Notes under the pieces: generated by a model
Databases searched by the model: none
Told to the model about the DNA's origin: nothing
The model's input: only the letters and a program-made list of their open reading frames with translations
From: Kiritimatiellia bacterium
Lineage (GTDB): Bacteria; Verrucomicrobiota; Kiritimatiellia; RFP12; UBA1067
Assembly (NCBI GenBank): GCA_045636065.1
Contig: JAZTWW010000049.1
Span: 5,168 to 69,167, forward strand
Reading direction: 5' to 3'
Length of the DNA: 64,000 bases
Translations under genes and position numbers: made by a program
Shown here: positions 1 to 64,000 of the stretch, piece after piece
Position numbering within the stretch: position 1 is the stretch's first letter
How the letters are laid out: each line of letters starts with the position of its first letter

Positions 1-1079
1 GCGTTCGCTATAGGCTGCGCCTCGAAGCTGACGGCGTATTTGGCGCCCTTCTTGCGGAGAATGGCGATTGTACCCTTCTTGAGCTCGCCCTTCAAGGCGG
101 CCTCGACGGCCTTTGCGCCCGCAAGGCGCGCTTCGCGGCAGTCGCTCGCGGAGGCGATTCCCGGGAAGCTCCTCTGGAGGTAGCCGAAAGTATCGGCCCT
201 GACGCGCTTTATGCCGGAATTGGCCTTGAGGTACGTTGCAAGCGCATCGCCGAGCGCGCCCGTGCCGGAAAGCTGGAGGTTGCCGTGGCTATCCCTCTCG
301 CCGTTCGCGAAGCGCGCGGCGATGGGAGTGCCGTCCTTGTCGCGGATGCCCTCGGAGACGGCGACTACGCAGCGCCCTTCCTTCTCCATCACGGCCTTGA
401 CGTCCTCCACGAAGCCCTCAAGCGAGAACGGACGCTCGGGAAGGTATATGAGGTGGGGACCGTCGCCCCTGTTCTCGCGGGCAAGCGCGCTAGCAGCCGT
501 CAGATAGCCGGCATCGCGCCCCATTATGATGTCGATCTTGACGCCGCCGAGCGCGCGGTTGTCGAGATCGTCACCCTTTATGGCGCACGCGACGAAACGC
601 GCGGCCGAGCCGTATCCCGGCGTGTGGTCGCACGTTCTGAGATCGTTGTCGATAGTTTTGGGGATGTGGTAGCATACGAGCGGATAGCCTTCCTTCTCGG
701 CCTCCTCGGCGACGATGCGCGCGGCATCGGCGGAGTCGTTGCCGCCGATGTAGAAGAAATAGCCCACCTGGCGCTTCTTGAACGCCTCGAAGATCGCCTT
801 GCAATCCTCTGCGGTGGGCTTGCGCCTTACGCTGCCGAGAGCGGAGCTGGGAGTCTGGGCGATGGCGTTGAGCTTCTTGAGGTCAACCTTCCTCAAGTCG
901 ACGTATTCGCCGCCGAGTATGCCGGCTATGCCGTGCTTCGCGCCGAGGATCCAGCCGATCTTCTTCGACGCGGCGGCCGTGCGGGCCTTCAGTACGGCGC
1001 CTACGAGGCTCTGGTTTATGACCATCGAAGGTCCGCCCGACTGGGCGATCACCATGTTGTTGTATGCAGTCTTTTTCAT
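1..1079 (-). CDS. pfk: 6-phosphofructokinase family protein, probably the long PPi-dependent type. N-terminal 359 aa are present; the gene runs off the window start.
   Basis: Manual minus-strand translation from ATG (complement 1077-1079): MKKTAYNNMVIAQSGGPSMVINQSLVGAV..YIGGNDSADAA..YHIPKTIDNDL..IIMGRDAGYL. These are PFK motifs (GGxDS, PKTIDND, MGR). Open to position 1. Missed by the ORF track because there is no stop in the window. Confidence 0.8.
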   Translation of the reverse strand, partial: MKKTAYNNMVIAQSGGPSMVINQSLVGAVLKARTAAASKKIGWILGAKHGIAGILGGEYVDLRKVDLKKLNAIAQTPSSALGSVRRKPTAEDCKAIFEAFKKRQVGYFFYIGGNDSADAARIVAEEAEKEGYPLVCYHIPKTIDNDLRTCDHTPGYGSAARFVACAIKGDDLDNRALGGVKIDIIMGRDAGYLTAASALARENRGDGPHLIYLPERPFSLEGFVEDVKAVMEKEGRCVVAVSEGIRDKDGTPIAARFANGERDSHGNLQLSGTGALGDALATYLKANSGIKRVRADTFGYLQRSFPGIASASDCREARLAGAKAVEAALKGELKKGTIAILRKKGAKYAVSFEAQPIAN

Positions 1080-1127
1080 TGCATTTCCGTGATGGCTCTT
1101 TTCCACGCTCCACATCCCCAGGCGATA

Positions 1128-1985
1128 TCACCTGATCTCGCGCAAGAGACCTTCAGTCATCTTCAAGATCATTTCACGCTCGCCAGCCGATGCATTCTTG
1201 AATTCCTTGAGGCTCCTCTGGATCTCGGACTCGCTCGGAGAGCCCATGATTCTCGCCCCTTCGCGGAGCAGGCTCTCGTACTTCTTCAAGCCGGGAACAG
1301 ATTCATCGCCACCCTTCTTGGAGCTCTTCTGCGGCGCATCCAAGCTCTTCTGCAGCTGCGAAATGCCCTTTTCCATCGCCTTTCTGATCTGACGGGCCTG
1401 GAAACCTTCCATAAAGTAGGTCATCATGCTGCCGTACATGGCTGCGGCGAGCACGGCCAGGAGAACTACAAGCATAGAGAACCAGGGCTTCACGGTAGCA
1501 GGGGCTTCATCGGCATCGCCCTTCGCGGGAAGGAAACCAAACGCGACGACTGCGCCAATGCTCGCGAATGCGAACCAGGGGCACGGGAACGCCACTACGG
1601 CGATAGGCGCCAACGCGAACCATGCGCTGAATCTGGCGTCATTCAGACGGCGAACCGTGACAGGGAACATCGCAAGGACGGCTGCGACAAGGTTCGTCGT
1701 CGCCAATGCGGTAAAGAACGCCATCGGATACGACACCATACCCGACGTAGCACTGGGGTCGAGGACGAGCGCAATGATTGTACACACCAGGGACAGCACA
1801 AAAAGCGGCACGAACAGCAGGATGGCGGTCGACCAGTATTCGCCCGCGGACGCCTTTCCGCAAAGCGAGAAGAAGCTTCCAAGATCCTTCAGTTTTGCAA
1901 ACACCGCGCCAAAATCCAACAACTTGACGGGATTCTCCGCTTTGGCGGTTACGGGTTCTTCAACCTTCGTGTTTTCGTCGCTCAT
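1128..1985 (-). CDS. DUF805 (YhaH-like) family inner-membrane protein
   Basis: 285-aa ORF with multiple TM helices. Motifs GKASAGEYWSTAILLF and VRRLNDARFSAWFAL match the DUF805 signatures GR.SR.EYW and RRLHD.G.SGWW. Confidence 0.55.
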   Translation of the reverse strand: MSDENTKVEEPVTAKAENPVKLLDFGAVFAKLKDLGSFFSLCGKASAGEYWSTAILLFVPLFVLSLVCTIIALVLDPSATSGMVSYPMAFFTALATTNLVAAVLAMFPVTVRRLNDARFSAWFALAPIAVVAFPCPWFAFASIGAVVAFGFLPAKGDADEAPATVKPWFSMLVVLLAVLAAAMYGSMMTYFMEGFQARQIRKAMEKGISQLQKSLDAPQKSSKKGGDESVPGLKKYESLLREGARIMGSPSESEIQRSLKEFKNASAGEREMILKMTEGLLREIR

Positions 1986-2118
1986 TTTGCATTCCTTTCG
2001 CCCCTAGTTGCAGATCCACGGCCAGAGAACCGGGCCAGCCCTCATTCCGTGATCGTTAATGAAGTCTGTCGCGGGTGATATTATACCACTTTCCACGCAC
2101 CGATGGAAGCAAAAAGGT

Positions 2119-2877
2119 TTATTTGTGGGAGCCGAGGCGGCGTTCGCGGTGCGAATACGATTCGAGGGCGGCGTTGAAGTCGGCCTCGCTGAAATCGGGC
2201 CAGAGAACGTCGGTGATGTAGAATTCGCTGTAGGCGCATTCCCAGAGAAGGAAGTTCGATACGCGGAATTCGCCGGAGGTGCGGATTATGAGATCTGGAT
2301 CCGGGACGTCCGGGAGGTAGAGGCAGCTCGCGAAAAGCTCCTCGCGCTCCTTTGCACCCAAGCCAGCGCCTTCTCCCGCTTTGGAACCTGCATCCCCGCC
2401 GGGTTCAGCACCCGCATTCGCGGTGCGCATTTGAGCGAGCTTTGCGGCGTACCTCTCGGCGGCATCGACTATCTCCGCGCGACCGCCGTATGAAAGGCAC
2501 ACTATAAGCTCCCACTCGCCATTCCTGGTGGACTCCTCCAGATCGGCAATGAGCTTCTGGACCGATTCAGGGAGATCGCTTTTCCTGCCCATAACGCGGA
2601 AACGGACATTGTCCTTGAGAAGCTGCTTCTTCTTGCGCCTTATGTACCAGCCGAGAAGCTTCATAAGCCCATCGACCTCGACTTTGGGCCTGCGCCAGTT
2701 CTCCGTCGAAAAGGCGTAGACGCTGAGGTACTTGACCCCTGCGGCCCTTGCATAGTGCATCACCCTGTCGAGCGTCTCGACGCCGGCGCGATGCCCCTTG
2801 AGGCGGGGCTCGCCGCGCTTTATCGCCCAGCGGCCGTTGCCGTCCATTATGATGGCTATGTGCCTTGGCGCTTCCAT
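2119..2877 (-). CDS. uppS: Undecaprenyl-diphosphate synthase (isoprenyl transferase). Carries a Gly/Ala-rich internal insertion.
   Basis: MEAPRHIAIIMDGNGRWA..GH..G.ETL..YAFSTENW.RP..EV..LM..SYGGR.EI..RTSGE.R.SNFLLW. Start chosen at internal Met (2877) matching the UppS N-terminus. The ORF track extends to 2919 through the upstream gene. Confidence 0.9.
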   Translation of the reverse strand: MEAPRHIAIIMDGNGRWAIKRGEPRLKGHRAGVETLDRVMHYARAAGVKYLSVYAFSTENWRRPKVEVDGLMKLLGWYIRRKKKQLLKDNVRFRVMGRKSDLPESVQKLIADLEESTRNGEWELIVCLSYGGRAEIVDAAERYAAKLAQMRTANAGAEPGGDAGSKAGEGAGLGAKEREELFASCLYLPDVPDPDLIIRTSGEFRVSNFLLWECAYSEFYITDVLWPDFSEADFNAALESYSHRERRLGSHK

Positions 2878-2887
2878 TTGAATCCCC

Positions 2888-3583
2888 CTACTCGGCCGTC
2901 TCTTCGGCAGGTTCGCCATCGTCTGTCTGGGCGCTCAGGATGAACGAGGCCGTCTCCCACGAGGGGTGGCTCTTGTCCTTGAACACCTCCCTTATGATCG
3001 GCATCTTGACTTCATCGGACCTGTTGAGGATATCGGACATGATGAGATCGAGTATCTCGGGATCTTCGGTCGTATCGAGAAGGATCCCCGCAAGAAGCAT
3101 CACATGCTCGTCGGGGAGGAGATTGAGCGCGACATGTATCTCCTCTTCGCGGTTCTCCTTGTGGACACGGGCGAAAGCGGCCTTGAACGCGTCGATGTCC
3201 TCCTCGGTGACGCCGCCCTCGCGCTCGTCGCGCCAATCCTCGACGAAAGCGTCGAAAGCCTCCACGGCCTCGCGAGCAGCGACTGTCTCGGGATCCTCGG
3301 GCTCGTTCTCCGAGATCGGCTCCCCGTCTTCCGGCTCCTCCGCATCATCGCCCTCGGCCGGCTCTACGGCCTCGACGGCCCCCTTGGCTTCCTCCGCAGC
3401 GGCCTTTGGCGCTTCAACGGCCTTGGGAGCCTCCTCCGCGGCCTCGACTGCGGCAGGCTCATCCGCCGGCCCTTCAAGCTCGATTGTCGCAACATCCTTG
3501 GGGATGAAGAAGAATACGACCGCCGCCGCGGCAGCGAGAACGGCCGTCATCAATACCAGCTTAACTCTTGGATTCATTCCCAT
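2888..3583 (-). CDS. Hypothetical signal-anchored protein with an acidic Ala/Glu/Pro-rich low-complexity region
   Basis: 231-aa ORF. N-terminal hydrophobic segment (LVLMTAVLAAAAAVVFFFI), then an AEEAPKAVEAPKAAAEEA acidic repeat. No recognisable domain. Confidence 0.4.
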   Translation of the reverse strand: MGMNPRVKLVLMTAVLAAAAAVVFFFIPKDVATIELEGPADEPAAVEAAEEAPKAVEAPKAAAEEAKGAVEAVEPAEGDDAEEPEDGEPISENEPEDPETVAAREAVEAFDAFVEDWRDEREGGVTEEDIDAFKAAFARVHKENREEEIHVALNLLPDEHVMLLAGILLDTTEDPEILDLIMSDILNRSDEVKMPIIREVFKDKSHPSWETASFILSAQTDDGEPAEETAE

Positions 3584-4001
3584 CCCTCCTCATGAGCCAT
3601 ATTGCAGGGACTATCATTATTACGTCCCTTAGGATATCAAGCATTATCGCGACGCGCCCGGTGGGGGCGGACTCGTCGAAGCCGAAGCAGCCGCAGTCGA
3701 TATCGAGATCGCGTATCGCGGCCTGCGTCAGGGCGACGAGAAAGATAGCCAGCATCGCCGTCACGAGAAACGCGGCCTCGCGCCTCCACGGAGTTGCGAT
3801 AAGCATCACACCGGCGATAAGCTCGAGCATCGGCATTCCAAGCGCCAGCGGGCCGATGGCGAATCCGGGGAGCATGTCGAACTTCTCGATTGCATCCGCG
3901 AAGACGGCCGGATCGTCTATCTTCGAGATGGCCGCATAGATGAAAACGCCTCCAAGCGCGAGCCTTAGCACCCACTGGAGGATCTTTGCCTTCTTTGACA
4001 T
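3561..4001 (-). CDS. DoxX/MauE-family membrane protein
   Basis: 146 aa with 4 predicted TM helices. KILQWVLRLALGGVFIYAAISKI resembles the DoxX signature. A CGCFG motif is present in the last helix, as in MauE-like DoxX proteins. Confidence 0.55.
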   Translation of the reverse strand: MSKKAKILQWVLRLALGGVFIYAAISKIDDPAVFADAIEKFDMLPGFAIGPLALGMPMLELIAGVMLIATPWRREAAFLVTAMLAIFLVALTQAAIRDLDIDCGCFGFDESAPTGRVAIMLDILRDVIMIVPAIWLMRRDGNESKS

Positions 4002-4020
4002 TTCAACACCGCCTTAGCGT

Positions 4021-4203
4021 TCAGTCGTCAACGTATTCGTCGATGTCGCCGTCGTCATCGGCCCCGGATGCGCACGATGGCGCATCCCAGAGGCCGAAGA
4101 CGCTCACGCGCCGCTCCTCGTAGACCCTCATGTTGTTGAGGATCCCGAGGACCGCCGCCAATATGACGGCGGATATTATGACCTTGACCTTCATCGGTCT
4201 CAT
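4021..4203 (-). CDS. Small hypothetical secreted peptide (60 aa), possibly spurious
   Basis: ORF with signal-like N-terminus (MKVKVIISAVILAAVLGIL) and acidic C-terminus. Sits between the DoxX gene and the large He_PIG gene. No homology recognised. Confidence 0.2.
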   Translation of the reverse strand: MRPMKVKVIISAVILAAVLGILNNMRVYEERRVSVFGLWDAPSCASGADDDGDIDEYVDD

Positions 4204-7200
4204 TCCGGCATGACGGCGTTAGGGTCGTTGAGGGAGTAGCCCTCTTTGCCCTGGAGAAGCTCCATCACGAACGAGGTGACGCTCTTCTTGGCGACGACCT
4301 TGACGTAATTGAGCACGAACGTGCCGTCCCACTCCTTGAAGCTATTGGCCTCGGAGAAGTACATCACCGTGCTGCCGCTGACGGCAACGCCGTTGTACTT
4401 GCCGCTGAACGTCGCCGTTCCGGCCGCCGCCACCTTGACGGTGAGCGTGTCGAGCTTGTACGTTCCGACGGCCGCCTTCACGAGAGGCGTCGCCTCGGCC
4501 TTGGTGTCCGTCGCCTTGACGGCATCGCGCTGGGCCGTCAGGAGGACGGTCTCTCCGTCCTTCTTGATGAGCGTACCCTGCATCTGGAACGCCGTCGCCG
4601 GGGCGGTCGTATCGAGGACGAGTTCGAGCACGTCGCCCGCCTTCGTCTCGAGCTCCGCAAAGAGCATGCCCTTGCCGTCAAGCTCGTCCCACGACGCGGC
4701 CGAGAACGAATACGTGGCGTCCTGGAGAGTGACCTTCGCCGTGATCTTGCCGGCGGCAGTCACGCTCGCCGTGAAGAGGCCCTTGACATTCTCGGGATCG
4801 ACGTAGTCGCAGTCGGGGCCGTCGCCGCATCCGGCGAGCACCTTGCCCTCGGTGTACGCGAAGCCGTTGAACGTGCCGACGGACGTGGGAAGCGCATTTA
4901 CGGTGATGTTGATGTTGAACACGCTAGAGGTCTTTCCGGCTGTCGTGGTGGCCGTGATCTTGACGGCGGAGGGGGTCGTAAGACCGCTCTTGGCGTTGAC
5001 CTTGGACGGCGTGGTGGGCGTTCCGGAGATGCTGTACTCCTTCGTCTCCTTGTCCTGGACGAGCTTGAGGCCGGCGGGAAGACCTGTCGCCTTCAAGGTG
5101 TTGGCGCCGATGCTCCACGCCTCAACCGGGAACGTCACGGGGACGCCGCTGTAGACGGAGAGTTCAATGGGGTCGGCATCGGGGGCATACGATTCGCCGT
5201 TGAACCAGAAGGCGTAGGGGGCGTCCTCGGTCTTCGTGCAGAAGACGGCCCTGTAAGTCACGTCCTCGGTGCCGGTCGTGAAGGTGTAGGATACGTTTCC
5301 GGAGACGAGCTCTACGCCCTGGTACCAGCCTGTGAAGACGCTGTTCTTCGCGGCCGTGGCCTTGATGGTGACCTTCTTGTTGGCCGGATAGGAGCCGGCG
5401 CCTGTCACGGTACCTGTGGCGGAGGGGTCGTCGTAGCTCCCCGTTTCGAGCGTCACCGTCACGTTCTTCACGAGAATGAAGATCGTCGCGACCTCGGTGG
5501 CGGCGCCGGCCATCTTGGCGGTGAGCGTCACCGTGTAGCCGCCAGCCTTGGTGGGCGTACCCGCGATGCCGGTCGTCTTGTTGTACTTGAGGCCCGTGGG
5601 AAGGCCAGCGACCGTAAGGTTGTACCCCTTCTCGACTTCGGGGACGATAGGATCGATGGCAACTCCGGCCACGTACACGTAGGCGTCCATCTCAGGCGAA
5701 ATGCCTCTGATCTTCTCGCTCGTCATGTTCGGGAACTTGATCGAGACCGTCTTCTTGACGGGGTCCTTGTTCGTCACATTGGTGGCGGAAATCTCGAACG
5801 TGTATTCGCCAGGGGTCGAAAGCGTGCCGGTGACGGTAAGAGACGCCGCATTGAACGTGAGCCCCTTGGGAAGGCCGGTGACGGTCACGTTGGGAAGCGA
5901 AACGGACGTGACGCCGATCTCGACATTGACCTCGCCCGCGTCGCCCGTCGTGAACTCGTCCTCCATGTCGATGGAAAGAGCGTCCTCTTCGGAGTCCGCG
6001 AACGTCGCCTGCCAGGTGGCAGGCGAATCGGCCGCCAGCAGGAAGGTGAACGAGGGCGTACGGTAGTCGAAGCCTTCAATATCCACTGCGTCGCCGTTCT
6101 GGTCGAGCCAGCCGGAGAAGACGCTTCCCTCGGCGGGAGTCGCTGTGACGGTGACCTTCGCGAGAGGCGCATAGGCTCCCTCGCCCGACACCTCGCCCTT
6201 GCCCGTACCGTTCTCCGAGACGGACACGTCGACGTACCTGTACTCGCCGGACTTCACGTAGACGGTCCTGGAGAAGCTTTCAGTCTTGAGCTTGTCGTCG
6301 TCGTTGTAGTAGGCGCCCTTGCCGGTGATCGTGAACGGGCCCTCCTTGCTGGGCGTACCGTATGCGGTGTAGACGGTGGCTCCGTCAATTGTCGTCTTCT
6401 TGAGCGTAAGCCCGGTGGGAAGCCCGGAGATGGCCGTGGGGCCGGTCTTCTCGTAGTACTCGCCGAGAGTGACGCCATCCTCGCCGAGCGATTCGCCGAC
6501 GGAAAGGTTCTCAAGACCGCCGAGATCTACTCCAAGATCGTCCGGGCTGAAGGGATCGACTATCACGAGCGAATTGGCCGTCTCCTTGGAACCGTCCTCG
6601 AATGTGACGGTTGCCGTGGCGACGAACGTGCCGGCCTTCTTGGGGGCGCCCTTGATGAAGTAGCTCCTGTCGCCGTCCTCGCTCTCCTTGGCGAGGCTGA
6701 GGCCGGAAGGAAGCCCCTTCACGGAGATGCTCTTTATGTCGGCGCTGATGCCGAAAAGCGCGTCGATGGGCTCGTCGCCCACATCCTCGCCGTAGGAGCA
6801 GTAGAAGTCGTTCGGCGTGATGTTGCCGGACGCCGTGGGCCTTCCGGAGACCGTCATGACAGCGTAGTCGCTGTACTTGAAGCCGTTGGCGTTCGTGGCC
6901 GTGGCCTTGACGGTGTACACGCCGAGCTTAGAGGGCGTGCCGGAGATGATGCAGACGGGCTCATCCTCTTCATCTACGCCCATCTCGCTCACGAGACCGG
7001 CGGGGAGCCCGGTGAAGGAGACCGTCGGATCGGAGCCGGAATCGAGCGCGAAGACGATCCTGTTGTCTACCTCGACCTCCCTCTTCTCTCCTGTTTCCGG
7101 ATCCTCCTCCTCATAGGTGTAGTAAAGGCTTTCACCCTCTGTAAGCGTCTGGCTCAGCGAAAGCGATGCGTCGAACCTGAGGAAGTCGTCCTTCGCCTCA

Positions 7201-7259
7201 ACATCGGCAAACGACGTCGCGCAGGCGAGAGCGCCCGCAATAGCCATAAGTTTTTTCAT
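4200..7259 (-). CDS. Giant secreted protein with repeated 'putative Ig' (He_PIG / dystroglycan-type cadherin-like) domains and InlB-B-repeat-like modules
   Basis: Start set at MKKLMAIAGALACATSFA (signal peptide; ATG complement 7257-7259, RBS-like AAAGGAAAAGAGG upstream). At least 5 repeats of the motif GLP.GL....TG.ISGTP.K.G.YT. Two G.V.G.G.Y..G..V.L.A.P..G..F.GW modules. Confidence 0.75.
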   Translation of the reverse strand: MKKLMAIAGALACATSFADVEAKDDFLRFDASLSLSQTLTEGESLYYTYEEEDPETGEKREVEVDNRIVFALDSGSDPTVSFTGLPAGLVSEMGVDEEDEPVCIISGTPSKLGVYTVKATATNANGFKYSDYAVMTVSGRPTASGNITPNDFYCSYGEDVGDEPIDALFGISADIKSISVKGLPSGLSLAKESEDGDRSYFIKGAPKKAGTFVATATVTFEDGSKETANSLVIVDPFSPDDLGVDLGGLENLSVGESLGEDGVTLGEYYEKTGPTAISGLPTGLTLKKTTIDGATVYTAYGTPSKEGPFTITGKGAYYNDDDKLKTESFSRTVYVKSGEYRYVDVSVSENGTGKGEVSGEGAYAPLAKVTVTATPAEGSVFSGWLDQNGDAVDIEGFDYRTPSFTFLLAADSPATWQATFADSEEDALSIDMEDEFTTGDAGEVNVEIGVTSVSLPNVTVTGLPKGLTFNAASLTVTGTLSTPGEYTFEISATNVTNKDPVKKTVSIKFPNMTSEKIRGISPEMDAYVYVAGVAIDPIVPEVEKGYNLTVAGLPTGLKYNKTTGIAGTPTKAGGYTVTLTAKMAGAATEVATIFILVKNVTVTLETGSYDDPSATGTVTGAGSYPANKKVTIKATAAKNSVFTGWYQGVELVSGNVSYTFTTGTEDVTYRAVFCTKTEDAPYAFWFNGESYAPDADPIELSVYSGVPVTFPVEAWSIGANTLKATGLPAGLKLVQDKETKEYSISGTPTTPSKVNAKSGLTTPSAVKITATTTAGKTSSVFNINITVNALPTSVGTFNGFAYTEGKVLAGCGDGPDCDYVDPENVKGLFTASVTAAGKITAKVTLQDATYSFSAASWDELDGKGMLFAELETKAGDVLELVLDTTAPATAFQMQGTLIKKDGETVLLTAQRDAVKATDTKAEATPLVKAAVGTYKLDTLTVKVAAAGTATFSGKYNGVAVSGSTVMYFSEANSFKEWDGTFVLNYVKVVAKKSVTSFVMELLQGKEGYSLNDPNAVMPE

Positions 7260-7310
7260 AGCTTGCCTCTTTTCCTTTAAAACCTTGTTGCGTTGCTGCC
7301 TTGCCATAAC

Positions 7311-8138
7311 TCATTCTTCGAGATCGGTGGCGTTTTCGTTGACCCAGGTGCGCGCCGCACCTGCGTTCTGGTACTCGTCGCCCGTCCAGTCCTCGTACTT
7401 GGCGCGGCCTGTCTCCTGGCCCACGACATTGCCGTTCTCGATGACATCGATGATCGTCTCCATGATGAGCCTTTCATCGTCGAGCTGGTCGAGCTGGTCG
7501 AGCATGAACTCGCAGTTGTCCTTTTCCATCACCGTCTTGGCGATGCGGGCGATGTCGGAGGCGAACTGCGCCGCATCGTCGCTGTCCTCAAGATCGTAGT
7601 TGTTCGGATCCATGACGAGCTGTTCGATCTGCTCCTGGGCGGAGAGGGCGACATTCTCGTCAGCGTCGGCGAGGGCCGCCGCAAGCTCCGGGAGGGCCTT
7701 GCGGCCGAAGGAGCCAAGCCCCTGGACGGCGTTCACCCTTACGCGGGGATCGGCCGATGCAAACGCCTGCGACGCCGCGTCAAGCGCGCTTTCAAACGTC
7801 TCCTCGCTCACAGCCCTCTCAATGGCATCGTTTATCGCCATATCCTCGGCGGTATACGGCGCAAGTTCGGGATCGGCCGAAACCTTAGGTTCGGCATTGT
7901 TGCCGCCCTCCTCCTGGACGGGCTGGGCCTCGGCCGACTTTGCGGCCTCCTCCTTGGCCTTCCTCCTAGCCTCGCGCTGGGCCTTTGCCTCGCGGCGCTT
8001 TTCGGCATAGGTCTTCTTCTTCGGCGTTTCGCCGGCCTGCGGCTTTTCCGCCGGGGCGTCGTTCAGATACCAGACGACCCCTGCCGCGCACGCCGCAATG
8101 ACGGCCGCTGCCGCAAGAAGCTTTGCACTTGCCTTCAT
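7311..8138 (-). CDS. Hypothetical signal-anchored protein with a Lys/Glu-rich linker and HEAT-like repeats
   Basis: 275 aa. N-terminal hydrophobic anchor, KKKTYAEKRREAKAQREARRKAKEE charged segment, PRVRVNAVQGLGSFG..ALPELAAALADADENVAL HEAT/PBS-lyase-like repeats. Confidence 0.45.
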   Translation of the reverse strand: MKASAKLLAAAAVIAACAAGVVWYLNDAPAEKPQAGETPKKKTYAEKRREAKAQREARRKAKEEAAKSAEAQPVQEEGGNNAEPKVSADPELAPYTAEDMAINDAIERAVSEETFESALDAASQAFASADPRVRVNAVQGLGSFGRKALPELAAALADADENVALSAQEQIEQLVMDPNNYDLEDSDDAAQFASDIARIAKTVMEKDNCEFMLDQLDQLDDERLIMETIIDVIENGNVVGQETGRAKYEDWTGDEYQNAGAARTWVNENATDLEE

Positions 8139-8157
8139 CTTCTCTCCTTTCTCCGTT

Positions 8158-9312
8158 CTACAGCGAAGCGTCCTCGTCGGGATCCGCCGATACGCCAGAT
8201 GGATCCTCGCTCGGCTTGCTTACCTCTCCGCCGTATGATTCACCTTTTACGACAAGCGTTATCTTACGCTTGACGACCGTCTTGGCAGGGTCGGAACCCG
8301 TCACCGAGACCTCAATCTCATACTTGCCCCTGTCATCGGGGCTGCCCCAGAGGAGACCTCCAAGGCCACTGAGGAAGAGCCCGTCGGGAAGATCCCTGTC
8401 GGTCGTGAACGTGACCGGCCTCGAATCGTCCGAAACGGGAATCCTGATTCTCATGGGTTCGTCAACCCTCACTACAAGCTGCGTCTCTGCGGGGAAATCG
8501 ACGATCGGCGGCTTGACGAGCGCGGCGTCCCTGAAGACGGCCGTGTACATCCCGCATTTCATGTCGTCCTTGACAACGAGCTTCGTGTTCCATCCGGCCA
8601 TCTCTCCGTCAGGATCGCGCCACATGTAGAAGACGCTTCCTTCAGCAGGCTTGGCGATGGCCGTTACATTGCCGCCGTTGTGCAGAAGCCCGTCCTTGGG
8701 CTCCATGCTCACCGTACCTTCGCCCTCGACCTTCGTTTCGACCCTCTTGGCGGTGGCGGACATCATGTCCTTTATGGTCTTGTGCTCGCCCAACGCGAGA
8801 TAGCCTGCAAGAGGCTTGTCGAGGGCCGTAAGAAGCTCCTCTATCGTCTCCTGGAACTTCCCGACCTTCATAAGGCCGCGCCTGCCCATGAAGGCATAGC
8901 GTGAAACTTTGCCTTCCTTGTCAGTGTAGGTCACGACCATCTGCGGATACCCGTGGAGGTTCCACTCGCCCTGATCCTTCAAGGCCGCATCGAGAAGCCC
9001 GGCTGCAAAATGATTACGGTCGATCTTGCCTTTTACGTTCATGTACGCGAGATACGGTTTCCTGTCCTCGCACCAGAGACGGAACGCCTCGCCCTCCATC
9101 ACCTTCTTGAGGCGCGTGCAGTATACGCATGCGTCGGAGGGGCGGGAGAGGAAGAGAACCATAGGTACGCCGTCGCGCTTGGCGGCCGCGAAGACCTCCT
9201 CGACGTTGACGTTCCACTGGCCGGTCTTCACATCGCCCTTCGATATCGTGAAGGCGCAAAGCTGCATGGCGGCGAAAAACGCCGCAGCGGCCGTCAGGGC
9301 AATCCTCTTCAT
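8158..9312 (-). CDS. Secreted protein with an N-terminal thioredoxin-like CxxC module and a C-terminal Ig-like/InlB-B-repeat-like module
   Basis: Start set at MKRIALTAAAAFFAAMQLCA (signal peptide; ATG complement 9310-9312 preceded by GGAGG). The ORF-track N-terminal extension overlaps the upstream gene and is Arg-rich junk. DGVPMVLFLSRPSDACVYCTRL parallels the Trx-like modules of the adjacent giant gene. AKPAEGSVFYMWRD motif. Confidence 0.55.
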   Translation of the reverse strand: MKRIALTAAAAFFAAMQLCAFTISKGDVKTGQWNVNVEEVFAAAKRDGVPMVLFLSRPSDACVYCTRLKKVMEGEAFRLWCEDRKPYLAYMNVKGKIDRNHFAAGLLDAALKDQGEWNLHGYPQMVVTYTDKEGKVSRYAFMGRRGLMKVGKFQETIEELLTALDKPLAGYLALGEHKTIKDMMSATAKRVETKVEGEGTVSMEPKDGLLHNGGNVTAIAKPAEGSVFYMWRDPDGEMAGWNTKLVVKDDMKCGMYTAVFRDAALVKPPIVDFPAETQLVVRVDEPMRIRIPVSDDSRPVTFTTDRDLPDGLFLSGLGGLLWGSPDDRGKYEIEVSVTGSDPAKTVVKRKITLVVKGESYGGEVSKPSEDPSGVSADPDEDASL

Positions 9313-9338
9313 CTTCCCCCTCCTTTCAAACCGGTTGA

Positions 9339-12300
9339 TCACTCTTCCGTAATCACGTTGAGATCGACGGGGATCGACCTCTTGATCTGAAGTCCGCTTA
9401 CAGGCTCCTTCTCGGTGAAGTAGAGCGTACCGCTCGCGAAGGGCCTCGTGACGATATCCTCCGTGCCGTCGCCGCAGCCGCAGTCGTCCCAGCCGGGGAG
9501 AAGCGCGCACTTGTAAGTGCCTGTAAGGTACTTGCCGCTTGAGAACGTGACGCGGGCCGTGCCGGAGACGATGCCTGTCGCCTTGGCGTAGGACATCGTT
9601 ATGACGCCCACCTTGCCGGAAAGGCTGAATCCGCTCGACTTGGCCGTTGCAACGGCGCTCGGGACCGATGCTATCGATCCGTTGATGCCGTCCGCGGCGT
9701 AGCTCGGGTCGATCGAGACCGCGAACTTGCGCGACAGGTAGAGATCCTCGTAGTCGAACATCTCGCATATCTTAAGGGGCGAAAGGCTCTTCGTGAAGTA
9801 CCCGCCGTAGGCGAGAAGCGTCACCGCATACTCGTACCTGCCGTTCGTCTCCCTGTGGAGCATGTAGTTGACGAAGCCGGGGATGTCCTTAATGACCTGG
9901 AGCTGCGATGTGTCGTCGCACGTCTCGGCGGCATCGGCGCAGATCGTGACGGCTATGCCCGTCACATCCTTCTGGGCGCGCTTGAAGATGTAGAGCTTCG
10001 CCTTCTTCGCGTTCTCGGGATTGGCCGTCAAGGACACGGAGCCGTTCACGTACTGGCCGTCGGGGAGATAGCCGACATACGTGACACGCCCGTTTCTGAC
10101 GGCGGCGGTGGATGTCATCGTAAAGGTGATGTATCCCGTGCCGTGAGGCTCATAGATGCTTCCCGCCTCGGCCTCGCCCGCGCAGATGTCCCTGTTGGGG
10201 AGCGTCACCGTGTAGTAGCCCGTGAAGGACTTCCACACACCGGTCTCCTTGGCAGGCGTCTCGTTTACGGTGAGCGGGCCTTCAAAGTAGTTGGAGACGC
10301 CTTCGAGCGCGCCGGAGATCGTTCCCTCGGTGTCAAGGCTGAGGACAAGGGTGGATCCCTTGGAGTTCTTGAGCATCGCAAGGGCCGTCCCCGTTTCGGA
10401 TTCTATGTCCTCCCACGCGCCGGTGAAGGTCGTCACGGTGCTCTCGGTGCTCTGGAACTTTGCGGTGATCCTGTTCTTGGCGGTTACGCTCACCGTGAGC
10501 TCGCCCACGACTATCGTGCCGTCCTCATGGTCGTGGATGACTGCGCACGTGTTGTTGTACGCCTTGTTCGTGTAGGGGTTCTTCTCGGCGGGGTCGTCCA
10601 CGGTGAGGGTGAACGTGGTGGGCGTACCGGTCGTCTTCTTGCCGCCGACAGTCGTCGTGATAGTGAACGAGGCGGTGAACGTACCCTTCACGGTGGGCGT
10701 ACCGGAAAGGACGACAGCCTTCTTGACGCTATCGTACTTGAGCGTCACCCCGGCGGGAAGAGCGCCTGACTTCTTCGTGAGAGTCACCGTGCCGTTCGTG
10801 ACGTTGTAGACGCCGAACTCCACACCAGATGCGAAGTTCTGGTACAGCCCGACATCGTACTCCGTCTCTTCGAAGACGGGGTCGGTGGAGTCGCTTACCG
10901 TAAGCTTGTGGTCAGTTTCGTCGTCAAGCGTCGCGCCGGTGGGGAGCTTCACGGCCTCAAGGCCGAATACGGTGTACTCCGAAGGCGAGAACTGCTGGTT
11001 GTCGAAGAGCGTTACCGTTATCGACTTCTCGCCCGACTCGCCGTCGTTCCACGAGAGGGTGAGATCCTGCGGGATCGTGACGCGGCCCTCCTCGATCGTG
11101 CCGCCCTGCTCCTTTACGGTGAGCTTGACGGACGCAGCTCCGCTCGAACCGCCCGTTCTCTGGACGGCGACGGTGGCTGCACCGTTGAAGCTGAACGCCG
11201 TCTGCTCGGTCTTGACGAACTCGAATTCGCCAGGCTGCCAGATCTGGTACGTGACGACCGTCGCCTCGCCGGCGCCGTACTGCGTGGGAACTACGACATC
11301 GCCGGAATCGGTAGCCCTGAAGTAGAGGCCCTTTCCGTCGACGTCTTCAAGCCCTTCGACGCCTGTTATGTCGCCGATTCCCTGGATGCGGTAGATTTCG
11401 TCCTCGACGACGCGGATCGCAAGGAATCCGGACGACGTCGTGTAGCTCTTGGACGACTCCGCGGGGATCACGAGAACGGACGAGGAGAGCGTGTACGGTG
11501 CCGTTGCGTCGCCAGGATAGGCGAGCGCGAAAAGGTTGGTCTTGTTCGTCGCCGCAGGACGGGTGGCCCTAACGGTCACGTAGTACTCGGCCTCTCCGTC
11601 AACCTCGCAGTCGAGAGCGATATAACCCTGGGAGAGATCGCCAGTCGCCGTCGCAATCTCCTCAAGGTAGTCTTCGCCGTCTTCGTCTTCGGCGACTACG
11701 GAAAGGGCGAGCGTCACCTCGGCAGGGGCGGCAAGCTCGCTGCTGGGCGAAAGCGTCAGTTTCGCCATCGCATCGGCGCCCACCTCCATCTCGTACATGT
11801 CGATCGTATCGGCGCCGGAGAGCGTACCCTTTACGGACTCTTCAAGCTCGAACGAGTTCTCGCACATCGCAAGCTCTGTATCCTCCTCGGCATCGTCTTC
11901 CTTGAGGGCGAGAAGCTCCTCAAGGCGCAGGATCGTCGGGGCGACGCCCGCATTCTTGATGTAGCTGCTCGAGGTGGTGTACTCCGTTATGCGCCCGGCG
12001 ACGGTGCCGTCGTCCCTCACCGCAAAGAACGTGGGAACGCCCGTGCGCTCCTGGTCTGAAAGCTTCCAGTCCTCGTAGGCAAGCTGGTGGTTGCGATCAT
12101 AGATATCCTTCGCATCGGCGCTTGAGATCCCCTTGCGGCTCAGGTACTTTGCTCCCCCTTCAGATGCATAGGAGAGGAGCGTATTGTTGGGATCCTTCCT
12201 GCTGGGAAGATCGATCGTGACGAGCGTAACCTTGGTGTCTCTCGCCCACTCGATGAATTCATCCTGGTACTGGAGATACGACTTCACGTTCGCGCAGTCC

Positions 12301-13637
12301 GTGCACCAGAGAGTGCCTTCCGTTGCGGCGAGGATCCTCCCGCCCTTTGCAAGCGCGGCGTCGAGATCCATCGTCCACTCGCCGTAATCGAAATCCTCGC
12401 CGATCCACTTGGGGTTGTCGATCGATGTGGCGACGGGCGCGATGAACTCGATATCCGTCTCGCCGACGGTTTCGTCGCCGTCCTTGAGAGCGATGGAGAC
12501 CTTGTTGCCGGCCGTCTTGTCGGCATCGGCGAACTCGACAGTCACGACCTTGTTTGTGACATCCTTCGCCCAATCGACGGCGACGACCTTCTCGACCGTA
12601 TCACTTCCAGGGTTGCCTGCAAGAGTCCTTCCCGATGTACCTGCAAGGACCGCGGGAGCCTTCTTGTAGGTGACGACGATAGTCTGGGAGAATGTGTCCT
12701 TCACGTCACGGACGAGATCGAGGTCGAGCGAATCGACCGTAGGCTCGGCCTCAAGGACGCCAGGCTCAACCACAAAGCTGCCGCCGAGATACGGGGCCTC
12801 GACAAAGCCAAGCTCAGCCTCGTCAAGGACTGCGCCCTTCGCGTTGAACGCCCTGAAGGTGACGTTCGACCCAGGCACGTATTCGCTTCTCTTGATCGAG
12901 ATCTTGAGCGTCTTGGACGTTTCGGAAGCCGCCCAGGCAACAACGTTCGTCTCGACTTTGCCAGAGGGATACGTGACCGTCAGATTCTGGTTCGTGGCGC
13001 CGACCTTTTCGCGCACAAGCTCAAGCTCCACGTCCCTCGCCTGGTCGGTGGACTGGTTCGGGAAATACATGAACTCGGGATCGACGGACTCAATCGTTCC
13101 GCCCGGGAACACGTCGACCTCATACTCGCCTGCGTACATGTCGCAGACGTTTATGAACTGCTGCGCAAGAGTACCTTTCCTCGCCGCCGCAGGAATCGTG
13201 GGATCGCTCGAGCGGCCCGTGAACCTGATAAGAGTCTTGCCCTTCCAGTACACGGCGCAATAGGGCCACCTCGTGCTGTCCGGCGGCTTCGCGAACGCCT
13301 TTATGGTCGAACCCTCTCCGCCTTTGCCGTATCCGAACACGAAAACGTACTTCTTCGCTTCCTGCCAGTTTATTATCGTCGAGGTGGCACAGGCCGTCTC
13401 TAGCTTCTTGCACTGGCCGCAGCTCGGGTCGGCCCAGAAGACGATCATCGGAATGCCGTTCTCGTCCGCCAATTTCTTCGCGGCGGAGAAATTCGTGTTC
13501 CAGACGCCCGGCTCGACGGGAAGGTCGTCTGAGATGATCATTCCTGGCGCATTCGGAAGCGTCAGGGCGTTAACGGCAAACGATGCCGCCATTGCAAGCG
13601 CCGCAAGGACGCCGCGTATACTCGTCTCTCTCGTCAT
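9339..13637 (-). CDS. Giant (1432 aa) secreted protein with two thioredoxin-like CxxC modules plus beta-sandwich/Ig-like repeats
   Basis: Signal peptide MTRETSIRGVLAALAMAASFAVNA. Module 1: NGIPMIVFWADPSCGQCKKLE. Module 2: GGRILAATEGTLWCTDCANVKSYL. Remainder is Thr/Ser/Val/Gly-rich beta-strand repeats. No sorting signal recognised. Confidence 0.7.
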   Translation of the reverse strand: MTRETSIRGVLAALAMAASFAVNALTLPNAPGMIISDDLPVEPGVWNTNFSAAKKLADENGIPMIVFWADPSCGQCKKLETACATSTIINWQEAKKYVFVFGYGKGGEGSTIKAFAKPPDSTRWPYCAVYWKGKTLIRFTGRSSDPTIPAAARKGTLAQQFINVCDMYAGEYEVDVFPGGTIESVDPEFMYFPNQSTDQARDVELELVREKVGATNQNLTVTYPSGKVETNVVAWAASETSKTLKISIKRSEYVPGSNVTFRAFNAKGAVLDEAELGFVEAPYLGGSFVVEPGVLEAEPTVDSLDLDLVRDVKDTFSQTIVVTYKKAPAVLAGTSGRTLAGNPGSDTVEKVVAVDWAKDVTNKVVTVEFADADKTAGNKVSIALKDGDETVGETDIEFIAPVATSIDNPKWIGEDFDYGEWTMDLDAALAKGGRILAATEGTLWCTDCANVKSYLQYQDEFIEWARDTKVTLVTIDLPSRKDPNNTLLSYASEGGAKYLSRKGISSADAKDIYDRNHQLAYEDWKLSDQERTGVPTFFAVRDDGTVAGRITEYTTSSSYIKNAGVAPTILRLEELLALKEDDAEEDTELAMCENSFELEESVKGTLSGADTIDMYEMEVGADAMAKLTLSPSSELAAPAEVTLALSVVAEDEDGEDYLEEIATATGDLSQGYIALDCEVDGEAEYYVTVRATRPAATNKTNLFALAYPGDATAPYTLSSSVLVIPAESSKSYTTSSGFLAIRVVEDEIYRIQGIGDITGVEGLEDVDGKGLYFRATDSGDVVVPTQYGAGEATVVTYQIWQPGEFEFVKTEQTAFSFNGAATVAVQRTGGSSGAASVKLTVKEQGGTIEEGRVTIPQDLTLSWNDGESGEKSITVTLFDNQQFSPSEYTVFGLEAVKLPTGATLDDETDHKLTVSDSTDPVFEETEYDVGLYQNFASGVEFGVYNVTNGTVTLTKKSGALPAGVTLKYDSVKKAVVLSGTPTVKGTFTASFTITTTVGGKKTTGTPTTFTLTVDDPAEKNPYTNKAYNNTCAVIHDHEDGTIVVGELTVSVTAKNRITAKFQSTESTVTTFTGAWEDIESETGTALAMLKNSKGSTLVLSLDTEGTISGALEGVSNYFEGPLTVNETPAKETGVWKSFTGYYTVTLPNRDICAGEAEAGSIYEPHGTGYITFTMTSTAAVRNGRVTYVGYLPDGQYVNGSVSLTANPENAKKAKLYIFKRAQKDVTGIAVTICADAAETCDDTSQLQVIKDIPGFVNYMLHRETNGRYEYAVTLLAYGGYFTKSLSPLKICEMFDYEDLYLSRKFAVSIDPSYAADGINGSIASVPSAVATAKSSGFSLSGKVGVITMSYAKATGIVSGTARVTFSSGKYLTGTYKCALLPGWDDCGCGDGTEDIVTRPFASGTLYFTEKEPVSGLQIKRSIPVDLNVITEE

Positions 13638-14743
13638 TTATCTGCCTCCTGCCCACGATTCGCGGGCGGGTTCAATTTCTCGTTTAAAATCTGCTTGCCG
13701 TACGGGTATTCAAGCCTGGCCTTAACCACAAGATCCCTGATGCGTTCGTTGAGAAGCTTGGCCCTGTACTCCTTCATCTCCTCGGCCATGACCGTCTCGG
13801 CCGTCGGGATCTCGAGAAATTCCGGAAGCTGGAAGAATACCCTTGAAATCTCATACCTCTGGGGCTCGGTATCGGTGACGTTCATAAGCTTCATGATCAT
13901 AAGGCCGTTGTCGCCTTCGATGGGCGGAGAGAAATCCCCGGGCTTCATCTCTTTGAGGAGCCTTACTACCTCATCGTCACCTGCGAGCTGCCCGAGCTCG
14001 AAAAGCCCCCACTCGCCACCGCAGCCTTTGCCGTCGTCGTCCTCGGTGTATTTTTCGGCAATCTGCGCGAAATCGGCGCCTGCACTGATCTCCTCCCAGA
14101 CGTTCGTTGCACGCGCAAAGACGAGCGTATTCGTGGCCTGGGCGATTTCATTGTATCTTTCAGCAGTTGAAATTCTTTCCTCCACAAGCTCCTCGGGGAT
14201 CTCCAAGGGGCTCTTTTCATATTCCGCCTCATCGATCGCCGCCACAAGGGCCTCCATAGCGATCTGCGCGTCAAGAACTCCCTGAAGCTCCACGGGGAGA
14301 GACGCCTTCAAATCATCATATCCCTTCTGCGGAGGTTTTCTGTACATCTTGAAAGCCCTCTCCCTGTATTTTGCGAGGCTTTCTTCACTCGGGACAAGTC
14401 CACTCTTGAGCGCATATCCTTCAATTGCGGCCATCTGCACGAGACCGGCCGGAGCCTGGCTTCTTATGGTACGCTCGATTCTCGCCCTCTCCTGATCGTC
14501 CATGGCGCCTTTGCGCCTATTGGACTGCAGAAGAACCCTCAAAGCAACGCTTCTTTCAAGCACGCCCTTCGTAATGGGCGTTCCGTCAACTACTATGACG
14601 GCATCGGTATCTTTAAGGCCATCGTATGTTGCACCTTCAACAGGCGTCTGTTCCGGAAGGGCGTTTGAGCTGCCTCCCGCATCCCTTTCGCCGCACCCGG
14701 CCAGAATCCCTGCAACTAGAATCGCCGCAAATATCCTCTTCAT
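13634..14743 (-). CDS. Parvulin-type peptidyl-prolyl cis-trans isomerase lipoprotein (SurA/PrsA-like)
   Basis: Start at MKRIFAAILVAGILAGCG (lipobox; ATG complement 14741-14743). C-terminal parvulin motif FAQIAEKYTEDDDGKGCGGEWGLFELGQL..DFSPPIEGDNGLMIMKL. Confidence 0.7.
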   Translation of the reverse strand: MKRIFAAILVAGILAGCGERDAGGSSNALPEQTPVEGATYDGLKDTDAVIVVDGTPITKGVLERSVALRVLLQSNRRKGAMDDQERARIERTIRSQAPAGLVQMAAIEGYALKSGLVPSEESLAKYRERAFKMYRKPPQKGYDDLKASLPVELQGVLDAQIAMEALVAAIDEAEYEKSPLEIPEELVEERISTAERYNEIAQATNTLVFARATNVWEEISAGADFAQIAEKYTEDDDGKGCGGEWGLFELGQLAGDDEVVRLLKEMKPGDFSPPIEGDNGLMIMKLMNVTDTEPQRYEISRVFFQLPEFLEIPTAETVMAEEMKEYRAKLLNERIRDLVVKARLEYPYGKQILNEKLNPPANRGQEADK

Positions 14744-14872
14744 CTTTTCCAGCCTTTCGGTAGGGTGCCTTTTTTTGCTAATGAGAAGGCTACGGAGCTT
14801 ATCACTACCGTAGCCTTCCATTGTCTACGGCTTTCGCCGTATCAACCAACGGTTGTTACACCGTAATCAGCT

Positions 14873-15649
14873 TCAGACATCGGAGCCGCTAGCCGACGTG
14901 AACTTCTTGGGAAGGATCGCGGAGAGGCCACCCTTCTTGGCGAACTTCTTGGCAGCGGACTTGTCCCACTTGAGGGACCAGGTGCCGTAAGCGGCGGTGA
15001 GCTCGGTCTGGCCGGCATCGTCGGTGCAGATCATGAACGTACCGACTTCCGTCGTGACAGGATCAGAGCAGGAAACCTCGGTCTCGCAGTCAGCCTTGGT
15101 CTTGGTGCCGGCGAAGTTGCCGGAGAGGCTCTTCACGAGAGCGCTCTTCTTGTCCCAGCTGCCGAAACCGGCGAGGCGGAGAGCATAGTTGTCGCTCGTG
15201 TAGGTACCAACGGCCTCAACGACCTTGCTCTTCTCAGTGGTCTTGCCACCGATGCGGTCAACGAAATCCCAAGCGAGAGCGGCGCCAGTGTCCTCCTCGT
15301 AGGTCTTGCCATCCCAGAAGATGGGCGTGAGACCTTCGAACGCCTCAACGCACTCGCAAGCATCGCTGCAAGCTTCGGCGTCGGTCACGAGGCTCCAGGC
15401 ACCATCAGCACCCTCGGTGCCGGCATAGAGGTAACCAGCGACCTTGGCGGAGGCCTTCTTGCGGTAGCAAACGACCTCGGGATCGCTGCAGGAGACTTTC
15501 GTCTTCTTGGCGATGGGAGCCGTGGTCTTGATGCTGAACGAAACCTTGTACACGCTAACGCAGGTGTAGGTCGTAGGATCGCTGCAGTTGTCGCTAGCGA
15601 AAGCACCAACAGTGGCGGCCATCGCAGCTGCAATCATGAGCTTCTTCAT
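14873..15649 (-). CDS. Hypothetical Cys-rich secreted protein
   Basis: 258 aa. Signal peptide MKKLMIAAAMAATVGAFA. About 14 Cys in CSDP/CxxxC contexts (NCSDPTTYTC, VSCSDPEVVC, CSDACEC, VSCSDPV). Confidence 0.5.
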   Translation of the reverse strand: MKKLMIAAAMAATVGAFASDNCSDPTTYTCVSVYKVSFSIKTTAPIAKKTKVSCSDPEVVCYRKKASAKVAGYLYAGTEGADGAWSLVTDAEACSDACECVEAFEGLTPIFWDGKTYEEDTGAALAWDFVDRIGGKTTEKSKVVEAVGTYTSDNYALRLAGFGSWDKKSALVKSLSGNFAGTKTKADCETEVSCSDPVTTEVGTFMICTDDAGQTELTAAYGTWSLKWDKSAAKKFAKKGGLSAILPKKFTSASGSDV

Positions 15650-15796
15650 TGTTCTTCTTTCCTTTTTTGTTTTACTCCCAACGGCTCGGCCACCCGGCCT
15701 CGCCGCTAGGAGCGGTTAACCTGTTCCAAACAACTCGAGGCCAACTTCTTTTATGCCCGGTTTTCCCTAGGCCCGGACACACCGTCCGAAAACCTC

Positions 15797-16426
15797 TTAT
15801 TGCTTGAAAGCGGTGCGTATTGTACCATATCCCGGAGCGAAAGTCAACAATGATTTTAAAAAAATTTCAACTTCTTTTAAGGCGCGTCCCCTGTGCGAAA
15901 TCGCGTTCTTCTCTTCAGGATCAAGCTCCGCAAAGGTTTTCTCATATCCATCGGGTATAAACAGGGGATCGTATCCAAAGCCGCCTGCTCCTGAATTTTT
16001 TTTCGCAATGCGCCCAGAGCTGCGCCCCTCTATATCATACACCTTGCCATCAGGTGCCACGAGCGCAATCGCGCAGGTGAAATGGGCCGATCTATCTTCA
16101 ACGCCTTCGAGGTTCTTTAGAAGAAGGGCGTTGTTCGCGGCCGAGTCTCCATCAAGTCCCGCATAGCGCGCGCTGTATACGCCCGGCGCGCCGCCGAGCG
16201 CATCCACCGAAAGGCCTGAATCGTCGGCCATTATCCAAGCGCCTGGATGGCGGGGCGCGATTGCAAGCGCCTTCAAGCGCGCATTGCCGCAGAACGTCTT
16301 TTCAGTCTCCTCGACGTCGGGGCTGTCCGGCACAATCGTCCATCCGGGAAGGATCTCTGAGATCTCCCTCAGCTTGTGGGCGTTATGCGTTGCAACCACA
16401 AGCATAAAAGAGGAAGAGGCGGGCAT
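15797..16426 (-). CDS. rdgB: Non-canonical purine NTP pyrophosphatase (RdgB/Ham1, dITP/XTP pyrophosphatase)
   Basis: LVVATHNAHKLREI..FCGNARLKA..ADDSGL.VDALGGAPGVYSARY..C.IALV..GFGYDP.F.P.G...TFAE....K...SHRG.A. Start chosen at ATG 16424-16426 because of a strong AAGGGGAGG RBS. An alternative ATG lies at 16405. Confidence 0.85.
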   Translation of the reverse strand: MPASSSFMLVVATHNAHKLREISEILPGWTIVPDSPDVEETEKTFCGNARLKALAIAPRHPGAWIMADDSGLSVDALGGAPGVYSARYAGLDGDSAANNALLLKNLEGVEDRSAHFTCAIALVAPDGKVYDIEGRSSGRIAKKNSGAGGFGYDPLFIPDGYEKTFAELDPEEKNAISHRGRALKEVEIFLKSLLTFAPGYGTIRTAFKQ

Positions 16427-16467
16427 AGACCCGCCTCCCCTTTTTTGCTCCTTTGACAGGGAAGTTC

Positions 16468-16731
16468 TCACTTCGCCGCCGAGCCGTCGTCGCCGTACCC
16501 CTTGGATGTGAGGTAGTCGATGACTTTACCAACCGTGGTGAGCTTCTCCGCATCCTCTTCAGGGATCGCGGCGCCGAACTCCTCTTCGAAAGCCATGATA
16601 AGTTCAACGCTGTCGAGAGAGTCAGCGCCGAGGTCGTCAATGAAGGAAGCTTCAACCGTAACCTGCTCTGCATTGACGCCGAGCTGGTCGACGATTATCT
16701 CTTTCACGCGGTCTTCGAGTTTACCTGCCAT
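16468..16731 (-). CDS. acpP: Acyl carrier protein
   Basis: 87 aa. Canonical [21 protein letters not shown] phosphopantetheine-attachment motif. RBS AAGGAG. Confidence 0.95.
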
Positions 16732-16760
16732 TTTAAGTCTCCTTTGTTGTGGACGGTTGT

Positions 16761-16766
16761 ATTATA
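16761..16766 (-). promoter_or_regulatory. Putative sigma70 -10 element (TATAAT on minus strand) upstream of acpP
   Basis: Minus strand reads tttagTATAATac, about 30 nt upstream of the acpP ATG. Same motif class recurs upstream of several other minus-strand genes in the window. Confidence 0.35.
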
Positions 16767-16793
16767 CTAAATTCCGATGGAAATTGCAAGCCC

Positions 16794-18077
16794 CTATAAT
16801 CCAACTCCTAAATTTTCAAGCATAACTCGAAAATCGGGAAAGGATTCATCGAGAATTTGCGCATTCCTTACGGTTACATGCGCCCGCAACCCTGCGAGCG
16901 CCATTGACATTGCAAGACGGTGGTCGCCCGAGGCGTCAAGCTGGCCACCTTTCAAGGTTCCGCCTTCGATGGCGAAACCGTCTTCAAATCCACGCGCCTT
17001 TACGCCGAGCGAAGAGAGCTTCGAAACTATCGCCTCGATGCGGTCCGTCTCCTTGAACCTAAGCTCCTTTGCGCCTCTTACCGTCGTCTCGCCCTCGGCG
17101 AACGATGCGGCGACGGCTATCGCGGGAAACTCGTCTATCGATCTTACCACGAGATCCCCGCCTATTTCGATGCCCTTGAGCGGCTGGGCATTGAGCCTTA
17201 CGCACCCGACCTCTTCGCCAAACATTTCACCTGTTGTCTCGACCTCTAGAGCCGCTCCCATCTGCGAGAGGACATCAAGTATTCCCGTTCTCGTTCCGTT
17301 CAAGAGGACGTCACGTATTTCGATTTCGCTCCCGGGGACTATGGCCGCCGCCACAAGGATGAACGCGGCGCTTGAAATGTCGCCAGGAAGATCTCCTGAA
17401 AGCGGCTTTAAAGGCGATGAAAGCGGCTTTACGCGGACCGTAGCGCCAACGCTTTCGATTTGAGCGCCCATAGAGCGGAGCATGCGCTCGGTATGGTCGC
17501 GCCCGGGGCCAGGCTCGGAGATGGTGGATTCGCCGTCCGCGCCAAGCGCTGCAAGTATGACGGCGCTTTTCACCTGGGCGCTTGCAACGGGAAGCTTCCA
17601 GTCTATGGCCTTGAGGGGATAAGTCCCCCTTCCAATCGCAATCGGGGCCTTGCCGTCAGATGTGGCGACTTTCGCCCCCATCGCCGCAAGCGGATCTGCG
17701 ACGCGGCCCATCGGCCTCGATCTCAAACCTTCGCTTCCGTCCAGCACGGCTTCGCTTCCCGTCCCCGCGATTGCACCTGCAAGAAGACGCATCGTCGTCG
17801 CTGAATTGCGGCAGTCTATGCGCCCATAATCCGGAAACGCCTTGAAGCCGCAGCCCTCGACCCTCAATGTTCCATCTTCGAGGCTTGATCTCACTCCAAG
17901 CGACGAAAGCGCTTGAAGCATTGCGCGCGAAACGCCCGTCGAGGGGAAATTGCCTATGACGCTTACGCCATCCGCCAAAGAAGCGAAAAGCGCCGCGCGG
18001 TGCGCAAGCGACTTGTCGCCTTTAAGACGGACGCACCCCTTGAGGGGGCGCGTCGCAACTGGAAGCGTCATATCCAA
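16794..18077 (-). CDS. aroA: 3-phosphoshikimate 1-carboxyvinyltransferase (EPSP synthase)
   Basis: 427 aa. LKGDKSLAHRAALFASLA, LDGSEGLRSRPM, RVKETDR-like (RFKETDRI) and GDHRLAMS motifs typical of AroA. Confidence 0.95.
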   Translation of the reverse strand: MDMTLPVATRPLKGCVRLKGDKSLAHRAALFASLADGVSVIGNFPSTGVSRAMLQALSSLGVRSSLEDGTLRVEGCGFKAFPDYGRIDCRNSATTMRLLAGAIAGTGSEAVLDGSEGLRSRPMGRVADPLAAMGAKVATSDGKAPIAIGRGTYPLKAIDWKLPVASAQVKSAVILAALGADGESTISEPGPGRDHTERMLRSMGAQIESVGATVRVKPLSSPLKPLSGDLPGDISSAAFILVAAAIVPGSEIEIRDVLLNGTRTGILDVLSQMGAALEVETTGEMFGEEVGCVRLNAQPLKGIEIGGDLVVRSIDEFPAIAVAASFAEGETTVRGAKELRFKETDRIEAIVSKLSSLGVKARGFEDGFAIEGGTLKGGQLDASGDHRLAMSMALAGLRAHVTVRNAQILDESFPDFRVMLENLGVGL

Positions 18078-18082
18078 TATCG

Positions 18083-20470
18083 TCAGTCCTCGTCGTCGGC
18101 GAGGTCCTTCTGCACGGGCTTGTCGCCGGATGCGGTCTTGCCGCTTGTGCGCTTTACGCCGCCTGGGGCGTAGGGTGAGTAGCCGTGCTTCGGCGAGTAG
18201 CCGTAGCCGCCGTACTTGGAGTAGCCGTACGTGTTGCCGGTCTGCGAGAACGCGCTGCCGCCAAGCTCCACGTCGTTGACGATGACGCCGATAACCGTGG
18301 CGCCGGCCTCCGCGAGACTGCGGCTTGCGTGGCGGATCGGTTTGAAGCGCGTCCTGTCCGGGCAGCAGAGGATCATGACGCTATCCACCATGGATGCGAG
18401 CGTCATGACGTCGCCGACGATGCCGTAAGGCGGCGAGTCGATGATTACGCGGTCGTAGTTGGCCCTGGCCCACGCGAAGAACTCGGGAACGACATGGCTT
18501 CCCATGATGCTCGCGGGGTCGACGCCCTCAGGAGGAAGCGAGCAGATGATGTCGAGGTTCTGCACGCCGCTCGGGTTCACGATCGACTGGAAATCGACCT
18601 TCTGCAGGTCGGTCGCCTTCTGGAGGCAGTGCGAGAACGAATGCGCCTCATCGATGTTGATGTTCCAGACGCGCTGGATGCGGGGACGGCGAAGGTCGAA
18701 GTCGACGAGAAGCGTCTTCTTCGCGGCCTGCGCGCTTGACGTTGCAAGCGAGCAGCTTGTGATCGTCTTGCCTTCGCCAGGCTGCGTGCTCATGAGAAGA
18801 AGCACCTGGCTCGAACCGCGGTAGCGCGGCGAGTCGAGGAGGTTTCTCAAGCCGGCGACGGCTTCTGCGAACTGCGAATACTTCTCCTCGGAGATGAAGC
18901 GCGCAACCTGCTCGCGCTTCTTGCGCCTGACGTGCGGAAGGACCGCGAGCACCTTGAGCGAGAGACGCCCTTCGATGTCGTGGAGGCTGACGATCGTATC
19001 TTCGAGGTGGTCGAGGACGAGAACGAAGAGAAGCCCGAAGCCGAGGCTGAGGACGATGCCGACGGCGAAGATGAGGATCGGGTTGGGGAGAACCGGCTTC
19101 GTGGGCGTCGTCGCGGGGCGCCCGATGCGCACGATCTCGTTGTTCTGCTCGGCGCGGATGCGCGCCTCGTTCTCGCTCTGGAGGAGGCTCTTGTAGAGCG
19201 TGTCGGCGACCTCCTGCTCGCGGGTCAGCTGCTGGAAGCCGCTTTCGGCCGCGATGATGCGCTGCGCAAGGGCGGCGCTCTCCGCGCGGACGCGCTCGGA
19301 CTTGCCGCGGAACTCGGCGAGCTGGTTCTTGTACGCCTGAAGGTTGCCCTTCGCCGTTGCAAGCGCGCGGACGACCGCATCGACGAACTGCTGCTTGTAG
19401 ACGTCGAGCTGCTTCTGCTTGAGGATCACCTCAGGGTGCTGCTTCGTGAGCGTCGTAAGAAGCGAGTTGCACTCCATCTGCGCCGTCTGGTACGTGTCGT
19501 ACGCCTTGGCGATTTCGCTTGAACGCGGAACTGCCGTAGGAAGCGCGCCGAAGTCCTCGGGCGTCTCCTGCGCGGCTTCGAGAACCTTCACCCACTCCTC
19601 GCCGGCCGTGACTTCGCTTTCAAGCCTCAGGATCTCGGCCGTCGTCTTGGAGAGGGTCTGGTTGAGAAGCTCCTGCTCGGCGCGCATGTTGTCGAGCTTG
19701 TTCGCGGTGCGGAAATCGAGGAGCTGCTTGGATACGCGCTCGACGGTACGCCTCTGCTTCTCGACCTGCTCGTGCACCTGCGTGACGGCCTTGTCGCACC
19801 TGAGCTTGTTCTCCTCGTCGGTGAAGGCCTCGATCGCCTGCGCATACGAGTTCGCAAGGCTCGCCGCGAGGTTGGCGGAGGGGCTTCTCACGGCGATCGT
19901 GATAAGCCTCGAGTGGCGGACGAGTTCAAGTACGCTGTCGGCGAGCGTCGTCATGAGTTCGCCGTCTGTGACGGTGCTCGCGGGGTAGTCCGCACGGTAC
20001 TGCTGGATGATCTTCGTGAGGATCTTATCGCTGCGCCAGTCGGAAAGGCGGGTGTTGAAGACTTCCTCGTAGCTGTTGCCGAAGTCCGGCGTATCGACCA
20101 TGCCGACGCCGGCGAGGCCGCCGGACTGCTGGGGACGGCGCATGTCGATCGTGAACTCGCTCTTCGCCTCGTATACCGTCTCGGAGATGCGGTAGACGGC
20201 GAATGCGGCAACAAGGCCGATAAGAAGGAACACGAGAATCGATATCCACCTCTGGCCGACGACCCTCAGAATGCGCCCGATCGTGATCGTACCGACGAGC
20301 GAATCGGGATCCTGGTCCTGGTTAGCGCCGCCGCCGTAGTAGTACGGTGCGGCCTTACCGCCGGAGCTGCCGTAGTAGTACGGAGCCTTGGTGCTCCCGT
20401 AGTAGATCGGGGAGTTCTTTGATGTGCCGTAGTAGAGCGGTTTCTGTCCGTATGTCGAATCAGCGGCCAT
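18083..20470 (-). CDS. Polysaccharide co-polymerase / tyrosine autokinase (Wzc/GumC-like). Has both N- and C-terminal Tyr-rich clusters.
   Basis: 795 aa. Wzz-like N-domain with TM (ILVFLLIGLVAAFAVY), coiled-coil, second TM, then C-terminal P-loop kinase domain (MSTQPGEGKTITSCSLA; VIIDSPP). C-terminal YGYSKYGGYGYSPKHGYSPY. N-terminal PLYYG/PIYYG/PYYYG/PYYYG repeats. Confidence 0.85.
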   Translation of the reverse strand: MAADSTYGQKPLYYGTSKNSPIYYGSTKAPYYYGSSGGKAAPYYYGGGANQDQDPDSLVGTITIGRILRVVGQRWISILVFLLIGLVAAFAVYRISETVYEAKSEFTIDMRRPQQSGGLAGVGMVDTPDFGNSYEEVFNTRLSDWRSDKILTKIIQQYRADYPASTVTDGELMTTLADSVLELVRHSRLITIAVRSPSANLAASLANSYAQAIEAFTDEENKLRCDKAVTQVHEQVEKQRRTVERVSKQLLDFRTANKLDNMRAEQELLNQTLSKTTAEILRLESEVTAGEEWVKVLEAAQETPEDFGALPTAVPRSSEIAKAYDTYQTAQMECNSLLTTLTKQHPEVILKQKQLDVYKQQFVDAVVRALATAKGNLQAYKNQLAEFRGKSERVRAESAALAQRIIAAESGFQQLTREQEVADTLYKSLLQSENEARIRAEQNNEIVRIGRPATTPTKPVLPNPILIFAVGIVLSLGFGLLFVLVLDHLEDTIVSLHDIEGRLSLKVLAVLPHVRRKKREQVARFISEEKYSQFAEAVAGLRNLLDSPRYRGSSQVLLLMSTQPGEGKTITSCSLATSSAQAAKKTLLVDFDLRRPRIQRVWNINIDEAHSFSHCLQKATDLQKVDFQSIVNPSGVQNLDIICSLPPEGVDPASIMGSHVVPEFFAWARANYDRVIIDSPPYGIVGDVMTLASMVDSVMILCCPDRTRFKPIRHASRSLAEAGATVIGVIVNDVELGGSAFSQTGNTYGYSKYGGYGYSPKHGYSPYAPGGVKRTSGKTASGDKPVQKDLADDED

Positions 20471-20477
20471 AGTTGTC

Positions 20478-21905
20478 TCATTTCTTTTTGGGGCGCGGGA
20501 ATGACGCTGCCGAAAGCGCCATTGGCACGGCCAGCGTGAACAGGAACGACTTCAGCTGGAAGACGGAACTCCAGAGCGCATCGGTCGCCATGGTTGCAAG
20601 AACGAGCGGAGCCACCCACGCAAGGGGTGATACCGCAAACGGGAAGATGTCGATGTCGCTTTCACCCTTGAGTGCGATGACGCCCATAACAAGGCGGTAG
20701 CCCCAGGTGCAAAGAAGGAATGCGACGATGGTTGCCAGAACTCCTGCGCCGACGATTCCCCGCTCGGAGAGGAGCGCCCAGTACGAGTTCGAGGGAAGCC
20801 CCGGGGTAGGCGGGAGATGCTCCCAGTCCTCCTCGGTGGCGAAGAAAGGAAGGTGCAGCCTGTACGCGCCGTCGCCTGCACCGCACCACGGGGACTTGAG
20901 CCAGACCTTCTGGGCGATTCCGTCGAGAACTGCCTCGACGGCCTCAGCCTTCGCGGCCGCCTCCATGGTCTTTTTCGATTCGACGTCGAGCTGCGCGGTC
21001 TTGTCGGCTATAACCCGCTCGTTGGCCGCAAGCATGTAGGAAAGCACTGGAACAAGAATGGAGAAGACGAGAATCACGAGAATGCGCGCCATCGCTCCCT
21101 TGGAGACTGATCTCATGACGTATACAACCGAGAAAAGCGAAAAGACGAGTACGGCGCCAAGGATCGACAAGGCTTCGATCGGGGGCATGAAAAGCGCGAT
21201 CGCCCCGATGTTTCCGCCCATCCCGAGCCAGAAGGGAAACCTTGCGTACCCCCACTTGTACGTTTCGGCCTGGGCCGCCGCAGCAATCTGGACAAAGGCC
21301 CAACCGGCGAAAACGCTACCCATGTACGGCGCATCGCCATACCTTGCAAGGGCCTCCTTCTCGAACCCCTCGACTCCAACGAGGGCGAGAATCGTGAGCG
21401 CAAGGCCGCCTGCGCCGACGACCGTGGATGCGGCGATTGAGAACCAGGCGCGCCCCTTGGGACCTAGACCGTGCCTTATGCCCTGGACCGTAAGGGCTAC
21501 GCCGAGCGCTACGGCGAAGGGAAGATAACCTGTCCCATCCACGCCGCCAGGCATGTTTTCAAGAGCGCGGTCCTTAACGAGCCACAGAGTCTGTTCGGCA
21601 TCGTAGAAAAGCGAGATGCCGCTATTGAGCCATCTTATCGCGGCGATGACGATGGCAGTCATGAAGAGCCACGTGAAGGGATCCTTCACAAGGGCCAAAA
21701 GAACGCGCTTTCGCGCGTCCGTCAGGCCCTCGCCGCTATGAAGAGCCGGCTCCATAAGAAGCCAGATCAATGAAAATGCGCAGAGCCACAAAACCGTTCC
21801 TGCAAGGGCATCGCCCCCCAAGAACGGCGTAAGGGCCACCGGCAGCGACGCTAGAAGCGCCAGGTGCGCGGCGAGCCCATACTTGGTTACTATCCTGAGA
21901 AACAT
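20478..21905 (-). CDS. O-antigen ligase / Wzy-like polymerase family integral membrane protein
   Basis: 475 aa with about 10-12 TM helices and a periplasmic loop. Position within the Wza/Wzc locus. Assignment is from topology and context, not a strong motif. Confidence 0.5.
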   Translation of the reverse strand: MFLRIVTKYGLAAHLALLASLPVALTPFLGGDALAGTVLWLCAFSLIWLLMEPALHSGEGLTDARKRVLLALVKDPFTWLFMTAIVIAAIRWLNSGISLFYDAEQTLWLVKDRALENMPGGVDGTGYLPFAVALGVALTVQGIRHGLGPKGRAWFSIAASTVVGAGGLALTILALVGVEGFEKEALARYGDAPYMGSVFAGWAFVQIAAAAQAETYKWGYARFPFWLGMGGNIGAIALFMPPIEALSILGAVLVFSLFSVVYVMRSVSKGAMARILVILVFSILVPVLSYMLAANERVIADKTAQLDVESKKTMEAAAKAEAVEAVLDGIAQKVWLKSPWCGAGDGAYRLHLPFFATEEDWEHLPPTPGLPSNSYWALLSERGIVGAGVLATIVAFLLCTWGYRLVMGVIALKGESDIDIFPFAVSPLAWVAPLVLATMATDALWSSVFQLKSFLFTLAVPMALSAASFPRPKKK

Positions 21906-21941
21906 CTTACGCTAACAGAGGATAGGAATCCACCAGTCGCA

Positions 21942-23135
21942 TCAATAGTGGAACTGGAGACCGACCGTGCCGCGGAAGCGGTCATAGTCGTACGACGTCC
22001 CGCGCTGATACCACTCCTTCTCCCAGGTGAGAGTCGTGAAGACGCTGACCCAGCGGTTGATGGTATACTGGCCGCCGACGCGGAAGGAGACGGTGTCCTC
22101 GTCCGCATTCTTGGAGCCGGTGTAGTAGCAGTTCTCCTCATGACGGTACATCACATCGCCGGTGAGCCTCAGGTGGTCGCCGAGCGTGAGATAGGAAAGA
22201 CCCGTCGAGAGAGCGTAGATCTTGCTGGCGTTGCCGGCGTAGCGCTCGCTGGGCTGATAGTAGCTGGAACCGCGTACGGAGAAGTTGAGCGTACGGGTGA
22301 TCTTCCAGTTGCCGTCGAGCTGATACGTCCAGCCGCTGTCAGAACGGTTGTGGCCGCCGTAGTTGAGCCAGCTGGCACCGGCGAGGGCGCGGTACTCGAT
22401 GCGGCGGGTGGCACGCGTGCCGAGACCGGCCATGACCGTGTAGCTCTCGGACGTGTTCTTGGTGGCGGAGGTGCCTTTCTGCTTGTAGTGGCTGTAGCCG
22501 CCCGCGAGGAGGACGTCCGTCCAAGGCGTGATGGCGTAGCCGCCTTCAAGCTGGGTGCTCCAGCTGCTCCAGCCGTAGAGGGGAGCGTAACCGGAACCGT
22601 TCTTGTAATCGAGCCAGTCGTACTGACCCATCACGCCCATGTGGAAGCGGCTGGAGAAGCGCCGCTCGAGGGCGGCGGTGGCGTTTATGCGCTCACGATC
22701 GCGCCAGATGCCGCGGCCGTCACCGGAGTTGATCGAGTCGGACGCGCTGATGTTCTGGTAGCGCTCGGCGAGCATAAGGCTCCAGCCCTTCTGGTTGGGC
22801 TCGCTCGAAGCGAACTTGTAGGTGAGGCCTTCGCCGTAGCTGTCCTCGCCCATCTCGCTATTGTTCTTCGCGTAGTGCTTGTAGCGGTACCAGGCGTTGC
22901 CGGAGAGGCTCCAGCGGTCTCCCTTCCACTCGGCGTTGGCGCCGGGGGTGACGGAGAAGATGCTGTCGTCCTCGCCGTGGTGCGTGGTATCGAGGTTGCT
23001 GTCGTACGTGTAGGCGACGTTCAAGTAGGGCTTGATGGTGAGGTGCTCACCAAAGCGGAAGCCCGTGGGAAGGCCCGCCTGGGCGCCGAGGGCGAGAGCC
23101 GCCGCGCCGACGAATGCTGTTGTACGCTTGTTCAT
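21942..23135 (-). CDS. Putative outer-membrane beta-barrel protein of the EPS locus
   Basis: Signal peptide MNKRTTAFVGAAALALGAQA. Alternating aromatic/polar beta-strand pattern, abundant Tyr/Trp/Gly. C-terminal aromatic terminus ...GLQFHY typical of OMPs. Confidence 0.55.
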   Translation of the reverse strand: MNKRTTAFVGAAALALGAQAGLPTGFRFGEHLTIKPYLNVAYTYDSNLDTTHHGEDDSIFSVTPGANAEWKGDRWSLSGNAWYRYKHYAKNNSEMGEDSYGEGLTYKFASSEPNQKGWSLMLAERYQNISASDSINSGDGRGIWRDRERINATAALERRFSSRFHMGVMGQYDWLDYKNGSGYAPLYGWSSWSTQLEGGYAITPWTDVLLAGGYSHYKQKGTSATKNTSESYTVMAGLGTRATRRIEYRALAGASWLNYGGHNRSDSGWTYQLDGNWKITRTLNFSVRGSSYYQPSERYAGNASKIYALSTGLSYLTLGDHLRLTGDVMYRHEENCYYTGSKNADEDTVSFRVGGQYTINRWVSVFTTLTWEKEWYQRGTSYDYDRFRGTVGLQFHY

Positions 23136-23163
23136 TTCTTTCTACTCTCTTTCAAGTTGGAAA

Positions 23164-24123
23164 TCAGTACGTCGCCTGGCCGTTATAGGTGGCGTTGCCG
23201 CGCCTGCGGCTGTACCACTCGCTGTCCTTGTCGCTGACGGCTTCACGGGGGATCTGGGGGCTGATGCCGGCGCCCATGTTCTCCTGGATCTCGGCTGCGA
23301 GAGGATCGAAGCCGACGGCCTGGTAGAAGCCACCGACGGCGTCGGTCGCATCAGCGGAGGAGAAGTTCTCGCTGGCCATCGAAGCGAGCATCGAGCCACC
23401 CGTGGAGAGCGGAGGCGTAAGGATGTTCACGAAAGCGTGGTTGGGCTCCGTACCGGCACGGGCGACGCCGAGCATCGGATCGTACGTCTGGACCTGGTCG
23501 ACGCCGAGCGCCGCGGGGATCCAGACCTCGCCGGCCGTCTCCTGATAGTTCTCGGGAAGGACGTTGACGAGCTTGTCGGTGAGACCCTCGGGGGTGCCGC
23601 CGGATGCGCGCACGAACGAGAGAAGCGCGAACGTCGAGCGGACGGCGCCCTCATCGCTGTCGCCGGCGCGCTCTGCTACCGCACGGACCGCAGCTTCGGC
23701 GATGTCCTGGAACTGCTCGTCGGTGACGCCCTGGGCACCATCGGCGGAACGGTTGAAGACGTCAGTGGCGAGGCGCTCGTTAACGTCGGTGAGGTACTCG
23801 GTCGGGATCGTGGCGAAGATTTCGGCGATCACGGAATTGACGTCCGAGGAGCCCTCGATGGCGGCCTTCGCGGCTGCGATGTAGGCTGCCGCCCTCTGCT
23901 CGTTCGAACCGGGCATCTTGGATATCGCCTCGTTCACCTCGGAGACGAAGGACTTCTGATCGGCGGCGGAGAGCTGGACGATCGTGGACTTCAATGCGCT
24001 GGCATTCTGGGCGCACTCGCTCACGAGCCCATGCCATTCGCTGCGCGGCATCTCGGCCGTGGCACCTGCTGCAAGAAGCGCGAGCGCGCAACCTGCGACT
24101 ATCTTCAACGTTTTAACGTTCAT
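23164..24123 (-). CDS. Hypothetical secreted protein
   Basis: 319 aa. Signal peptide MNVKTLKIVAGCALALLAAGATA. Ala-rich helical protein. No recognisable domain. Confidence 0.45.
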   Translation of the reverse strand: MNVKTLKIVAGCALALLAAGATAEMPRSEWHGLVSECAQNASALKSTIVQLSAADQKSFVSEVNEAISKMPGSNEQRAAAYIAAAKAAIEGSSDVNSVIAEIFATIPTEYLTDVNERLATDVFNRSADGAQGVTDEQFQDIAEAAVRAVAERAGDSDEGAVRSTFALLSFVRASGGTPEGLTDKLVNVLPENYQETAGEVWIPAALGVDQVQTYDPMLGVARAGTEPNHAFVNILTPPLSTGGSMLASMASENFSSADATDAVGGFYQAVGFDPLAAEIQENMGAGISPQIPREAVSDKDSEWYSRRRGNATYNGQATY

Positions 24124-24149
24124 TTTTTATCCTCCTGAAGTTTTGAAAA

Positions 24150-24839
24150 TCAATACCATGACATCGGAACCCACACGACATCCCCTGCCCTGAGGATGAT
24201 GTCGCGGTCGGGGCGGCCCTCTTCGCCGATTTCGACGAGATCGACCCTGGTCTTCGTCTTGGTGCCGTCCTTCTCGCAATGGGTTACGCGAATGCGGCGC
24301 TTGTCGGCGATGTTCGTGACCCCGCCCGCGAGCTGGAGAGCGCGCGTGACGCGCAGATCCTGCGTGGAGGGGACGTCAACCGGGCCGGGGCGCTGGACTT
24401 CGCCCATCACCGTGACCGTGCCCCAGGGGCTTACCATGTTCTGGCCGCTCTGATAGATGAAGACGGCCGTAACATGCGGGTCGATGTAATACTGCTTGTA
24501 GGCTTCCGTGATCTTCTGCTGGAGCTCGATGAGGGAGAGCCCGTCGCACTTGACCTGGCCGACGAGATCCATCGTGATGTATCCCTCGGCATCGACGAAA
24601 TACTGCTTCTGCTCGCGGCCCGAGGCGCCGGTGGCCGTCACCGAAATGGCGAGCGCCACGCCCGGCCTTACGACAGGACCTTCGAAATAGACGGCTTCCG
24701 GCTCGTTCACCTCTTTGCCCTGCTCTTCGCCGAAGAGGCTGTTCCACGCATGGGACAAGCCCTCCATGATGCATCCCGACGAGCAGGTCAGGATCACCGA
24801 AAGCGCCATATAGGCGGAAATCTTGTGCATGATGTTCAT
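24150..24839 (-). CDS. Polysaccharide export outer-membrane lipoprotein (Wza/OPX family)
   Basis: Lipobox LTCSSGC. Poly_export-like segment (YFEGPVVRPGVALAISVT...YITMDLVGQVK..GLSL.ELQ..I...Y..YY..P.V.V). SLBB-like end (DIILRAGDVVWVP). Confidence 0.8.
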   Translation of the reverse strand: MNIMHKISAYMALSVILTCSSGCIMEGLSHAWNSLFGEEQGKEVNEPEAVYFEGPVVRPGVALAISVTATGASGREQKQYFVDAEGYITMDLVGQVKCDGLSLIELQQKITEAYKQYYIDPHVTAVFIYQSGQNMVSPWGTVTVMGEVQRPGPVDVPSTQDLRVTRALQLAGGVTNIADKRRIRVTHCEKDGTKTKTRVDLVEIGEEGRPDRDIILRAGDVVWVPMSWY

Positions 24840-24962
24840 GTTAAAGTTTTTTCAGGGCATAGTCCCCCCGAAAATCGGACCATAGTATATCACATTTTTC
24901 TTGCGTCTGCAATACCAAAATGCGACGGTCTTTTTCGGGGGGATGGAACCCTCTCCCTTTGT

Positions 24963-26381
24963 TTATTTCTTCTTGAAGTAGGCCTCGATCTCCTCAAGCG
25001 TCTTGCCCTTCGTCTCAGGCATGAAGAACGCTGCGGTGATGAAGTAGATTACGGTGAAGCCGGCGAGCGTGAAGAAGATGCTCTCGTATCCGAACTTGTC
25101 CGCCCAGGGGAGGAAGACGGATGCGATCGTCGTGGAGACGCCCTGGTTTATGAGAAGCGCTATCGACATGCCGTTTGCGCGGATGCGGTTGGGCATGAGC
25201 TCGGACAGGGCGAGCCACACGCAGACGCCCGGGCCGACGGCGTAGAACGCGATGAAGATGACGAAGCCGACCATGACGGTGATGCCGGTCGCGAGGCTGG
25301 CAGCCGCCCAGCCGCGGGAGATGGCGAGGAACGTGGAACCGACTATCGCAAGGCCAGCGATGATTCCGCTCGTTCCAAGCTTGAGGAGGAACGTGCGGCC
25401 CTTCTTGTCGACGAGCGCGACGGCGACAACCGTCATTATGACATTGACGATCTTGAAGCCGAGGTCCGCCCAGTTGGCGAATTCGCCCTGGAAGCCGGCC
25501 TCCTGGAAGATCTTGACGGAGTAGTTGAGCGCCGAGTTGACGCCCGTGGCCTGCGTGCATGCGAGGACTACGACTGCGAGGATGAAGGGAACGACGTACT
25601 TCCTCTGGAGAAGCGAATCCTTGGAGGCGGCATTCTTCGCCTTCTCCGCGGCCTCGGCCTCGTCGGCCTTGATCATCTCGTCGAGGATCTCCTTCGCCTT
25701 CTCTTCGCCGTTGTTCGCGGCAAGGCTCTCAAGGGCCTCGTCCCTGCGGCCGCGCCTGTAGAGCCAGCGGGGGGACTCCTTCAGCTTGAACGCGCCGAAG
25801 AAGAGGATGAGTCCGGGAACGGCGGAGCACCAGAAGATCGTCTGCCAGGCGATTATCTTCGAGGAGGCGGAGACGGCTTCGCTGTCGGCAGGGCCGACGC
25901 CGTACGCAACCACAAGACCGACGACAGCCGCAAAGACGAGACCTATCGTAAGAAGGAGCTGGAACATGCCCGTACCCTTGCCGCGCGAGTTGGCGTCAAG
26001 GCACTCGGCGAGATACATGGGAACGACGACTCCGACGAGACCGGCGGATGCGCCCTGGAGAATGCGGCCAGCCGTAAGGCAGAAGAAGCCGTTGTCGAAG
26101 AGGACGCTCGCGCAGATGATCGGAATGGAAAGCGTGAAGCAGAGCGCGGAGATGAGAATCACCTTCTTGCGGCCGAGCCACTCGGCGAGCGCACCGGCGA
26201 AAAGCGATGAAAGGACGCTGCCGAAAAGAACCGCGCTCACCACGAACGACAGCTGCTGGCTCGAATAGCTGCTCGTCTTTTCGATGTACGGAAGCGCGGC
26301 TGCAATAACGCCCACGTCTATTCCGTAGAGAAGCCCGCCTAGGCCGGCCATTATAAGGAGATACCTTGCGTAGTTCTTCAT
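24963..26381 (-). CDS. MFS sugar porter family transporter
   Basis: 472 aa, 12 TM helices. GR..G.RK motifs (WLGRKKV; PESPRWL; KGRTFLL; PETKGKTLEEIE), diagnostic of the sugar-porter subfamily. Confidence 0.85.
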   Translation of the reverse strand: MKNYARYLLIMAGLGGLLYGIDVGVIAAALPYIEKTSSYSSQQLSFVVSAVLFGSVLSSLFAGALAEWLGRKKVILISALCFTLSIPIICASVLFDNGFFCLTAGRILQGASAGLVGVVVPMYLAECLDANSRGKGTGMFQLLLTIGLVFAAVVGLVVAYGVGPADSEAVSASSKIIAWQTIFWCSAVPGLILFFGAFKLKESPRWLYRRGRRDEALESLAANNGEEKAKEILDEMIKADEAEAAEKAKNAASKDSLLQRKYVVPFILAVVVLACTQATGVNSALNYSVKIFQEAGFQGEFANWADLGFKIVNVIMTVVAVALVDKKGRTFLLKLGTSGIIAGLAIVGSTFLAISRGWAAASLATGITVMVGFVIFIAFYAVGPGVCVWLALSELMPNRIRANGMSIALLINQGVSTTIASVFLPWADKFGYESIFFTLAGFTVIYFITAAFFMPETKGKTLEEIEAYFKKK

Positions 26382-26466
26382 CGCTTGTCCTTTCCTTGGT
26401 TTGGAATCGTCAATCTACCACATATCGTTTCCGTAGTCAACCGTTTTGCTACGGCAAAAATCGGCC

Positions 26467-26934
26467 CTACCAACCGGAGCGCTCCATGTCGCGCCTGACG
26501 GCCTTCTCCTTTAGGGAATCGCGCTTGTCGTGCAGGTTCTTGCCGCGCGCCACGCCAAGCTCCAGCTTTACGCGCCCCTTCTTTAGATACAGCCTCAAAG
26601 GTATCAGCGTAAGGCCCTTCGCCTCCGTCTTCATCTTTAGAAGCTGTATCTCCTTCGCGTGCACGAGGAGCTTCCTGTTCCTTTTCGGGTCGTGGTTGAA
26701 CCTGTTGCCGAAGGCGTATACGGGGATGTTCATCTGCACGATGAAAAGCTCGCCCCCGAGAACGGCACCATAAGCTCCGGCAAGGGAGGCCTCGCCCCTT
26801 CTCACCACCTTGACCTCGGTGCCAGTCAACGCAATACCGCACTCGATCTTTTCGAGTACGGTATAGTCGTGCCACGCCCTGCGGTTTACGGCGAGGTCGC
26901 CCACTTCAGGGGCCTTCTTTCCGCTTGCCGCCAT
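26467..26934 (-). CDS. smpB: SsrA-binding protein
   Basis: 155 aa. AVNRRAWHDYTVLEKIECGIALTGTEVKVVRRG.ASL..AY... and C-terminal KKGRVKLELGVARGK.LHDKRD are typical of SmpB. Confidence 0.95.
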   Translation of the reverse strand: MAASGKKAPEVGDLAVNRRAWHDYTVLEKIECGIALTGTEVKVVRRGEASLAGAYGAVLGGELFIVQMNIPVYAFGNRFNHDPKRNRKLLVHAKEIQLLKMKTEAKGLTLIPLRLYLKKGRVKLELGVARGKNLHDKRDSLKEKAVRRDMERSGW

Positions 26935-27210
26935 TTACAGCGTGAATATGGACTTGCTCGCCGCGTGCTTGTTCCACTTCGTCTTGGCATCCTCCGCGCG
27001 GGCGATCGCGTCGAAGTCAATCTCGGAGATGAGCTTGCCTTCCGCGACCTCCCTCAAAGCGATGTCAACCTTGTCCTCATCCGAAGAATGAGGCTTGACG
27101 AGCGGCTTTTCGCCGTTTATAAGCTGCTTGGCGCGCTTTGAAATGAGATTGACGAGCACAGGAACCGAAGGGACGCGCTCGTGGGCCTGCTTAAGCAATT
27201 CTGTATCCAT
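26935..27210 (-). CDS. rpoZ: DNA-directed RNA polymerase subunit omega (probable)
   Basis: VLVNLISKRAKQLINGEKPLV matches the omega core motif (LV..A..RARQL..G..PLV). Start set at the ATG MDTELL (27208-27210) with GAGAGGAAAG RBS. The ORF-track start at 27228 is a TTG. Confidence 0.6.
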   Translation of the reverse strand: MDTELLKQAHERVPSVPVLVNLISKRAKQLINGEKPLVKPHSSDEDKVDIALREVAEGKLISEIDFDAIARAEDAKTKWNKHAASKSIFTL

Positions 27211-27240
27211 GATGAACTTTCCTCTCAAAAGGGAAGTGGT

Positions 27241-27246
27241 ATTATA
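27241..27246 (-). promoter_or_regulatory. Putative -10 element (TATAAT on minus strand) for rpoZ-smpB
   Basis: Minus strand reads atttagTATAATaccac, about 30 nt upstream of the rpoZ ATG. Confidence 0.35.
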
Positions 27247-27293
27247 CTAAATATCTCGGCAAAAATCAAGCCCCTTGCAAATTTTGGTGGCGT

Positions 27294-27377
27294 GTCACGC
27301 TCATGTCACGCTCATGTCACGTTCATGTCACGCTTTTGTCACGCTTTTGTCACGTTCATGTCACGCTCATGTCACAC
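27294..27377. repeat. Tandem array of 7.6 copies of an 11-bp unit (GTCACGCTCAT, with variants GTCACGTTCAT and GTCACGCTTTT) in a divergent intergenic region
   Basis: Read directly: gtcacgctcat gtcacgctcat gtcacgttcat gtcacgctttt gtcacgctttt gtcacgttcat gtcacgctcat gtcacac. The period is about one helical turn. The array ends 19 bp upstream of the TATAAT at 27397. Confidence 0.9.
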
Positions 27378-27393
27378 AAGGAAAACGGAAATC

Positions 27394-27402
27394 TGCTATA
27401 AT
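27394..27402 (+). promoter_or_regulatory. Extended -10 promoter (TGcTATAAT) for the + strand two-gene cassette
   Basis: ctgcTATAATctcg with TG at -15/-14. No good -35; that position is occupied by the last TGTCAC repeat units. Followed by AAGGAG RBS 7 nt before the ATG at 27444. Confidence 0.5.
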
Positions 27403-27443
27403 CTCGGGCGCAAGGCGCTTAAGGCGCAGAAAGGAGATGAACG

Positions 27444-27785
27444 ATGATCACCGAAGAGATCGCAGAAGAGCAGTCGAGGTTCCCGGAGACGCTTCCGTAC
27501 CCCACGAGAAAGGTGGATGTCGCGGGGGAAATGATCGAGGAATACATCATACCCGAAAGCGACAGAGGGGAGGTGCTGGACATGCTCTACCCCTTCAGCC
27601 CCGTGCCGTCGCTTGACGACACCTTCCTCGATCTCCACGAGAACAGGCGCTTTCTGGTGAGGGACTTCAAGGTCATACAGGGCATCGGCATGCCCTTTCT
27701 GATGAGCCCCTACTGGGAGCATAGCGGAGGGTCAGTCATAGACTGGGTATCAAGAAGGTCATGCCGCAAGGGGCGGGTCCGCTGA
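27444..27785 (+). CDS. Hypothetical protein (113 aa)
   Basis: ATG with perfect AAGGAG RBS. Only + strand coding region in the window. No recognisable domain (MITEEIAEEQSRFPETLPYPTRKVDVAGEMIEEYIIPESDRGEVLDMLYPF...). Confidence 0.5.
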   Translation: MITEEIAEEQSRFPETLPYPTRKVDVAGEMIEEYIIPESDRGEVLDMLYPFSPVPSLDDTFLDLHENRRFLVRDFKVIQGIGMPFLMSPYWEHSGGSVIDWVSRRSCRKGRVR

Positions 27786-28060
27786 TGGGCTGGGTGCACA
27801 TAATGGGCACCTACATCCTTATGGGCAGGGAGGTCACCCTGCCCATGTCCCGGCGCATCGACTCCGTCGAGCGCGCACGGGCGTATGAAGACGGGTATGC
27901 CGTAGGCTACGACGACGGATGGCACGGCATACCCGAGGGGCGGCACAACATAGCCGCCGCGAGCGGTCTCGGCGACAGGTACGACAGGACGTACCAGGAC
28001 GGATACTGGAAAGGATATGAAAGCGGCCGCCGCACGGCGGCCGACTGCGCCGTCATGTGA
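27785..28060 (+). CDS. Hypothetical protein (91 aa) with YxDGY-type short repeats
   Basis: Starts at an ATG overlapping the upstream stop (TGATG), suggesting translational coupling. The ORF track lists a longer version from 27761. Repeats [13 protein letters not shown] / [12 protein letters not shown]. The 3' end overlaps the convergent infA by 8 nt. Confidence 0.4.
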
Positions 28061-28304
28061 ACTGGCGCGGGGCGGCGGCGTCTTTATGGCGGTATGTGAT
28101 GCGCCCCTTCTGGAGATCGTAGGGGCTGATCTCGACATCCACCTTGTCGCCGATTGCGATCTTGATGAAGAACTTGCGCATCTTTCCCGAGATGTGCGCG
28201 AGAATCTGGTGGCCGTTCTCAAGCTGGACAGTGTACATCGTCGCAGGAAGCACCTTTATGACGGTGCCGGTAACTTTAATCGCCTGGTCTTCTTCTTTGG
28301 CCAT
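28053..28304 (-). CDS. infA: Translation initiation factor IF-1
   Basis: [62 protein letters not shown] is the canonical IF-1 S1-like fold sequence. Has a short C-terminal extension. Confidence 0.9.
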
Positions 28305-28394
28305 ACAAGCCTTTCGTATCGTATTTGCAATTTAGCCGGCAGCCGTCGGAAAAGGCGGCCGCCGGACCAGTAATCGAATCTGGCCTGATTCGAC

Positions 28395-28844
28395 TCAGTT
28401 GATCGAGCCGAGGGCGATCAGCGTAAAGACCATCGTGAAGATTGCGACGGTCTCGACGATGCCGAGCGCGGCGAGATAGTTCGTGAAGCCCTGGTTCGTC
28501 TCGGCCTGGCTATCGCATGCGGATGCACCGGCGCGGCCCTGGAAGAGGGCCGAAAGGCCGATTCCGAGACCGGCGAAGATGCCGAGAAGAAGGCACGCAA
28601 GACCCGTACCCGGTACGGTTCCCTGCTTGCCGAGCATGATGAACATGAGAATCATTCCGTAGAGCGTCTGGGTGATGGGCGCACCGACGAAGGAGAGGAG
28701 AAGGAAGGGAGCGGGCTTGTTGGCCGCATAGCACTTCTTCCACGCCCCGACGGCAGCGGCCGCGGCGAAACCAGTACCGAACGCCGAACCGGCGGCGCTC
28801 AAACCCAAGCAGGCGATTGCGCCCGCGACAATCATCGGATCCAT
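28395..28844 (-). CDS. ntpK: V/A-type ATPase proteolipid subunit K (c subunit)
   Basis: 149 aa, 4 TM helices, Gly/Ala-rich (GAIACLGLSAAGSAFGTG..; GLSALFQGRAGASA). Directly downstream of the subunit I gene. Confidence 0.75.
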   Translation of the reverse strand: MDPMIVAGAIACLGLSAAGSAFGTGFAAAAAVGAWKKCYAANKPAPFLLLSFVGAPITQTLYGMILMFIMLGKQGTVPGTGLACLLLGIFAGLGIGLSALFQGRAGASACDSQAETNQGFTNYLAALGIVETVAIFTMVFTLIALGSIN

Positions 28845-28872
28845 TTTATTCTTGCTCCTTTTGTTGTTGAAG

Positions 28873-30708
28873 TTAGTGTTTTCTGAAAGGCGAGAAATCG
28901 TAGCCGCTCCAGCTCACGCCCTTGTGGTTGGAGAACTCTAGCGTGTTGAGACGCACCGCGTGGACGAGGACGGATAGCCCCGCCATGGCGAAGTTGAGAA
29001 CGTGGCCTATAAGGAGGATCGCGAGCGTCCCCAGGAAGAGGAGCGCGTTCATCCAGAGGGCGTTCTCGCTTGAAAGAAGCCCGAGAGCCATGTTGTTGAA
29101 GTTGACGGCGACCTGGACGCTCGCAAGCCCCACCGCGAAAAGACGCACGTACGAGATGATGTCACCGAGCGCGCTCATGATGTTGAGAGGCAGCATGCCA
29201 AGCTCAGCCCCGCGCGTCTTGAGCTCCTTGAAGGGAACGGTGAAGAGGAACACCGCCACGATGGATGTTATGAATACGGGGGAGAACCACCCCGGCTTGC
29301 TCGGGATCGAGGCGAGCGTGGCTGCCTGCGGCGTAAGCGCGGCGAGAGCCTCCTCGCTTACCGGCCCCTGGAAGATGCCCACGATGCCGCACGTTATCCA
29401 GTACATGCAAAGGAGTATCCCCGCCCAGGCGAACTCGGATAGGCAGGTGAGCGAATTGATCTTGCAGACTCCGTTCCAGATGCGCGCGAGCATAAGATGC
29501 GACACGCCTATCGTGAAGCAGAGGAACATCATCGTGTGGTAGCTCGGATCAGCGAGCCATTCGACCGTGGGCCACTTTGCGGCGAACGGGAGGTTGGCGC
29601 CGAACCAGGTGTTGGAGAGGACGCCCCAGAGAACCGTAGCCGAGCTGAAGACGGTCATCAGTATGAGCCAGGGTCTTGCGACGGGGCTCTTCCCCGCCTT
29701 CTTCCATCCAAGGAGCGTAAGGGCGAGTATGATCGCACCGTATCCGCCGTCTCCAACCAGCATCGCGAAGAAGACGCTGAAGTAGCACATGAAAGGAACG
29801 GAAACGTCCGACTCCCTGTAGCCGGGGGCGACTCCGAGCCCCTTGAAGAGGGAAACGACCGGCTGGAAGATCTTCGGTGGGCGTATGAGCGTGGGGGGAT
29901 TCTCGCCGGGGGCGGGATCCCTCATCATGACACCCCAGCTCCGCGCCTTGGCCTCCTCGACGAGACCGGCTGCCTTGTCGGAGGGGACCCACCCCTCTAT
30001 CCACGACACGGCGCCTTCGCTTGAAAGCTTCTCCCTGGCGGCGGCGAACGAGAGCCTGTCGGCAAGGGCCGGCGCCGAAGCCTTGATGCTCTCGACGAGC
30101 GGCATGCTGGAGGCGAGGCGGAACGTTATCGCCGCCGCATCGGCCTCGGCATCCGCGAGGGCGCGCCTCATCTCCCCGAGGCGCATCGCCGGCATCTGAA
30201 CGGGCTCGACGCCATCGGCTTCCTTCACCTCTCCGCCGACGGCTGCAAGGTAGTCCGTTTTCCCGTCGCTTCCAAGAAGCTGCGTGTAGCCGCCTTCAAC
30301 CTCGACCTTCGTCTTGGCTTTGGCCTTAAGGAGGGAGACCTTTAGCCCCTTCGCGCCGAGCTGCGCGGCAAGGGCGGGATCGAAATCGCCGAAAGGCTCG
30401 TAGGCCGTGATGGAGCGCCTCAGGGACTGGGCCTTCTGCAGGGACTCCGTGCGGCGGGCGTCCGCCGCTATAACGGCAGCTGCGTCGGCGTATCCTTCAC
30501 CCCTTCCGGTGCACTCGGCCGCGGCCTTGGAGATTATCATGGCGGCCGTCTCCGCGACGGTGCCTTCACCCTTCACTTCCATGAAGGCCTCGCCGGCCGC
30601 TCCGCTCAGATCCACATGCACGCATCCAAGCTCCCTGAGCTTCTCAAGAGTGCTGTCGCCTTCGCTCTTGACGCAGAGGAGCGTAAGATGTTTCATCGGC
30701 ACTATCAT
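28873..30708 (-). CDS. ntpI: V/A-type ATPase subunit I (a subunit, 116-kDa family)
   Basis: 611 aa. Soluble N-terminal half (MIVPMKHLTLLCVKSEGDSTLEKLRELGCVHV) and a C-terminal half with about 7-8 TM helices. Contains the essential Arg in a conserved context. ATGA overlap with the upstream D gene. Confidence 0.8.
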   Translation of the reverse strand: MIVPMKHLTLLCVKSEGDSTLEKLRELGCVHVDLSGAAGEAFMEVKGEGTVAETAAMIISKAAAECTGRGEGYADAAAVIAADARRTESLQKAQSLRRSITAYEPFGDFDPALAAQLGAKGLKVSLLKAKAKTKVEVEGGYTQLLGSDGKTDYLAAVGGEVKEADGVEPVQMPAMRLGEMRRALADAEADAAAITFRLASSMPLVESIKASAPALADRLSFAAAREKLSSEGAVSWIEGWVPSDKAAGLVEEAKARSWGVMMRDPAPGENPPTLIRPPKIFQPVVSLFKGLGVAPGYRESDVSVPFMCYFSVFFAMLVGDGGYGAIILALTLLGWKKAGKSPVARPWLILMTVFSSATVLWGVLSNTWFGANLPFAAKWPTVEWLADPSYHTMMFLCFTIGVSHLMLARIWNGVCKINSLTCLSEFAWAGILLCMYWITCGIVGIFQGPVSEEALAALTPQAATLASIPSKPGWFSPVFITSIVAVFLFTVPFKELKTRGAELGMLPLNIMSALGDIISYVRLFAVGLASVQVAVNFNNMALGLLSSENALWMNALLFLGTLAILLIGHVLNFAMAGLSVLVHAVRLNTLEFSNHKGVSWSGYDFSPFRKH

Positions 30709-31331
30709 GACGCCACCTCCAGGATATCATCGGCCTCGGAGCTCTTGCTGCGCCCCTTGGCGATCTTGCCGCGCGTGACGGCGGCCGTCTGCTCGTCGCC
30801 GATGGCGATTTTTATGACGCGGATGTTCTCGCGGCATTCGGGGATCTTCACCTTCTCGAAGAGGTTCACGCGCTGGCTCGTCGTCTGAAGCTCCGCGGCT
30901 ATAAGCTCGCGCTGGCGGGAAAGTATCTCGCGCTCGCTCCTGAGCGCAAGCATCTCTACGGCCGCATCGGCGAGATTGTCGGCCCACGGGGGCGTGGCCC
31001 AGAGATCGATGTCGCGCATTTCTGTTTCAATGCCCTTGTAGACGGGGATGGAGACGCCGGCGATATTGGCCGTCGCGGTCTCCACGCGCTTGAGCGTGAC
31101 GATACCGTCCGCGAACGAGGGATCGGCCGCAACAAGCCCGACCCACGCATCAAGCCTCTCATGGGCCTCGCGTTCGCGCGCGGCTACAGCCTCCACCTTC
31201 GCGACTATGCCTGCGATCTCGGCCTGGAGCTGCTGCTTCTTCAACTGCAGCATGGGAAGGAACCTGCGGAAGCGCTTGAGCGCGTCCGTCTGGGCCTTCA
31301 GTTCGGTCTTTGTAAGTTTAATCTTTGCCAT
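30705..31331 (-). CDS. ntpD: V/A-type ATPase subunit D (probable)
   Basis: Start at MAKIKLTKTELKAQTDALKRFRRFLPMLQLKKQQL (ATG complement 31329-31331). Coiled-coil stalk protein, about 208 aa. Matches the subunit-D N-terminal pattern (P/KT..EL...K.RL..A.RG..LLK.K). Confidence 0.55.
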   Translation of the reverse strand: MAKIKLTKTELKAQTDALKRFRRFLPMLQLKKQQLQAEIAGIVAKVEAVAAREREAHERLDAWVGLVAADPSFADGIVTLKRVETATANIAGVSIPVYKGIETEMRDIDLWATPPWADNLADAAVEMLALRSEREILSRQRELIAAELQTTSQRVNLFEKVKIPECRENIRVIKIAIGDEQTAAVTRGKIAKGRSKSSEADDILEVAS

Positions 31332-31365
31332 CGCCTGAAACCTACCGTAGGAAATTACCCTTATT

Positions 31366-31394
31366 ATTATACTTTCCCGCACGCCAAAAAGCAA
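31366..31394 (-). promoter_or_regulatory. sigma70-like promoter (TTGCTT-N17-TATAAT on minus strand) for the ntpD-I-K mini-operon
   Basis: Minus strand: TTGCTT (comp. 31389-31394), a 17-nt spacer, then TATAAT (comp. 31366-31371). Sits about 35 nt upstream of the ntpD ATG. Confidence 0.45.
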
Positions 31395-31463
31395 CCATGA
31401 TTTTAATATTTTTTCAAGGTGCCGTTTTAAAGGGCGGCTTTACCGGCTTTTAGACAAAGAAAA

Positions 31464-31486
31464 GCGCGCGGCCTTAAGCCGCGCGC
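31464..31486 (-). terminator. Rho-independent terminator-like hairpin 3' of tRNA-Leu
   Basis: GCGCGCGGC-cttaa-GCCGCGCGC perfect 9-bp GC stem. Followed on the minus strand by T-rich ttttctttgtctaaaa. Confidence 0.5.
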
Positions 31487-31490
31487 CTTC

Positions 31491-31572
31491 TGGTGGGCAC
31501 GGAGGGACTTGAACCCTCACTCTTTCGAACTGGAACCTAAATCCAGCGTGTCTGCCATTCCACCACGTGCCC
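31491..31572 (-). tRNA. tRNA-Leu (anticodon TAG), type II with long variable arm, CCA encoded
   Basis: Reverse complement GGGCACGTGGTGGAATGGCAGACACGCTGGATTTAGGTTCCAGTTCGAAAGAGTGAGGGTTCAAGTCCCTCCGTGCCCACCA. 7-bp acceptor, anticodon loop TTTAGGT, long variable arm, T-loop GTTCAAGTC. Confidence 0.9.
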
Positions 31573-31592
31573 GTCAAGGGCATTCATGCCCC

Positions 31593-31994
31593 TCAGGCCT
31601 GGGCTTCCGCGGCGGGAGCGGCCTCGGGGGCCTTCTCTGCGACGCTGACCCACTGGAGGATCGCCATCTCGGCGCCGTCGCCCCTGCGGGCTCCGACCTT
31701 GAGGATGCGCGTATATCCGCCCTTGCGGCCGTCCAGCGCGGGGACGATCTTGTCGAAGAGCTTCTGCACGGCCTTGGGCTGCGCGAGGCGGCTTGCGGCG
31801 AGACGGCGCGCGGCGAGCGTACCCTTGCGGGCGATCGTTACCATGCGCTCGGCGTCCTTGCGGGCCTCCTTGGCCTTGGGAAGCGTAGTCTTGATGGACT
31901 CTTCGATGATGAGATTCGTGACAAGGCTCTTCATGAGCGCCTTGCGGTGCTTCATGGAGCGGCCAAACTTCTTCATAACTCTCTGGTGACGCAT
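31593..31994 (-). CDS. rplQ: 50S ribosomal protein L17
   Basis: MRHQRVMKKFGRSMKHRKALMKSLVTNLIIEESIKTTLPKAKEARK..ERMVT.AR.G.L..RR. Typical L17. Ala/Pro-rich C-terminal tail. Confidence 0.95.
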   Translation of the reverse strand: MRHQRVMKKFGRSMKHRKALMKSLVTNLIIEESIKTTLPKAKEARKDAERMVTIARKGTLAARRLAASRLAQPKAVQKLFDKIVPALDGRKGGYTRILKVGARRGDGAEMAILQWVSVAEKAPEAAPAAEAQA

Positions 31995-32015
31995 TTCGGG
32001 TGTCTCCTAAAATTT

Positions 32016-33014
32016 TTACTTCTTCGATTCCAGAAGGTCGGCATCGAACTTGTAGCCGAGGCAGAGTCCTAGATCCTTGAGCTTGTCCTTGATCTCGTTC
32101 AGCGACTTCTTGCCGAAGTTGCGGTACTTGAGCATGTCGGACTCCGTCTTCTGCGCGAGCTCGCCGACGGTGGCGATGTTCGCGTTGTTGAGGCAGTTCG
32201 CCGCACGGACGGAAAGTTCGATCTCGTTGACGGACATGTTGAGCAGCTTCCTCAGACGCTCGCGCTCGTCGGCGCCCTTCTTCTCGGAATCCTCGAATTC
32301 GAGCGACTCCTCGTTGGAGTAGTCGACGAAGACGTCGAGATGGCGGCGGAGAACGGCGGCGGCCGTCTTCAGCGCATCGTCAGGCGTGACGCGGCCGTCG
32401 GTCCACACGTCGAGGACGAGCTTCTCGTAGTCGGTGCGCTGACCGACGCGGGTGTTCTCGACGAGGAAGTTGACCCTCGTGACAGGTGAGAAGATGGAGT
32501 CGATCGCGATGCGCCCGATCTCCTGCTCGGCGGTCTTGTTGCCCTCGGCGAGGCAGAAGCCGCGACCCGTCCTCAGCTCGCACTCCATGTCGATGGAGCC
32601 GTCGGATTCGAGGGTGCAGATCTCCTGGCGGGGGTTGAGGACCTCCACGGCGTTGTCCGCTGCGAAATCGCCTGCGGTCACGACGCACGGGCCCTGCTTC
32701 TTCAACGTGATGCGCCCGGCATCCCTGCTGTACGTTTTGAGGAGTACGCGCTTAAGATTCAGGATGATGTCAGTCACGTCCTCGGCGCAGCCGGGGATCG
32801 TTGAAAACTCATGGTGCACGCCCGCGATCCTCACGCTCGAGATGGCACAGCCTTCGATGGAGGACAGGAGCACGCGCCTGAGGGAGTTGCCAATGGTGCG
32901 CGCATAACCGATCTCAAACGGCTCGGCGACGAAACGCGCATACGTTCCGGTTGCGGCGGAATCATCCTTGCGGACGGCACGCGGCATCTCGAAACGGCTA
33001 AGACGAATCGGCAT
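32016..33014 (-). CDS. rpoA: DNA-directed RNA polymerase subunit alpha
   Basis: Start at MPIRLSRFEMP (ATG complement 33012-33014). GYARTIGNSLRRVLLSSIEGCAI..V.I.GV.HEF..IPG. C-terminal domain NMSVNEIELSVRAANCLNNANI.TVGEL. Confidence 0.95.
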   Translation of the reverse strand: MPIRLSRFEMPRAVRKDDSAATGTYARFVAEPFEIGYARTIGNSLRRVLLSSIEGCAISSVRIAGVHHEFSTIPGCAEDVTDIILNLKRVLLKTYSRDAGRITLKKQGPCVVTAGDFAADNAVEVLNPRQEICTLESDGSIDMECELRTGRGFCLAEGNKTAEQEIGRIAIDSIFSPVTRVNFLVENTRVGQRTDYEKLVLDVWTDGRVTPDDALKTAAAVLRRHLDVFVDYSNEESLEFEDSEKKGADERERLRKLLNMSVNEIELSVRAANCLNNANIATVGELAQKTESDMLKYRNFGKKSLNEIKDKLKDLGLCLGYKFDADLLESKK

Positions 33015-33092
33015 TGTAGATCTCCTTAAACTTTGCCGCACCCGCCCCCAAGGCATCCGCCCGGGGCAGGCCGGCATTGTACAGCGCAACGA

Positions 33093-33695
33093 TTAGCGCG
33101 AGTAAAGTTCGACGATTGCCTGAACGTTGATGTTCTCCGGGATCTCGGAGCGTTCAGGCACGCTGACCAGGGTGCCGGTCATCGTGGCGGCATCCCAGGT
33201 GAGCCAGTTCACGGAAGCCTTGCTGTGCTCCAGCGAAGCTATCACGGCGCTCATCTTCTGGGCCTTCTCGCGAAGACCGATCGTCTCACCCGGGCGGACC
33301 GTGTAGGACGGGATGTTGCAGAGCTTGCCGTTGACCGTGACGTGGCGGTGCGTGACGAGCTGGCGGGCCGCCGCGCGCGTCGGGGCGATCCCGAGGCGGT
33401 AGACGACGTTGTCAAGGCGCGTCTCGCAGAGCTGGAGGAGAATGTCGCCCGTGACGCCCTGCTTGGCGCGTGCGCGCTCGAAGAAGAGGCGGAACTGCTT
33501 CTCCAGCATTCCGTAGATGTACTTGGCCTTCTGCTTCTCGCGAAGCTGCTCACCGTATTCGGAGAGCTTGCGGGCGCGCTTGGCGCCATGCTGGCCGGGC
33601 TTGTTGGGACGGCGCTCGAGAACCTTGTCGGGCCCGTAGATGGGTTCGCCGAAGCGGCGGGATATCTTTGAGCGGGGACCTGTGTAGCGTGCCAT
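33093..33695 (-). CDS. rpsD: 30S ribosomal protein S4
   Basis: MARYTGPRSKISRRFGEPIYG...EYGEQLREKQKAKYIYGMLEKQFR.FFERA. Canonical S4. Confidence 0.95.
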   Translation of the reverse strand: MARYTGPRSKISRRFGEPIYGPDKVLERRPNKPGQHGAKRARKLSEYGEQLREKQKAKYIYGMLEKQFRLFFERARAKQGVTGDILLQLCETRLDNVVYRLGIAPTRAAARQLVTHRHVTVNGKLCNIPSYTVRPGETIGLREKAQKMSAVIASLEHSKASVNWLTWDAATMTGTLVSVPERSEIPENINVQAIVELYSR

Positions 33696-33697
33696 TG

Positions 33698-34156
33698 TTA
33701 GACCCTCCGGCGCTTGCGTGGACGGCAGCCGTTGTGGGGAACCGGCGTCGTGTCCGTTATCATAGTTACGCGAATGCCCGCGGCCTGTATCGCGCGGACG
33801 GCGCTCTCACGGCCGGCCCCCGCGCCCTGCATGCGGACCTCACATTCGTGCATGCCCTTGGCGTATGCCGTGCGGGCCGCGTCCTGCGCAACCATCGTTG
33901 CCGCGAACGCCGTGCACTTGCGGCTGCCCTTGAAGCCGGCCTTACCTGCCGAGCTCCATGCGATCACGCCGCCGCGGGCGTCTGCGATGGACACCTGCGT
34001 GTTGTTGAATGTCGAACGGATGAAGGCGATGCCGGCCGGGATCGATTTTCCCGGACGCTTCTTGGCGGCACCCGCTTCGCCCTCTGCGGCAGGCGCCGCA
34101 GCACCGTCACCGGCAGCTACCGGTGCGGCTTCATTTGCTTTGATTTCTTCGCTCAT
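33698..34156 (-). CDS. rpsK: 30S ribosomal protein S11
   Basis: [44 protein letters not shown]...[26 protein letters not shown]. Has a low-complexity N-terminal extension. Confidence 0.95.
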
Positions 34157-34193
34157 GAACGGTTTTCTTCTTTCTTGGCTTCTTCAACAGGCC

Positions 34194-34583
34194 TTACTTC
34201 TTGGCCGGCGCCGCCGCACGGATGACTGCCGCGCTTCCGCGACGGCCGTTCTTGCGGGTGGAGGCGTTGGTCTTCGTGCGCTGGCCGCGAACCGGCAGCC
34301 CGCGCTTGTGCCTCAGACCCCTGTACGTGCCGATCGAAATCAGGCGACGGACGTTCTGAGACACCTCGCGGCGGAGGTCACCCTCCACGCGATAGTGGTC
34401 CTGGATGAACGTGGTGATGGCGTGGATCTCATCCTGGGAGAGATCGTCGGCCTTCTTCATCACGTCAATGTTGCATGCGGCCAGCACGTCGTCTGCGCGC
34501 TTGGGCCCGATACCATGGATATAGCGGAGAGCATAGCGGATATGCTTCTTGCCCGGAATATCCACACCCATCAGTCTCGGCAT
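34194..34583 (-). CDS. rpsM: 30S ribosomal protein S13
   Basis: MPRLMGVDIPGKKHIRYALRYIHGIGPKRA...YRGLRHKRGLPVRGQRTKTNA.TRKG. Confidence 0.95.
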   Translation of the reverse strand: MPRLMGVDIPGKKHIRYALRYIHGIGPKRADDVLAACNIDVMKKADDLSQDEIHAITTFIQDHYRVEGDLRREVSQNVRRLISIGTYRGLRHKRGLPVRGQRTKTNASTRKNGRRGSAAVIRAAAPAKK

Positions 34584-34599
34584 GGTCTTCTTCCTTACT

Positions 34600-34713
34600 T
34601 TAGCCCTGGCGCTGCTTATGGCGCGGGTTTGTGCAAATTACACGCACCACTCCCTTGCGGCGAATGATGCGGCAGTTCTCGCAAATGCGTCTAACAGAAC
34701 TACGAACTTTCAT
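34600..34713 (-). CDS. rpmJ: 50S ribosomal protein L36
   Basis: Not in ORF track (37 aa). Manual translation of the minus strand: [37 protein letters not shown], stop TAA at complement 34600-34602. Has the CxxC...C..H zinc-ribbon of L36. Conserved position after rpsM. Confidence 0.9.
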
Positions 34714-34795
34714 GGTAAACACTCTTTCCTGTGGACAAACGAAAGCATATTATCGCATATTTCGCGCGATTTTGCAAGAGGAAATTTTAAAATTT

Positions 34796-35968
34796 TCAAT
34801 TGCGGCCTAAATCCCGTGTAAAAAGGGAATCTGACGGCGCCGCTACGCATGATGGATCCTCCCCTGAAAGGCTGCCTGTCGCGGCTTCGGCGCGTGCGCG
34901 GAAGCTTCCGCCGCACATTTGAAGCCACTTGCATGAAAGGCATTTAGCCGGGAGAAGCGAGCGGTTGCGGTATTTGAAGAGGATGCTCCCTTCGGGGGGG
35001 CTATCCCATATTTCGGCGAACGGCCGCTCGCGCACGCTCCCCACCGGACGGGTGCGCGAGAACTGGTCGGGGTACACCGAGCCGTCCCACGATATGGCAG
35101 CTATCCCCGTTCCGCTAGAGCTTCCGCCGTTTCTCGTTAGAAGCTCGCGGGCCTCGGCCGCCCTCGGGTTCCCTCCCCTCTCCATCCTCTCCACGAGCCA
35201 CGGTCCGTCGGAGGGGTTGTCCACCGTAAGAACCTCCACCGGGTGGCCGGATGCGTGCGAGCGGACCGTCTCGGCGAGGATGGTCTCAAGCGCCGCGCGC
35301 GTCGAGTCGACGCCTAGGCCCATGTCCTTTATCCCCGCGCCGCGCCCGGACGGGACAAGATGGTAGAGGCATATCCTCGGGATGCGCATTTTACGGACGA
35401 GGGCGAATATCTCCGGCAAGGCATCTACGTTCGCCTTGGTAAGGGTCACCCTAAGTCCCGTCCTGACGCCTTCTGCAAGAAGCCTCCCAATCGCATCGAC
35501 GGCAAGGCCGTAAGCACCTTCCATCCCCCTGAACGAATCATGCATCTTTTCGCCGCCGTCGATGGATACGCCCACATAGCCCACCTTGAGCCTCGCTATC
35601 TCGCGAGCGAGCCGTCCGTCTATAAGCGTTCCGTTCGTCGAGAATGTGACCCCCATCCCCCTTGAGCGCGCGCGAGAGGCGATATCCATCACATCAGGCC
35701 GCATGAAAGGCTCGCCTCCCGAAAGGAGAAGGACGGGAACGCCATAGTCAGCCAGCGAATCGACGAGCCCCAAAGCCTCGGAGCGGGAAAGCTCGTCTTC
35801 GGCGGGGCGCCCCTTGAGCGCCGAAGCGTAGCAGTGTACGCACGAGAGGTTGCACGCGCGCGTCACGTTCCAGACGACGACCGGCTTCGAATGGACGCCT
35901 TGACGGGCATACCGGAGCCTGTCCCCGGAAGCGGCGGCGCCTAGATAGAGCCTGGAAATGCCAACCAT
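34796..35968 (-). CDS. Radical SAM protein with C-terminal SPASM-like Cys cluster (AhbD/NirJ-like, possibly a heme-biosynthesis maturase)
   Basis: CNLSCVHC CxxxCxxC motif near the N-terminus. Gly-rich SAM-binding (LLLSGGEPF). C-terminal CLSCKWLQMCGGSF and C-terminal Cys auxiliary-cluster pattern. Adjacent to hemL. Confidence 0.65.
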   Translation of the reverse strand: MVGISRLYLGAAASGDRLRYARQGVHSKPVVVWNVTRACNLSCVHCYASALKGRPAEDELSRSEALGLVDSLADYGVPVLLLSGGEPFMRPDVMDIASRARSRGMGVTFSTNGTLIDGRLAREIARLKVGYVGVSIDGGEKMHDSFRGMEGAYGLAVDAIGRLLAEGVRTGLRVTLTKANVDALPEIFALVRKMRIPRICLYHLVPSGRGAGIKDMGLGVDSTRAALETILAETVRSHASGHPVEVLTVDNPSDGPWLVERMERGGNPRAAEARELLTRNGGSSSGTGIAAISWDGSVYPDQFSRTRPVGSVRERPFAEIWDSPPEGSILFKYRNRSLLPAKCLSCKWLQMCGGSFRARAEAATGSLSGEDPSCVAAPSDSLFTRDLGRN

Positions 35969-35994
35969 GCCTTAAGTCCGCCCCCGGCCGCGCC

Positions 35995-37260
35995 CTAGAC
36001 GCGCCTGAAGGCGGCAAGGAGCCTCGCGGCGTCGCCCTCGGAATGCGCCGCGCTCACGAAATTGACCTCGAACTGGCTGGGGGCGATGTATACGCCGTTC
36101 GAGTATAGAGTATGGAATATGCGCGCGTAGAGGGCCGTATCGCACCCTTTGGCATCATCGAGGCACGAAACGGGCGAAGCGCTCGCGAAAAGGGTGAAAA
36201 CTCCCCCTTCGCGGGCGACCGTAACGGGAAGGCCTATCTCCCGCGCACGGGAATTGACGCCGTTCTCGATCATCTCCGCAAGTTTCGACATGCGCCAGTA
36301 CGGCTTTTCGCGGATGAGAATTTCAATCGTCTTCATTCCGGCCGCCACGGCAAGCGGGTTCCCGGAAAGCGTACCCGCCTGGTATACCGGCCCCTCGGGG
36401 GCGAGAAGATCCATGTATTTCGCCTTGCCGCCGAACGCCGCAAGGGGAAGGCCGCCGCCTATCACCTTTCCGAGCGTGACGAGATCGGGGTCTATCCCGC
36501 CGAAGGCGGAAGTCCATGTCGTAGGCGCGAAACGGAAGCCGTCGATCACCTCGTCGCATATGAGAAGCGCGCCAGATTCGCGCGTCACCTCCCTCAAGGT
36601 CTCGAGAAAGCCCTTGCACGGCATCACAAGCCCCATGTTGCCGGCCACGGGCTCGACTATGACGGCCGCTATAGAGTCGCCGCGCGAGGCGAAAAGCGAG
36701 CGGACGGCCTCGGAATCGTTGTAGCGGACGACTATCGTGTCGGCCACGGCCCCAGGAGGGACGCCCTTCGACGAGCTTTCGCCCATCGTCAGTATTCCGC
36801 TTCCGCTTTTAACGAGCATCGCGTCCGAATGGCCGTGGTAGCATCCGTCGAACTTTACTATGGTGTTCCTGCCCGTAAAGCCGCGGGCAAGCCTTATTGC
36901 GCCCATCACCGCCTCGGTGCCGCTTGAAACGGCGCGGACCTTTTCAAGACCTGGGACAAGAGAGGTCAGCCTTTCGGCGAAAGCGACCTCGTCTTCCGTA
37001 GCGATTCCGAACGTGGTGCCGCGCGCGGCGCGCGCCGATATGGCCTCTACCACCTCTGCGCGGGCATGGCCGAGGATCATCGCACCCCAGCTGCAGCAGA
37101 AATCGACGAGTTTACGGCCATCCGACGCCGTGACGCTCGAGCCGAGCCCCTCCTTGACGAAAAGAGGCGTCCCCTTGACGCCCGTGAAGGCCCTTACCGG
37201 CGAATTGACCCCGCCGGGAATGACTTTCTCAGCCCTTGAATAAAGCTCGCCGTCGGTCAT
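35995..37260 (-). CDS. hemL: Glutamate-1-semialdehyde 2,1-aminomutase
   Basis: 421 aa class-III aminotransferase. IPGGVNSPVRAF...DG..L.D...SWG..ILGHA, ...FDEV..GFR and conserved PLP-lysine context (AxLxKVIGGG-like: TLGKVIGGGLPLAAFGG). Confidence 0.95.
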   Translation of the reverse strand: MTDGELYSRAEKVIPGGVNSPVRAFTGVKGTPLFVKEGLGSSVTASDGRKLVDFCCSWGAMILGHARAEVVEAISARAARGTTFGIATEDEVAFAERLTSLVPGLEKVRAVSSGTEAVMGAIRLARGFTGRNTIVKFDGCYHGHSDAMLVKSGSGILTMGESSSKGVPPGAVADTIVVRYNDSEAVRSLFASRGDSIAAVIVEPVAGNMGLVMPCKGFLETLREVTRESGALLICDEVIDGFRFAPTTWTSAFGGIDPDLVTLGKVIGGGLPLAAFGGKAKYMDLLAPEGPVYQAGTLSGNPLAVAAGMKTIEILIREKPYWRMSKLAEMIENGVNSRAREIGLPVTVAREGGVFTLFASASPVSCLDDAKGCDTALYARIFHTLYSNGVYIAPSQFEVNFVSAAHSEGDAARLLAAFRRV

Positions 37261-37264
37261 CGCC

Positions 37265-37834
37265 TCACCTGTACTCGATCTTTGCGGACGATCTCAGCTC
37301 GGCAACGAAAGCGTCGATTGCGCGGCCCCTCATGGTGTGCCTGAGAAGATCCCTTATCGTATCGGCGACATCGACTATCGTCTTGCCGCCGTCCTTTGCG
37401 AAACTCTCGCGGTGGGCCTCGTAGTACGCCGCGACATCCTCCTCGGTTGGTTCGTCGACCCCGGTGCAGGCCTGCGAGACGAGCCTGTCGACCCGGCAGC
37501 TCCTTTCAAGGTCCTTCCTGAGGTGAGATTCGTCCATCTTCTGGGCGGCCAGAGCCTTCTCGAAGCTTTCGCGGCCGCCTATCTCCTTGACGATCTTCTC
37601 TATCTGGGCGTCGACCTCGGCGTCGGAGACCGGAATCTCAAGCTGGGCGGCCCTGTCGAGAAGGAGCCTGAAGCCGATGGCCTGCTCCTGCGCACGCTCC
37701 AGGAGCTTTTCAAGGTTGGCCTTTATCTCGTCCGCACCCACACCGTGGCTTGCGTAGAACTTCACGAGCCTGTCCAGCTCGAACTGGACCGCCTCACGCG
37801 GAATCGGAACGCCGTTTACGTATGCCTGCTTCAA
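37265..37834 (-). CDS. SurA N-terminal-domain-like periplasmic chaperone (no PPIase domain)
   Basis: 189 aa helical protein. Resembles the SurA_N/PpiD N-terminal chaperone module (E...L...I......G....I...L....). Confidence 0.4.
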   Translation of the reverse strand: MKQAYVNGVPIPREAVQFELDRLVKFYASHGVGADEIKANLEKLLERAQEQAIGFRLLLDRAAQLEIPVSDAEVDAQIEKIVKEIGGRESFEKALAAQKMDESHLRKDLERSCRVDRLVSQACTGVDEPTEEDVAAYYEAHRESFAKDGGKTIVDVADTIRDLLRHTMRGRAIDAFVAELRSSAKIEYR

Positions 37835-37891
37835 GGTTGGCCCCTTTCAAACGAAAAGCCTCAACGCCATCGGCATTGAGACTCTCAAAAT

Positions 37892-37968
<77 letters not shown>

Positions 37969-37983
37969 ATCTGGTGTCTTCAA

Positions 37984-38060
37984 TGGCGCGCCCAGCAGGA
38001 GTCGGACCTGCAACCCTCAGATTCGTAGTCTGATACTCTATCCAGTTGAGCTATGGGCGC
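37984..38060 (-). tRNA. tRNA-Arg (anticodon ACG)
   Basis: Reverse complement GCGCCCATAGCTCAACTGGATAGAGTATCAGACTACGAATCTGAGGGTTGCAGGTCCGACTCCTGCTGGGCGCGCCA. Anticodon loop CTACGAA. CCA encoded. Confidence 0.9.
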
Positions 38061-38076
38061 AATCGAAAACGGCGAA

Positions 38077-38085
38077 TATTATACC
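38077..38085 (-). promoter_or_regulatory. Putative extended -10 (TGGTATAAT on minus strand) driving tRNA-Arg/tRNA-Met
   Basis: Minus strand reads gatttGGTATAATattcgcc, about 17-25 nt upstream of the tRNA-Arg 5' end. Same gaTATTATACCa motif as at 54925 and 57927. Confidence 0.4.
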
Positions 38086-38102
38086 AAATCCCGCACCCTA
38101 AA

Positions 38103-39689
38103 TCAAGCCGTTATTTCAAAAATTTTAGGCCGGTAGGCGTTGAGGGTTGCGGAGGCGATAGATTCACCGTCAAGCGATATGGTGCAGGAGAAGGCCGATG
38201 TCGTATCGTCGCCGAACTCGCGCTTCGCCTTTACGGTGTATCTCCTCCCGGGCTCGAAGCGCTCAAGCCCGAGATCGAGCCGCCTCGTGCCGAGCAGAAA
38301 CCCGATCCTGGGGGGCTCGCCCGGGCTTCGCGCCATATCGGCCGCGCCTGTCAACGCCGCGCACGCCTGAGCCATGAATTCGATGGCCGCCCAGCCCGGC
38401 ACCCCTTTCCCGTCCCAGAGGATATGGTCCTTCGATACCGTGAACGAAACAATTACCGATTCATCCGCAAGATCGACTGACTCCACCCTGTCAAGGAATG
38501 ACATCGCCCCCCTATGCGGCACAAGACGGGAAATACCGGGGACAGTCCCCACGTTTTTGGGGACAGTCCCCGAAAAAACGACGCTTGCGTTCGAACCGCC
38601 GAAGGCGAAAGAGTTCGAGATGGCCGCCCTGGCCTTTCCGGATTCGATCTTGAGAAGGCATATCGCCGCCTCGACCGCGCCCGCCGCGCCAAGGCAGTGA
38701 CCCGTAAGATCCTTGGTGCTTTCGGCCTTGCGCAAAGCCCCGCTTCCCGGATGACCGGCCGGCGAGCCGAAGACTCCTTCCTTAAATGGTCCAAAGACCG
38801 TCTTGAAGGCCTTCATCTCCATATCGTCGTTCGCGACGGTGCCCGTGCCGTGGAAATTGACGTAATCGATATCATCCGGCTTGAGGCCCGCATCCTCGAG
38901 GGCAAGCCTCATCGCATCGGCCGCGCCTCGCCCCGACGGATCGGGTGCAGTCGGGTGGTACGCATCGCTCGTCTCGCCCGCGCTAAGGAAATTGAGCGCG
39001 CCCTCGCCCTTCTCAAGTACGAAAAGCGCCACCCCCTCGCCCAGGTTTATCCCGTCGCGATCCGGCGCGAAAGGCCGCGTCTCGCCCTGCGAAAGTGCGC
39101 CCAGCGCGCTAAAGCCGTTCATCGCGAAGCGGCATCTTGAATCTACGCCGCCTACGATGGCCGCATCGGCGAAGCCGGCCTCGACAAGCCTTCTCGCGCT
39201 TGCAAACGCCTTCGCGCCTGAGCTGCATGCTGTCGAAATGGCGAATGACGGCCCCTCGATTCCAAGCTCCCTCTTGAGCCAGTCGGCGGGAGTCCCGAGC
39301 TCGATCATCGAAAAATCGAACCCTTCCGGCCTTGTTCCGGAGGAAAGCCACCCCTCAATGCATTTCTGCGCCTCGTCGATCCCGGTCGTGCTGTCTCCAA
39401 GAACGACGGCGACGCGCCTGGCGCCATACTTCTCGACAAGCCCCTTCGCCGCTTCGCCGAAGCCGTCTGACATGAGCGCGTGCTTCAAGAGGCGGCACGA
39501 CCTGAAGTCGAACTCCTTTTCGCCGATTGCGGGAAGCTCCCCCGGGACCATCCCGAACCTGATGGTCCGCCCCTTGATGTCGCCATCGAGCTCAGTCATC
39601 CCGATCGCGCAACGCTTTTCAAGATTCGCGGCAACCTCGGCTTTGTCGCGCCCGAGAGCGCAGGCGACAGTGAAAGCGGATATCTTCAT
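38103..39689 (-). CDS. Beta-ketoacyl-ACP synthase fused to a C-terminal FabA/FabZ-like hotdog dehydratase domain
   Basis: Start at MKISAFTVACALG (ATG complement 39687-39689, ATGA overlap with the rsmI stop). KS active-site context ISTACSSG, HGTGT, N.GH. Duplicated linker GTVPKNVGTVPGI. C-terminal HILWDGKGVPGWAAIEFMAQACAAL hotdog motif. Confidence 0.8.
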   Translation of the reverse strand: MKISAFTVACALGRDKAEVAANLEKRCAIGMTELDGDIKGRTIRFGMVPGELPAIGEKEFDFRSCRLLKHALMSDGFGEAAKGLVEKYGARRVAVVLGDSTTGIDEAQKCIEGWLSSGTRPEGFDFSMIELGTPADWLKRELGIEGPSFAISTACSSGAKAFASARRLVEAGFADAAIVGGVDSRCRFAMNGFSALGALSQGETRPFAPDRDGINLGEGVALFVLEKGEGALNFLSAGETSDAYHPTAPDPSGRGAADAMRLALEDAGLKPDDIDYVNFHGTGTVANDDMEMKAFKTVFGPFKEGVFGSPAGHPGSGALRKAESTKDLTGHCLGAAGAVEAAICLLKIESGKARAAISNSFAFGGSNASVVFSGTVPKNVGTVPGISRLVPHRGAMSFLDRVESVDLADESVIVSFTVSKDHILWDGKGVPGWAAIEFMAQACAALTGAADMARSPGEPPRIGFLLGTRRLDLGLERFEPGRRYTVKAKREFGDDTTSAFSCTISLDGESIASATLNAYRPKIFEITA

Positions 39690-40384
39690 CCCTCTGCACC
39701 TCCGCGGGCGAATTTTGGGTTCGAGCCAGCTATCACTATCGCAACCTCGCCCTTGACCTCCTTGCCGGCAAACTCGGCCGAGAGGTCCTTCAAGTATCCG
39801 CGCGAGACCCGCTCGTGCATCTTGGTAAGCTCGATGCATACGGCGGCCTCGCGGTCGCCAAGGACATCATATGCGGCCTGAAGCGTAGCCCCGACGCGGT
39901 ACGGGCTTTCGTAGAGGATAAGCGTATGCTCCTTGTCGGCATCCTCGCGGAACCAGTTCCTGAGAGCGCCAGGTCCGCGCGGCGGGAACCCCCTAAAGGT
40001 GAAGCTCGATGTGGAAAGCCCGCTCATGAGAAGCGCGACCTCCACTGCACTAGCCCCGGGGATGACCTCGTACGCTATCCCCTCCTTCGCGCAGCGCCTT
40101 ACGAGCCTATATCCGGGATCGGATATGGCTGGATAGCCGCCGTCGCTCACGAGCGCAACGGCCTTGCCGGCATTCAAGGCGGCGACAACCACGTCCCCCG
40201 TCCTCTCCTCGTTCCCCTGCCTGTACGAAACCATCTCGGGGCGCGGTATCTGGAAATGCGAGAGAAGCTGCCATGTCCTGCGCGTATCTTCGCACGCTAT
40301 CATGTCGGCCGACCTGAGCGCGGCCAAGGCCCTTTCACTCATGTCGCCGAGATTCCCTATAGGGGTGGCAACTACGCTAAGCAT
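39686..40384 (-). CDS. rsmI: 16S rRNA (cytidine1402-2'-O)-methyltransferase
   Basis: Start at MLSVVATPIGNLGDMSERAL. TP-methylase family (tetrapyrrole methylase fold): PIGN..D.S.RA...L...D.I.CEDTR....LL. Confidence 0.8.
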   Translation of the reverse strand: MLSVVATPIGNLGDMSERALAALRSADMIACEDTRRTWQLLSHFQIPRPEMVSYRQGNEERTGDVVVAALNAGKAVALVSDGGYPAISDPGYRLVRRCAKEGIAYEVIPGASAVEVALLMSGLSTSSFTFRGFPPRGPGALRNWFREDADKEHTLILYESPYRVGATLQAAYDVLGDREAAVCIELTKMHERVSRGYLKDLSAEFAGKEVKGEVAIVIAGSNPKFARGGAEG

Positions 40385-41174
40385 CCTTTCCCCCTCCCTT
40401 TCCGTAGAACACCTTCCAGAGGAAGAGCCCCCTGCCAGTCGCCGTAGGGACACGCGCCGTCCTCGGGGGATGTTTTTCAAGAAGTTCGGTGACCGCCTCG
40501 GGCTTTTCGTCCCCGAGGCCCACCCTTACAAGGAAACCGACCATGGACCTCACCTGCTTGTAGAGGAAGCCGTCCCCCCTGACGATGAAAGTTATCCTTG
40601 GGCCGCTCTTCCTCACCTCGAACGAGCGTATCGTCCTCACTGTCGAGGCGATCGGCCTTCCTGGAAGGGCCGCGAACGAAACCATGTCGTGCGTGCCGAC
40701 GAAACGCCCGGCCGCATCGCGCATCGCGCCTACATCGAGCGGCCTATGGTGCCAGCCCCAGAACGGCGCAAGATGCGGCGGCAGGATGGGGGCGTTGTAG
40801 AGGAAGTACCTGTACTCCTTGCCTTTGGCCTCGTACTGCGGGTTGAAGTCAGCGCGCGCGCGGGACACCTTCATTATCCTGACCGACAGGGGAAGCCTTG
40901 TGTTCATCCCGCGCCTTAGACCGTCCAACGGGATCCTGCACGGAAGGTCGAAAGCGACGACCATCCCTTTCGCATGGACGCCCGCATCTGTCCTGCTGCA
41001 GCCGTTGACCCTTACTGGCGCCATCTCCTTGCCGAGGTTGCGAAGAGCCGGACCTGCAATCTCGCCCAGGACGCGCTCAAGCTCGCCCTGCACGGTGACG
41101 CCATTCTGCTGGAGCTGGTATCCGCTGAAGTTCGTGCCGTCGAACGCGACGACGGCCCTGTACCTGAATGCCAC
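40377..41174 (-). CDS. truA: tRNA pseudouridine(38-40) synthase
   Basis: GTG start (complement 41172-41174) overlapping the upstream TAG stop. VAFRYRAVVAFDGTNFSGYQ.Q......VQG.LE..L and catalytic-Asp context RTDAGVHA. Confidence 0.85.
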   Translation of the reverse strand: MAFRYRAVVAFDGTNFSGYQLQQNGVTVQGELERVLGEIAGPALRNLGKEMAPVRVNGCSRTDAGVHAKGMVVAFDLPCRIPLDGLRRGMNTRLPLSVRIMKVSRARADFNPQYEAKGKEYRYFLYNAPILPPHLAPFWGWHHRPLDVGAMRDAAGRFVGTHDMVSFAALPGRPIASTVRTIRSFEVRKSGPRITFIVRGDGFLYKQVRSMVGFLVRVGLGDEKPEAVTELLEKHPPRTARVPTATGRGLFLWKVFYGKGGGKDA

Positions 41175-42226
41175 TACCTGCTCTCCATCTTGGCGAGAAG
41201 CTTCTTCATGTCCTCGACGCGGCTCTTGGCGGCGACTAGAATCCCTTGCGCCGTGGAAACGACCACGACATCCTTTAGCCCCATCGCCGCGATCTTCGGC
41301 CCGCCGCTCTCTATTGCGACGATCCCCTCGCAATCGAGCTCCGTGGCCTCGCCCTTCATGACATTCCCGTTCTCATCCGAAGGAAGGTGCTTCCCGGCCG
41401 CTGCCCACGTGCCGACATCGTCCCAGCCGAAATCGCCGGCTCCGACGATTATCCCGCCAAAGCGCTCCATCACGGCATAGTCGATCGAAATCCGCCTCAA
41501 GGCCGGATATTCCCTTTCAAGCGCTTCGTCAATATCCTCGCACGATTCGAGAAGGGATTCGAGCCTTGCGAGCGGCGGCTCGAGCTTCAAGGCCTCCTTC
41601 ATCGTCGATACGCGCCAGACGAACATGCCGGCGTTCCAGACGTATCCGCCGTTTTCAAGGTAGAGCGCGGCCTTTTCCGCGTTGGGCTTCTCGACGAACC
41701 TTTTCGCCTTCCTGAATATGGTCGACGTCCCGAGATCGAGGACTTCCCCGGCCTCGATGTACCCGAAACCGGTGGCCGGATACGTGGGTTTCACCCCCAT
41801 CGTGACGATGGAATCAGTCCTCGAAGCGGCAATGGCCGAATCGGAAAGGACCTCTCTAAAGGCGGGAACGTCCTTCATCAGCTGATCTGCGGTAAGTATC
41901 GCGACAACGGCCCCGTCGCCGCCGCGCCTTGCGGCCATTGCGCATGCCACCGCGACGGCCGCACCGGTATCGCGCCTCATTGGCTCGCCAGCGATGTTGC
42001 CCTCGGGCAATTCGGGAAGCTCCGATCTCGTAGCCTCCACGAGCGCCGCCGCCGTCACTACGATTATGCGCTGAGGCGGAACGAGCCCGGAAAGCCTGTC
42101 CACCGCCTGTCTTATGAGCGAGCGGCCGCCAAAGACGTCAAGGAACTGCTTCGGGCGCTCTGGGGTGGAAAGAGGCCAGAACCTCTCGCCGCTTCCGCCC
42201 GCTAGAATGGCTGCATAGAAATCCAT
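41174..42226 (-). CDS. manC: Mannose-1-phosphate guanylyltransferase (GDP-mannose pyrophosphorylase, no PMI domain)
   Basis: Start at MDFYAAILAGGSGERFWPLS (ATG complement 42224-42226). GxGxRxxPxS nucleotidyltransferase motif, FVEKP, GYVWNAGMFVW. Confidence 0.8.
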   Translation of the reverse strand: MDFYAAILAGGSGERFWPLSTPERPKQFLDVFGGRSLIRQAVDRLSGLVPPQRIIVVTAAALVEATRSELPELPEGNIAGEPMRRDTGAAVAVACAMAARRGGDGAVVAILTADQLMKDVPAFREVLSDSAIAASRTDSIVTMGVKPTYPATGFGYIEAGEVLDLGTSTIFRKAKRFVEKPNAEKAALYLENGGYVWNAGMFVWRVSTMKEALKLEPPLARLESLLESCEDIDEALEREYPALRRISIDYAVMERFGGIIVGAGDFGWDDVGTWAAAGKHLPSDENGNVMKGEATELDCEGIVAIESGGPKIAAMGLKDVVVVSTAQGILVAAKSRVEDMKKLLAKMESR

Positions 42227-42248
42227 TTCACATCCCTTCCGGGGCGCA

Positions 42249-45200
42249 TCACTCAAACTGGTGGTAGAAGAGGACCCTTGTTCTGTGCGGTACGCGATTG
42301 AGGCCCGAGCCTGGCGTAGTGCCTGGCGGCGGAAGAGGATCGCGCCAGACGAGCGCCACCGCCCTCGCCCCGAGCTGGCTCGGCGTCGCCGATTCGCCAG
42401 CGCCTCCGAGCGCCGCCGACTCCGCTCTCAGGAACACAAGGAAGAGCTGCTGCCTGTTGCCGAAGCAGTTGCGCCAGAAGCTGTAGAGATACTTGCGGTC
42501 GGCGCCGGTGATCGTGCAGCTTTTAAGGGGGACTCCCAGAAGCTCGTTCTCGCCGTCGCTATCAAACGCCTCGGCCCACATGTCGTCGTATACCTCGGTC
42601 CAGTCGCCAGACGATCCGGACTTGAACTTCTCGCGCATCTTCTGGCATATCTTCACGATCTCGTCCCTTGTGATCTTTGAGGACGTGCCATTGTCATTGA
42701 AAGCGCAGTTCCAGCCTTCGGAAAGCTTCATTTCCGATTCGGTGAGCATGTTGGTGCAGGCCGCCCACCAGTCGTAGGGCGTGTTGGCGACGGCCGCCGC
42801 CATGATGAGATCCGAATCGGTGTACGGATTCACCTTCGCGCCGCCGCCATCGTCGTCGGCTACGCCCCTGTCGAAGAGCTCGTCGGACGTCGCTGAACCG
42901 GAATCGAAGAGGCGGTAGCTCTTCCAGGCGAACTTGTGGTGGGCCGTCTGGGTGTAGGCCGTACGGCTTTCAAGCGTGCCGGTGACGCTCGAATACGTGT
43001 TGAAGCTTCCCGATTCGCCGCCCGTTATGACGCGGGGAAGGAACGCAAGCTCGCCCATCGACTGGAGCCATTCGCTGTCGCTCGTGTTCATGAACACGTC
43101 CGTGTCGCGCCCGTCCTGGCCGAGGAAATTGTCATAGCTCGCGAAAAGCGACTGTTTCGAGATCGTGCCGTTCGGGGAAAGGGTGTACCAGTCCTCGGGG
43201 GCCCAGTTGTAGCGCGGATCGCAGCAGGCGAGACCGAGCCTCAAGTCCTTCGTCTTAGCGCGGACGACCTCGATCTTGTCTTCACCCGAGCCGGCGCCCG
43301 TGATCTTCGACTTGTACTCCGCGCTCCACTTGGACATGTCGTACGCGAGAAGCCCCTCCTGCCCTTCTGCGGAGATGTTGAAGTCCATAAGCGGCGCGCC
43401 GCTTCCGGTCTTGTCGGTATTGTCGAGGCACCACGTGCTCTCCTGCCCGAGGTACGTCTTGTCGTCAAGCGCGCCTGCGGGGACGAGATCCACCGTATTG
43501 TTGCTCGAATCCGTCACGCGAAGCCAGATGGCAAGATGAACCGAATACTCCTTCGTGGCCGGGGTGAGATCGTTCTCGCCGTCCTTAGTGAATGGCCAGA
43601 ACGTCGTGTTGCCGTTGTCGATCGCGAAGTCCGTCCTGTTCCATGTGCCGCCGCCGCCCGGGTTGGACTTGTACTCGGCGTTGTACTTCACCCCGATCGC
43701 GTTGTCGAGAGTAAGCGCAAAAGAAAGGTTCACCTTCTGCGTGGCGCGAAGCGTATCCTCGCCGGACTCGGGATCGACGGGGATGGATATGTTCTGCGCC
43801 GTTCCGGCTAGCGTCACGGCACCCCTATCCTTCACCGAAGAGGCCGATGCGCTCTTTCCGAGGTTCCAGTAGCCCTTGTCGGCGACGCGCAGCTTGCTCT
43901 GGTCGCTCTGCCTCAGTGTGACGTCCTTGGGGGCGAGGTAGAGCCTTGCCATCGGCTGGATCCTGAACGTTGCGTTGCCGCCGTGGTCGTGCTTGAACGG
44001 GAAGATCACGAACGGCTCGATCTCGGCGTTTATGTTGTTGATGACGATCGAACCTTTGGACCTTACGCTTCTGAAGGTCTGCGCGCCCTGCGGCAGGGGA
44101 AGCTCGAGCTGGCCGTTCTTGAGGTCGTTCTCTATCTCGATCGAGACGGCGCCCTGCTCGACGTCTATGTTGAGGCCGGCCACCATGGGAATCCTCTCGA
44201 CGCTCGGTATCGCAAGCGAAAGCGGGATGTAGTCCTCGTCGAGGTAGTCGTAGAGAAGGCCCCATCCCATTTCGGGGATGAACTGGAAGTTGCCGTCGTT
44301 CAAAGCGTCGAAGAAGTCCTTCTGGATGTTGCTGTAGCTCAAGAGCTCATCCCTGAAGACGGTCATCGAGTACCTCTTGAACGGCTGGTACTTTCCGGAT
44401 TCGTCGTTGAGGTTCGGCCTTTCTCCGCTGGAGGAGCTTGAAGACTGCTTTGACCCGGATGCGGTCGATGCCGTATTCGTCCCCGGGAACCAGCTGTCGG
44501 TGACGAAGAGCTGGTTCGCGACGGTGTTCGTTCCGCCCACGCGCCCGTAGAAGCTTGCCGCCGGGCTTGAGCCGCTTGCAAGCGCCCAGAAAGGCGAGAG
44601 CATCCCCTTGTCGTTCCCCTCGAGCGCGAGATGGACGTCAAGAAGGCTCGTATAGGGGACATCCCCCTCCGAGACGGGATTCTCGACGAAATCGGCGAGC
44701 TTCTCAGCGCGGGTCTCGGCATCCGTTCCGGCGAACGAGGAAGTCGAGGTGCTGAAAAGGTGCGCGTACGATATCCGCCCTTCGGGGGCGCTTGAGCGCC
44801 TTGCGTCCGGGACGCCTCTATTGATGTCGAAGAAATCGCTGACGTTCAAGGCTACGTAGGCATACCTGCCCGCATCGTAGTTGAAGTCCTTCCACTTGGC
44901 GGACCACGTTCTGCGGCTCAGGAAGCGCGCGTCGTTGACGAGCGGCGCAGGGATGTACCCGAGAGCCTCGAGCGTCAGGACGCTCACCGTATCCTCGATG
45001 CCGGCGATGCGGCCCGTGGTGCCCGAGCCATCCTTCACCCTTGCGGGATCCGGCGGGAAGAAGACGCGTGCGCGCCAATAGTCGTAATGTCCGGTGAAGG
45101 CGGTGTCTGTCGAAAGAGCCGTATCGACCTCTGCTGAGCCGCCAGACGAGGACGACGACTGCGACGAACCCGATGAGAGGGAGTCGTTTACCGTGGGGCT

Positions 45201-45452
45201 TGCGCCCGAGCCGGACTTGACGACGCCCGGATACGGGTCATCCTGTATGGCGTAGTCGAGCTCGGATATGACCTCGGCGAGCGCGGCCTTGGCGAGATGC
45301 CTTGAACCGACGGCGCGCTTCAAGGCGGAGCTCGGCATGCGCTCGGAGCGCATCCAGAGCGAGAACGCCACGGCGCTCACGACCATGAAGCTCAGAAACC
45401 CGAGCACTATAAGAAGCGCGCTTCCGCGCCTGTCCTTAAAGCAGTCTGACAT
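42249..45452 (-). CDS. Giant (1067 aa) GspK-like pseudopilin-domain protein (minor pseudopilin N-terminus fused to a large extracellular region)
   Basis: Start at MSDCFKDRRGSALLIVLGFLSFMVVSAVAFS (ATG complement 45450-45452, ATGA overlap with the upstream pseudopilin stop). GspK-type leader (Gly at -1, no Glu+5). Large Ser/Gly/Asp-rich body. The ORF-track N-terminal extension is overlap junk. Confidence 0.6.
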   Translation of the reverse strand: MSDCFKDRRGSALLIVLGFLSFMVVSAVAFSLWMRSERMPSSALKRAVGSRHLAKAALAEVISELDYAIQDDPYPGVVKSGSGASPTVNDSLSSGSSQSSSSSGGSAEVDTALSTDTAFTGHYDYWRARVFFPPDPARVKDGSGTTGRIAGIEDTVSVLTLEALGYIPAPLVNDARFLSRRTWSAKWKDFNYDAGRYAYVALNVSDFFDINRGVPDARRSSAPEGRISYAHLFSTSTSSFAGTDAETRAEKLADFVENPVSEGDVPYTSLLDVHLALEGNDKGMLSPFWALASGSSPAASFYGRVGGTNTVANQLFVTDSWFPGTNTASTASGSKQSSSSSSGERPNLNDESGKYQPFKRYSMTVFRDELLSYSNIQKDFFDALNDGNFQFIPEMGWGLLYDYLDEDYIPLSLAIPSVERIPMVAGLNIDVEQGAVSIEIENDLKNGQLELPLPQGAQTFRSVRSKGSIVINNINAEIEPFVIFPFKHDHGGNATFRIQPMARLYLAPKDVTLRQSDQSKLRVADKGYWNLGKSASASSVKDRGAVTLAGTAQNISIPVDPESGEDTLRATQKVNLSFALTLDNAIGVKYNAEYKSNPGGGGTWNRTDFAIDNGNTTFWPFTKDGENDLTPATKEYSVHLAIWLRVTDSSNNTVDLVPAGALDDKTYLGQESTWCLDNTDKTGSGAPLMDFNISAEGQEGLLAYDMSKWSAEYKSKITGAGSGEDKIEVVRAKTKDLRLGLACCDPRYNWAPEDWYTLSPNGTISKQSLFASYDNFLGQDGRDTDVFMNTSDSEWLQSMGELAFLPRVITGGESGSFNTYSSVTGTLESRTAYTQTAHHKFAWKSYRLFDSGSATSDELFDRGVADDDGGGAKVNPYTDSDLIMAAAVANTPYDWWAACTNMLTESEMKLSEGWNCAFNDNGTSSKITRDEIVKICQKMREKFKSGSSGDWTEVYDDMWAEAFDSDGENELLGVPLKSCTITGADRKYLYSFWRNCFGNRQQLFLVFLRAESAALGGAGESATPSQLGARAVALVWRDPLPPPGTTPGSGLNRVPHRTRVLFYHQFE

Positions 45453-45940
45453 CAGTCGGCCTCCCCCGCACGGCGGCGCCAGAAGTTGGGCACGGCTACG
45501 CCGGTCGTTTTGGTTGCGTTGAGCATGGCGTTGTCGGCGACATCCATCGTCCCCTGGCGCACCGTCACCATGTAGGGCTTGCCCCATGGATCGACGATGT
45601 GCTCGCCCTTGAACGTGGCGTTGTAGAGGACGGGGATCTTGTTTCCGCTTGCATCCGTCTCGCCGCCTCCGGTGATGAAGCCGAGGTTCGATCTGGTGGC
45701 GTCCTGCCAGCTCTCCATCACATGGCCCGAGAGGTCGTGCGTGGACGCGTAGTTCTCGTACATCAGTATCGCGTGCGTCATTTCGCGCGCGGCGACCGTG
45801 GCCGCCGTGACCTTCGCCCTTTCGCGGGCTCCGGAGACGCTTGAGGTGATGGCCCCTGCGAGAATCATGATCATCCCGAGAACGACCATAAGCTCAATGA
45901 GGGTGAATCCCCTCTTCCCGATAAGGTCTTTTCTCGTCAT
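45452..45940 (-). CDS. Prepilin-type N-terminal cleavage/methylation domain protein, GspG-like major pseudopilin
   Basis: Start MTRKDLIGKRGFTLIELMVVLGMIMILAG. G-FTLIEL prepilin peptidase site with Glu+5. C-terminal DPWGKPY matches the GspG DPWG.PY motif. Confidence 0.75.
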   Translation of the reverse strand: MTRKDLIGKRGFTLIELMVVLGMIMILAGAITSSVSGARERAKVTAATVAAREMTHAILMYENYASTHDLSGHVMESWQDATRSNLGFITGGGETDASGNKIPVLYNATFKGEHIVDPWGKPYMVTVRQGTMDVADNAMLNATKTTGVAVPNFWRRRAGEAD

Positions 45941-46422
45941 TGCTTCTTCTCCGGGAGTGTTGTTATGTCGTCGCTCGTGTCCCAGAGGCCGTCCGGGCCG
46001 GCTGATTTGACGCCAACCTTGTATGTGGACGCGCCGCCGCCGGACGACGCCGAGCCGGTGACGGAGACGTTGGCCGCGGCAGGGTGCGTCCAGACGTTCG
46101 CCGGAAGCGTTATCGGCTTCTCGTCCGAAAGGTTGCCGACGGATCTCTTCCTCAAAGTCGAGGAGGTGGGGCTCCACGCGCCTGTCACGTAGTAGCCGGT
46201 GGCCGTCTCCTGCCCGTCGCGCTTGAGCCTGGGCAGGGCGTTCTCGGCCTGGTGCTGGAGCTTGGACATCCCGATGCGCCTCGAATCGAGGTCTGCAACG
46301 GAAGCCTTGCCCGTGCGCCATGCCATGGAGCTTGAGTTGAAGACCATCGTGAGAATCGTGATGAGGATTCCCATCAGGAGGCTCGCGACGAGCATCTCTA
46401 TAAGAGTGAAACCCTTCTTCAT
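45937..46422 (-). CDS. Prepilin-type N-terminal cleavage/methylation domain protein (pseudopilin)
   Basis: Start MKKGFTLIEMLVASLLMGILITIL (ATG complement 46420-46422). ATGA overlap with the downstream gene. Confidence 0.75.
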   Translation of the reverse strand: MKKGFTLIEMLVASLLMGILITILTMVFNSSSMAWRTGKASVADLDSRRIGMSKLQHQAENALPRLKRDGQETATGYYVTGAWSPTSSTLRKRSVGNLSDEKPITLPANVWTHPAAANVSVTGSASSGGGASTYKVGVKSAGPDGLWDTSDDITTLPEKKQ

Positions 46423-47024
46423 TTCGCAGGATCCCCCTGGAAGCGGACTTCCGTATAGTATACCGGCGCAGCCAGAAGCTGCCCTGGACGATTGACTACG
46501 CGCATGCAAAGAAGTATGCGCTGGAGATCAGGCTCCTTCGCGTGGGTCGAGGGGTTGTATCTCGTACCGTAGCTCGCAACGAGCGCGTACCTGAGGCCGT
46601 CCTTCTCTCCTGGTGCCGAGAAGGAGTCGTACTCGCTTGAGCCGGATGTGCATTTCGAATACAGATCCTGAGCCACGTCGCTCGCGAGGTTGGTCATGTT
46701 GCGCTTGGGGCGCTCGAAGCGGTCCGGAAGGTCGAAATACGCGCGCCATCCGCCTGCCGGATTGGAATAGGCGTCGCTTGCGGACGTGGAGCAGAGCTCC
46801 TTCCATACGCTCCAGGCGACGTTCGTCGAGGAGAGGGCCGCCGCCACCGGATTGAGGACGCTGTCGGCGAGCGCGGCGCCGGCCACGTCCTCGATCGACT
46901 GCTCGTTCTCGCGGAATCCGAGCGGATAGAGCGCCACCATCGTGAGGATGCCTCCCGCCATGATGAACACGGCGAGGTTCACCTCCATCAGCGTAAATGC
47001 GCTTTTCAAACGTGAAAATGACAT
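46419..47024 (-). CDS. Pseudopilin-like protein with atypical leader
   Basis: MSFSRLKSAFTLMEVNLAVFIMAGGILTMVALY. Pilin-like hydrophobic helix with Glu, but Ser rather than Gly at -1. ATGA overlap with the downstream gene. Confidence 0.55.
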   Translation of the reverse strand: MSFSRLKSAFTLMEVNLAVFIMAGGILTMVALYPLGFRENEQSIEDVAGAALADSVLNPVAAALSSTNVAWSVWKELCSTSASDAYSNPAGGWRAYFDLPDRFERPKRNMTNLASDVAQDLYSKCTSGSSEYDSFSAPGEKDGLRYALVASYGTRYNPSTHAKEPDLQRILLCMRVVNRPGQLLAAPVYYTEVRFQGDPAK

Positions 47025-47036
47025 TTCTTGGCCTCG

Positions 47037-47810
47037 CTAGTTGCTGTTGTTTTCGCTGTCGGCTTCGCTCGTCCTGCCGACCGTGCGGACCTGCCCGCCG
47101 GATGTGAGCGCCGAGATCGTCCTTGCCTGAGGCGTTGAATCGTCTCCGGGAAGGAAAAAGAGGTCTGACTCGCCCTTTACCTCCTTGCCAGGCTCCGTGG
47201 GGGCGCTTGAGCCGAAGAAGTAGCCGTTCGGGAGCGTGGTGGTGGCGATCTCGAAGGCGTATGCGTCGCCCGTCTTCCAGCTTGCGCCGCCTTTGTCGAT
47301 AAAGCCGAACTGCTCATCCTCGACAGTTGCGCCAAGCCCGATCATCTCCTCGGTGACGCCTGTGGGGACCTCCTCGACGTATGTGCTCACCTTCCCCGGG
47401 GTGACGCCGTTCGAGTCGAACTTGTAGAGGCGCATCGTCGATGTCGAGCCGGAGACGGCGTTCGTGGGGTAGCTCCGCCCGAGATCCGCAAACTCGTCGA
47501 AGAGATGCCCGTCGGAGACGCGGGAGAATCTCCCGGCCATCCTGATCGCGACGGCCCTCGCCTGGATCACGTCGGCGGAATCGTCGCCTCCATTGCGGAG
47601 CTTCATGTTGTAGAATATGACGGCCGTGGGCATGTGGTCCGCCGTGGCGCGCTGCTGCGCAACGCGTATGAGGCTTCTCACGTCCGTCAAGGCGCCCCTG
47701 TCGGCCATGCCCCTTGAGGCGGCGAAGTAGCCCGAGACGGCAACCGTGGAGAGCATCCCCATGATGCCCACGGTGACGAGAAGCTCTACGAGTGTGAAGC
47801 CCTTTTTCAT
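47037..47810 (-). CDS. Prepilin-type N-terminal cleavage/methylation domain protein (pseudopilin, 257 aa)
   Basis: Start MKKGFTLVELLVTVGIMGMLSTVAV (ATG complement 47808-47810). Confidence 0.75.
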   Translation of the reverse strand: MKKGFTLVELLVTVGIMGMLSTVAVSGYFAASRGMADRGALTDVRSLIRVAQQRATADHMPTAVIFYNMKLRNGGDDSADVIQARAVAIRMAGRFSRVSDGHLFDEFADLGRSYPTNAVSGSTSTMRLYKFDSNGVTPGKVSTYVEEVPTGVTEEMIGLGATVEDEQFGFIDKGGASWKTGDAYAFEIATTTLPNGYFFGSSAPTEPGKEVKGESDLFFLPGDDSTPQARTISALTSGGQVRTVGRTSEADSENNSN

Positions 47811-48391
47811 TTCTTGACGCTCACCTTGTCGGTATCGTAGTTGTAGACGATCGTGAAGCGGCGGAACCGCCCCTCCTCCTTGCCGGCGTAGCCAAAGCAC
47901 ATCTCATCGATCCCCATGGGCTGGTTGTGGTCGCCGCCCCTGTAGGCCGTGTCGAAGTCCATGCCGTAGGAGCAGTTCCTGTTCCCGCAGTAGTCGGACT
48001 TGGACTTGTCGGTGTGGTTGTCGTTGCAGGCCTTGGCGCCCTTGCGCGCGACGACGAGCACGGAGGGCTCCACGAGCTGGCTGCCGCCCGAGTCCTCTAC
48101 GCTCATCTTTACGATCTCGCGGAAGACGGGATCGGCCTCCTCGCCGGTAAGCTCCATCGTGGAGCCGGAGGAGGTGTTGGAGTCGGCTGCGGATTCGATC
48201 GCCGCCGGCCACTTGCCCTTCTGCGTGTGGTACATCTGGATCGCGTTCTCGAGGGCGACGCGGATCGCCTCGCCCTTCGTTTCGCGGGCGGACTTGATGG
48301 CACCGCTTGCCGCAAAGGTGACGATCGTCATGAGGATTGAAAGAATGCCCACCACAATCATCAATTCGACTATCGTAAATCCCTTTTTCAT
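47807..48391 (-). CDS. Prepilin-type N-terminal cleavage/methylation domain protein (pseudopilin, 194 aa)
   Basis: Start MKKGFTIVELMIVVGILSILMTIV (ATG complement 48389-48391). ATGA overlap with the downstream gene. Confidence 0.75.
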   Translation of the reverse strand: MKKGFTIVELMIVVGILSILMTIVTFAASGAIKSARETKGEAIRVALENAIQMYHTQKGKWPAAIESAADSNTSSGSTMELTGEEADPVFREIVKMSVEDSGGSQLVEPSVLVVARKGAKACNDNHTDKSKSDYCGNRNCSYGMDFDTAYRGGDHNQPMGIDEMCFGYAGKEEGRFRRFTIVYNYDTDKVSVKK

Positions 48392-48468
48392 CTTCTTCTC
48401 CCTCTTAAGAATGCTTTCCAGGGTATCCACCCCGCCGCGCCTGCCTGTTCACTACAACCTGAAACCTG

Positions 48469-49101
48469 TTACTTGACAACCTGTCCTGCCTGCCAGCTGT
48501 AGACGTCGTCGCACCTGCCGACCTCCGTCCACGGCTGCACGACGCCGTCCTTGCCGCAGCTCCATACGCACACCTTAGCGCGCACCTTCACGCTGCCGAT
48601 CCCTTCGGCGTTGATCTCCACGATACCGTCGTCGTCATCGTCGATCGCGTACCAGAGGATGTGGTCCTTGACTGTGCCGCCAGCGGGATCCGCCTTCATG
48701 GAAGAATCGGAGGAGCCGCTTTTCGTGCTGCGCTTTTTAAGGGCGTTCTCTCCCCAGTGGTCGACTATGCCGCAGCGGTCGCTGCCCGTCAAGGTGATGG
48801 TGCCGTTCTCATAGTCGTTCTTGTCGTAGGCTAGCGACATGAGGTTGTGCTTTACGAAAGGCCTGCAGGCCTTCTCGTCGAGCTGGCCGTTGTTGTTCTC
48901 CTGGAGGGACTTGGGCCACATGCCGCCGGCCTTCTGGAGGACGATGTTGAGCGCCGTCGCCGTTTCGCTCACGAGGTTCTGCACCTTCGCCGTCTCGGCC
49001 GAATCCTTCGCCCCTCCCATGCTTACCGCAAAGACGCCCATAAGGACGGCGAGAATGCCGATTACGACCATAAGTTCAATGAGCGTGAAACCTTTTTTCA
49101 T
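48469..49101 (-). CDS. Prepilin-type N-terminal cleavage/methylation domain protein (pseudopilin, 210 aa)
   Basis: MKKGFTLIELMVVIGILAVLMGVFAV. C-terminal Cys pairs (CVWSCGKDG...GRCDD). Confidence 0.8.
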   Translation of the reverse strand: MKKGFTLIELMVVIGILAVLMGVFAVSMGGAKDSAETAKVQNLVSETATALNIVLQKAGGMWPKSLQENNNGQLDEKACRPFVKHNLMSLAYDKNDYENGTITLTGSDRCGIVDHWGENALKKRSTKSGSSDSSMKADPAGGTVKDHILWYAIDDDDDGIVEINAEGIGSVKVRAKVCVWSCGKDGVVQPWTEVGRCDDVYSWQAGQVVK

Positions 49102-49118
49102 TTCATTCCCCTTTCAAA

Positions 49119-50243
49119 TCAGTTCGAGAGATGCTTTACGTCGTCCGCAATCCACTTGAGGGCGACCTCCTTTTCGGACGGAGTGAGAGTATCCAGGTCG
49201 ATCCACGGAGGGAACGTCTTTCCGTCGGGGCCGGAGCTCCAGATTATGTAGCTCTGGTACGGCGGCGGAGAGTAGTAGTAGAAGTCGTTGCCCCATCCGT
49301 CGTGTACCGTCACCACCTTGAGGACGTACGGATTCGCGTGCCCGCCCGAGGAGTACACGTCAGGATACGGCTGGGGATAGAGCGACGCCTCGCCGCTTGA
49401 GGTGTTGACGCCGTAGAACTTGCCGCCGCCGCATACGATCCCCTCCAGGTTCGGCATCCACCTTGCGGTGACGCGCTGGCTGGGCTGGTTCGATATGACG
49501 TAGGACTGCGATCCCTTGCCGCTGTCGCCCCAGAGCTGCATGACCTCGCTCCACGAGTAGTCGTCGCCGTTGTCGAGGCTCTTGAGCTTGCGGTTGTTGG
49601 CCGTCCACTGCGCGAAGCCGCCCTCGTAGAAGTCCTGGTCCGCGTTCATCATGAAGAGATAGCGCGGCAGAAGGAACGACATGAGCCCGAACTGGAACAT
49701 CTGGACCTTGCGCCAGTCCGACTCGCCCTTGAGCGCGCCGAACTGCCCGGCGTTCTCGCATCCGTCGAAGTTGTAGATCGTGGGATCCGCATCGAGGGCC
49801 TTGCTGTAGTCTTCGTACTTGTCGCTTCCGCTCTGGGCGCGCTTCTTGCACGTTTCCGCAACCGCCTTCACGAACGAGGATTCGCTCTGAGGATACGGGA
49901 ACTGCGCCGCCAGGGGCTGCGCACGGCAGGCGAGCCTTACGCGCCTCCAGCAATCGGAGTTGTCGGTTATGGGCGAGTTGTCGATGTCGTCAAGGCTCTG
50001 CACGCCGAACGTCTCGGGCTTGAGCGAAATGTCCTGCACGCCGTGGAGCGGCACGGGAGGATAGCTCCCGTACGCCGCGTAGTAGCCCGAAAGGGCGTTC
50101 TCGATCTTCTGCATCCTGAGAACGGTCTTGTTCTTCTTCGTCGCGTCGTCGCCGACGCCGGCGAGGCGGAAGGTCATCGACATCAACGTGACGATGACCG
50201 CAACCGTTATCAGAAGCTCAAGGAGTGTAAATCCCTTTTTCAC
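49119..50243 (-). CDS. Prepilin-type N-terminal cleavage/methylation domain protein (large pseudopilin, 374 aa)
   Basis: MKKGFTLLELLITVAVIVTLMSMTF. C-terminal WSSGPDGK resembles the GspG-family S.GPDG motif. Confidence 0.8.
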   Translation of the reverse strand: MKKGFTLLELLITVAVIVTLMSMTFRLAGVGDDATKKNKTVLRMQKIENALSGYYAAYGSYPPVPLHGVQDISLKPETFGVQSLDDIDNSPITDNSDCWRRVRLACRAQPLAAQFPYPQSESSFVKAVAETCKKRAQSGSDKYEDYSKALDADPTIYNFDGCENAGQFGALKGESDWRKVQMFQFGLMSFLLPRYLFMMNADQDFYEGGFAQWTANNRKLKSLDNGDDYSWSEVMQLWGDSGKGSQSYVISNQPSQRVTARWMPNLEGIVCGGGKFYGVNTSSGEASLYPQPYPDVYSSGGHANPYVLKVVTVHDGWGNDFYYYSPPPYQSYIIWSSGPDGKTFPPWIDLDTLTPSEKEVALKWIADDVKHLSN

Positions 50244-50272
50244 CTTGTCGTCTCCTCAAATGCACGCCCTCA

Positions 50273-51580
50273 TCAGCCGCCCGCTCCGGAGACGTTGCTG
50301 ATGATCTTGACCATAGGCATGAACATGGCGATGACGATCGTGCCGACGACTGCGGCGAGGAAGATGATGAGCGCAGGCTCGATGGCGGCGGTAAGGCCGC
50401 TCACGGCGTTGTCGACCTCGTCGTCGTACGTGTTGGCGACGCGGGTGAGCATGTCCGCCAGCGCGCCCGTCTCCTCACCGACCTGCACCATCGAAACGAC
50501 CATGGGCGGGAAGACGCCGCACGCGGCGAGGGGATCGGTCATCGACTCGCCTTCCTTGACGGCGTCGTGGACGCTCTGGATGGCGTTGCGGATGACGAGG
50601 TTTCCGGTCGTGTCGCGCACGATGGAGAGAGCCTGGAGGATCGGAACGCCCGATCCGAGAAGCGTACCCAGAGTGCGCGTCACCTGCGAGACGGCAGAGC
50701 GCTGCACGAGCGTACCCGTAACGGGCATCTTAAGGCGCATATGGTCCAGCATCAGCGCGCCCTTCTTCGTCTTTCCTATCATCTTGTAGAGGACCACGAA
50801 GGCGACGAAGCCGATCGCGATCTGCCCGCCGTTGTGCTGGACGAATTCGGATGCGTCCATGACGAACTGCGTCACAGGCGGCAGCTCCTCTCCGCCGAGG
50901 ATGTCGTTGAACACCTGCTGGAACTTCGGGATGACCGTCACGAGCAGGAAGGCCGTGATGCCGACCGCGGCCGTCAGAACGACCATCGGGTAGATCATCG
51001 CGCCCTTGACCTTGTTCTTGATCTTCTCGGCCTTTTCGGCGAACTCGGCAAGCCTTGCGAGAACGACTTCGAGAACGCCGCCCGCCTCGCCGGCCTTGAC
51101 CATGTTCACGTAGAGGTTGTTGAAGATCTTGGGATAGCCTGTCAGGGCCTCGGAGAACGTGCCGCCTCCCGAGATCGACTCGCTTATGCCCTCAAGGCAG
51201 TCCTGCAGGGCCGGCACGCGGTTCTGCTTCTTGACGACCTCGATGCATCGCATGAGAGGAAGGCCTGCGTTGACGAGCGTCGCAAGCTGGCGCGTGAAGG
51301 CCGTAAGGTCCTTCGTCTTCACCTTGCCGCGCATGAAGCTCGGAAGCTTGATGTTGAAGTTGAGGCCGCCCTTCTTCTTGCCGCCGCCAGCCGGGGCGGG
51401 TGCGCCGCCCTTCTTCTTCGCGGGGGCAGGCTGCGATGAGCCTTTGACCTCACCTATGGCCGTGGGCATCAACCCGCCGGCGCGGATTGCGGCTATCGCC
51501 TGGGAGCGGTCCGCCGCATCGATCGTTCCGCGCTGCTCCTGACCGGCGCTGTCGCGCGCGATGTACTGAAATTTAGCCAT
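50273..51580 (-). CDS. gspF: Type II secretion / type IV pilus platform protein F (GspF/PilC family)
   Basis: Start MAKFQYIARDSAGQEQRGTIDA. Two T2SSF domains (LATLVNAGLPLMRCIEVV...; TRTLGTLLGSGVPILQALSIV...), three TM helices. Low-complexity KKKGGAPAPAGGGKKKGG insert. Confidence 0.9.
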   Translation of the reverse strand: MAKFQYIARDSAGQEQRGTIDAADRSQAIAAIRAGGLMPTAIGEVKGSSQPAPAKKKGGAPAPAGGGKKKGGLNFNIKLPSFMRGKVKTKDLTAFTRQLATLVNAGLPLMRCIEVVKKQNRVPALQDCLEGISESISGGGTFSEALTGYPKIFNNLYVNMVKAGEAGGVLEVVLARLAEFAEKAEKIKNKVKGAMIYPMVVLTAAVGITAFLLVTVIPKFQQVFNDILGGEELPPVTQFVMDASEFVQHNGGQIAIGFVAFVVLYKMIGKTKKGALMLDHMRLKMPVTGTLVQRSAVSQVTRTLGTLLGSGVPILQALSIVRDTTGNLVIRNAIQSVHDAVKEGESMTDPLAACGVFPPMVVSMVQVGEETGALADMLTRVANTYDDEVDNAVSGLTAAIEPALIIFLAAVVGTIVIAMFMPMVKIISNVSGAGG

Positions 51581-51646
51581 TATGCTCGCCTCGTCTTGTG
51601 GCCGCACACCCTCTAATGGACGCTCGGCCGGATTCTGATGTTCAAA

Positions 51647-51652
51647 TTATAC
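51647..51652 (-). promoter_or_regulatory. Candidate -10 (TATAAT on minus strand) upstream of gspF
   Basis: Minus strand reads ggTATAATttgaac, about 67 nt upstream of the gspF ATG. Weak, motif-only evidence. Confidence 0.25.
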
Positions 51653-51671
51653 CGCAAACCGACCCGCCTTG

Positions 51672-52847
51672 TCAATACGCAAGGACTTTCGCCAGCGCGG
51701 CGACGGATGCGCGCGTCTCGGCGGAAAGCGCTCCCTTGAGCGTCACGACAGGCTCCGCGAAGGTGATCTCCTTGGACTTCTCGAACATCCCCTTGATGAT
51801 TCTCGCCGCCTGCGGCGCCCACGATCCGTTCTCCACTATCGCGACGGTGCGCTTCTGGTAGAGGCGCTCGACGAGCGCGAGGACGAACTCCTCCATCTTC
51901 GGGAAGACGCCCGCGTTGTACGTGGTGGTGGCGAGAACGAGCTTCCCGTAGCGGAACGCATCCTCAACCGCCTCGTGGAAATCCTCGCGCGCGAGATCGG
52001 CCATCGACACCTTCGGGCAGCCCGCCTTGACGAGCTCGTCCTTCAAAAGCTCCGCGGCCTCCTTCGTGTGGCCGTAGACGCTCGTGTAGGCGATGAAGAC
52101 GCCTTCCGTCTCGACTCCGTACGACGACCACACGCCGTACTTCGCGAGCGCGTTTGCGAGGTCCCCGCCTTTGAGGACGTATCCGTGCAGAGGGCAGACA
52201 GTCTCGATTGCGAGCGCCGCGGCCTTCTTGAGAACGGCCTGCACCTGCATGCCGTACTTGCCGACGATGCCAAAGTAGTACCTGCGCGCCTCGCAGTCCC
52301 ATCCCTCGTCGTCCTCGACGTCGTTAGCGCCGAACTTGCCGAACCCGTCGGCGGAGAAGAGCGTGCGGCTCTTGGCGTCGTAGGTCATCACCACCTCGGG
52401 CCAGTGCACCATCGGGGCGGCGATGAACGAGAGGACGCGCCCTGCTCCAAGGTCGAGCGTCTTCCCTTCGCCAACGACAACGCGCCTCCCGGCGAAATCG
52501 GTGCCGAAGAACTGCGCCATCATCTTGAACGCCTGGACGCTCGAGACGATCTGCGCGTTGGGGTACGCCTGGGCGAACGCGGCGATGCCAGAGGAGTGGT
52601 CGGGCTCCATGTGCTGGACGATAAGGTAGTCCGGCTCGACGGACGCGGCCTTGATGTTATCGAGCCACACATCGGCGAAGCGGCCGTCCACCGCGTCCAT
52701 CACCGCAGTCTTCTCGCCCCTTATAAGGTAGCTGTTGTACGCCATACCGTTGGGAACGGCGAACTGCCCTTCAAAGAGATCGATCTTGTGATCGTTGACT
52801 CCGACGTACTCGATGCCCTCTGCAACCGTCATGTCGTAGAAATTCAT
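51672..52847 (-). CDS. fprA: Flavodiiron protein (FprA family A-type flavoprotein; O2/NO reductase)
   Basis: 391 aa. Metallo-beta-lactamase-like diiron site H.EPDH (VQHMEPDHSSG). C-terminal flavodoxin-like domain (LVLATTTYNAG). Confidence 0.85.
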   Translation of the reverse strand: MNFYDMTVAEGIEYVGVNDHKIDLFEGQFAVPNGMAYNSYLIRGEKTAVMDAVDGRFADVWLDNIKAASVEPDYLIVQHMEPDHSSGIAAFAQAYPNAQIVSSVQAFKMMAQFFGTDFAGRRVVVGEGKTLDLGAGRVLSFIAAPMVHWPEVVMTYDAKSRTLFSADGFGKFGANDVEDDEGWDCEARRYYFGIVGKYGMQVQAVLKKAAALAIETVCPLHGYVLKGGDLANALAKYGVWSSYGVETEGVFIAYTSVYGHTKEAAELLKDELVKAGCPKVSMADLAREDFHEAVEDAFRYGKLVLATTTYNAGVFPKMEEFVLALVERLYQKRTVAIVENGSWAPQAARIIKGMFEKSKEITFAEPVVTLKGALSAETRASVAALAKVLAY

Positions 52848-52848
52848 C

Positions 52849-54459
52849 TCAAAACTCCAGTTCTCTTTCCATCTTTGCGATAAATGCGTCGATCGTCATG
52901 CGCTCCTGCTGCATGGAATCGCGCTCGCGCACAGTAAAGGTGCCGTCCTTCACGCCCTCGGGATCGACCGTGATGCACCACGGCGTTCCGATCTCGTCCT
53001 GGCGGCGGTAGCGCCTGCCGATCTGGCCGCTTTCGTCCCAGAAGACGTTCACCTTCTTCCTCAGCTTGAGGAATATGTCGCGCGCCATCTTCATCGACGT
53101 CTCGTCCTTCTTGACGAGCGGGAATACGGCCACCTTGACGGGGGCCACCTTCGGATGGAACCGGAGGACCGTGCGGACGTCCTCCTTGCCCTTGGCGTCC
53201 ACAAGCTTCTCCTCCTCGTAGGCCTCGCAGAGAAGAGCGAGCATGAGCCTGTCGACACCGGCGGAGGGCTCTATCACATGGGGGATGTAGCGGCCGTTGA
53301 AAAGATCCTCGCAGAAGCTCTTCGCCTCGGCCTCGACCTGCTCCTTCGCCTCGTGCGTCTGGGGCTTCTTGCGCGCCACCCATTCGGCCTGCGTCTTCGC
53401 GATGAACGCCGCGCGCGCCGCATCGTCCATCCCCTTCGCCGCCTGCTTGAGCGGATCGTCGAAGACGCTCTGCGGTTCGCCGGAGTGGATCTGGTGCTGC
53501 CTCAGGTCGAAGTCGCTTCTGGCGGCGATGCCCTCAAGCTCCTGCCTGCCGAACGGGAAGTCGTACTCGATGTCGACGCAGGCCCTGGCGTAGTGCGCGA
53601 GCTCGTCGGGCTTCTGCCAGTATTCGACGAAACGCTCGGGCGGAAGGCCGACGGCCGTAAGGAAGCGCTTGCGCTGCTCGACCCAGTACTTGTGCCAAAC
53701 CTCCCAGCCCCAGTCGTCCTGCGGCTCGCCGGCGAGGTCGGGGTTGTCCGCAAGCGTGACGACATGGCCGTGGAGGATCTCGACGGCCTCGTCGGGGCGG
53801 ATGAAGAACTCTAGCTCCATCTGCTCGAACTCGCGGCTCCTGAAGGTGTAGTTCCTCGGAGTCACCTCGTTGCGGAAGCTCTTGCCCATCTGCGCTATGC
53901 CGAAGGGAACCTGGAAGCGGCTCGTGGAGACGACGTTCGTGAACTGCGCGAAGATGGCCTGCGCCGTCTCGGGGCGGAGGTACGCGACGTTCGAGGGGTC
54001 GTCGATCGGGCCGACGACCGTCTTGAACATGAGATTGAAGGGCTTGGGCTCGGTCATCTCGCCGCCGCAGTACGGGCAGGAGAGCGTCCCTTCCGGGTTG
54101 TGCGGCTTGGGCTTATGCTTCTGCTCGGCGAGGATGTCGCCGATCTGGTCGGCGCGCATGAGCTTCTTGCACTCCTTGCACATCGTCATCGGATCCGAGA
54201 ACGTGTCGAGGTGGCCCGACGCCTTCCAGATCTTCGGGTGCATTATGATCGTCGCATCGAGGCCGGCAACGTCCTCGCGGCCCCTCACGGTGAACTGCCA
54301 CCAGGCGTCCTTCACGTTGCGCTTGAGTTCGCATCCAAGCGGGCCGTAGTCCCAGAAGCCCGGCATTCCGCCGTATATCTCCGAAGAGTGGTAGATGAAT
54401 CCGCGCCGCTTGCAGAGCGATGCCAGCGGGTCGAGAGTGGATTTGTTCTCCTCTGCCAT
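52849..54459 (-). CDS. glyQS: Glycine--tRNA ligase (dimeric alpha2 type)
   Basis: 536 aa class-II aaRS. RRGFIYHSSEIYGGMPGFWDYGPLG..LK.N...W. Zn-binding CPYCGG. Anticodon-binding C-terminal domain. Confidence 0.95.
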   Translation of the reverse strand: MAEENKSTLDPLASLCKRRGFIYHSSEIYGGMPGFWDYGPLGCELKRNVKDAWWQFTVRGREDVAGLDATIIMHPKIWKASGHLDTFSDPMTMCKECKKLMRADQIGDILAEQKHKPKPHNPEGTLSCPYCGGEMTEPKPFNLMFKTVVGPIDDPSNVAYLRPETAQAIFAQFTNVVSTSRFQVPFGIAQMGKSFRNEVTPRNYTFRSREFEQMELEFFIRPDEAVEILHGHVVTLADNPDLAGEPQDDWGWEVWHKYWVEQRKRFLTAVGLPPERFVEYWQKPDELAHYARACVDIEYDFPFGRQELEGIAARSDFDLRQHQIHSGEPQSVFDDPLKQAAKGMDDAARAAFIAKTQAEWVARKKPQTHEAKEQVEAEAKSFCEDLFNGRYIPHVIEPSAGVDRLMLALLCEAYEEEKLVDAKGKEDVRTVLRFHPKVAPVKVAVFPLVKKDETSMKMARDIFLKLRKKVNVFWDESGQIGRRYRRQDEIGTPWCITVDPEGVKDGTFTVRERDSMQQERMTIDAFIAKMERELEF

Positions 54460-54471
54460 TTTGTCCCTGTC

Positions 54472-54900
54472 CTATTTCTGCTTTGTTGCCTGGATGCGTC
54501 CCTGCGCATCGCGGTACGTCGTCTTCCCGTAGCTGTCGGTGGTGGAAGTCCCCGTTATGCGGCCCATGGCGTCGCGGTATGTGGTCTTCCCGTAGCTGTC
54601 GGTGGTGGAAGTCCCCGTTATGCGGCCCATGGCATCACGGTATGTGGTCTTCCCGTAGGAGTCGGTTGTGGCAGTTCCCTGCTGGCGGCCCATCGCGTCG
54701 CGGTACGTGGTCTTTCCGCGGGAGTCGGTGTCGGCGGTTCCCTGCTTGCGGCCCATTGCGTCGCGGTACGTGGTCTTCCCGCGGGAGTCCGTGTCGGCAG
54801 TCCCCTTCTGGCGGCCCATCGCATCGCGGTAGACCTCCTTCGAACCTGCAAACGAGACCGCCGACATGGCGGCAAGCGCAACAACGAGGATGTTATTCAT
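54472..54900 (-). CDS. Small secreted protein made of 21-aa tandem repeats (YRDAMGRxxGTxxTDSxGKTT x5 plus a partial copy)
   Basis: Start at MNNILVVALAAMSAVSFAGS (ATG complement 54898-54900; AAGGAG RBS). The ORF-track 5' extension is unsupported. Protein is almost entirely repeats. Confidence 0.6.
   Translation of the reverse strand: MNNILVVALAAMSAVSFAGSKEVYRDAMGRQKGTADTDSRGKTTYRDAMGRKQGTADTDSRGKTTYRDAMGRQQGTATTDSYGKTTYRDAMGRITGTSTTDSYGKTTYRDAMGRITGTSTTDSYGKTTYRDAQGRIQATKQK
54507..54880. repeat. 63-bp tandem repeat, about 5.9 copies (coding repeats of the small secreted protein)
   Basis: Repeat-initiating cat(g/c)gcg recurs at 54565, 54628, 54691, 54754, 54817 (exact 63-bp spacing). Units are about 85-95% identical. 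Confidence 0.85.
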
Positions 54901-54927
54901 GCCACACTCCTTTCTTACAGGCTTGAT

Positions 54928-54936
54928 ATTATACCA
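54928..54936 (-). promoter_or_regulatory. Putative extended -10 (TGGTATAAT on minus strand) for the repeat-protein gene
   Basis: Minus strand reads ggggTGGTATAATatcaagcc, 28 nt upstream of the ATG. Confidence 0.4.
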
Positions 54937-55427
54937 CCCCCAAGCCCCCAAATCAAGCCGTAAATCGCACTCGGCGGATTTAGGGGGAAGGAGGATCAAT
55001 GGAGAAAGCGAATTAGGGGAAGGGATACAAGGGATCAAAGGGATCTAAGCGATAAATCCGATGAATGGACTGTGAATGGGCGCGGCACCTCCTCGCTTCC
55101 CCGTCTATGCCTCCATCCTCCATCCGAGCGGAGCCAAGGGTGAAGCCGCTCAGTTTAGCCGCATGGGGTGGCAATATGGGGGTGGCAGAGGCGAAATATA
55201 GTCCATAGAGCTTGGAGGCCTTTCGCCCCGGCGACGTTTCGCCGAGCCGGTGCGGCACTAACGCATGTAATCAAACTCTCTTGGCGAGGCGAACCGAGCG
55301 AGGGCCCGAATTATTCTCTCAAGCTAATAAACTTATGGGCCCGAGCGTTCGCCGGGGCGAGAAAGGCCGGAAAGCCCCGAAGATCATTGCGCAGCCTGCC
55401 ACCAAAACTGCGCGAGCCCCATGCGCG

Positions 55428-55556
55428 CTATGAGCGGTTCCCGCCCATTGCGGAGCGCAAACCGATGTATGTCGCCCCGAAGACCCGCCCTTCACCATAT
55501 TCCGCCACTAGCATCTGGGCGATTACTTTGGGGACAGCCTCTGATAAAATCCTATG
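55428..55556 (-). pseudogene. Remnant duplicating the 3' end of gene 58205..59320 (encodes ...ILSEAVPKVIAQMLVAEYGEGRVFGATYIGL...)
   Basis: ORF 55428..55697 C-terminus aligns with the C-terminus of the 58205..59320 product (ILSEAVPNEIAQMLVAEYGEGRIFAPPYIGL). Lies within the left direct repeat. No intact upstream coding region. Confidence 0.5.
55462..55551. repeat. Left copy of a ~90-bp direct repeat flanking the R-M cassette (partner 58239..58328)
   Basis: Shared ccgatgtatg...cgcccttcaccatattccgccactagcatctgggcgat(t/a)(t/c)(c/t)(a/t)ttggggacagcctctgataaaatc. 66-bp core with 3 mismatches, plus a 10-bp upstream match. Confidence 0.85.
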
Positions 55557-57207
55557 AGAATGCAAAATACTGCTCGACCATTTTCTGGCAACGTCTGCCG
55601 CCTGCCCTTGAAACGACGCGTTCCACACATGTATCGATTTTCGCAATATCACGCTCTCCATAAAGCCCGACAAGAGAATCAATGTCTTGCGCATCAAGGC
55701 TGTCCCATGCCGGTATGTGTACGCTCCTGAGATTCTGCGCCTGATAGCGAATGCTTCCGCCTCGCATCTGTGTCGAAAAGCGCCTCACTTGATCCGTGAC
55801 AAAGGAGCTTCGCAATATGACGCACAGTGCCTTCATATTCCACGAATTAGATGTTATCCAATACACGTTATGGTGCGGATAATATTCGCCATGTTCATCT
55901 AGCGCCACATTGCCGCCCTTCTGGATGTCAGGCAAAAGTATCTTTACGGATTTGAGCGTGCTGTACTTGATTCTGTCAAGTGTCCTATACCATGAGTCAG
56001 GATGTTTCCGCGCGCAGTAGCGGGATTTCAGCTTTTCGGCATTATTGTTCAAGTATGCCCTGGCTTTGGGGAACCTGTCCAAATCAAGCATAAGTCTGTC
56101 GTCAAAATGATCGTATGGATTAAGCATGTATCTGCTGTTCCATTCGATACATCCATCCCTAATGTCATCTGACGTTACAAGCGGCAGAAGACAAGATTCC
56201 TCTATTTCCGCATTTTTCTGGGGATCCAGGTAGATTTCATCGGCCCCTGACGCGACGCCTATGCCGACATGCGTGCCGACGCCAGATTCCTCGATTGTAG
56301 GGAATCTGCCGGCAATATCCTCCAGCCGCGCCTTTTCGTCTCTGTCGGTGCTCGCCCAAGGCTCACCATGTCGATACCATTTGTCGAAGCGGCACAAGCA
56401 TGATTTTGCAACGCCTGTCATGCACATAGACAAAGCATCGCCCTCGATTGACGAAATCTCTCCGGCATATGTCTCTCGCCCGACATGACGATCAATTACG
56501 TATATCGCCGGATATGCCGACACTGCGGTCTCAAAAGGCTGCGAATGCTCCATGTTCAAGTAAAGCGCCACATGGAAATCCTCGCCTATCATATGTCTCA
56601 GACGCTTCCCGTAGTTGGTTCTGACGAACCTATTGGAGCAGATGAACGAGAGAACGCCGCGTTTCGACAAAAGCGATAGTGACCGCTCGAAAAACGGCAC
56701 GTAAATGTCGCACCGTTCAGTGAACGTGGCATACCGCGCCTTGTACCATTTTTGCTTATCGGTTGATAGATTGTCAAAGCGTATATATGGCGGATTGCCA
56801 ATCACCACGTCGAAATGGGCACCTTCAAAATCGTAAAGAAGAAAATCCTCGCAGAAGAACCAGCGATCGACAAGCCTTTCGCAAACATCTTCCGGACAGC
56901 CAGCACAGACAAGTTTTGCCTTTACGGACTTGCGGACCAGCGAAATACTTTCACTGGAAATATCGAATGCTGCAAGAAAGCCGTCAAGTGATTCATCGCG
57001 CCAGTCGGGCGTCTCGGAAATAAGCGAGTCAACAATTGGCAACACAAACGCACCATCCCCGCAACTTGGCTCAAGAATCCGCAGCCCGCTCCATTTGCTA
57101 AAGCCGCCGGCGCGTCTGGTCTCGTGCATCATGTATAAAACGACCTCCGGGCGCGTGAATACGGCGCCTGTCGTTCGATGAGTAGGGACTGAGATGCCGA
57201 GTTTCAC
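55552..57207 (-). CDS. Gamma-class N6-adenine DNA methyltransferase, TaqI-like family (size and architecture as in M.PaeR7I/M.XhoI)
   Basis: 551 aa. N-terminal TGAVFTRPEVVLYMM (TaqI-like T.PEVV motif), SCGDGAF (motif I), VIGNPPYIRFDNL (motif IV NPPY). GTG start overlapping the upstream stop (GTGA). Visibly AT-richer codon usage than neighbours. Confidence 0.8.
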   Translation of the reverse strand: MKLGISVPTHRTTGAVFTRPEVVLYMMHETRRAGGFSKWSGLRILEPSCGDGAFVLPIVDSLISETPDWRDESLDGFLAAFDISSESISLVRKSVKAKLVCAGCPEDVCERLVDRWFFCEDFLLYDFEGAHFDVVIGNPPYIRFDNLSTDKQKWYKARYATFTERCDIYVPFFERSLSLLSKRGVLSFICSNRFVRTNYGKRLRHMIGEDFHVALYLNMEHSQPFETAVSAYPAIYVIDRHVGRETYAGEISSIEGDALSMCMTGVAKSCLCRFDKWYRHGEPWASTDRDEKARLEDIAGRFPTIEESGVGTHVGIGVASGADEIYLDPQKNAEIEESCLLPLVTSDDIRDGCIEWNSRYMLNPYDHFDDRLMLDLDRFPKARAYLNNNAEKLKSRYCARKHPDSWYRTLDRIKYSTLKSVKILLPDIQKGGNVALDEHGEYYPHHNVYWITSNSWNMKALCVILRSSFVTDQVRRFSTQMRGGSIRYQAQNLRSVHIPAWDSLDAQDIDSLVGLYGERDIAKIDTCVERVVSRAGGRRCQKMVEQYFAFS

Positions 57208-57923
57208 GATTGTGCAACTAGATGATTGTAGAGCGACGAGAAGAAACGCATGGCACCAACAGCCTCACCTCCATCGCACACCGAAGCTGTCGCCTTGTCA
57301 GATACCAGAAGCGCCGTGGCCGTATAATCGCGTTCTAGCACAAGTCGTTCGCAAAGAATCTCGTATCGCCTGAGATAGCTTGTGCCTTCAAACACGGGAA
57401 GCGGCGGCAACGGGCTTTTGGCAATATTGACGGCACGATCTGAAGCAGGGGAATTTTCCAAGAAAAACAGATAACCAAGCCAAGGTGCAGGCACGACGCC
57501 AAAAACGCGCTCACGGTATGCCGTCCAAAAATCCCGTGACACGCCAAGCACTTCTTCTGAACGGTTGTTGAAATTATTCCCGAAACTGCCGCTTTGAGAC
57601 TTCAACTCTATCGCCGCGACGAGCTTGCCTTCACGAAGCACTACAATGTCCCAGTTTTTCTGCGGCCGATAATATCCCGGAACTGGAACAGCCCTGTCGA
57701 AAAATATCTCAGTTTTTGCGAACCCTGCCATTACGCAAATTTCCTCGATTAGCTTGGCAAAGCCATCGAGATGGCGGCCACCCGTAACTTGGCCTCGCGT
57801 TCCAGCATCGGAAGTGCCACGCTTTTTCTGCGCTGACGCCTGCTGTTGCCGCGTTTTCCAGTAAAACTTGGCCGCTTTCTTCAGCTTTTGCTGGAATTCA
57901 GTTTCTGTATAAGGAAATGACAT
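57204..57923 (-). CDS. Putative type II restriction endonuclease (size and context suggest XhoI/PaeR7I family)
   Basis: 239 aa from MSFPYTETEF (ATG complement 57921-57923; the ORF track extends to 57965). Immediately upstream of and overlapping the MTase. No recognisable family match otherwise. Acidic/Lys active-site candidates (DIVVLREGKLVAAIELKSQ). Confidence 0.5.
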   Translation of the reverse strand: MSFPYTETEFQQKLKKAAKFYWKTRQQQASAQKKRGTSDAGTRGQVTGGRHLDGFAKLIEEICVMAGFAKTEIFFDRAVPVPGYYRPQKNWDIVVLREGKLVAAIELKSQSGSFGNNFNNRSEEVLGVSRDFWTAYRERVFGVVPAPWLGYLFFLENSPASDRAVNIAKSPLPPLPVFEGTSYLRRYEILCERLVLERDYTATALLVSDKATASVCDGGEAVGAMRFFSSLYNHLVAQS

Positions 57924-57929
57924 GCTGAT

Positions 57930-57938
57930 ATTATACCA
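57930..57938 (-). promoter_or_regulatory. Putative extended -10 (TGGTATAAT on minus strand) for the R-M operon. Predicts a leaderless or near-leaderless endonuclease mRNA.
   Basis: Minus strand reads aaaaTGGTATAATatcagcATG. The -10 ends 7 nt before the ATG at 57923. Confidence 0.35.
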
Positions 57939-58204
57939 TTTTCCTTTCTGGGACTGCAACTGCAACTTTTCTTAAAAGCTCCGCAATGGGCGCAACGCTC
58001 ATAATCCGCATGGGGGGCGCGCAGTTTTGGGTGGCAGGGTTCGCAAATGGTTCGGGGCTTTTCGGCCTTTTTCTCGCCCCGGCGATCGCGAGGAAGCATT
58101 TTTAGGGGATGTGCCCGAGCCGGGGCAGCTCTCGGGCAACGCTTACGCACATCCAATCCGCCATAATGCTTCTGTAATCGTCGGGGCGAAAAGGCCTCCA
58201 AGCC

Positions 58205-59320
58205 TTATGGGCTATGGGGGAATGATGCGGGCTTAAGGCCGATGTATGGGGGCGCGAAAATGCGCCCTTCACCATATTCCGCCACTAGCATCTGGGCGAT
58301 TTCATTGGGGACAGCCTCTGATAAAATCACAATTGCGCCGTGATTCTGGATAAAATTTGCAATTTCACCAAAGAGAGACTGACAAGCAGGATTTGATGCC
58401 AAAGAGGGCTGTCCCCGATTCTCAAGGGGCTGTCCCCAATTTAGATGGCGGAAAACCGCATTATTTTGGGCTACTTCGGCAAATATCCGCTTCTGGAAGA
58501 CTGTTGCGGATGGGTTGGCGGTGGTGAAACGGCATTTCCAGGCGGAGACCTCCTCTTCGGTATTGAGCACCCTCCCTTGGGCTGGCGACCATAGGCCCAT
58601 ATCCACATCAAATCCGAGCTCTTCAAACCAGAACACCGCAACAGCCATCCGCCCGGTTCCCACCTTCTTCGTGAGCATTGGGAGATTTGGGGCCGTGGAA
58701 CCGCCTGAGGATTGGGAGAGACTTGGAACGTCAGATGCGGGCTGCGGCGGTTCTGCGCTTTTCGCCGATGGCCACCAGTGGGGGAGGCCGTTCTGGGCGA
58801 TGAAGTTGCGCATAAGGGCGCGCGGCTCTTCGATATTGCCGGTAAGCACATGATCCCAGAGGGGAGGCGAATCGACGCCGGCAATATCGGCGAACGGCCT
58901 CGTGAACGTCTTTAGAACATGTTTCGGAACGGCCGGCGAAAGGATCACATAGGTGCCAGACTCCTTTACGACCCCTGCGAGAAAACTCGCCATTTTCCCG
59001 GAATCCGCATCAATTTCGCTAAATTCAACCGTTTCACTTGGGGACTGTCCCCAATTCCCGCATGGTGCCAGACTCCCTTCTGAGGGAAATGTTGCCAATG
59101 TGGAAATGTTGCCAGGTCCAATACCAATGTTGCCAATTGGATATTGTGAACTGGAATTGGCAACACTGGCAACATTGGCAACATTTTCAGATGGAACCGC
59201 CGAAATAGCATATGCACCATTCTGGCGCGATACGCACAGATATGGCACTTCGCCAAGCGCGAAATAGGCGTACATCACATTCCGTCCCACATGCGGGATG
59301 CTTACTGTCTCAGATAGCAT
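58205..59320 (-). CDS. Hypothetical protein (371 aa). The 3' end is duplicated at 55428..55556. Contains several internal DNA repeats and palindromes.
   Basis: No recognisable domain. N-terminal ENVANVASVAN...IGNIGIGPGNI region encoded by a symmetric repeat array. WGQSP/WGQP/EAVP segments encoded by GGGGACAGYCCC motifs. Confidence 0.5.
   Translation of the reverse strand: MLSETVSIPHVGRNVMYAYFALGEVPYLCVSRQNGAYAISAVPSENVANVASVANSSSQYPIGNIGIGPGNISTLATFPSEGSLAPCGNWGQSPSETVEFSEIDADSGKMASFLAGVVKESGTYVILSPAVPKHVLKTFTRPFADIAGVDSPPLWDHVLTGNIEEPRALMRNFIAQNGLPHWWPSAKSAEPPQPASDVPSLSQSSGGSTAPNLPMLTKKVGTGRMAVAVFWFEELGFDVDMGLWSPAQGRVLNTEEEVSAWKCRFTTANPSATVFQKRIFAEVAQNNAVFRHLNWGQPLENRGQPSLASNPACQSLFGEIANFIQNHGAIVILSEAVPNEIAQMLVAEYGEGRIFAPPYIGLKPASFPHSP
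58239..58328. repeat. Right copy of the ~90-bp direct repeat (partner 55462..55551)
   Basis: See left copy. This copy forms the 3' coding end of gene 58205..59320. Confidence 0.85.
59085..59190. repeat. Symmetric array: 3x AATGTTGCCA followed by 3x TGGCAACA(T/C) (its inverted complement), inside the CDS
   Basis: Read directly: aaatgttgccaatg..aaatgttgccaggt..caatgttgccaatt ... attggcaacac tggcaacat tggcaacat ttt. Forms a ~100-bp imperfect palindrome centred near 59145. Confidence 0.8.
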
Positions 59321-59426
59321 GGCGGATTCCTTAAATTCGATTCCCAGATATTCCTATAATATGCCATGATAATGAAAGCGGCGGGCGGTTGCCCGCCCGC
59401 CGCTTTGTGCCGGATTGGATGGGTGG

Positions 59427-62400
59427 TTACTCGGCGGGATACGCGGGGATCCCGTCCTCATAGGCGCTTACCGCAATCTTGAAGTAGCGCACGCCACTGT
59501 CGACCACTGGAGCCTGGAGTGAGGTGGAGCTTGTTTCAGCCTGCACAACATTGCCGCTTTCAACCTTCATGGTTCCATCAGCCGTAGCGCCATAAACAAC
59601 ACCATAGTAAAGGCCAGGAATTGTCTTTACGGTGAATGTCGTATTGGCCGAAGCTACAGCCATTGGAGTTGTCGCAGTGTCAACCTCTGGCTTTACACTT
59701 ACGCCGTTCACGGATTTACTCTCATCAAGCATAAACTTCACTTTGTATGTACCGTCGCCCATATCGATCAGATACTTTCCTGTAGTATCCTGACCTATCT
59801 TCTGGGCATCCACAAAAGCCTGAGTGACATTTGCGCCGTTACTCCCGGATGTCCAAATCTGCACATTATTCAAAGTGCCAATGTTGGATACCGTAATTCC
59901 AGTGAAAGTTGTTTCATCGCTTGTCGGAGTCACTTTGATGAGCGTTGCAGAAGATGGAATGGAGATTTCCGAAGTCGTATTGGTAATTACCGCAGTACTT
60001 CCATCCATGTAGCCATACGAGACGAGCTTGAGGGCACCAGCGACAGGCGTAACGTTGTAAAGTCCGTTGGCAACGGTCACCTTGGAAACATTAGTCTCCG
60101 TCGTAATTGAGCTCGAGGAGAGAATTGTAACTTCGTCGGCATCAAGACCGGTAGCATCAATCGTAAGCGTCTCACCTGCTCCTGTTGGCAGCGTGACCGT
60201 GCCAGAAACGGTAAGCGCAGTATCAGCGGCCTTGAAGGTTGCGCCATCGCTGAACGTCAGGTTGCCAGTGAGCGTGCCTGTGCCGCCGAACGTACCAGAA
60301 ACCGTCGTCGCACCAACCCACGTGCCGGTCAGGTTAACGGAACCGCTAATCGTAGCGGGGATGGTTACATCCTGCGTACCAGACAGCGTGAGCGTACCGC
60401 CCGTTCCGCCGACATTGAACTGCGTGATGCGGTTCGAGACGAACTTGCCGCTCCATTCGGTATCCTTCGACTGCGTGACCGTGAGGGTTCTGTCATTCGC
60501 ACCACCGCTCGTGGCGTTCCAGTCGGAACGGATATTCTTTGAACCAGCCAGATTGCCGATGGTAGTTGTGCCGTTATTGTTCTTCGTGATAATCAGCGAG
60601 TCCGCAAGCTCAACCTGAACTGTCAGCGTCGTAGCAGGCATCTTCGCATCATCGCTTGGGAACGTACGCCATCCAGCCGTGGATGAATACTTGATCATAC
60701 CTGTGCCGGTGACGGTTGAATAATCTGAATAGTCTTCAGCGTTTGCCGTGCTTGTCAGCTCGAGAACGCCGGTGTCGCCAAGCGTCATGTTCGTGCCGCC
60801 GCCCCATCTGTCACGGCCAGTTGTTGTGAATGTTCCATCAACTACAATGCCACCGGTCGTCCAAAGGAATCCTGAGTCTTTAAGAATAACATTACCTCCT
60901 TCGTCAATGAACAAACCACCGGCAGGGCCATTGTTGAAATTACCAAGGCTGAGAACTTTCCCATTCCCCACAACAACCGAGCTGGCGACAAACTCACGAC
61001 TTGTAGAGCCAACCACAAAGCGGCTATTGTCTCCACCTGCTGAAAGGTATCCATCAAACTCGGAAAGATCGCCCGTAAGATACACCGTCTTCTTGGCAAT
61101 GCCTGTAGTTGCCAGATTGTATGTGCCAGATCCAGTCACTTTGCTGGGAACAGTAATAGATACATCAGACGATGTATAATTGCCATCCTGCGTAAACCCA
61201 CCGGAGCCGATAATCAGCTCGCCGATGTTGTGGGCGTCGTTCCCAAGGGCGAGATATGCCTCGGTTCCATTCATGCAAACTTTAGAGCCCGTGTTGCCAT
61301 ATAACGCAAGTTGAATATTTGCGTTGAAATTATGATTCTTGATTTCCACTGTTCCCGCCCAGTTGGCATTCTTCCACCACGCATCTGCAGTTGGGGAGGG
61401 AGCCTTGCCGTCAAACACGACCGTGCCGGAGCCCTTGACGAGCGAAGTCGATGTGGAACCGGTCGTCGCCGCCATGCTTCCCGTTGCGGTAAGCGTGCCA
61501 TTCACTATGAAGCCGTTGTTCACGCTCCAGGTCTTTCCGCTGGGAATCTCGACCGAAGAGCCGGAGTTCACGACGACGTAGCCACCGCCGCTAACCGTTG
61601 CCTGCGTCGGTAGCGACGACCCAAAGACGACAATCTTGTTATTCAACTCGAACGAGCCACTGAAGTTGTCCCATTTCTTTACAAGAAGCAATACGTTCGG
61701 CGCCGAATCAGATCCCTTCAACAGACCGCTGCCCTTGAGTTCGCGAAGCTGCGTACGACTGCCATTATTGGAATTGTAACCGTTACCATTGCTGAGCCAC
61801 AATGCATACTCGCAATCACCATCCAGTTCAAGCGCAGGGGCGACATCCGTAGTGCCAGTATTTATCCAGCCCTTGAGCATACTAACCTTCAACGTCGAAC
61901 TATTGTTGCCATATTCGTTCATGTCAAAGGATGAACCAACGAGGTTGCTGATGTTCTTGACCCAGACCGTGCCGGACCAGCCAATGGCCGTCCAACCCTT
62001 GCCAGTGACAGGGGCGGAACCATTGTACACAACCATGCCTGCGCCGGTGAAGGTGGTGGCGTCGAGGCGATCGGCGTTGACGTTAAGAACGACGTCCTTG
62101 GCAACGTCGATGGTGGCGGCGGTGATCTTCTCGCTGCCGGAAAGCGTCAGCGTACCAGAACCAGTCAAGTAAACCGTGCCGGACAGATTCTTTTCTTCAT
62201 TAACAGCATATTCCGTGGCGCCATCGACAGCAATCTCGAGGTCGTTCTCGCCGACTTCCGGCACATACTCAACGACCTGAATAGCAGCAAAGCATCCGCG
62301 GGCGGACGGGGTACCTCCGCCAATACGGTGCGCTACCATAGTAACGGTATCGCCGGTAAGGACGGCGGAGACGAGTGTATTCACGCCTTCCTCAATCGGT

Positions 62401-63740
62401 TCTGCACTATTAGACGCGCCAGCGTTGCCCCAGGATGTTGTACCTGTCTGCTGAACTCCATTAACATATGTGAAGTTGAAGCCGTTGATGGTATCGTAGC
62501 CGAACTGGGCTCCATCCTGATCAGTGGAGTGATAGACGATAACGCGATAATGCTCGTAAGGGATGCCTGTGATTGTAACAGTCGGGGTAGGCCCGCCAGC
62601 ACTTTCGTCGATATAGCCGTGGAGCGGATTGCTCGCTGGTGTGAGGTTGGCGCAGTTCCAGTGTCCGCGAGTGCCAGAAATCGAGACGCTAACGCCGGAA
62701 GCCACGGAGGCCGCGCCGGTGGAATCGATGGCGTTGACGGTGTTGAACGTTGCATTGTCGGCCACAACAAAATTGTTCCAGGAAGTTCCGGGGACTGCAT
62801 AACCATCAAGACCGACATCGGCAGAGGTCGTGAGGCCGTTGCCCGCATCGTTCGTGAAGTTGATGTTGATGGACGGGGTGTAGGCCGCTTCTGCTGGATC
62901 GCCATCGACATAGTAGAGAACGATGCCAGTTGAGGTCTGGACGAGTTCGCAAGTGCCGACCTTCTCGCTTCCAGTAAGCGTGGTAGAGCCAGAGGTGACG
63001 GACGAAAGAGCTTTGGTGCAGACAAGATTTCCTTCAGAATCCTTTATCTTGATTGACGCATCAGCTGTGAAGGTGGGCGTAGAAGAGGTGAAGGAAACGA
63101 GCGTCTTGGACGACACCTGCGAAGTGCCGGTAAGCGTGACATCCGCCATCTTGATCTTGTGGTAGGCGGCGGAAACGGCCTGGTACGAGACGCTGCCCGC
63201 ACCCTTCAGGTAATATTCAAATGTGTTGTTGGCATTGACAGACGTGAGGTCAACATTCCACGCAATGCCGTTCGCTCTGGCCACGGAAAGCTTGATTGCC
63301 TGACCATCGGTAATATTGCCGCCGCCAAAGCCGCCTATCGTCAACTGCGAGGTTTCGTCAACGGTCATCCACATCGTAGTGTCGCCCTGATACTTGACGA
63401 AGGTGTTCATCGTGACGTTGGCGCCGTTGTAGAGACCCATGCGAAGGTTCCAGCCCTCAACCGACATCGTGGCGTTGATGTTGATGGTGTCGCCGTCAAA
63501 AAGGATTGGATCCCATGTGTTTTCGCCGGACTTCGCGGGTGTGCCAGACGGATTAGCACCGCTGGAATCCTGCCAATTTCCCGTGCCATTCCACGCATCA
63601 GTGCCGACGAACTTCCACGTGTAGTTCTCAGTTTCACCGGTGACGGGGTTCGGCTTCGCAAAGTCCGCCCATGCGCCTCCATATGCCGCGACTGCCAAGA
63701 GCAGCGCGAACGCTTTGATTCTACTCATTAATGATTTCAT
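59427..63740 (-). CDS. Giant (1437 aa) secreted beta-helix repeat protein with autotransporter-associated (PATR-like) beta-strand repeats. Putative adhesin.
   Basis: Signal peptide MKSLMSRIKAFALLLAVAAYGGAWA. Strong GAAGGAG RBS. Recurrent G.GTLTL.G...T....V..G.L-type segments (GSGTLTLSGSEKITAATIDVAKDVVLNVN; GGTGGTLTLSGTQDVTIPATISGSVNLTG). Thr/Ser/Gly/Asn-rich. Confidence 0.7.
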   Translation of the reverse strand: MKSLMSRIKAFALLLAVAAYGGAWADFAKPNPVTGETENYTWKFVGTDAWNGTGNWQDSSGANPSGTPAKSGENTWDPILFDGDTININATMSVEGWNLRMGLYNGANVTMNTFVKYQGDTTMWMTVDETSQLTIGGFGGGNITDGQAIKLSVARANGIAWNVDLTSVNANNTFEYYLKGAGSVSYQAVSAAYHKIKMADVTLTGTSQVSSKTLVSFTSSTPTFTADASIKIKDSEGNLVCTKALSSVTSGSTTLTGSEKVGTCELVQTSTGIVLYYVDGDPAEAAYTPSININFTNDAGNGLTTSADVGLDGYAVPGTSWNNFVVADNATFNTVNAIDSTGAASVASGVSVSISGTRGHWNCANLTPASNPLHGYIDESAGGPTPTVTITGIPYEHYRVIVYHSTDQDGAQFGYDTINGFNFTYVNGVQQTGTTSWGNAGASNSAEPIEEGVNTLVSAVLTGDTVTMVAHRIGGGTPSARGCFAAIQVVEYVPEVGENDLEIAVDGATEYAVNEEKNLSGTVYLTGSGTLTLSGSEKITAATIDVAKDVVLNVNADRLDATTFTGAGMVVYNGSAPVTGKGWTAIGWSGTVWVKNISNLVGSSFDMNEYGNNSSTLKVSMLKGWINTGTTDVAPALELDGDCEYALWLSNGNGYNSNNGSRTQLRELKGSGLLKGSDSAPNVLLLVKKWDNFSGSFELNNKIVVFGSSLPTQATVSGGGYVVVNSGSSVEIPSGKTWSVNNGFIVNGTLTATGSMAATTGSTSTSLVKGSGTVVFDGKAPSPTADAWWKNANWAGTVEIKNHNFNANIQLALYGNTGSKVCMNGTEAYLALGNDAHNIGELIIGSGGFTQDGNYTSSDVSITVPSKVTGSGTYNLATTGIAKKTVYLTGDLSEFDGYLSAGGDNSRFVVGSTSREFVASSVVVGNGKVLSLGNFNNGPAGGLFIDEGGNVILKDSGFLWTTGGIVVDGTFTTTGRDRWGGGTNMTLGDTGVLELTSTANAEDYSDYSTVTGTGMIKYSSTAGWRTFPSDDAKMPATTLTVQVELADSLIITKNNNGTTTIGNLAGSKNIRSDWNATSGGANDRTLTVTQSKDTEWSGKFVSNRITQFNVGGTGGTLTLSGTQDVTIPATISGSVNLTGTWVGATTVSGTFGGTGTLTGNLTFSDGATFKAADTALTVSGTVTLPTGAGETLTIDATGLDADEVTILSSSSITTETNVSKVTVANGLYNVTPVAGALKLVSYGYMDGSTAVITNTTSEISIPSSATLIKVTPTSDETTFTGITVSNIGTLNNVQIWTSGSNGANVTQAFVDAQKIGQDTTGKYLIDMGDGTYKVKFMLDESKSVNGVSVKPEVDTATTPMAVASANTTFTVKTIPGLYYGVVYGATADGTMKVESGNVVQAETSSTSLQAPVVDSGVRYFKIAVSAYEDGIPAYPAE

Positions 63741-63840
63741 TGGATTACTCCTTCTCTCTCTTTTGAATTAAAGTTGATTGTTGGAAATGGATTGTCTTTG
63801 GACGCGGGCATGTGCAGCCAAGTCCATTACCAGCGTCTCC

Positions 63841-63893
63841 CACTGAACACTGAACACTGAATACTGGATACTGGATACTGGATACTGAATACT
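63841..63893. repeat. Heptanucleotide tandem repeat (3x CACTGAA, 3x TACTGGA, 1x TACTGAA, plus a partial copy) about 100 bp upstream of the giant PATR-like gene
   Basis: Read directly: cactgaa cactgaa cactgaa tactgga tactgga tactgga tactgaa tactc. Lies in the 5' region of the minus-strand gene starting at 63740. Confidence 0.9.
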
Positions 63894-64000
63894 CTCCCCG
63901 CCTCCGCGCCTCTGCGTCTCTGCGCGAGAATAAAACAACGCGATCTCCGCGCGCCATTCAAACGGCGGCGCGCGCGAAGCGTATCTGGCCTATTGGCCCT

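Follow-up and report, generated by a model that had tools for sequence, protein, structure and literature searches.

A putative MauE-linked thiol-disulfide system around a giant protein with two thioredoxin-type modules in a Kiritimatiellia bacterium

Introduction

DsbA has a CPHC-type active site and a thioredoxin (Trx) fold that is interrupted after beta-3 by a large helical domain. CxxC dipeptides of the xH or xY type are typical of oxidases and isomerases, such as DsbA, PDI, and DsbC, and not typical of reductases. In Gram-positive bacteria, the extracytoplasmic Trx-fold oxidoreductases Etrx, SdbA, and MdbA, which include surface-exposed or anchored lipoproteins, serve the folding of secreted and surface proteins and pilus assembly. 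They are small single-domain enzymes with VKOR or CcdA, not MauE, as membrane partners, and none of them is known to be embedded in a giant repeat protein.

A 2026 preprint shows that MauE forms disulfides in the manner of DsbB through a CXC active site; MauE can replace Escherichia coli DsbB, and its CXC pair is essential. Its proposed quinone site consists of a conserved Lys on transmembrane segment (TM) 1 and a Glu on TM2 (bioRxiv 10.64898/2026.03.05.709764). Trx fusions make up 8.2% of InterPro MauE entries, and an earlier report mentioned in the preprint suggested that MauE might be a reductase (bioRxiv 10.64898/2026.03.05.709764). DsbH, by comparison, is a reducing enzyme (PMC5193440).

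Here, we analyze a gene string in a 64,000-nucleotide stretch of Kiritimatiellia DNA (the window), in which a first-pass annotation had pointed to CxxC modules in two adjacent secreted proteins; both open reading frames (ORFs) and their motifs are where it had placed them. The string resembles the MauE + MauD/DsbA systems (bioRxiv 10.64898/2026.03.05.709764) in its four-TM MauE protein with CGC-FG in the TM3-TM4 loop. It resembles MauE-Trx fusions in encoding a Trx-fold CxxC protein, which in 13 relatives is fused to MauE via a fifth TM, the same architecture as that of the VKOR-Trx fusions in the literature. Unlike in the MauE + MauD/DsbA systems, the partner is a Thioredoxin_7-type module with two Ig-like domains rather than a MauD/TlpA-like or DsbA-like protein. 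Furthermore, the window lacks a methylamine dehydrogenase context, the fusion is split with two other genes between its halves, and MauE has conserved accessory genes on either side, for a 60-aa TM and a 231-aa protein.

Results

The string spans 15649..2888 on the (-) strand, its neighboring genes overlapping or tightly spaced and all on one strand, and comprises the following features.

14873..15649, (-), secreted Cys-rich protein, 258 aa (signal peptide, sequence; no Pfam family)
13634..14743, (-), parvulin-type PPIase lipoprotein with SurA/PrsA-like N-domain (Pfam, lipobox)
9339..13637, (-), secreted giant, 1432 aa: Trx1, Trx2, beta-rich body, C-terminal CGC domain
13104..13532, (-), giant Trx1 module, residues 36-178; CGQC 13410..13421, cis-Pro-position P125 (WPY)
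12438..13097, (-), two giant beta-sandwich domains (Calx-beta/Ig-like), residues 181-400 (AlphaFold, Foldseek)
11868..12425, (-), giant Trx2 module, residues 405-590; WCTDC 12294..12308, cis-Pro-position P535 (RTGVPTF)
9342..10610, (-), giant C-terminal domain, ~420 aa; CGC 9474..9482
8158..9312, (-), small protein, 384 aa: Trx1-type module, Flg_new_2-like domain, He_PIG
8803..9240, (-), small-protein Trx module, residues 25-170; CVYC 9118..9129, cis-Pro-position P123 (GYP)
8272..8742, (-), small-protein beta-sandwich pair; Flg_new_2-like 8599..8742, He_PIG 8272..8472
7311..8138, (-), membrane-anchored HEAT-repeat protein (HEAT_2 match, N-terminal hydrophobic segment)
4200..7307, (-), He_PIG/Flg_new_2 giant, 1035 aa (Pfam He_PIG, Flg_new_2)
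4021..4203, (-), single-TM ORF, 60 aa, kept directly upstream of MauE/MauE-Trx
3561..4001, (-), MauE/DoxX four-TM membrane protein (Pfam MauE); CGC-FG motif 3687..3695
2888..3583, (-), membrane-anchored acidic helical protein, 231 aa, without Cys, kept directly downstream of MauE/MauE-Trx

Scanned with HMMs in all six frames, the whole 64 kb contained exactly three Trx modules. Trx1 of the giant matched Thioredoxin_7 (PF13899) with 32.0 bits, above the gathering threshold of 27; this family was also matched by 10/10 giant homologs (E <= 0.01) and by eight of 10 isolated Trx2 modules. The window Trx2 alone was sub-threshold, with no Thioredoxin_7 match and Thioredoxin_9 at E 0.018, as was the small-protein module alone (Thioredoxin_7, 15.2 bits); these two were assigned to the superfamily through profiles, not through their own Pfam scores. 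In profile-profile comparison by hhalign, the small-protein family aligned with giant Trx1 over 143 columns (99.5% probability, E 1.1e-22), and Trx2 matched Trx1 with 96% (E 3e-9), in agreement with the annotated shared N-terminal module and its second, internal copy in the giant. AlphaFold models have a beta-alpha-beta-alpha-beta-beta-alpha topology, that of the small protein being of low confidence (pLDDT 65, built on a 4-sequence alignment). The first Cys caps the N terminus of helix 1 in each module (C73 before helix 74-83, C445 before 446-456, and C62 before 63-71), and P125, P535, and P123, invariant or nearly so, each directly precede a strand (beta-3). Both Cys of each CxxC pair are invariant in all homologs checked. 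Because of the profile matches and the invariant Cys pairs, the similarity between the small protein and the giant is not due to chance. Judged by profiles and models, all three are genuine thioredoxin-type redox modules with a predicted role in thiol-disulfide exchange, which agrees with the initial reading of the CxxC motifs as Trx-fold active sites.

In both sequence and structure, the three modules come closest to members of the DsbH/Thioredoxin_7/Thioredox_DsbH clan (2ju5, 3fk8, 7tkv, AGR2/3, and TXNDC12). The Trx2 profile matched chlamydial DsbH (2ju5, E 1.9e-8), and the Trx1 profile matched S. aureus DsbA, AGR3, TXNDC12, 3fk8, and, weakly, MdbA, which like Etrx and SdbA is an extracytoplasmic Trx-fold oxidoreductase, as predicted for the window modules. 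Common to DsbH and the window modules are a compact Trx fold, CxxC, and a cis-Pro loop, and DsbH too comes from a PVC-group bacterium. However, DsbH is a free 15-kDa periplasmic reductase, whereas the window modules are embedded in multidomain proteins of 384 and 1432 aa, Trx2 has an extra helical insertion, and the NCBIfam DsbH model (NF043050) scored the small protein at 19.2 bits, far from its cut-off of 190 bits, and did not match the giant. That DsbH, the closest solved Trx2 relative, is a reducing enzyme speaks against an oxidative scheme. Identity with DsbA was considered and rejected: Trx1 and the small-protein module lack the large helical insertion after beta-3, and Trx2 has an insertion of ~40 residues at the equivalent place, but a WCTDC site and a match to S. 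aureus DsbA at only E 2e-3. Pfam DSBA did not match the modules.

The giant reads VWNTNFSAAKKLADENGIPMIVFWADPSCGQCKKL around the CGQC of Trx1 and GTLWCTDCANVKSYL around the WCTDC of Trx2. Its parts follow in the order signal peptide, Trx1, two beta-sandwiches, Trx2, a further beta-rich region, and the C-terminal CGC domain. The family is unnamed and comprises at least 317 clusters, mostly from Kiritimatiellia, with the Trx1 CxxC present in 147/147 members and the Trx2 WCxxC in 155/155 (W444, C445, and C448 invariant). CGYC, CAHC, CIHC, CGHC, and CSHC, mostly of the xH or xY type, prevail in Trx1, and the CGQC and CTDC of the window are minority variants. The helical insertion of Trx2 (residues 495-532) contains invariant LL, G, Y, and R residues. 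The sandwiches between the modules (AlphaFold strands 181-398) resembled NCX1 CBD12, RbmA, and transglutaminase barrels in Foldseek (E about 1e-9 to 1e-7), and Calx-beta was matched in 4/10 giant homologs. The Ig-like/beta-sandwich body annotated for the giant is therefore retained, albeit of a kind that has no He_PIG or Flg_new_2 match (Pfam, E <= 0.1). The C-terminal domain, for which no relative was found among PDB sequences or Pfam, ends in an invariant LPGW-x2-CGC...PF..G (W1383, C1386, C1388, P1399, F1400, and G1403), and in about 136/143 family members LPGW is succeeded by two closely spaced Cys.

The small protein reads QWNVNVEEVFAAAKRDGVPMVLFLSRPSDACVYCTRL and has 384 aa plus stop, not 385 aa as annotated from the same ORF coordinates. 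A hydrophobic segment at the N terminus, either a signal peptide or a membrane anchor, is followed by the Trx1-type module, the Flg_new_2-like domain (18.8 bits, under the 23.6 cut-off; the homolog P0014 carries PF18998), and He_PIG (24.3 bits, just above the cut-off of 24). C62, C65, Y122, and P123 are invariant in its family, the CxxC cysteines being kept in all 15 members. In Foldseek, the Trx module matched Trx 2lst, DsbH, and AGR3, and the beta-sandwich domains matched cadherin, Rib, SraP, and dystroglycan domains. An InlB-B-repeat-like motif, claimed for both Trx proteins, is present in this one (AKPAEGSVFYMW, residues 220-231, inside the Flg_new_2-like domain) and in the He_PIG giant, but neither a regex search nor Pfam at E <= 0.1 detected it in the Trx giant.

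The product of 3561..4001 matched Pfam MauE with 105.4 bits (cut-off 27), as expected from its DoxX/MauE annotation. Of its four hydrophobic segments, those at 78-96 and 117-135 enclose C103-G-C105-F-G; in the sequence, K27 comes just after TM1 and E60 lies within TM2. It is 48% identical to the MauE portion of a 454-aa protein of locus L001, which joins MauE to a small-protein homolog. Single-ORF MauE fusions account for 13 of the 15 small-protein relatives, including the sole distant homologs from the protein search (P0013 and P0014) and 10/10 metagenome relatives. All 13 have an SCGCFG motif in common, which is combined with Cx[YHF]C in 10/10 metagenome fusions, and in the fusions a fifth hydrophobic segment precedes the Trx module. 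By sequence, the small protein is the stand-alone counterpart of the C-terminal part of these fusions. Since 13/15 relatives are fused to MauE and the window MauE lies in the same tight string, the small protein most likely serves as the redox partner of this MauE, and MauE probably acts as a quinone-linked oxidant of Trx1-type modules. The oxidative-folding theme initially seen in this neighborhood is strengthened by these nearly ubiquitous fusions and by the ability of MauE to replace DsbB (bioRxiv 10.64898/2026.03.05.709764).

Upstream of the giant, the order of Cys-rich protein, parvulin lipoprotein, and giant is fixed in at least 17 Kiritimatiellia loci, and the whole string is syntenic in locus L035. 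The Cys-rich protein, whose gene opens the conserved string and lies directly upstream of PPIase and giant in these loci, contains 10 Cys rather than the 14 counted earlier; C22, C54, C94, C100, C194, and C208 are kept in 14-17 of 17 homologs. It is a candidate disulfide substrate. The PPIase assignment was confirmed by Pfam (Rotamase, 39.8 bits; Rotamase_3; SurA_N_3) and, from the start at 14743, by the lipobox LAGC within MKRIFAAILVAGILAGC. In the conserved loci its gene directly precedes that of the giant, and in the window its stop codon overlaps the giant start codon (13634..13637).

Discussion

We lean, with moderate confidence, toward reading the string 15649..2888 as an extracytoplasmic thiol-disulfide system around giant envelope or surface proteins. 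MauE, DsbB-like by homology, would pass electrons from a thioredoxin-fold partner to quinone. This partner would be the 384-aa protein, whose counterpart in most relatives forms the C-terminal half of the MauE polypeptide itself. The N-terminal hydrophobic segment of the 384-aa protein would correspond to the fifth TM helix of the fusions, which would place its CxxC on the same membrane side as the CGC loop of MauE. The oxidized CVYC module may introduce disulfides into exported proteins, as do DsbA or MauD, and the two Ig-like domains may project the module from the membrane or bind clients. Giant Trx1 could likewise be charged by the MauE route, considering that it is of the same subtype and carries mostly xH/xY dipeptides family-wide. 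With the DsbH-like Trx2 (WCPDC type, helical insertion) two beta-sandwich domains away from Trx1, we infer that the giant might be a tethered PDI-like foldase with one oxidizing and one isomerizing or reducing site, possibly acting together with the parvulin lipoprotein, to which it is translationally coupled. Clients of the system might include the Cys-rich protein of the same string, in which three Cys pairs are conserved, and the invariant CGC at the C terminus of the giant itself.

The comparison with PDI (a-b-b'-a') and DsbC is an analogy, as no homology between giant and PDI was detected beyond the Trx fold. The giant has two catalytic-type Trx modules on one chain with two non-catalytic spacers between them; CGHC and CGYC are frequent in Trx1 of the family, and, as in PDI, the residue before the cis-Pro position is aromatic (Y-P). 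In contrast to PDI, the spacers are beta-sandwiches and not Trx-like b domains, and ~850 further residues, including the CxC domain, are present.

Alternatively, MauE and the small protein might be a housekeeping DsbB/DsbA-type pair that lies beside the giant by chance, the giant modules serving a separate purpose. We regard this as unlikely. In its favor, most giant loci have no MauE in their flanks: within sampled giant flanks it occurs solely in the lineage of the window (L035) and in L001, and it was not found within about 7-10 kb of flank at the other giant loci. The link between giant and MauE is thus not universal. Moreover, a cassette of 60-aa ORF, MauE-Trx gene, and 2888..3583 homolog stands as a separate unit on short contigs. 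However, the MauE-fused module shares its subtype with giant Trx1, as seen in the hhalign result above and in the match of the L001 fusion to Trx1 of the L002 giant (E 1e-14). Furthermore, two genomes as divergent as those of the window and L001, with giants ~29% identical, both retain MauE in the cluster, and in L037 a further Trx1-bearing protein adjoins the giant.

Somewhat less probable still is a reductive role, in which the modules, and Trx2 above all, would be maintained in the reduced state in the manner of chlamydial DsbH, DsbD-gamma, or TlpA and act on envelope disulfides or on external substrates, for example, disulfide-linked host or algal polymers. The affinity of Trx2 to DsbH would fit such a role, but xH and xY dipeptides are atypical for reductases, the DsbH model gave 19 bits against a cut-off of 190, and no electron importer of the DsbD, CcdA, or ScsB type was present among the ORFs scanned in the window. 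In addition, modules of the Trx1 subtype occur in one polypeptide with MauE, and MauE behaves as an oxidant (bioRxiv 10.64898/2026.03.05.709764).

It is tempting to speculate that the Trx modules, in cis or on sister giants, join C-terminal Cys pairs into a disulfide-linked protein layer resembling the cysteine-rich outer-membrane complex known from Chlamydia, likewise a PVC lineage. The near-constant LPGW..CxC pair, several co-encoded giants with common C-terminal body segments, the small Cys-rich protein conserved alongside the giant, and the affinity of Trx2 to DsbH are in line with this idea. Nevertheless, we consider it doubtful, given that companion Calx-beta giants have no CxC tail and only three conserved Cys, and that the fold of the C-terminal domain has no PDB-sequence or Pfam relative. 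A structural or metal-binding role of non-catalytic CxxC pairs, for which the Trx-fold relatives AGR2 and AGR3, acting mainly as binding proteins, offer a precedent, is very improbable, because both Cys, the Trp preceding those of Trx2, and the cis-Pro-position proline are kept in every member, and the dipeptide between the Cys varies freely, a pattern typical of catalytic sites.

Homologs of the 60-aa ORF occur in L035 (56 aa), in L001 (61 aa), and upstream of 7/10 metagenome fusions, and those of the 231-aa protein, which had no Pfam or NCBIfam match, in L035, L040, L042, L013, L027, and L028. The HEAT-repeat protein (HEAT_2, E 6.8e-6, 26.7 bits, just under the 27.7 cut-off) has homologs in L004, L006, L011, L013, L018, L024, L035, and L037; in L013, the HEAT gene leads straight to the 2888..3583 homolog. 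The He_PIG giant (He_PIG, 79 bits; Flg_new_2, 47.5 bits) is related in its C-terminal region to the body of the Trx giant (blastp to residues 954-1103, E 2.5e-5), and multiple co-encoded giants share C-terminal body segments.

Organization of the gene string

The minus strand of the window carries, from 15649 down to ~2888, a densely packed gene run with the following features.

14873..15649, minus strand, Cys-rich secreted protein, 258 aa
13634..14743, minus strand, parvulin PPIase lipoprotein (lipobox LAGC), its stop overlapping the giant's start
9339..13637, minus strand, the Trx giant, secreted, 1432 aa
8158..9312, minus strand, the small protein, secreted, 384 aa
7311..8138, minus strand, membrane-anchored HEAT protein
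4200..7307, minus strand, He_PIG/Flg_new_2 giant
4021..4203, minus strand, 60-aa ORF with a single TM segment (MRPMKVKVIISAVILAAVLGILNNMRVYEERRV...), overlapping the stop of the He_PIG giant
3561..4001, minus strand, MauE
2888..3583, minus strand, membrane-anchored acidic protein, 231 aa

A six-frame HMM scan of the 64 kb found thioredoxin (Trx) modules exactly three times, once in the small protein and twice in the giant (N-terminal Trx1 and internal Trx2). The motifs quoted in the first-pass annotation are all present, namely, CVYC at 9118..9129 in the small protein and CGQC (Trx1) at 13410..13421 and WCTDC (Trx2) at 12294..12308 in the giant. Of the three proteins for which an InlB-B-repeat motif was described there (the two Trx proteins and the He_PIG giant), the Trx giant gave no match to it in motif and Pfam searches, and the other two have it; the product of 14873..15649, annotated as a "14-Cys" protein, has 10 Cys by our count. 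Promoter and terminator counts in the window were not above chance, and evidence for an operon is thus restricted to gene spacing.

Thioredoxin fold of the three modules

All three modules are thioredoxin folds, as had been proposed from the sequence, and the Thioredoxin_7 HMM, profile alignments, AlphaFold, and Foldseek all bear this out. Giant Trx1 matched Pfam Thioredoxin_7 at 32.0 bits (threshold 27), and 10/10 giant homologues likewise matched this family. The small-protein module alone scored 15.2 bits, below the Thioredoxin_7 threshold; its profile aligned with giant Trx1 over 143 columns (99.5% probability, E 1.1e-22). Profile alignment of Trx2 with Trx1 (96%) included the helix preceding the first strand, GxW..(D/N)(L/F)..A, and the Trx2 profile matched chlamydial DsbH (2ju5; E 1.9e-8) and 3fk8 (E 1.9e-4), with 8/10 Trx2 copies matching Thioredoxin_7. 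Single-sequence PDB searches with the three modules gave only marginal matches plus a spurious nanobody match (E 1e-4), so that profiles were needed to place the modules.

Modeled with AlphaFold, residues 1-600 of the giant (pLDDT 75.5, ~85 within the Trx parts) show two Trx topologies, at residues 50-176 and 425-577, with two beta-sandwiches in between. Each module has its first Cys at the helix 1 N-cap and a proline, P125 or P535, directly before beta-3; Trx2 additionally contains a helical insertion at residues 495-532. The model of the small protein is weaker (pLDDT 65) and has the same topology as the giant's Trx modules, and Foldseek related it to thioredoxin, DsbH, and AGR3, with cadherin, Rib, and dystroglycan-type domains in the tail. 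The giant was also considered as a DsbA, a DsbH (NCBIfam), or a DsbD protein, and it belongs to none of these families.

Conservation and size of the giant family

Conservation of the cysteines, which the first-pass annotation had suggested as a check, is strict, since the CxxC pairs of both Trx1 and Trx2 are invariant in the giant homologues. Ten homologues share C73, C76, P125, W444, C445, and C448, together with C1386 and C1388 in a C-terminal motif, LPGW..CGC..PF..G. Among 155 family members examined, the Trx1 CxxC is present in all 147 that have the module and the Trx2 WCxxC in 155/155, and ~136/143 have a close Cys pair after LPGW. The Trx1 dipeptide is variable, mostly xH or xY (CGYC, CAHC, CIHC, CGHC, CSHC), and the Trx2 site is mostly CPDC, CPYC, or CPWC.

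Word-indexed searches, which gave just 10, 4, and 4 matches, made the family appear rare. This idea was dropped after an exhaustive profile (HMM) search returned 4646 matches at E < 1e-3 and 317 at E < 1e-30; counted at the latter threshold, the family comprises at least 317 clusters at 50% identity. Nearly all of the best 150 matches are 1000-2100 residues long, with Trx2 at about residue 270-570. Some members (P0019-P0023) contain three or four Trx modules, such as the 1863-aa P0019 with the order Trx1-Trx2-Trx1-Trx2, and P0020, P0021, and P0023 have two WCPxC modules each. Exact sequence look-up found no record of the window giant, and searches of PDB sequences and Pfam with its C-terminal 420-aa domain found no relative. 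The family has no name in any source examined, and literature searches on Kiritimatiellota and thioredoxin or on Trx-bearing adhesins yielded nothing relevant and no description of it.

Probable pairing of the small protein with MauE

MauE was established only in 2026 as a third widespread DsbB-type enzyme: MauE proteins of Caldithrix and Desulfatibacillum can take the place of DsbB in E. coli, the CXC pair of the conserved CXC-FG motif is essential, and Trx-superfamily fusions make up 8.2% of InterPro MauE entries (March 2026 preprint, 10.64898/2026.03.05.709764). According to hydropathy, the window MauE has four TM segments, and its CGC is located between segments three and four.

Relatives of the small protein are very scarce. 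Beyond one close homolog, protein searches found only MauE/DoxX fusions of 526 and 536 aa, which match 84-91% of the query at 38-40% identity. In the cluster of a relative, L001, a 454-aa gene likewise encodes MauE joined to a small-protein homolog (E 5e-26); its MauE part is 48% identical to the window MauE, and the L001 giant is ~29% identical to ours. A metagenome scan added ten further relatives; in 10/10 of them, MauE and Trx are joined in a single ORF, and both SCGCFG and Cx[YHF]C are present. In such fusions, a fifth hydrophobic segment ahead of the Trx module is equivalent to the N-terminal hydrophobic segment of the small protein. Given the recurrence of MauE-Trx-Ig-Ig fusions in relatives, the arrangement in the window is a split version of that protein. 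The pairing of MauE with Trx is of a known kind, recently established, to which the small protein adds a member with an unusual Ig-like tail and in a split state.

The 60-aa ORF at 4021..4203 keeps its place directly ahead of the MauE or MauE-Trx gene in L001, in the 72% identical relative L035, and in 7/10 of the metagenome fusions. Its product may serve MauE as a small accessory subunit. The product of 2888..3583, for which Pfam and NCBIfam searches gave no match, begins with a TM anchor and continues through a very acidic linker into a helical C-domain, a layout resembling that of the HEAT protein (7311..8138); it contains no Cys. Its homologs lie directly downstream of MauE (L035) or MauE-Trx fusion genes (L040, L042) and close to giants in three other loci (L013, L027, L028).

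Taxonomic range and synteny of the giant

A scan of species-representative genomes placed the giant at 32 loci, nearly all in MAGs of Kiritimatiellia sampled from the rumen, the gut, or the environment, with a few partial matches in Lentisphaerae, Victivallales, and Calditrichia. The order Cys-rich protein (~255 aa), PPIase, Trx giant recurs in at least 17 loci, where one or two Calx-beta giants (~1350 aa) usually follow the Trx giant. Six Cys of the Cys-rich protein are each kept in 14-17 of 17 homologs. L035 reproduces the entire gene string of the window. Most giant loci showed no MauE within the sampled flanks, where it was seen only in L001 and L035, and the notion of MauE as a universal member of the cluster was abandoned. 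The Calx-beta companions as disulfide substrates are likewise unsupported, having only three conserved Cys and lacking the tail motif.

Individual loci contain additional genes. L037 encodes an extra 525-aa protein (L037:8365-9942) with the same Trx1 module, 46% identical to Trx1 of the L037 giant. Its C-terminal domain recurs in the Peptidase_C10 protein next to it, and the 525-aa protein is separated from the PPIase by a Wzy_C (O-antigen ligase-like) gene. In L001 (L001:4051-7047), three genes absent from the window lie upstream of the conserved triad of Cys-rich protein, PPIase, and giant; they encode another SurA-like PPIase, a Ser/Thr protein kinase, and an oxidoreductase that depends on FAD/NAD(P) (Pyr_redox_2/HI0933-like).

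A possible role in envelope disulfide formation

The gene string combines three homologous Trx-fold CxxC modules with a MauE whose CGC-FG site is intact; the small-protein family is fused to MauE in relatives, and the synteny of the giant with the parvulin lipoprotein and Cys-rich protein is conserved. MauE is known to oxidize a Trx-fold partner (10.64898/2026.03.05.709764). The small protein is probably this partner and would oxidize exported clients, and giant Trx1, which is of the same subtype, could be charged in the same way. The DsbH-like Trx2 would provide a second activity, possibly isomerizing or reducing; DsbH is a reductase (PMC5193440), and neither DsbD nor CcdA was found among the ORFs scanned in the 64-kb window. 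The giant could then act similarly to a tethered PDI, a resemblance by analogy only, working with the PPIase on clients such as the co-encoded Cys-rich and giant proteins or its own C-terminal CxC.

A far-reaching extension, which we consider improbable, is that Trx giants are previously unrecognized envelope machines specific to Kiritimatiellia and neighboring PVC bacteria. Here, a 1,000- to 2,000-residue scaffold would carry two chemically distinct catalytic Trx modules, a MauE-coupled oxidase type and a DsbH-like one (three or four modules in some), and a C-terminal CxC relay. Together with the dedicated parvulin lipoprotein, it would fold and disulfide-cross-link giant and Cys-rich proteins into a redox-controlled protein layer, the equivalent in free-living bacteria of the cysteine-rich outer-membrane complex of chlamydiae.

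To our knowledge, the natural partners of MauE are essentially uncharacterized. This locus supplies a concrete putative one, a Thioredoxin_7-type module with Ig-like tails, known fused and split, that is directly testable in the published E. coli complementation assays. From the same locus emerges a large family of giant secreted proteins that has no name and whose members come mostly from Kiritimatiellia of gut, rumen, and environmental origin. Its two catalytic-looking Trx modules are absolutely conserved, for which we found no precedent described among giant repeat proteins. Kiritimatiellia are abundant, barely cultured polysaccharide degraders, and if the giant is a PDI-like tethered foldase or cross-linker, it would offer new insight into envelope building under anoxic conditions.

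Other features of the window

The remainder of the window includes the following genes.

18083..20470, minus strand, Wzz/GNVR tyrosine-kinase co-polymerase
21942..23135, minus strand, outer-membrane beta-barrel
24150..24839, minus strand, Poly_export/SLBB protein
34796..35968, minus strand, radical SAM protein with SPASM domain
49119..50243, minus strand, T2SSG-like pseudopilin
50273..51607, minus strand, T2SSF
55552..57207, minus strand, Eco57I-type methylase
57204..57965, minus strand, XhoI-family endonuclease

A type II secretion/type IV pilus-like block (42249..51607, minus strand), which also has several N_methyl prepilin-type proteins, could be an export route for the giants; the adjoining 1112-aa protein (42249..45587, minus strand) has no Pfam match. 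The minus-strand stretch 55552..63740 is low in GC (~51-55%, versus ~61% elsewhere in the window) and resembles a restriction-modification or defence island that was acquired; two of its ORFs, 58205..59320 (371 aa) and 59427..63740 (1437 aa), both on the minus strand, gave no Pfam match. An exopolysaccharide export set (18083..24839, minus strand) lies directly upstream of the housekeeping genes preceding the giant cluster. Radical SAM proteins of the SPASM type include anaerobic sulfatase-maturating enzymes, and the SPASM protein, together with a flavodiiron protein at 51672..52847, is consistent with an anaerobic Kiritimatiellia bacterium.

Follow-up and report, generated by a model that had tools for sequence, protein, structure and literature searches.

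An array of 11-bp direct repeats, probably an operator, ahead of two conserved small genes linked to infA

The intergenic region between rpoZ and two small overlapping open reading frames, ORF A and ORF B, holds a tandem array of 11-bp direct repeats that ends at a fixed distance from an extended -10 element. We propose that this array is, with good probability, a selected cis-regulatory operator, which a sequence-specific DNA-binding protein would occupy with one site per helical turn. The proposal draws on the way the region varies among relatives: the repeat cores and their distance to the promoter are kept, while the spacers, the copy number, the 5' UTR and the flank vary, as is characteristic of operators bound by a protein. 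If the proposal is right, the array would rank with the longest phased direct-repeat operators so far encountered in nature, and it would mark as regulated genes two conserved, uncharacterized small proteins, the first of which belongs to a family found in at least 43 species-level metagenome-assembled genomes from many phyla. All positions given here refer to the window, that is, the whole stretch of 64,000 nucleotides that was analyzed, and the features of the locus are collected in Table 1.

Table 1. Features of the array locus (positions in the window)
Feature	Position	Strand	Remarks
Divergent rpoZ promoter, TTGATT-17-TATAAT	27241..27269	-	10/12 matches; same pair in L011
Operator array (proposed)	27293..27380	+	Eight 11-bp units, core TGTCAC(G) in each; kept in relatives
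Array-to--10 spacer	27381..27393	+	Promoter-proximal (G)AAATC conserved
Extended -10 of the A/B promoter, TGcTATAAT	27394..27402	+	Without -35 hexamer; kept in relatives
5' UTR hairpin, small and weak	27415..27427	+	-6.8 kcal/mol, z -0.76, not significant
Ribosome-binding site AAGGAG	27431..27436	+	7 nt ahead of ATG at 27444
ORF A, 113 aa	27444..27785	+	Acidic; widespread uncharacterized family
ORF B, 91 aa	27785..28060	+	ATG overlaps the TGA of ORF A (TGATG), translationally coupled; clade-restricted
infA terminator-like hairpin	28024..28043	-	Antisense to ORF B, within its 3' end
infA (IF-1)	28053..28304	-	Pfam eIF-1a, 1.8e-25; convergent with ORF B, 8-bp overlap

Tandem Repeats Finder delimited an 11-bp tandem array at positions 27293-27375, with 7.5 copies, 88% matches and no indels. 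The repeat reported in the first-pass annotation, GTCACGCTCAT, is a rotation of the 11-bp unit found here, and the array it described is real. Its units follow one another in the order TGTCACGCTCA, TGTCACGCTCA, TGTCACGTTCA, TGTCACGCTTT, TGTCACGCTTT, TGTCACGTTCA, TGTCACGCTCA and then TGTCAC(acaag); the seven full units fit TGTCACG[CT]T[CT][AT], and the eighth is TGTCACACAAG. Tandem Repeats Finder also detected a higher-order period of 33 bp within the array, which points to recent duplications. The degenerate unit TGTCACGYTYW matches the window 8 times against 0.17 expected, and seven of the eight matches fall inside the array (the eighth, a single copy, is found at 63131 and belongs to the - strand), so that in this genome the array is not part of a dispersed repeat family; membership in such a family had been named as damaging to the operator interpretation. 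Nor did scans of the window and of ~750 kb of related loci reveal any other Pho-like array; a single CTGTCAT-N4-CTGTCAT occurs in the related locus L034, inside a coding region. Between positions 26800 and 28500, Rfam returned no RNA element at E values up to 1. The first-pass annotation had further placed all TGTCAC cores on one face of the DNA. Given an 11-bp period and 10.5 bp per turn, simple arithmetic yields a drift of ~17 degrees per unit, so this holds between neighboring sites, or on DNA that is adjusted by its bound protein, but is not exact for the array as a whole.

The array was also said to run into the -35 region, and the coordinates bear this out: the last core ends at 27375, the TG of the extended -10 begins 19 bp further on and TATAAT 22 bp further on, which leaves a gap of 21 bp between core and hexamer. 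No -35-like hexamer lies at the proper distance from TGcTATAAT, and the promoter scan, which needs two hexamers, lists only promoters on the - strand and omits this site. The housekeeping promoters of the lineage are sigma-70-like, and transcription of A and B is predicted from the sequence to start near 27409. Downstream, the ribosome-binding site and the two overlapping reading frames are all found in the layout first described. The divergent rpoZ gene has a separate promoter of its own, which lies 24 bp from the array in the window versus ~59 bp in L011; with this difference, the rpoZ promoter does not set the position of the array, and we rejected the array as the source of a -35 element for rpoZ. 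Two further promoter readings of the core were dismissed. A sigma-54 reading was discarded on inspection, as its characteristic dinucleotides or the -10 find no match here. Promoters of the ECF41 type take the form TGTCACA-N16-CGTC, with TGTCACA as -35 and CGTC as -10; the last unit does contain TGTCACA (27370-27376), but 16 nt downstream stands CTGC or CTGG instead of CGTC, and the corresponding unit in L001 reads TGTGACA.

The same layout recurs in four related metagenomic lineages of gut bacteria with 4, 5, 8 or 9 cores (8 in the window, 9 in L003-5, 5 in L011-13 and 4 in L001, L002 and L218); the array is carried by only one clade, and these four lineages constitute the comparative sample. 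Conservation across them covers the cores as well as the -10 and its 21-bp distance from the array. In the alignment, the AATCTG columns do not vary among the four lineages, nor does the distance from the last core to the -10 hexamer; the extended -10 itself reads TGgTATAAT in L011 and TGcTATACT in L001. TGTCAC is present in 16 of the 17 clade units, with G at position 7 in 14 of them, and the last unit of L001 is inverted, an orientation that would be unusual for a strictly head-to-tail binder and counts against the operator reading. The variable parts are the 4-nt spacers (CTCA, TTCA, CTTT, CCCA or GCCA), the copy number, the 5' UTR and the left flank. Since synonymous divergence among the lineages amounts to 0.5-1.6 or is saturated, neutral intergenic DNA should have lost the cores, and the operator interpretation of the first-pass annotation gains support from this pattern.

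Copy number differs even between near-identical strains, which carry 8 versus 9 units although their A proteins are 98% identical. Together with the range of 4-9 units among lineages and the 33-bp higher-order period, this would also suit a slippage-prone microsatellite that has no dedicated binding protein and is either neutral or acts as a contingency repeat by altering promoter context or DNA shape. We consider this reading highly improbable, because pure slippage would homogenize whole units or let them decay, whereas the cores were kept and the spacers diverged in lineages with nearly saturated synonymous sites. Moreover, the copy-number changes consist of whole 11-bp units gained or lost upstream of the fixed 21-bp gap, so that neither the -10 context nor the -35/-10 geometry, whose change is the usual phase-variable mechanism, is altered.

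By Pfam, the neighbors are SmpB, RpoZ (Rpb6 family) and IF-1, with V-ATPase genes also nearby, and in this respect the first-pass description of a housekeeping neighborhood stands; it understates, however, the specific linkage of array, A, B and infA, both outer flanks of which are rearranged. The array moves with A-B-infA and not with rpoZ, whose place as left neighbor is taken by an amino-acid permease gene among the relatives, and infA is linked to A-B in all lineages. The terminator-like hairpin of infA has an equivalent, with a U-rich tail, in both L011 and L001. Every Pfam-confirmed gene of the window lies on the - strand, and in the 20-kb locus L218 of a relative only A and B lie on the other strand. 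A Pfam scan of ten window proteins and of the conserved block found no DNA-binding protein encoded next to the array.

Whether the absence of A and B from relatives would undo the whole picture had been raised at the outset; homologues of both were found there, under purifying selection (dN/dS 0.07-0.11 for A and 0.11-0.20 for B), and these ratios together with a host-like GC3 indicate that both are real genes. ORF A, with the conserved motifs EEYIIP, PFLMSPYW and SGGSVIDW, is strongly acidic (pI 4.1-4.9) and yields an AlphaFold2 model with a pLDDT of 80. It has no match in Pfam, PHROG, NCBIfam, PADLOC, PDB or BFVD. One search returned 15 homologues, and 43 loci were found in metagenome-assembled genomes of many phyla; the species-representative genome collection contains no genome of this clade. 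No conserved neighbor of the A family was found across phyla, and infA, rpoZ and B are absent from beside A outside this clade. One A homologue adjoins an ArdA-like gene, within a run of small same-strand ORFs. ORF B is acidic to neutral (pI 5.8-6.8), and its homologues measure 90-91 aa, which supports the ATG start at 27785. The YxDGY-type motifs noticed earlier are present. Its sole family match is phrog_4785 (annotated as of unknown function; E 1.1e-5), with none in Pfam, NCBIfam or PADLOC, and its AlphaFold2 model (pLDDT 53) is too poor for a structure search. Assignments of B as RMF-like or Yae1-like were set aside, there being no significant Pfam match (Yae1_N, at E 0.06, misses the cutoff).

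Given that B and the array share a narrow distribution and that A and B overlap as do many autoregulated pairs, one may ask whether B, alone or in complex with A, sits on the array and shuts down its own promoter, in the manner of toxin-antitoxin or partition operons whose operators are iterated. The one distant homologue of B, in locus L217, would fit in, as it too has direct repeats (two, 14-16 bp long and 19 bp apart) directly upstream of a TATA-like box. The properties of the proteins argue otherwise, and we judge autoregulation to be quite improbable: A is strongly and B at most mildly acidic, neither yields a Pfam domain for DNA binding even when the E cutoff is relaxed to 10, and 45 other loci of the A family have no upstream repeats comparable to the array. 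A supposed resemblance of the N-terminus of B to AbrB/MazE gave an hhalign probability of 0.8% against an AbrB/MazE alignment of hand-entered reference sequences, and B was accordingly rejected as an AbrB/MazE-like DNA binder; its structural model is too poor to judge by. Pfam, NCBIfam and PADLOC likewise detected no SpoVT/AbrB, RHH, HTH or Phd domain of the kind found in toxin-antitoxin systems. In the parC region of plasmid R1, ten 11-bp iterons flank the parMR promoter and are bound by ParR. The likeness is evident, as many 11-bp direct repeats abut a promoter and serve, in the window by our proposal, as a cooperatively bound operator of a small downstream operon, but nothing in A or B points to ParM (actin-like) or to a ribbon-helix-helix protein, and the array is chromosomal, near infA, and lies on one side of its promoter. 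We abandoned a ParR/parC-type partition operator, for which A and B gave no Pfam hit at E up to 10 and A no structural match.

A second family of candidate readers is suggested by the operators of Pho/OmpR-type regulators (PhoB, ArcA and OmpR of E. coli and the DRus of Streptomyces PhoP), which the array resembles in its several 11-bp direct repeats (bound cooperatively and on one face in those systems), in a conserved core of 6-7 bp (TGTCA for PhoB) followed by ~4 less conserved bp, and in the lack of a -35 at the adjoining promoter. The PhoB site consists by definition of a pair of 11-bp direct repeats (PMC3978041), and tandem boxes with cooperative binding are known, ArcA binding 2-5 repeats with 11-bp center-to-center spacing (PMC4173790) and Streptomyces PhoP operators comprising up to six 11-nt units (PMC2275107). 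It is conceivable, then, that phosphorylated PhoB, or its orthologue in this lineage, occupies four tandem boxes (eight half-sites) and recruits sigma-70 to this -35-less promoter, which would make A and B phosphate-starvation genes. We regard this as possible but unlikely, and in the strict sense the array is not a Pho box. The Pho box consensus, CTGTCATAWAW, has an A/T-rich 4-bp minor-groove segment after its 7-bp core, whereas most units here have G at position 7, and their spacers contain G/C. At E. coli pstS, the box ends ~10 bp upstream of the -10, whereas here the last core lies 21 bp away, one helical turn further. The array has eight or nine units versus the two to six described, and its promoter has a consensus extended -10, which needs no activator. 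Neighboring genes point in the same direction: none of 132 distinct TGTCACG arrays in metagenomes and viral contigs has a recognizable pst/pho neighbor (by BLAST clusters for all arrays, and by Pfam or inspection for a subset), and A and B have no phosphate-related features. A search of the window and the fetched loci for Pho promoters to compare with the array found no useful pstS, phoU or phoB.

Core and period are also matched in phages. TGTCACG(C) at an 11-bp period, in 3-10 units, occurs inside genes with Phage_rep_org_N/DnaB_2 domains, i.e., of replisome organizers, where even the identical units TGTCACGCTCA and TGTCACGCTTT are found. In viral contigs (IMG/VR), loci with TGTCACG arrays number 39 for the 11-bp period and at least 120 for the 10-bp period, versus 6 for a scrambled core; a control at a 12-bp period was confounded by in-frame NVTG coding repeats, and only the 10-bp, 11-bp and scrambled-core counts were used. 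Lambdoid phages of E. coli, Tritos (TRITO_36) among them, also carry TGTCACG at 10-11 bp. These arrays imply that a protein domain that reads exactly the TGTCACG layout at 10-11 bp exists and is common, and, as very common phage-origin iterons, they should be useful for annotating phage origins. With the window array they share the (T)GTCAC(G) core in direct repeats whose spacer varies, often a final TGTCACA unit with purine-rich DNA behind it, and occasional inverted copies such as that of L001, and for SPP1 there is a precedent of origin repeats within the organizer gene (gp38-oriL) (PMC6316719). The repeats might thus be iterons of the replisome-organizer type, be it as a sensor or decoy that couples A/B to phage replication or as the domesticated remnant of a mobile-element origin that has come to serve as DNA upstream of a promoter, and the A homologue beside the ArdA-like gene as well as the PHROG match of B would fit this reading. 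We nevertheless hold it to be distinctly unlikely, as the context differs. The phage arrays lie inside a gene of ~300 aa, encode a CHAxVTxMSR-like peptide and have genes for a helicase or helicase loader downstream, whereas the array of the window occupies the intergenic region from rpoZ to ORF A, is adjoined by no initiator (organizer), helicase or helicase-loader gene and is followed by a promoter instead of an unwinding region; strictly, it is not a phage-origin iteron. That its distance to the -10 is fixed favors a promoter function over an origin, the host-like GC3 of A and B and their residence for long enough to saturate dS count against the phage reading, and no A or B homologue was found in 50,697 GenBank phages, no A homologue in 72,556 plasmids (PLSDB) and no PADLOC hit. 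A shared 7-bp core could also be convergence. It is tempting to go one step further and imagine that the host keeps phage-origin iterons ahead of a strong promoter as a sensor, so that the organizer of an infecting TGTCACG-reading phage binds them, switches A/B and thereby couples the sensing of this replication protein to a change in host translation initiation or to an anti-phage activity of A/B; since A-B converges on and overlaps infA, transcription would in that case run antisense into infA. We see this as a very long shot. More generally, with the TGTCACG layout shared, phage initiators might engage in cross-talk with promoters of the host, which could be tested.

Returning to the operator that we favor, the reader would be a protein whose gene lies at another genomic site or on a mobile element. 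It would recognize TGTCACG, the 7-bp core, and be indifferent to the sequence of the 4-bp spacer. A winged-helix protein is the most likely kind, by analogy with OmpR/PhoB-type response regulators and phage replisome organizers, the two classes known to bind direct repeats of (T)GTCA(C) cores at 10-11 bp. The sites, eight in the window and between four and nine among its relatives, would be filled cooperatively and head to tail, one per helical turn, over ~88 bp in the case of the window. The promoter-proximal unit would then span approximately -39 to -29, the place of sigma region 4. Against this model count the eight or nine units, when response-regulator operators are described with six at most, the departures from Pho boxes in the spacers and at position 7, the extra helical turn to the -10, and the absence of a regulator gene from the conserved block and the ten scanned window proteins. 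Since the -10 appears strong enough without a -35, an occupied array would more likely shut the promoter off, and we lean slightly toward repression over activation in the manner of PhoB. Gain or loss of units alters the number of cooperating sites but neither their phase nor their distance to the -10 and would in this way tune sensitivity, which would turn the copy-number polymorphism among strains into a natural experiment on promoter tuning through the number of cooperative sites. The promoter, with its consensus extended -10 (TGnTATAAT) and no -35, would drive a short-leader bicistronic mRNA from which the coupled A and B are translated. The leader hairpin of L001 is far longer and stronger than that of the window (-45.6 kcal/mol, z -3.5).

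The 11-bp tandem array described by the first-pass annotation was recovered by Tandem Repeats Finder, with the sequence as stated and 7.5 copies at 88% matches without indels; a 33-bp higher-order period was also detected. Read in register, it consists of seven full units and an eighth core, where units 1, 2 and 7 read TGTCACGCTCA, units 3 and 6 TGTCACGTTCA, units 4 and 5 TGTCACGCTTT and unit 8 TGTCAC(acaag). The pattern TGTCACGYTYW occurs eight times in the window (0.17 expected), and since seven of these matches lie within the array and the remaining one is isolated, the array does not belong to a repeat family dispersed through this genome, the possibility that the annotation had set against its own reading and that we looked for in the window. 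The extended −10, the ribosome-binding site and the A/B overlap that it had claimed were likewise found on reading the sequence. The last core lies 21 bp from the −10 hexamer, and there is no −35 hexamer at the proper distance from the extended −10.

Coordinates of features in the window and on other metagenomic or viral contigs (L-numbers)
Feature	Contig	Position	Detail
11-bp array	window	27293-27375	+ strand, TGTCACG core
Isolated TGTCACGYTYW	window	63131	
rpoZ promoter	window	27269..27241	TTGATT-17-TATAAT, rpoZ's own
Extended −10	window	27394-27402	TGcTATAAT
Ribosome-binding site	window	27431-27436	AAGGAG, 7 nt before ATG at 27444
ORF A	window	27444-27785	113 aa
ORF B	window	27785-28060	91 aa; start ATG overlaps TGA of A
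infA terminator-like hairpin	window	28024-28043	− strand, antisense inside 3' coding end of B
infA terminator-like hairpin	L011	2479-2498	within B 3' end
infA terminator-like hairpin	L001	about 6570-6600	within B 3' end
array-A-B-infA block	window	27293-28304	
array-A-B-infA block	L218	9460-10525	
Leader hairpin	L001	5910-6003	−45.6 kcal/mol, z −3.5
Divergent promoter	L001	5815-5843	− strand, extended −10, 11/12 matches
ORF run with A homologue	L006	441-1703	
Direct repeats	L217	840-900	14-16 bp, two, 19 bp apart
Organiser-gene iteron locus	L448 (Escherichia phage Tritos)	32105-33175	
Tandem repeat	window	54494-54831	63 bp x 5.4, 85% matches
551-aa ORF	window	55552-57207	
XhoI-like gene	window	57204-57965	− strand, Pfam, 8e-68
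Two short tandem repeats	window edge	63842-63925	ACTGAAT x 7.4, CTCCGCGC x 4

Sequence comparison indicates that ORFs A and B are genes. ORF A has 15 metagenome homologues with identities down to 50% and conserved blocks EEYIIP, VRDF+V, PFLMSPYW and SGGSVIDW, while ORF B has one remote and two close homologues, the latter 90-91 aa long, so that its start codon is settled. When the window is compared with two related lineages, A has a dN/dS of 0.07-0.11 and B one of 0.11-0.20; the two ORFs, whose absence from relatives would have spoken against the earlier reading, are present there and conserved (dN/dS 0.07-0.20 overall). With a GC3 (0.78 and 0.82) equal to that of host genes nearby and a dS of 0.5-1.6 or saturated, both are long-resident rather than recently inserted.

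Contigs encoding A homologues yielded four lineages with the same module. The array has eight cores in the window lineage, nine in L003-L005 (A 98% identical; one extra GCTCA unit) and five in L011-L013 (A 85% identical; TGTCACGCATT TGTCACGCTTT TGTCACGGCCA AGTCACGCTCA TGTCACACAAG), all three with rpoZ as left neighbour, and four in L001, L002, L218 and L219 (A 75% identical; TGTCATGCATT TGTCACGCCCA TGTCACGTCCA TGTGACAATTA), where the left neighbour is an amino-acid permease. In all four lineages, a TGnTATAAT or TGcTATACT box follows the last core at a distance of exactly 21 bp, and the AATCTG preceding the −10 box is invariant; the 4-nt spacers, the copy number and the 5' UTR vary (35 nt in the window, about 35 nt in L011, about 97 nt in L001), as does the distance to the rpoZ promoter (24 vs about 59 bp). 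On these sequence relations, the array goes with the A/B promoter and not with rpoZ. Since the cores are constant and the spacers variable while synonymous divergence is near saturation, the pattern looks like an array of protein-binding sites, unlike a neutral microsatellite, and that it has no dedicated binding protein is very improbable. In L001, the leader forms a long hairpin (0/200 shuffles as stable), and in the window and L011 only a weak 5-bp one. L001 also carries a near-consensus promoter facing the divergent permease; its ATGACA −35 is the opposite strand of the first array core (TGTCAT), so that the permease could also feel array occupancy.

Our preferred reading, which we consider probable, is that the array works as an operator and is bound by a protein whose gene lies elsewhere. 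This protein would polymerise on the array, one protomer per 11-bp unit, with the proximal protomer at about −39 to −29 in a promoter with a consensus extended −10 and no −35. As such a −10 should be active alone, occupancy would repress slightly more probably than it would activate in the manner of PhoB. Gain or loss of whole units (eight vs nine) would tune cooperativity with promoter geometry unchanged, and the output would be a bicistronic, translationally coupled A-B message. The architecture is of a known kind, that of helically phased direct-repeat operators and iterons; new in this instance are the unusually large and polymorphic unit number, the proposed targets, two proteins with no assigned fold or function, and the tight linkage to infA.

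Could A or B themselves be the regulator? The A family comprises 43 loci (44-59% identity) in species-representative genomes assembled from metagenomes, from phyla including Lentisphaerae, Aminicenantes/Acidobacteriota, Zixibacteria, Verrucomicrobia, Planctomycetes and LCP-89. Its members are acidic, uncharacterised proteins of about 100 aa (pI 4.1-4.9), frequently with poly-acidic tails, and share the motifs LPFPTR, EEYIIPE, VRDFRV, SPYY and SGG[ST]VIDW (ORF A, L015-L056); no neighbour is conserved among the loci, and Pfam has no model for the family. The AlphaFold2 model of A is confident (pLDDT 80), with a beta-rich core and one long helix, and matched nothing in PDB or BFVD (Foldseek), nor did a sequence-profile search retrieve a structural relative. 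Apart from the remote homologue (L217, 42% identical), which follows a RecQ gene, B is confined to this clade; its sole match is phrog_4785, function unknown, and its model is unreliable (pLDDT 53). A likeness of its N-terminus to AbrB/MazE was not borne out in a profile-profile test. Neither protein looks like a DNA binder, and autoregulation by B or by A-B is quite unlikely. In L006 (also L007 and L008), an A homologue (58% identical) is one of a series of small ORFs on the same strand, immediately followed by an ArdA-like antirestriction gene (Pfam ArdA, 28.1 bits) and with an HTH gene nearby; this points to the leading region of a mobile element as the setting of part of the family. In L217, the direct repeats (GTGATGCCATGAAT) lie just 5' of a promoter-like TATATAT box and the ATG of the remote B homologue.

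By analogy, two known classes match the layout of the array: OmpR/PhoB-family response regulators and phage origin iterons. PhoB sites consist of two 11-bp direct repeats (PMC3978041), ArcA binds two to five repeats at 11-bp spacing cooperatively (PMC4173790), and Streptomyces PhoP operators contain up to six 11-nt units (PMC2275107). As at PhoB sites, the array has a TGTCA core and no −35; unlike them, it has G as its seventh base, spacers that are not A/T, one more helical turn before the −10 and a consensus extended −10. Strict Pho-box membership fails on the tested features, and a PhoB-like response regulator as the protein behind the operator is a minor possibility.

For the second class, a scan for TGTCACG-N4-TGTCACG-N4-TGTCAC matched at least 120 metagenome contigs and 39 viral contigs. 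Among the matches listed, a same-strand gene of 250-320 aa encloses 27 of 132 distinct arrays, six of eight array-bearing proteins scanned contain Phage_rep_org_N and/or DnaB_2 (Pfam), and DnaB-helicase-like or DnaC-like ATPase genes, judged from sequences, come next in five array-in-gene loci; by the same judgement, other arrays adjoin integrase-like or helicase-like genes. In viral contigs, the TGTCACG core occurs at 10 bp in at least 120 loci and at 11 bp in 39, compared with 6 for the scrambled core TCTGACG at 11 bp; the 12-bp set is confounded, as many of its repeats (L339-L441 from IMG/VR) are in-frame coding sequence, e.g. GNVTGNVT, and not iterons, which calls for caution with motif-period statistics. 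Of the 10-bp loci, one (L220) was examined and proved to match lambdoid E. coli phages. Phage Tritos has two GTCAC clusters at 10-11-bp spacing within its 'N-terminal phage replisome organiser' gene, in agreement with SPP1, whose origin repeats lie within the organiser gene (PMC6316719). TGTCACG-core iterons at 10-11-bp spacing are very common inside phage replisome-organiser or O-type initiator genes (L058-L216 and L220-L338 from JGI metagenomes and IMG/VR; L448), where they translate as a CHAxVTxMSR-like peptide, and could serve phage annotation as an origin-finding signature. Behind them come microsatellite-encoded low-complexity linkers (AGAAGAG, GATCAGATC, CAGATA repeats), and several loci continue with DnaB- or DnaC-like genes. 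Among the phage arrays there are units identical to the window's (TGTCACGCTCA, TGTCACGCTTT), terminal TGTCACA units with purine-rich DNA after them, and inverted copies, as in the last unit of L001. No further part of a replication module lies near the window array, however, and strict membership of the phage-origin class fails on the tested features. That the operator is read by an organiser-type protein of a phage or mobile element is unlikely, and that a host promoter senses a phage replication initiator via origin-type iterons is very doubtful.

The array, A and B are flanked by genes for SmpB, RpoZ and IF-1 (Pfam). On the − strand of the window, transcription order is rpsD-rpoA-rplQ, V-ATPase genes, infA, [B A on the opposite strand], rpoZ, smpB; in L218, infA and [B A] precede permease, SurA-like, aminotransferase and radical SAM genes and then rpsM...rplQ, and a sulfatase lies beyond infA. 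The array-A-B-infA block of about 1.1 kb is intact and its outer flanks differ (rpoZ and V-ATPase K vs permease and sulfatase). As the ribosomal, SurA-like, aminotransferase and radical-SAM genes are present elsewhere in both, either the block or its surroundings have been rearranged. Outside the clade, A homologues do not adjoin infA, rpoZ or B. B and infA are convergent and share 8 bp in two of three lineages, the window among them, and the infA hairpin lies inside B in all three of window, L011 and L001. The window shows no clear terminator on the + strand downstream of B, so A/B transcripts may continue into infA in antisense.

Elsewhere in the window, the top-scoring tandem repeat is the 63-bp one, presumably a coding repeat; a gene matching restriction endonuclease XhoI adjoins the 551-aa ORF, and two short tandem repeats adjoin each other at the window edge.

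What the first reader, a model, noticed from the sequence alone, without database searches (positions are those of the whole stretch)
42249..51580. Pseudopilin super-cassette: GspF, seven prepilin-type proteins and a 1067-aa GspK-like giant, without secretin or ATPase
Nine consecutive minus-strand genes look like an operon. They encode a GspF/PilC platform protein, seven proteins with prepilin leaders (six MKKGFTLIELMVV-type plus one atypical), and a 1067-aa protein whose N-terminus is a GspK-type pseudopilin helix (Gly at -1, no Glu+5). The rest of that giant protein is a Ser/Gly/Asp-rich extracellular region. Several junctions are ATGA or 4-nt overlaps, implying translational coupling. No GspD secretin, GspE/PilB ATPase, prepilin peptidase or GspC/L/M lies anywhere in the 64 kb. 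Canonical T2SS has five pseudopilins and T4P minor-pilin operons encode a separate non-pilin PilY1; here the tip-like giant is itself a pseudopilin fusion. The architecture recalls the Verru_Chthon cassette A-D gene sets described for Verrucomicrobium/Chthoniobacter (family names recalled from TIGRFAMs; exact accessions not asserted), but with more members and a GspF. The coupled genes continue downstream into manC-truA-rsmI-KS-DH.
Basis: partly seen in the sequence, partly recalled or inferred. Interest (0 to 1): 0.75.

Follow-up and report, generated by a model that had tools for sequence, protein, structure and literature searches.

The report
Kiritimatiellia pilin operon with giant GspK
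This is a conserved nine-gene operon of gut and rumen Kiritimatiellia that encodes the membrane platform and all the filament subunits of a type II secretion / type IV pilus-like machine, including a tip subunit three times the normal size. It is a lineage-specific variant of a known machine, not a new kind of system.

Summary
Nine same-strand genes at 42249-51580 encode a GspF/PilC platform, seven prepilins and a 1067-aa protein, with three ATGA overlaps and one 1-nt overlap. No secretin, ATPase or peptidase lies in the 64 kb.

The block is not an orphan. Gene order is invariant in all 89 related loci held, mostly Kiritimatiellia MAGs and gut/rumen metagenome contigs. The giant's family has about 1250 cluster representatives, the best 150 all about 1000-1200 aa.

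Relatives encode a secretin in a separate cluster with a GspL-like PilM protein and Amuc_1100/Amuc_1102-like proteins. This matches the Akkermansia Amuc_1098-1102 pili-like cluster. In one MAG only coaE and rho separate that secretin from gspF.

The Verru_Chthon hits are N-terminal only and fall below cut-off, so membership is not supported. The manC-truA neighbours are lineage-specific.

Verdict: this is the platform-and-filament operon of a dispersed, T2SS-like type IV filament machine. It is a new variant of a known kind, of moderate interest.

The parts
51646..51675 (-). Sigma-70-type promoter upstream of gspF: TTGACA, 18-nt spacer, TATAAT (12 of 12 positions match).
   Evidence: A perfect TATAAT lies 24-71 nt upstream of the gspF ATG in 28 of 31 related loci. 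No terminator-like site was found on the minus strand in 41000-52000.
50273..51580 (-). gspF/pilC, the inner-membrane platform protein (435 aa). It has a Lys/Gly/Ala/Pro-rich linker at about residues 45-85.
   Evidence: Pfam T2SSF 4e-64 in two stretches. TIGR02120 GspF scores 392 bits against a cut-off of 424, and the PilC models score about the same. It is 30% identical to E. coli GspF at 1.5e-57. Median identity among relatives is 72.6%.
49119..50243 (-). P1, a GspG-like (pseudo)pilin of 374 aa with an inserted helical domain of about 200 residues. Leader (V/M)KKG|FTLLE. Candidate major subunit.
48469..49101 (-). P2, a prepilin of 210 aa (MKKG|FTLIE). GspG/GspH-like N-terminus, with DHWG and CGKDG motifs.
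   Evidence: N_methyl 1.4e-7. The TIGR01710 and TIGR01708 hits are N-terminal only and below cut-off. Orthologues are 1:1 in all loci.
47807..48391 (-). P3, a prepilin of 194 aa (MKKG|FTIVE). GspG/ComGC-like N-terminus.
   Evidence: E. coli GspG gives its best window hit here, at 2.7e-7.
47037..47810 (-). P4, a prepilin of 257 aa (MKKG|FTLVE). GspH/ComGD-like N-terminus. Its start overlaps the P3 stop codon (ATGA).
46419..47024 (-). P5, an atypical prepilin of 201 aa (KSA|FTLMEVNLA). GspI/PilV-like 'EV' signature.
   Evidence: Weak N-terminal hits to TIGR02598 (7.8e-5) and TIGR02523 PilV (1e-3). hhalign against GspI aligns 24 columns at 34% probability. Orthologues mostly have G|FTLMEV.
45937..46422 (-). 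P6, a prepilin of 161 aa (MKKG|FTLIEMLVAS). GspJ/PilW-like N-terminus and a GspG-like C-terminal S-x-GPDG...DDI motif. Its start overlaps the P5 stop codon (ATGA).
   Evidence: hhalign against E. coli GspJ gives 92% probability over 35 columns. The GspJ N-terminus hits P6 in 26 loci. PDB chain 29jd_A (GspG) matches residues 131-152 weakly.
45452..45940 (-). P7, a prepilin of 162 aa (leader MTRKDLIGKRG|FTLIE). GspG-like with a DPWGKPY motif. Its start overlaps the P6 stop codon (ATGA).
   Evidence: TIGR01710 GspG 8e-10, below cut-off. E. coli GspG aligns over up to 142 residues with P7 orthologues.
42249..45452 (-). K, a giant GspK-type minor pseudopilin of 1067 aa. Parts: leader RRG|SALLIV (no Glu+5); alpha1 helix 11-69; Ser-rich linker 81-120; conserved pilin/GspK core (126-230 and 1001-1067); a more variable middle region with beta-sandwich domains (about 421-760).

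Best explanation
The block is the platform-and-filament operon of a dispersed type IV filament machine that is conserved across Kiritimatiellia. By its pilin content it is of the type II secretion (T2SS) kind.

Transcription and translation. Transcription most likely starts at a consensus sigma-70 promoter just upstream of gspF. The nine genes are translated as a coupled unit.

Processing (inferred). A prepilin peptidase encoded elsewhere would cleave the leaders after Gly/Ala-1.

Assembly (inferred by analogy with GspK-GspI-GspJ). K has a GspK fold and no Glu+5. It would sit at the very tip and nucleate assembly together with P5 (GspI-like) and P6 (GspJ-like). P4 (GspH-like) would link this cap to a shaft built from GspG-like subunits: P1 and possibly P2, P3 and P7.

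Rest of the machine.
- Polymerisation on GspF would be driven by an ATPase encoded elsewhere (not found here).
- The filament would work through a secretin. In relatives this secretin lies in a separate cluster with a GspL-like PilM protein and Amuc_1100/Amuc_1102-like proteins (shown in relatives, not in this window).

Role of the extra residues (inferred). About 750 residues of K, including poorly conserved beta-sandwich domains, would be displayed at the tip. There they would contact cargo or ligand.

The general statement (filament module of a type IV filament machine with a giant GspK-type tip subunit) is about 0.9 likely. The T2SS-type assignment, as opposed to a surface pilus, is about 0.55 likely.
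For: Gene identity:
- T2SSF, N_methyl and T2SSG hits.
- K has GspK as its two best structural matches out of 48,164 PDB chains, and 7 of 40 relatives give weak T2SS_GspK hits.
- P6 matches GspJ and P5 matches GspI/PilV in the N-terminal helix.
- The order F, G-like, H-like, I-like, J-like, K mirrors the gspF-K part of the E. coli operon.

Conservation:
- Gene order is invariant and orthologues are 1:1 in all 89 loci held.
- gspF is 68-95% identical among relatives, against 29-60% for K.
- Flanking genes are unrelated between loci.

Transcription unit: a consensus promoter is conserved upstream of gspF. Where gspF is absent, a promoter lies upstream of P1.

Rest of the machine in relatives:
- In L004 the order is secretin, coaE, rho, gspF.
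- Four other loci carry a secretin cluster with a PilM-like protein that has the GspL topology, plus Amuc_1100/1102-like proteins.
- This matches the Akkermansia Amuc_1098-1102 cluster (PMC4960237, PMC5332112).

Published context:
- Kiritimatiella glycovorans is reported to have a T2SS and no TonB-dependent uptake (PMC5148204).
- Among type IV filament tip subunits, a large inserted domain is typical of T2SS GspK and is absent from P. aeruginosa PilX (PMC7248040).
Against: - No ATPase, prepilin peptidase or secretin could be tied to this particular genome. Only 64 kb was available.
- Similarity of P2-P7 to named pseudopilins is confined to the N-terminal helix, and all equivalog cut-offs are missed.
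- GspF scores equally well against PilC and GspF models.
- The homologous Akkermansia cluster is described in the literature as type IV pili-like, and pili-like filaments were seen there.
- Eight pilin-like genes, plus a ninth after K in many relatives, exceed the five of a canonical T2SS.
- A 115-kDa tip is about the size of PilY1, which is displayed on surface pili.
Confidence: 0.55

Rival explanations
1. The genes are the same, but the machine is a surface-exposed type IV pilus rather than a periplasmic T2SS pseudopilus. K would be a tip adhesin, functionally a PilX plus PilY1 in one polypeptide. Its variable beta-sandwich modules would bind glycans, mucus or plant and algal polymers. They would serve attachment, or retraction-driven capture of polysaccharide.
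For: - The secretin cluster of relatives is homologous to the Akkermansia Amuc_1098-1102 'type IV pili-like' cluster and carries a PilM_2 domain protein (PMC4960237, PMC5332112).
- K is about 115 kDa, similar in size to PilY1.
- The middle of K is the least conserved part, as expected for an exposed ligand-binding module.
- Its beta-sandwich domains resemble the accessory sandwich domains of GH2 enzymes, C2 domains and a Wzt carbohydrate-binding domain.
- Many relatives carry an extra pilin after K, as pilE follows pilY1.
- Modular tip pilins that bind ligands are well documented (PMC8179133).
Against: - K has the GspK-type architecture, which is typical of T2SS.
- P1 passes the Pfam T2SSG threshold.
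- The gene order matches the gsp operon.
- The PilM-like partner has the fused GspL-like topology.
- No PilT-type retraction ATPase and no PilY1 domain was seen in any locus.
- No experimental pili are reported for Kiritimatiellia.
Confidence: 0.33
2. The block is a member of the Verru_Chthon cassette (TIGR02596, 02598, 02599, 02600) described for Verrucomicrobium and Chthoniobacter, enlarged by extra members and a GspF.
For: P2-P7 give weak hits to TIGR02596, TIGR02598 and TIGR02599 (E 4e-5 to 4e-3). The general layout is the same: several prepilin-leader proteins plus one very large protein.
Against: - All hits cover only the N-terminal 40-70 residues.
- Scores are 17-24 bits against cut-offs of 51-256 bits.
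- Neither K nor any of the 39 relatives scanned with it matches TIGR02600 at E <= 0.01, whereas 7 match T2SS_GspK.
- No literature on the cassette could be retrieved.
Confidence: 0.04
3. The block encodes a competence (DNA-uptake) pilus, with K as a ComZ-like DNA-binding tip pilin.
For: P3, P4 and P6 give weak N-terminal hits to ComGC and ComGD models. ComZ sets a precedent for a large domain inserted in a tip pilin (PMC7248040).
Against: - All Com hits are far below cut-off and are confined to the N-terminal helix.
- No ComEA, ComEC or DprA neighbours appear in any locus.
Confidence: 0.05
4. The block is an orphan, non-functional remnant of a secretion system that has lost its ATPase and secretin.
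For: No ATPase, secretin or peptidase was found in 64 kb.
Against: - All nine reading frames are intact.
- Order is invariant and orthologues are 1:1 across 89 loci.
- gspF is 68-95% identical among relatives.
- The promoter is conserved.
- The K family has 1247 cluster representatives, and the best 150 listed are all full length.
- Secretins are present in relatives.
Confidence: 0.02

Closest known systems
The gspF-G-H-I-J-K segment of the canonical type II secretion operon (E. coli K-12 gspC-O, Klebsiella pul, Pseudomonas xcp)
   Same: - The platform gene is followed by a G-like pilin, an H-like pilin, an I-like pilin, a J-like pilin and finally a K-type subunit without Glu+5.
- Adjacent genes overlap.
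- P1 passes the Pfam T2SSG threshold.
- K has the GspK fold.
   Different: - gspC, D, E, L, M and O are not adjacent.
- There are four G-like pilins instead of one, and one of them (P7) sits between the J-like gene and K.
- P1 carries a helical insert of about 200 residues.
- K is 1067 aa against about 330 aa.
- All equivalog HMM cut-offs are missed.
GspK/XcpX, the minor pseudopilin at the pseudopilus tip (PDB 3ci0_K, 5vtm_X)
   Same: - The leader R-G|x-A-L-L-I-V-L is nearly identical to that of E. coli GspK.
- No Glu+5.
- Last gene of the pilin set.
- A pilin module interrupted by a large insertion.
   Different: - K is about three times larger.
- It has extra beta-sandwich domains and Ser-rich linkers.
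- The window protein has no Pfam T2SSK or NF037980 match.
Type IVa pilus minor-pilin operon fimU-pilVWXY1E, with the PilY1 tip adhesin
   Same: - A set of core minor pilins encoded together with a tip protein of about 115 kDa.
- Many relatives have one more pilin after the giant.
- The operon is separate from the ATPase and secretin genes.
   Different: - The giant is itself a pilin, with a class III-type leader and a GspK fold. It is not a non-pilin beta-propeller protein.
- No PilY1 or vWA domain is present.
- A platform gene is included.
Modular pilins: PilB and PilC of Streptococcus sanguinis, CofB, TcpB, ComZ (Raynaud et al. 2021, PMC8179133)
   Same: A pilin module carries bulky extra modules that can only be accommodated at the filament tip.
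   Different: - The modules are inserted within a GspK-type pilin rather than appended after a short linker.
- None of the modules has a database signature.
- At 1067 aa, K exceeds the largest case in that survey (860 aa).
Akkermansia muciniphila Amuc_1098-1102 'type IV pili-like' cluster (Ottman et al. 2016 and 2017)
   Same: Relatives of this organism encode the same cluster: an Amuc_1102-like protein, a PilM/FtsA-like protein, an Amuc_1100-like protein and a secretin. In one MAG the secretin lies about 2.5 kb upstream of gspF. It is therefore probably the outer part of the same machine.
   Different: - That cluster is not in this window.
- It contains no pilins or platform protein.
- Whether Akkermansia has an equivalent pilin-plus-K operon was not testable here.
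Verru_Chthon cassette proteins A-D (TIGR02600, 02598, 02599, 02596)
   Same: Found in the PVC superphylum. Several prepilin-leader proteins are encoded next to one very large protein.
   Different: - Only N-terminal, sub-threshold hits were found.
- The K family does not match protein A.
- This cassette has more genes and includes a GspF.

Membership tests
Type II secretion system (Gsp) | GspF-type polytopic platform protein | tested here: met
   Pfam T2SSF 4e-64 in two stretches. 30% identity to E. coli GspF at 1.5e-57. TIGR02120 scores 392 bits, just under its 424 cut-off, and the PilC models score about the same.
Type II secretion system (Gsp) | GspG-type major pseudopilin | tested here: inconclusive
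   [not shown]
Type II secretion system (Gsp) | Minor pseudopilins GspH, GspI and GspJ | tested here: inconclusive
   P4, P5 and P6 resemble GspH, GspI and GspJ only in the N-terminal helix. All equivalog cut-offs are missed.
Type II secretion system (Gsp) | GspE ATPase encoded with the system | tested here: not met
   No T2SSE domain, no GspE tblastn hit and no GPTGSGK(T/S)T motif was found in the window or in 358 flanking ORFs of the related loci. Presence elsewhere in the genome could not be tested.
Type II secretion system (Gsp) | GspD secretin | tested here: not met
   Absent from the window. Present in relatives: in L004 about 2.5 kb upstream of gspF, and in separate clusters in L091-L094.
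Type II secretion system (Gsp) | GspC/L/M assembly platform and GspO prepilin peptidase | tested here: not met
   No hits in the window or the pilin loci. In the secretin clusters of relatives, a 579-aa PilM_2 protein has a GspL-like topology: an actin-like domain, one TM segment at 369-387 and a periplasmic domain.
GspK family (Pfam T2SSK, NF037980) | Match to the family HMM | tested here: not met
   The window protein has no Pfam or NCBIfam hit at E <= 0.1. 7 of 40 family members hit NF037980 weakly, with best E 3.7e-4. hhalign against E. coli GspK aligns only 24 N-terminal columns.
GspK family (Pfam T2SSK, NF037980) | GspK three-dimensional fold: a pilin module with an inserted domain | tested here: met
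   [not shown]
GspK family (Pfam T2SSK, NF037980) | Prepilin-type leader with Gly at -1 and no Glu at +5 | tested here: met
   The leader is MSDCFKDRRG|SALLIV. G10 is nearly invariant and position +5 is Ile.
Verru_Chthon cassette (TIGR02596, 02598, 02599, 02600) | Scores above the curated cut-offs of the four family models | tested here: not met
   Best scores are 17-24 bits against cut-offs of 51-256 bits, N-terminal only. TIGR02600 is matched by none of the 40 K-family proteins scanned.
Type IVa pilus minor-pilin / PilY1 operon | Non-pilin PilY1 tip protein with a C-terminal beta-propeller | tested here: not met
   K has no PilY1, Neisseria PilC or vWA domain. K is itself a pilin-fold protein.
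Modular pilins (sensu Raynaud et al. 2021) | Pilin module plus at least one extra structural module in the same polypeptide | tested here: met
   The AF2 model shows an N-terminal alpha1 helix, C-terminal pilin strands and beta-rich domains at about 421-760. The IPR012902/N_methyl signature itself is not detected in K.

The most novel reading that the evidence does not exclude
K may be a new class of tip subunit: a GspK pilin that has absorbed the role of a PilY1-like adhesin or cargo receptor. Its fast-evolving beta-sandwich modules would bind polysaccharide or exo-enzymes at the end of a heteropolymeric filament built from several G-like pilins, including P1 with its unmatched helical insert. 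This would give Kiritimatiellia, which lack TonB/Sus-type uptake, a filament-based way to capture glycans or to select cargo for secretion. It would also tie into the Amuc_1100 cluster that is important in Akkermansia-host signalling.
Probability: 0.2. Interest if true: 0.7.

Novelty: new variant of a known kind. Interest (0 to 1): 0.45.

Why it matters
Kiritimatiellia are abundant polysaccharide and mucin degraders in rumen, gut and marine sediments. Reports on the first cultured representative describe exported enzymes and no TonB-dependent uptake, so their type IV filament machine is probably central to how they feed.

This work adds four things:
- It defines a conserved, completely unannotated protein family: about 1250 cluster representatives, no Pfam domain, and where a source gives a name at all it is 'hypothetical protein'. 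The family is a three-fold enlarged GspK.
- It shows that the full pilin set travels as one nine-gene unit.
- It links that unit to the secretin cluster homologous to Akkermansia Amuc_1098-1102.
- It gives concrete targets (K, P1) for testing whether PVC bacteria use such filaments for secretion, adhesion or substrate capture.

It does not reveal a new kind of machine.

Tried and rejected
Searches that gave nothing useful:
- Pfam and NCBIfam on K: no hit.
- hmmsearch of the K, P1, P5 and P6 family profiles against PDB sequences: nothing for K, and only N-terminal helix matches for the others.
- Foldseek of the K model against the PDB: nothing below E 0.07.
- afdb50 fold search: the library was not available.
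- hhalign of the family profiles against single E. coli pseudopilins: only N-terminal helices aligned.
- Literature searches for Kiritimatiellia with pseudopilin, T2SS or type IV pili, and for 'Verru_Chthon': no description of this cassette. One paper only states that a T2SS exists, and its supplement is not held.

Attempts to locate the ATPase and peptidase all came back negative. These were Pfam on 123 flanking ORFs, a Walker-A regex on 358 flanking ORFs, tblastn with E. coli GspE, GspO, GspL, GspM and GspC, and inspection of four secretin-cluster loci.

Ideas considered and rejected:
- That the seven pilins are recent paralogues. They share only the N-terminal helix.
- That manC-truA-rsmI-KS/DH belong to the module. 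They are shared only with the 60%-identical relative.
- That gspF is an obligatory part of the block. Five loci have P1-K without gspF upstream.

Full report
OBSERVATION

ORF listing and start-codon inspection give nine consecutive minus-strand genes that match the reported span exactly:
- gspF 50273-51580
- P1 49119-50243 (GTG start)
- P2 48469-49101
- P3 47807-48391
- P4 47037-47810
- P5 46419-47024
- P6 45937-46422
- P7 45452-45940
- K 42249-45452 (1067 aa)

Three junctions (P3/P4, P5/P6, P6/P7) are ATGA overlaps. P7/K is a 1-nt TGATG overlap. The remaining gaps are 12-77 nt.

Pfam gives T2SSF (4e-64) for gspF and N_methyl above threshold for P1-P4, P6 and P7. It also gives T2SSG above threshold for the C-terminal part of P1. 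P5 has the leader KSA|FTLMEV, and its orthologues mostly have Gly at -1. K begins MSDCFKDRRG|SALLIVLGFLSF, so it has Gly-1 and no Glu+5.

Pfam scans of 30 further ORFs across the window found no secretin, T2SSE/PilB/PilT, peptidase A24 or GspC/L/M. tblastn with all twelve E. coli K-12 Gsp proteins and a Walker-A motif scan agree. The seven prepilin leaders of the cassette are the only ones in the window.

WHAT THE GIANT IS

K has no Pfam, NCBIfam or PDB-sequence match. It does have more than 680 full-length homologues, unnamed or called hypothetical. The few that carry an organism name come from Kiritimatiellae/Kiritimatiellia MAGs.

A profile search of 1.84 billion cluster representatives finds 1247 members at E <= 1e-3 and 468 at E <= 1e-30. 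The best 150 are all 966-1221 aa.

An AlphaFold2 model built on 69 homologues is confident (pLDDT 81.3, pTM 0.80). Its parts are:
- a long N-terminal helix (11-69);
- a disordered Ser-rich linker (81-120);
- mixed alpha/beta regions;
- beta-rich domains at about 421-760;
- helices, and three C-terminal strands.

Two sequence-level results support it. 7 of 40 family members give weak hits to NF037980 T2SS_GspK and to no other NCBIfam family. The leader and first helix align with E. coli GspK at 46% identity over 24 residues.

Conservation is high in the helix (0.80), in residues 126-230 (0.61) and in the C-terminal strands (0.70). It is low in residues 231-760 (0.31-0.39). That pattern fits a conserved pilin/GspK core carrying a fast-evolving exposed module.

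Its 'Ser/Gly/Asp-rich region' is mostly a folded multidomain body.

THE OTHER PILINS

P1-P7 resemble one another only in the N-terminal helix, so they are not recent duplicates.

The evidence for the other pilins is weaker:
- P7, P2 and P3 also look G-like.
- P4 gives GspH/ComGD-type N-terminal hits.
- P5 gives PilV/GspI-type hits.
- P6 aligns with the GspJ helix at 92% probability. The GspJ N-terminus hits P6 in 26 loci.

All of these lie below the equivalog cut-offs, so the one-to-one naming is inference. The resulting order is F, G-like x3, H-like, I-like, J-like, G-like, K. That mirrors gspF-G-H-I-J-K of E. coli.

CONSERVATION AND CONTEXT

Four genome loci, five loci from exact-protein look-ups and 80 metagenome loci were collected.
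- In every one the gene order is invariant and orthologues are 1:1.
- Of the loci with enough upstream sequence, 41 have gspF adjacent and five do not.
- Median identities to the window proteins are 73% for GspF, 35-45% for the pilins and 32% for K.
- Flanking genes differ between loci. Only the closest relative (L008, K 60% identical) shares manC-truA-rsmI-KS/DH. Those genes are neighbours, not part of the module.
- About 28 loci have an additional prepilin of about 300 aa right after K, and some have a 1500-aa protein after that. The window lacks both.

A perfect TTGACA-18-TATAAT promoter lies at 51675-51646. A perfect -10 box sits 24-71 nt upstream of gspF in 28 of 31 loci. In the loci without gspF it sits directly upstream of P1. 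No terminator-like site lies on the coding strand within the block.

WHERE THE REST OF THE MACHINE IS

No ATPase signature occurs in 358 flanking ORFs or among the Pfam families most often matched by 123 flanking ORFs.

The only GspD hit was in L004. There a secretin (PF00263, 1e-35) is followed by coaE, rho and then gspF-P1...K.

Homologues of that secretin are common in Kiritimatiellae. In four loci they sit in a conserved cluster:
- an Amuc_1102-like protein;
- a 536-582-aa PilM_2/FtsA-like protein;
- an Amuc_1100-like protein;
- a protein of about 365 aa;
- the secretin;
- coaE.

The PilM-like protein has one transmembrane segment after the actin-like domain, followed by a C-terminal domain of about 190 aa. 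This is the GspL (PilM+PilN) topology. The next two proteins are bitopic.

This is the Akkermansia Amuc_1098-1102 cluster. [quoted passage not shown]

The cassette is therefore one half of a dispersed machine, not a secretin-less oddity. The ATPase and the prepilin peptidase remain unlocated because only 64 kb of this genome was available.

MECHANISM

Shown: gene identities, the fold of K, coupling, conservation, the promoter, and the existence of the secretin cluster in relatives.

Inferred by analogy with GspK-GspI-GspJ and with the minor-pilin priming model (PMC7248040):
- K, P5 and P6 form the tip/initiation complex on GspF.
- P4 links this complex to a shaft of G-like subunits.
- A GspE/PilB-type ATPase drives assembly through the secretin.
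- The extra modules of K are displayed at the tip.

Arguments for a T2SS-type reading:
- GspK-type architecture with a large insert;
- the T2SSG hit on P1;
- gsp-like gene order;
- the GspL-like partner protein;
- the reported T2SS and lack of TonB-dependent uptake in Kiritimatiella (PMC5148204).

Arguments for a surface-pilus reading:
- the pili-like description in Akkermansia;
- a tip the size of PilY1;
- the extra pilins;
- the variable beta-sandwich module.

I put the first at about 0.55 and the second at about 0.33.

COMPARISON AND NOVELTY

Verru_Chthon membership fails. Hits are N-terminal only, with 17-24 bits against cut-offs of 51-256. No K-family protein matches TIGR02600.

K is best described as a GspK-type modular pilin in the sense of Raynaud et al. 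(PMC8179133). It is larger than the 860-aa extreme in their survey, and signature-based searches cannot see it.

Dispersed gene layouts, extra minor pilins and bulky tip subunits are all known themes. This is a new, lineage-wide variant of a known kind and not a new system. Interest is moderate (0.45). The main value is a defined, unannotated family and a testable link to the Amuc_1100 cluster.

Noticed in passing
window 54472-55038 (-), tandem array 54494-54831: A small predicted secreted protein (188-aa ORF) made of about 5.4 tandem copies of a 63-nt (21-aa) unit, GKTTYRDAMGRxxGTxxTDSx. Copies match at 85%. Function unknown.
   Followed up: partly
window 55552-57965 (-), and on to about 64000: An Eco57I-type methyltransferase and an XhoI-family endonuclease (a restriction-modification pair). 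They lie in a stretch where GC drops from about 0.62 to 0.51-0.55, which suggests a horizontally acquired island. The 1437-aa ORF at 59427-63740 next to it has no Pfam match.
   Followed up: no
window 50273-51580 (-), GspF residues about 45-85: GspF carries a Lys/Gly/Ala/Pro-rich low-complexity linker (GSSQPAPAKKKGGAPAPAGGGKKKGG) between its N-terminal domain and the first T2SSF repeat. This is not a feature of E. coli GspF.
   Followed up: no
L007 12997-18543, L009 12988-18693, and about 28 other loci directly after the K orthologue: Many relatives have a ninth pilin-like gene (about 300 aa, N_methyl) immediately downstream of K. Some then have a 1536-1589-aa protein with no Pfam domain. The window has manC at this position.
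   Followed up: partly
L091 2453-11188, L092 283-7814, L093 2828-10807, L094 3574-11572; L004 58-1395: Kiritimatiellia carry a homologue of the Akkermansia Amuc_1098-1102 cluster: an Amuc_1102-like protein, a GspL-topology PilM-like protein, an Amuc_1100-like protein and a secretin. It is followed by coaE (and by rho in L004 and L092). In L091, L093 and L094 it is preceded by ackA-pta-kpsF. In L004 only coaE and rho separate the secretin from gspF.
   Followed up: partly
L003, L057, L060, L071, L078, upstream of P1: Five loci have the P1-K block without gspF upstream. In each, a perfect TATAAT box lies only 9-10 nt before the estimated P1 start. This hints at a very short or absent 5' leader, or at a mis-set start codon.
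   Followed up: partly
window 4200-13637 (-): Three large adjacent ORFs. One of 1035 aa has He_PIG and InlB B-repeat domains. One of 536 aa has He_PIG. One of 1432 aa has a thioredoxin-like N-terminus. A SurA-like PPIase follows. The 536-aa and 1432-aa ORFs overlap as listed, so the gene starts need checking.
   Followed up: no
window 18083-24839 (-): A polysaccharide export cluster on the same strand, unrelated to the pilin cassette. It has a Wzc-like tyrosine kinase/co-polymerase, a beta-barrel porin-like protein and a Wza-like Poly_export/SLBB protein.
   Followed up: no
window 37892-38060 (-): tRNA-Met(CAT) and tRNA-Arg(ACG) lie directly after the KS/DH gene. They mark the end of the long same-strand gene run that begins at gspF.
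   Followed up: no
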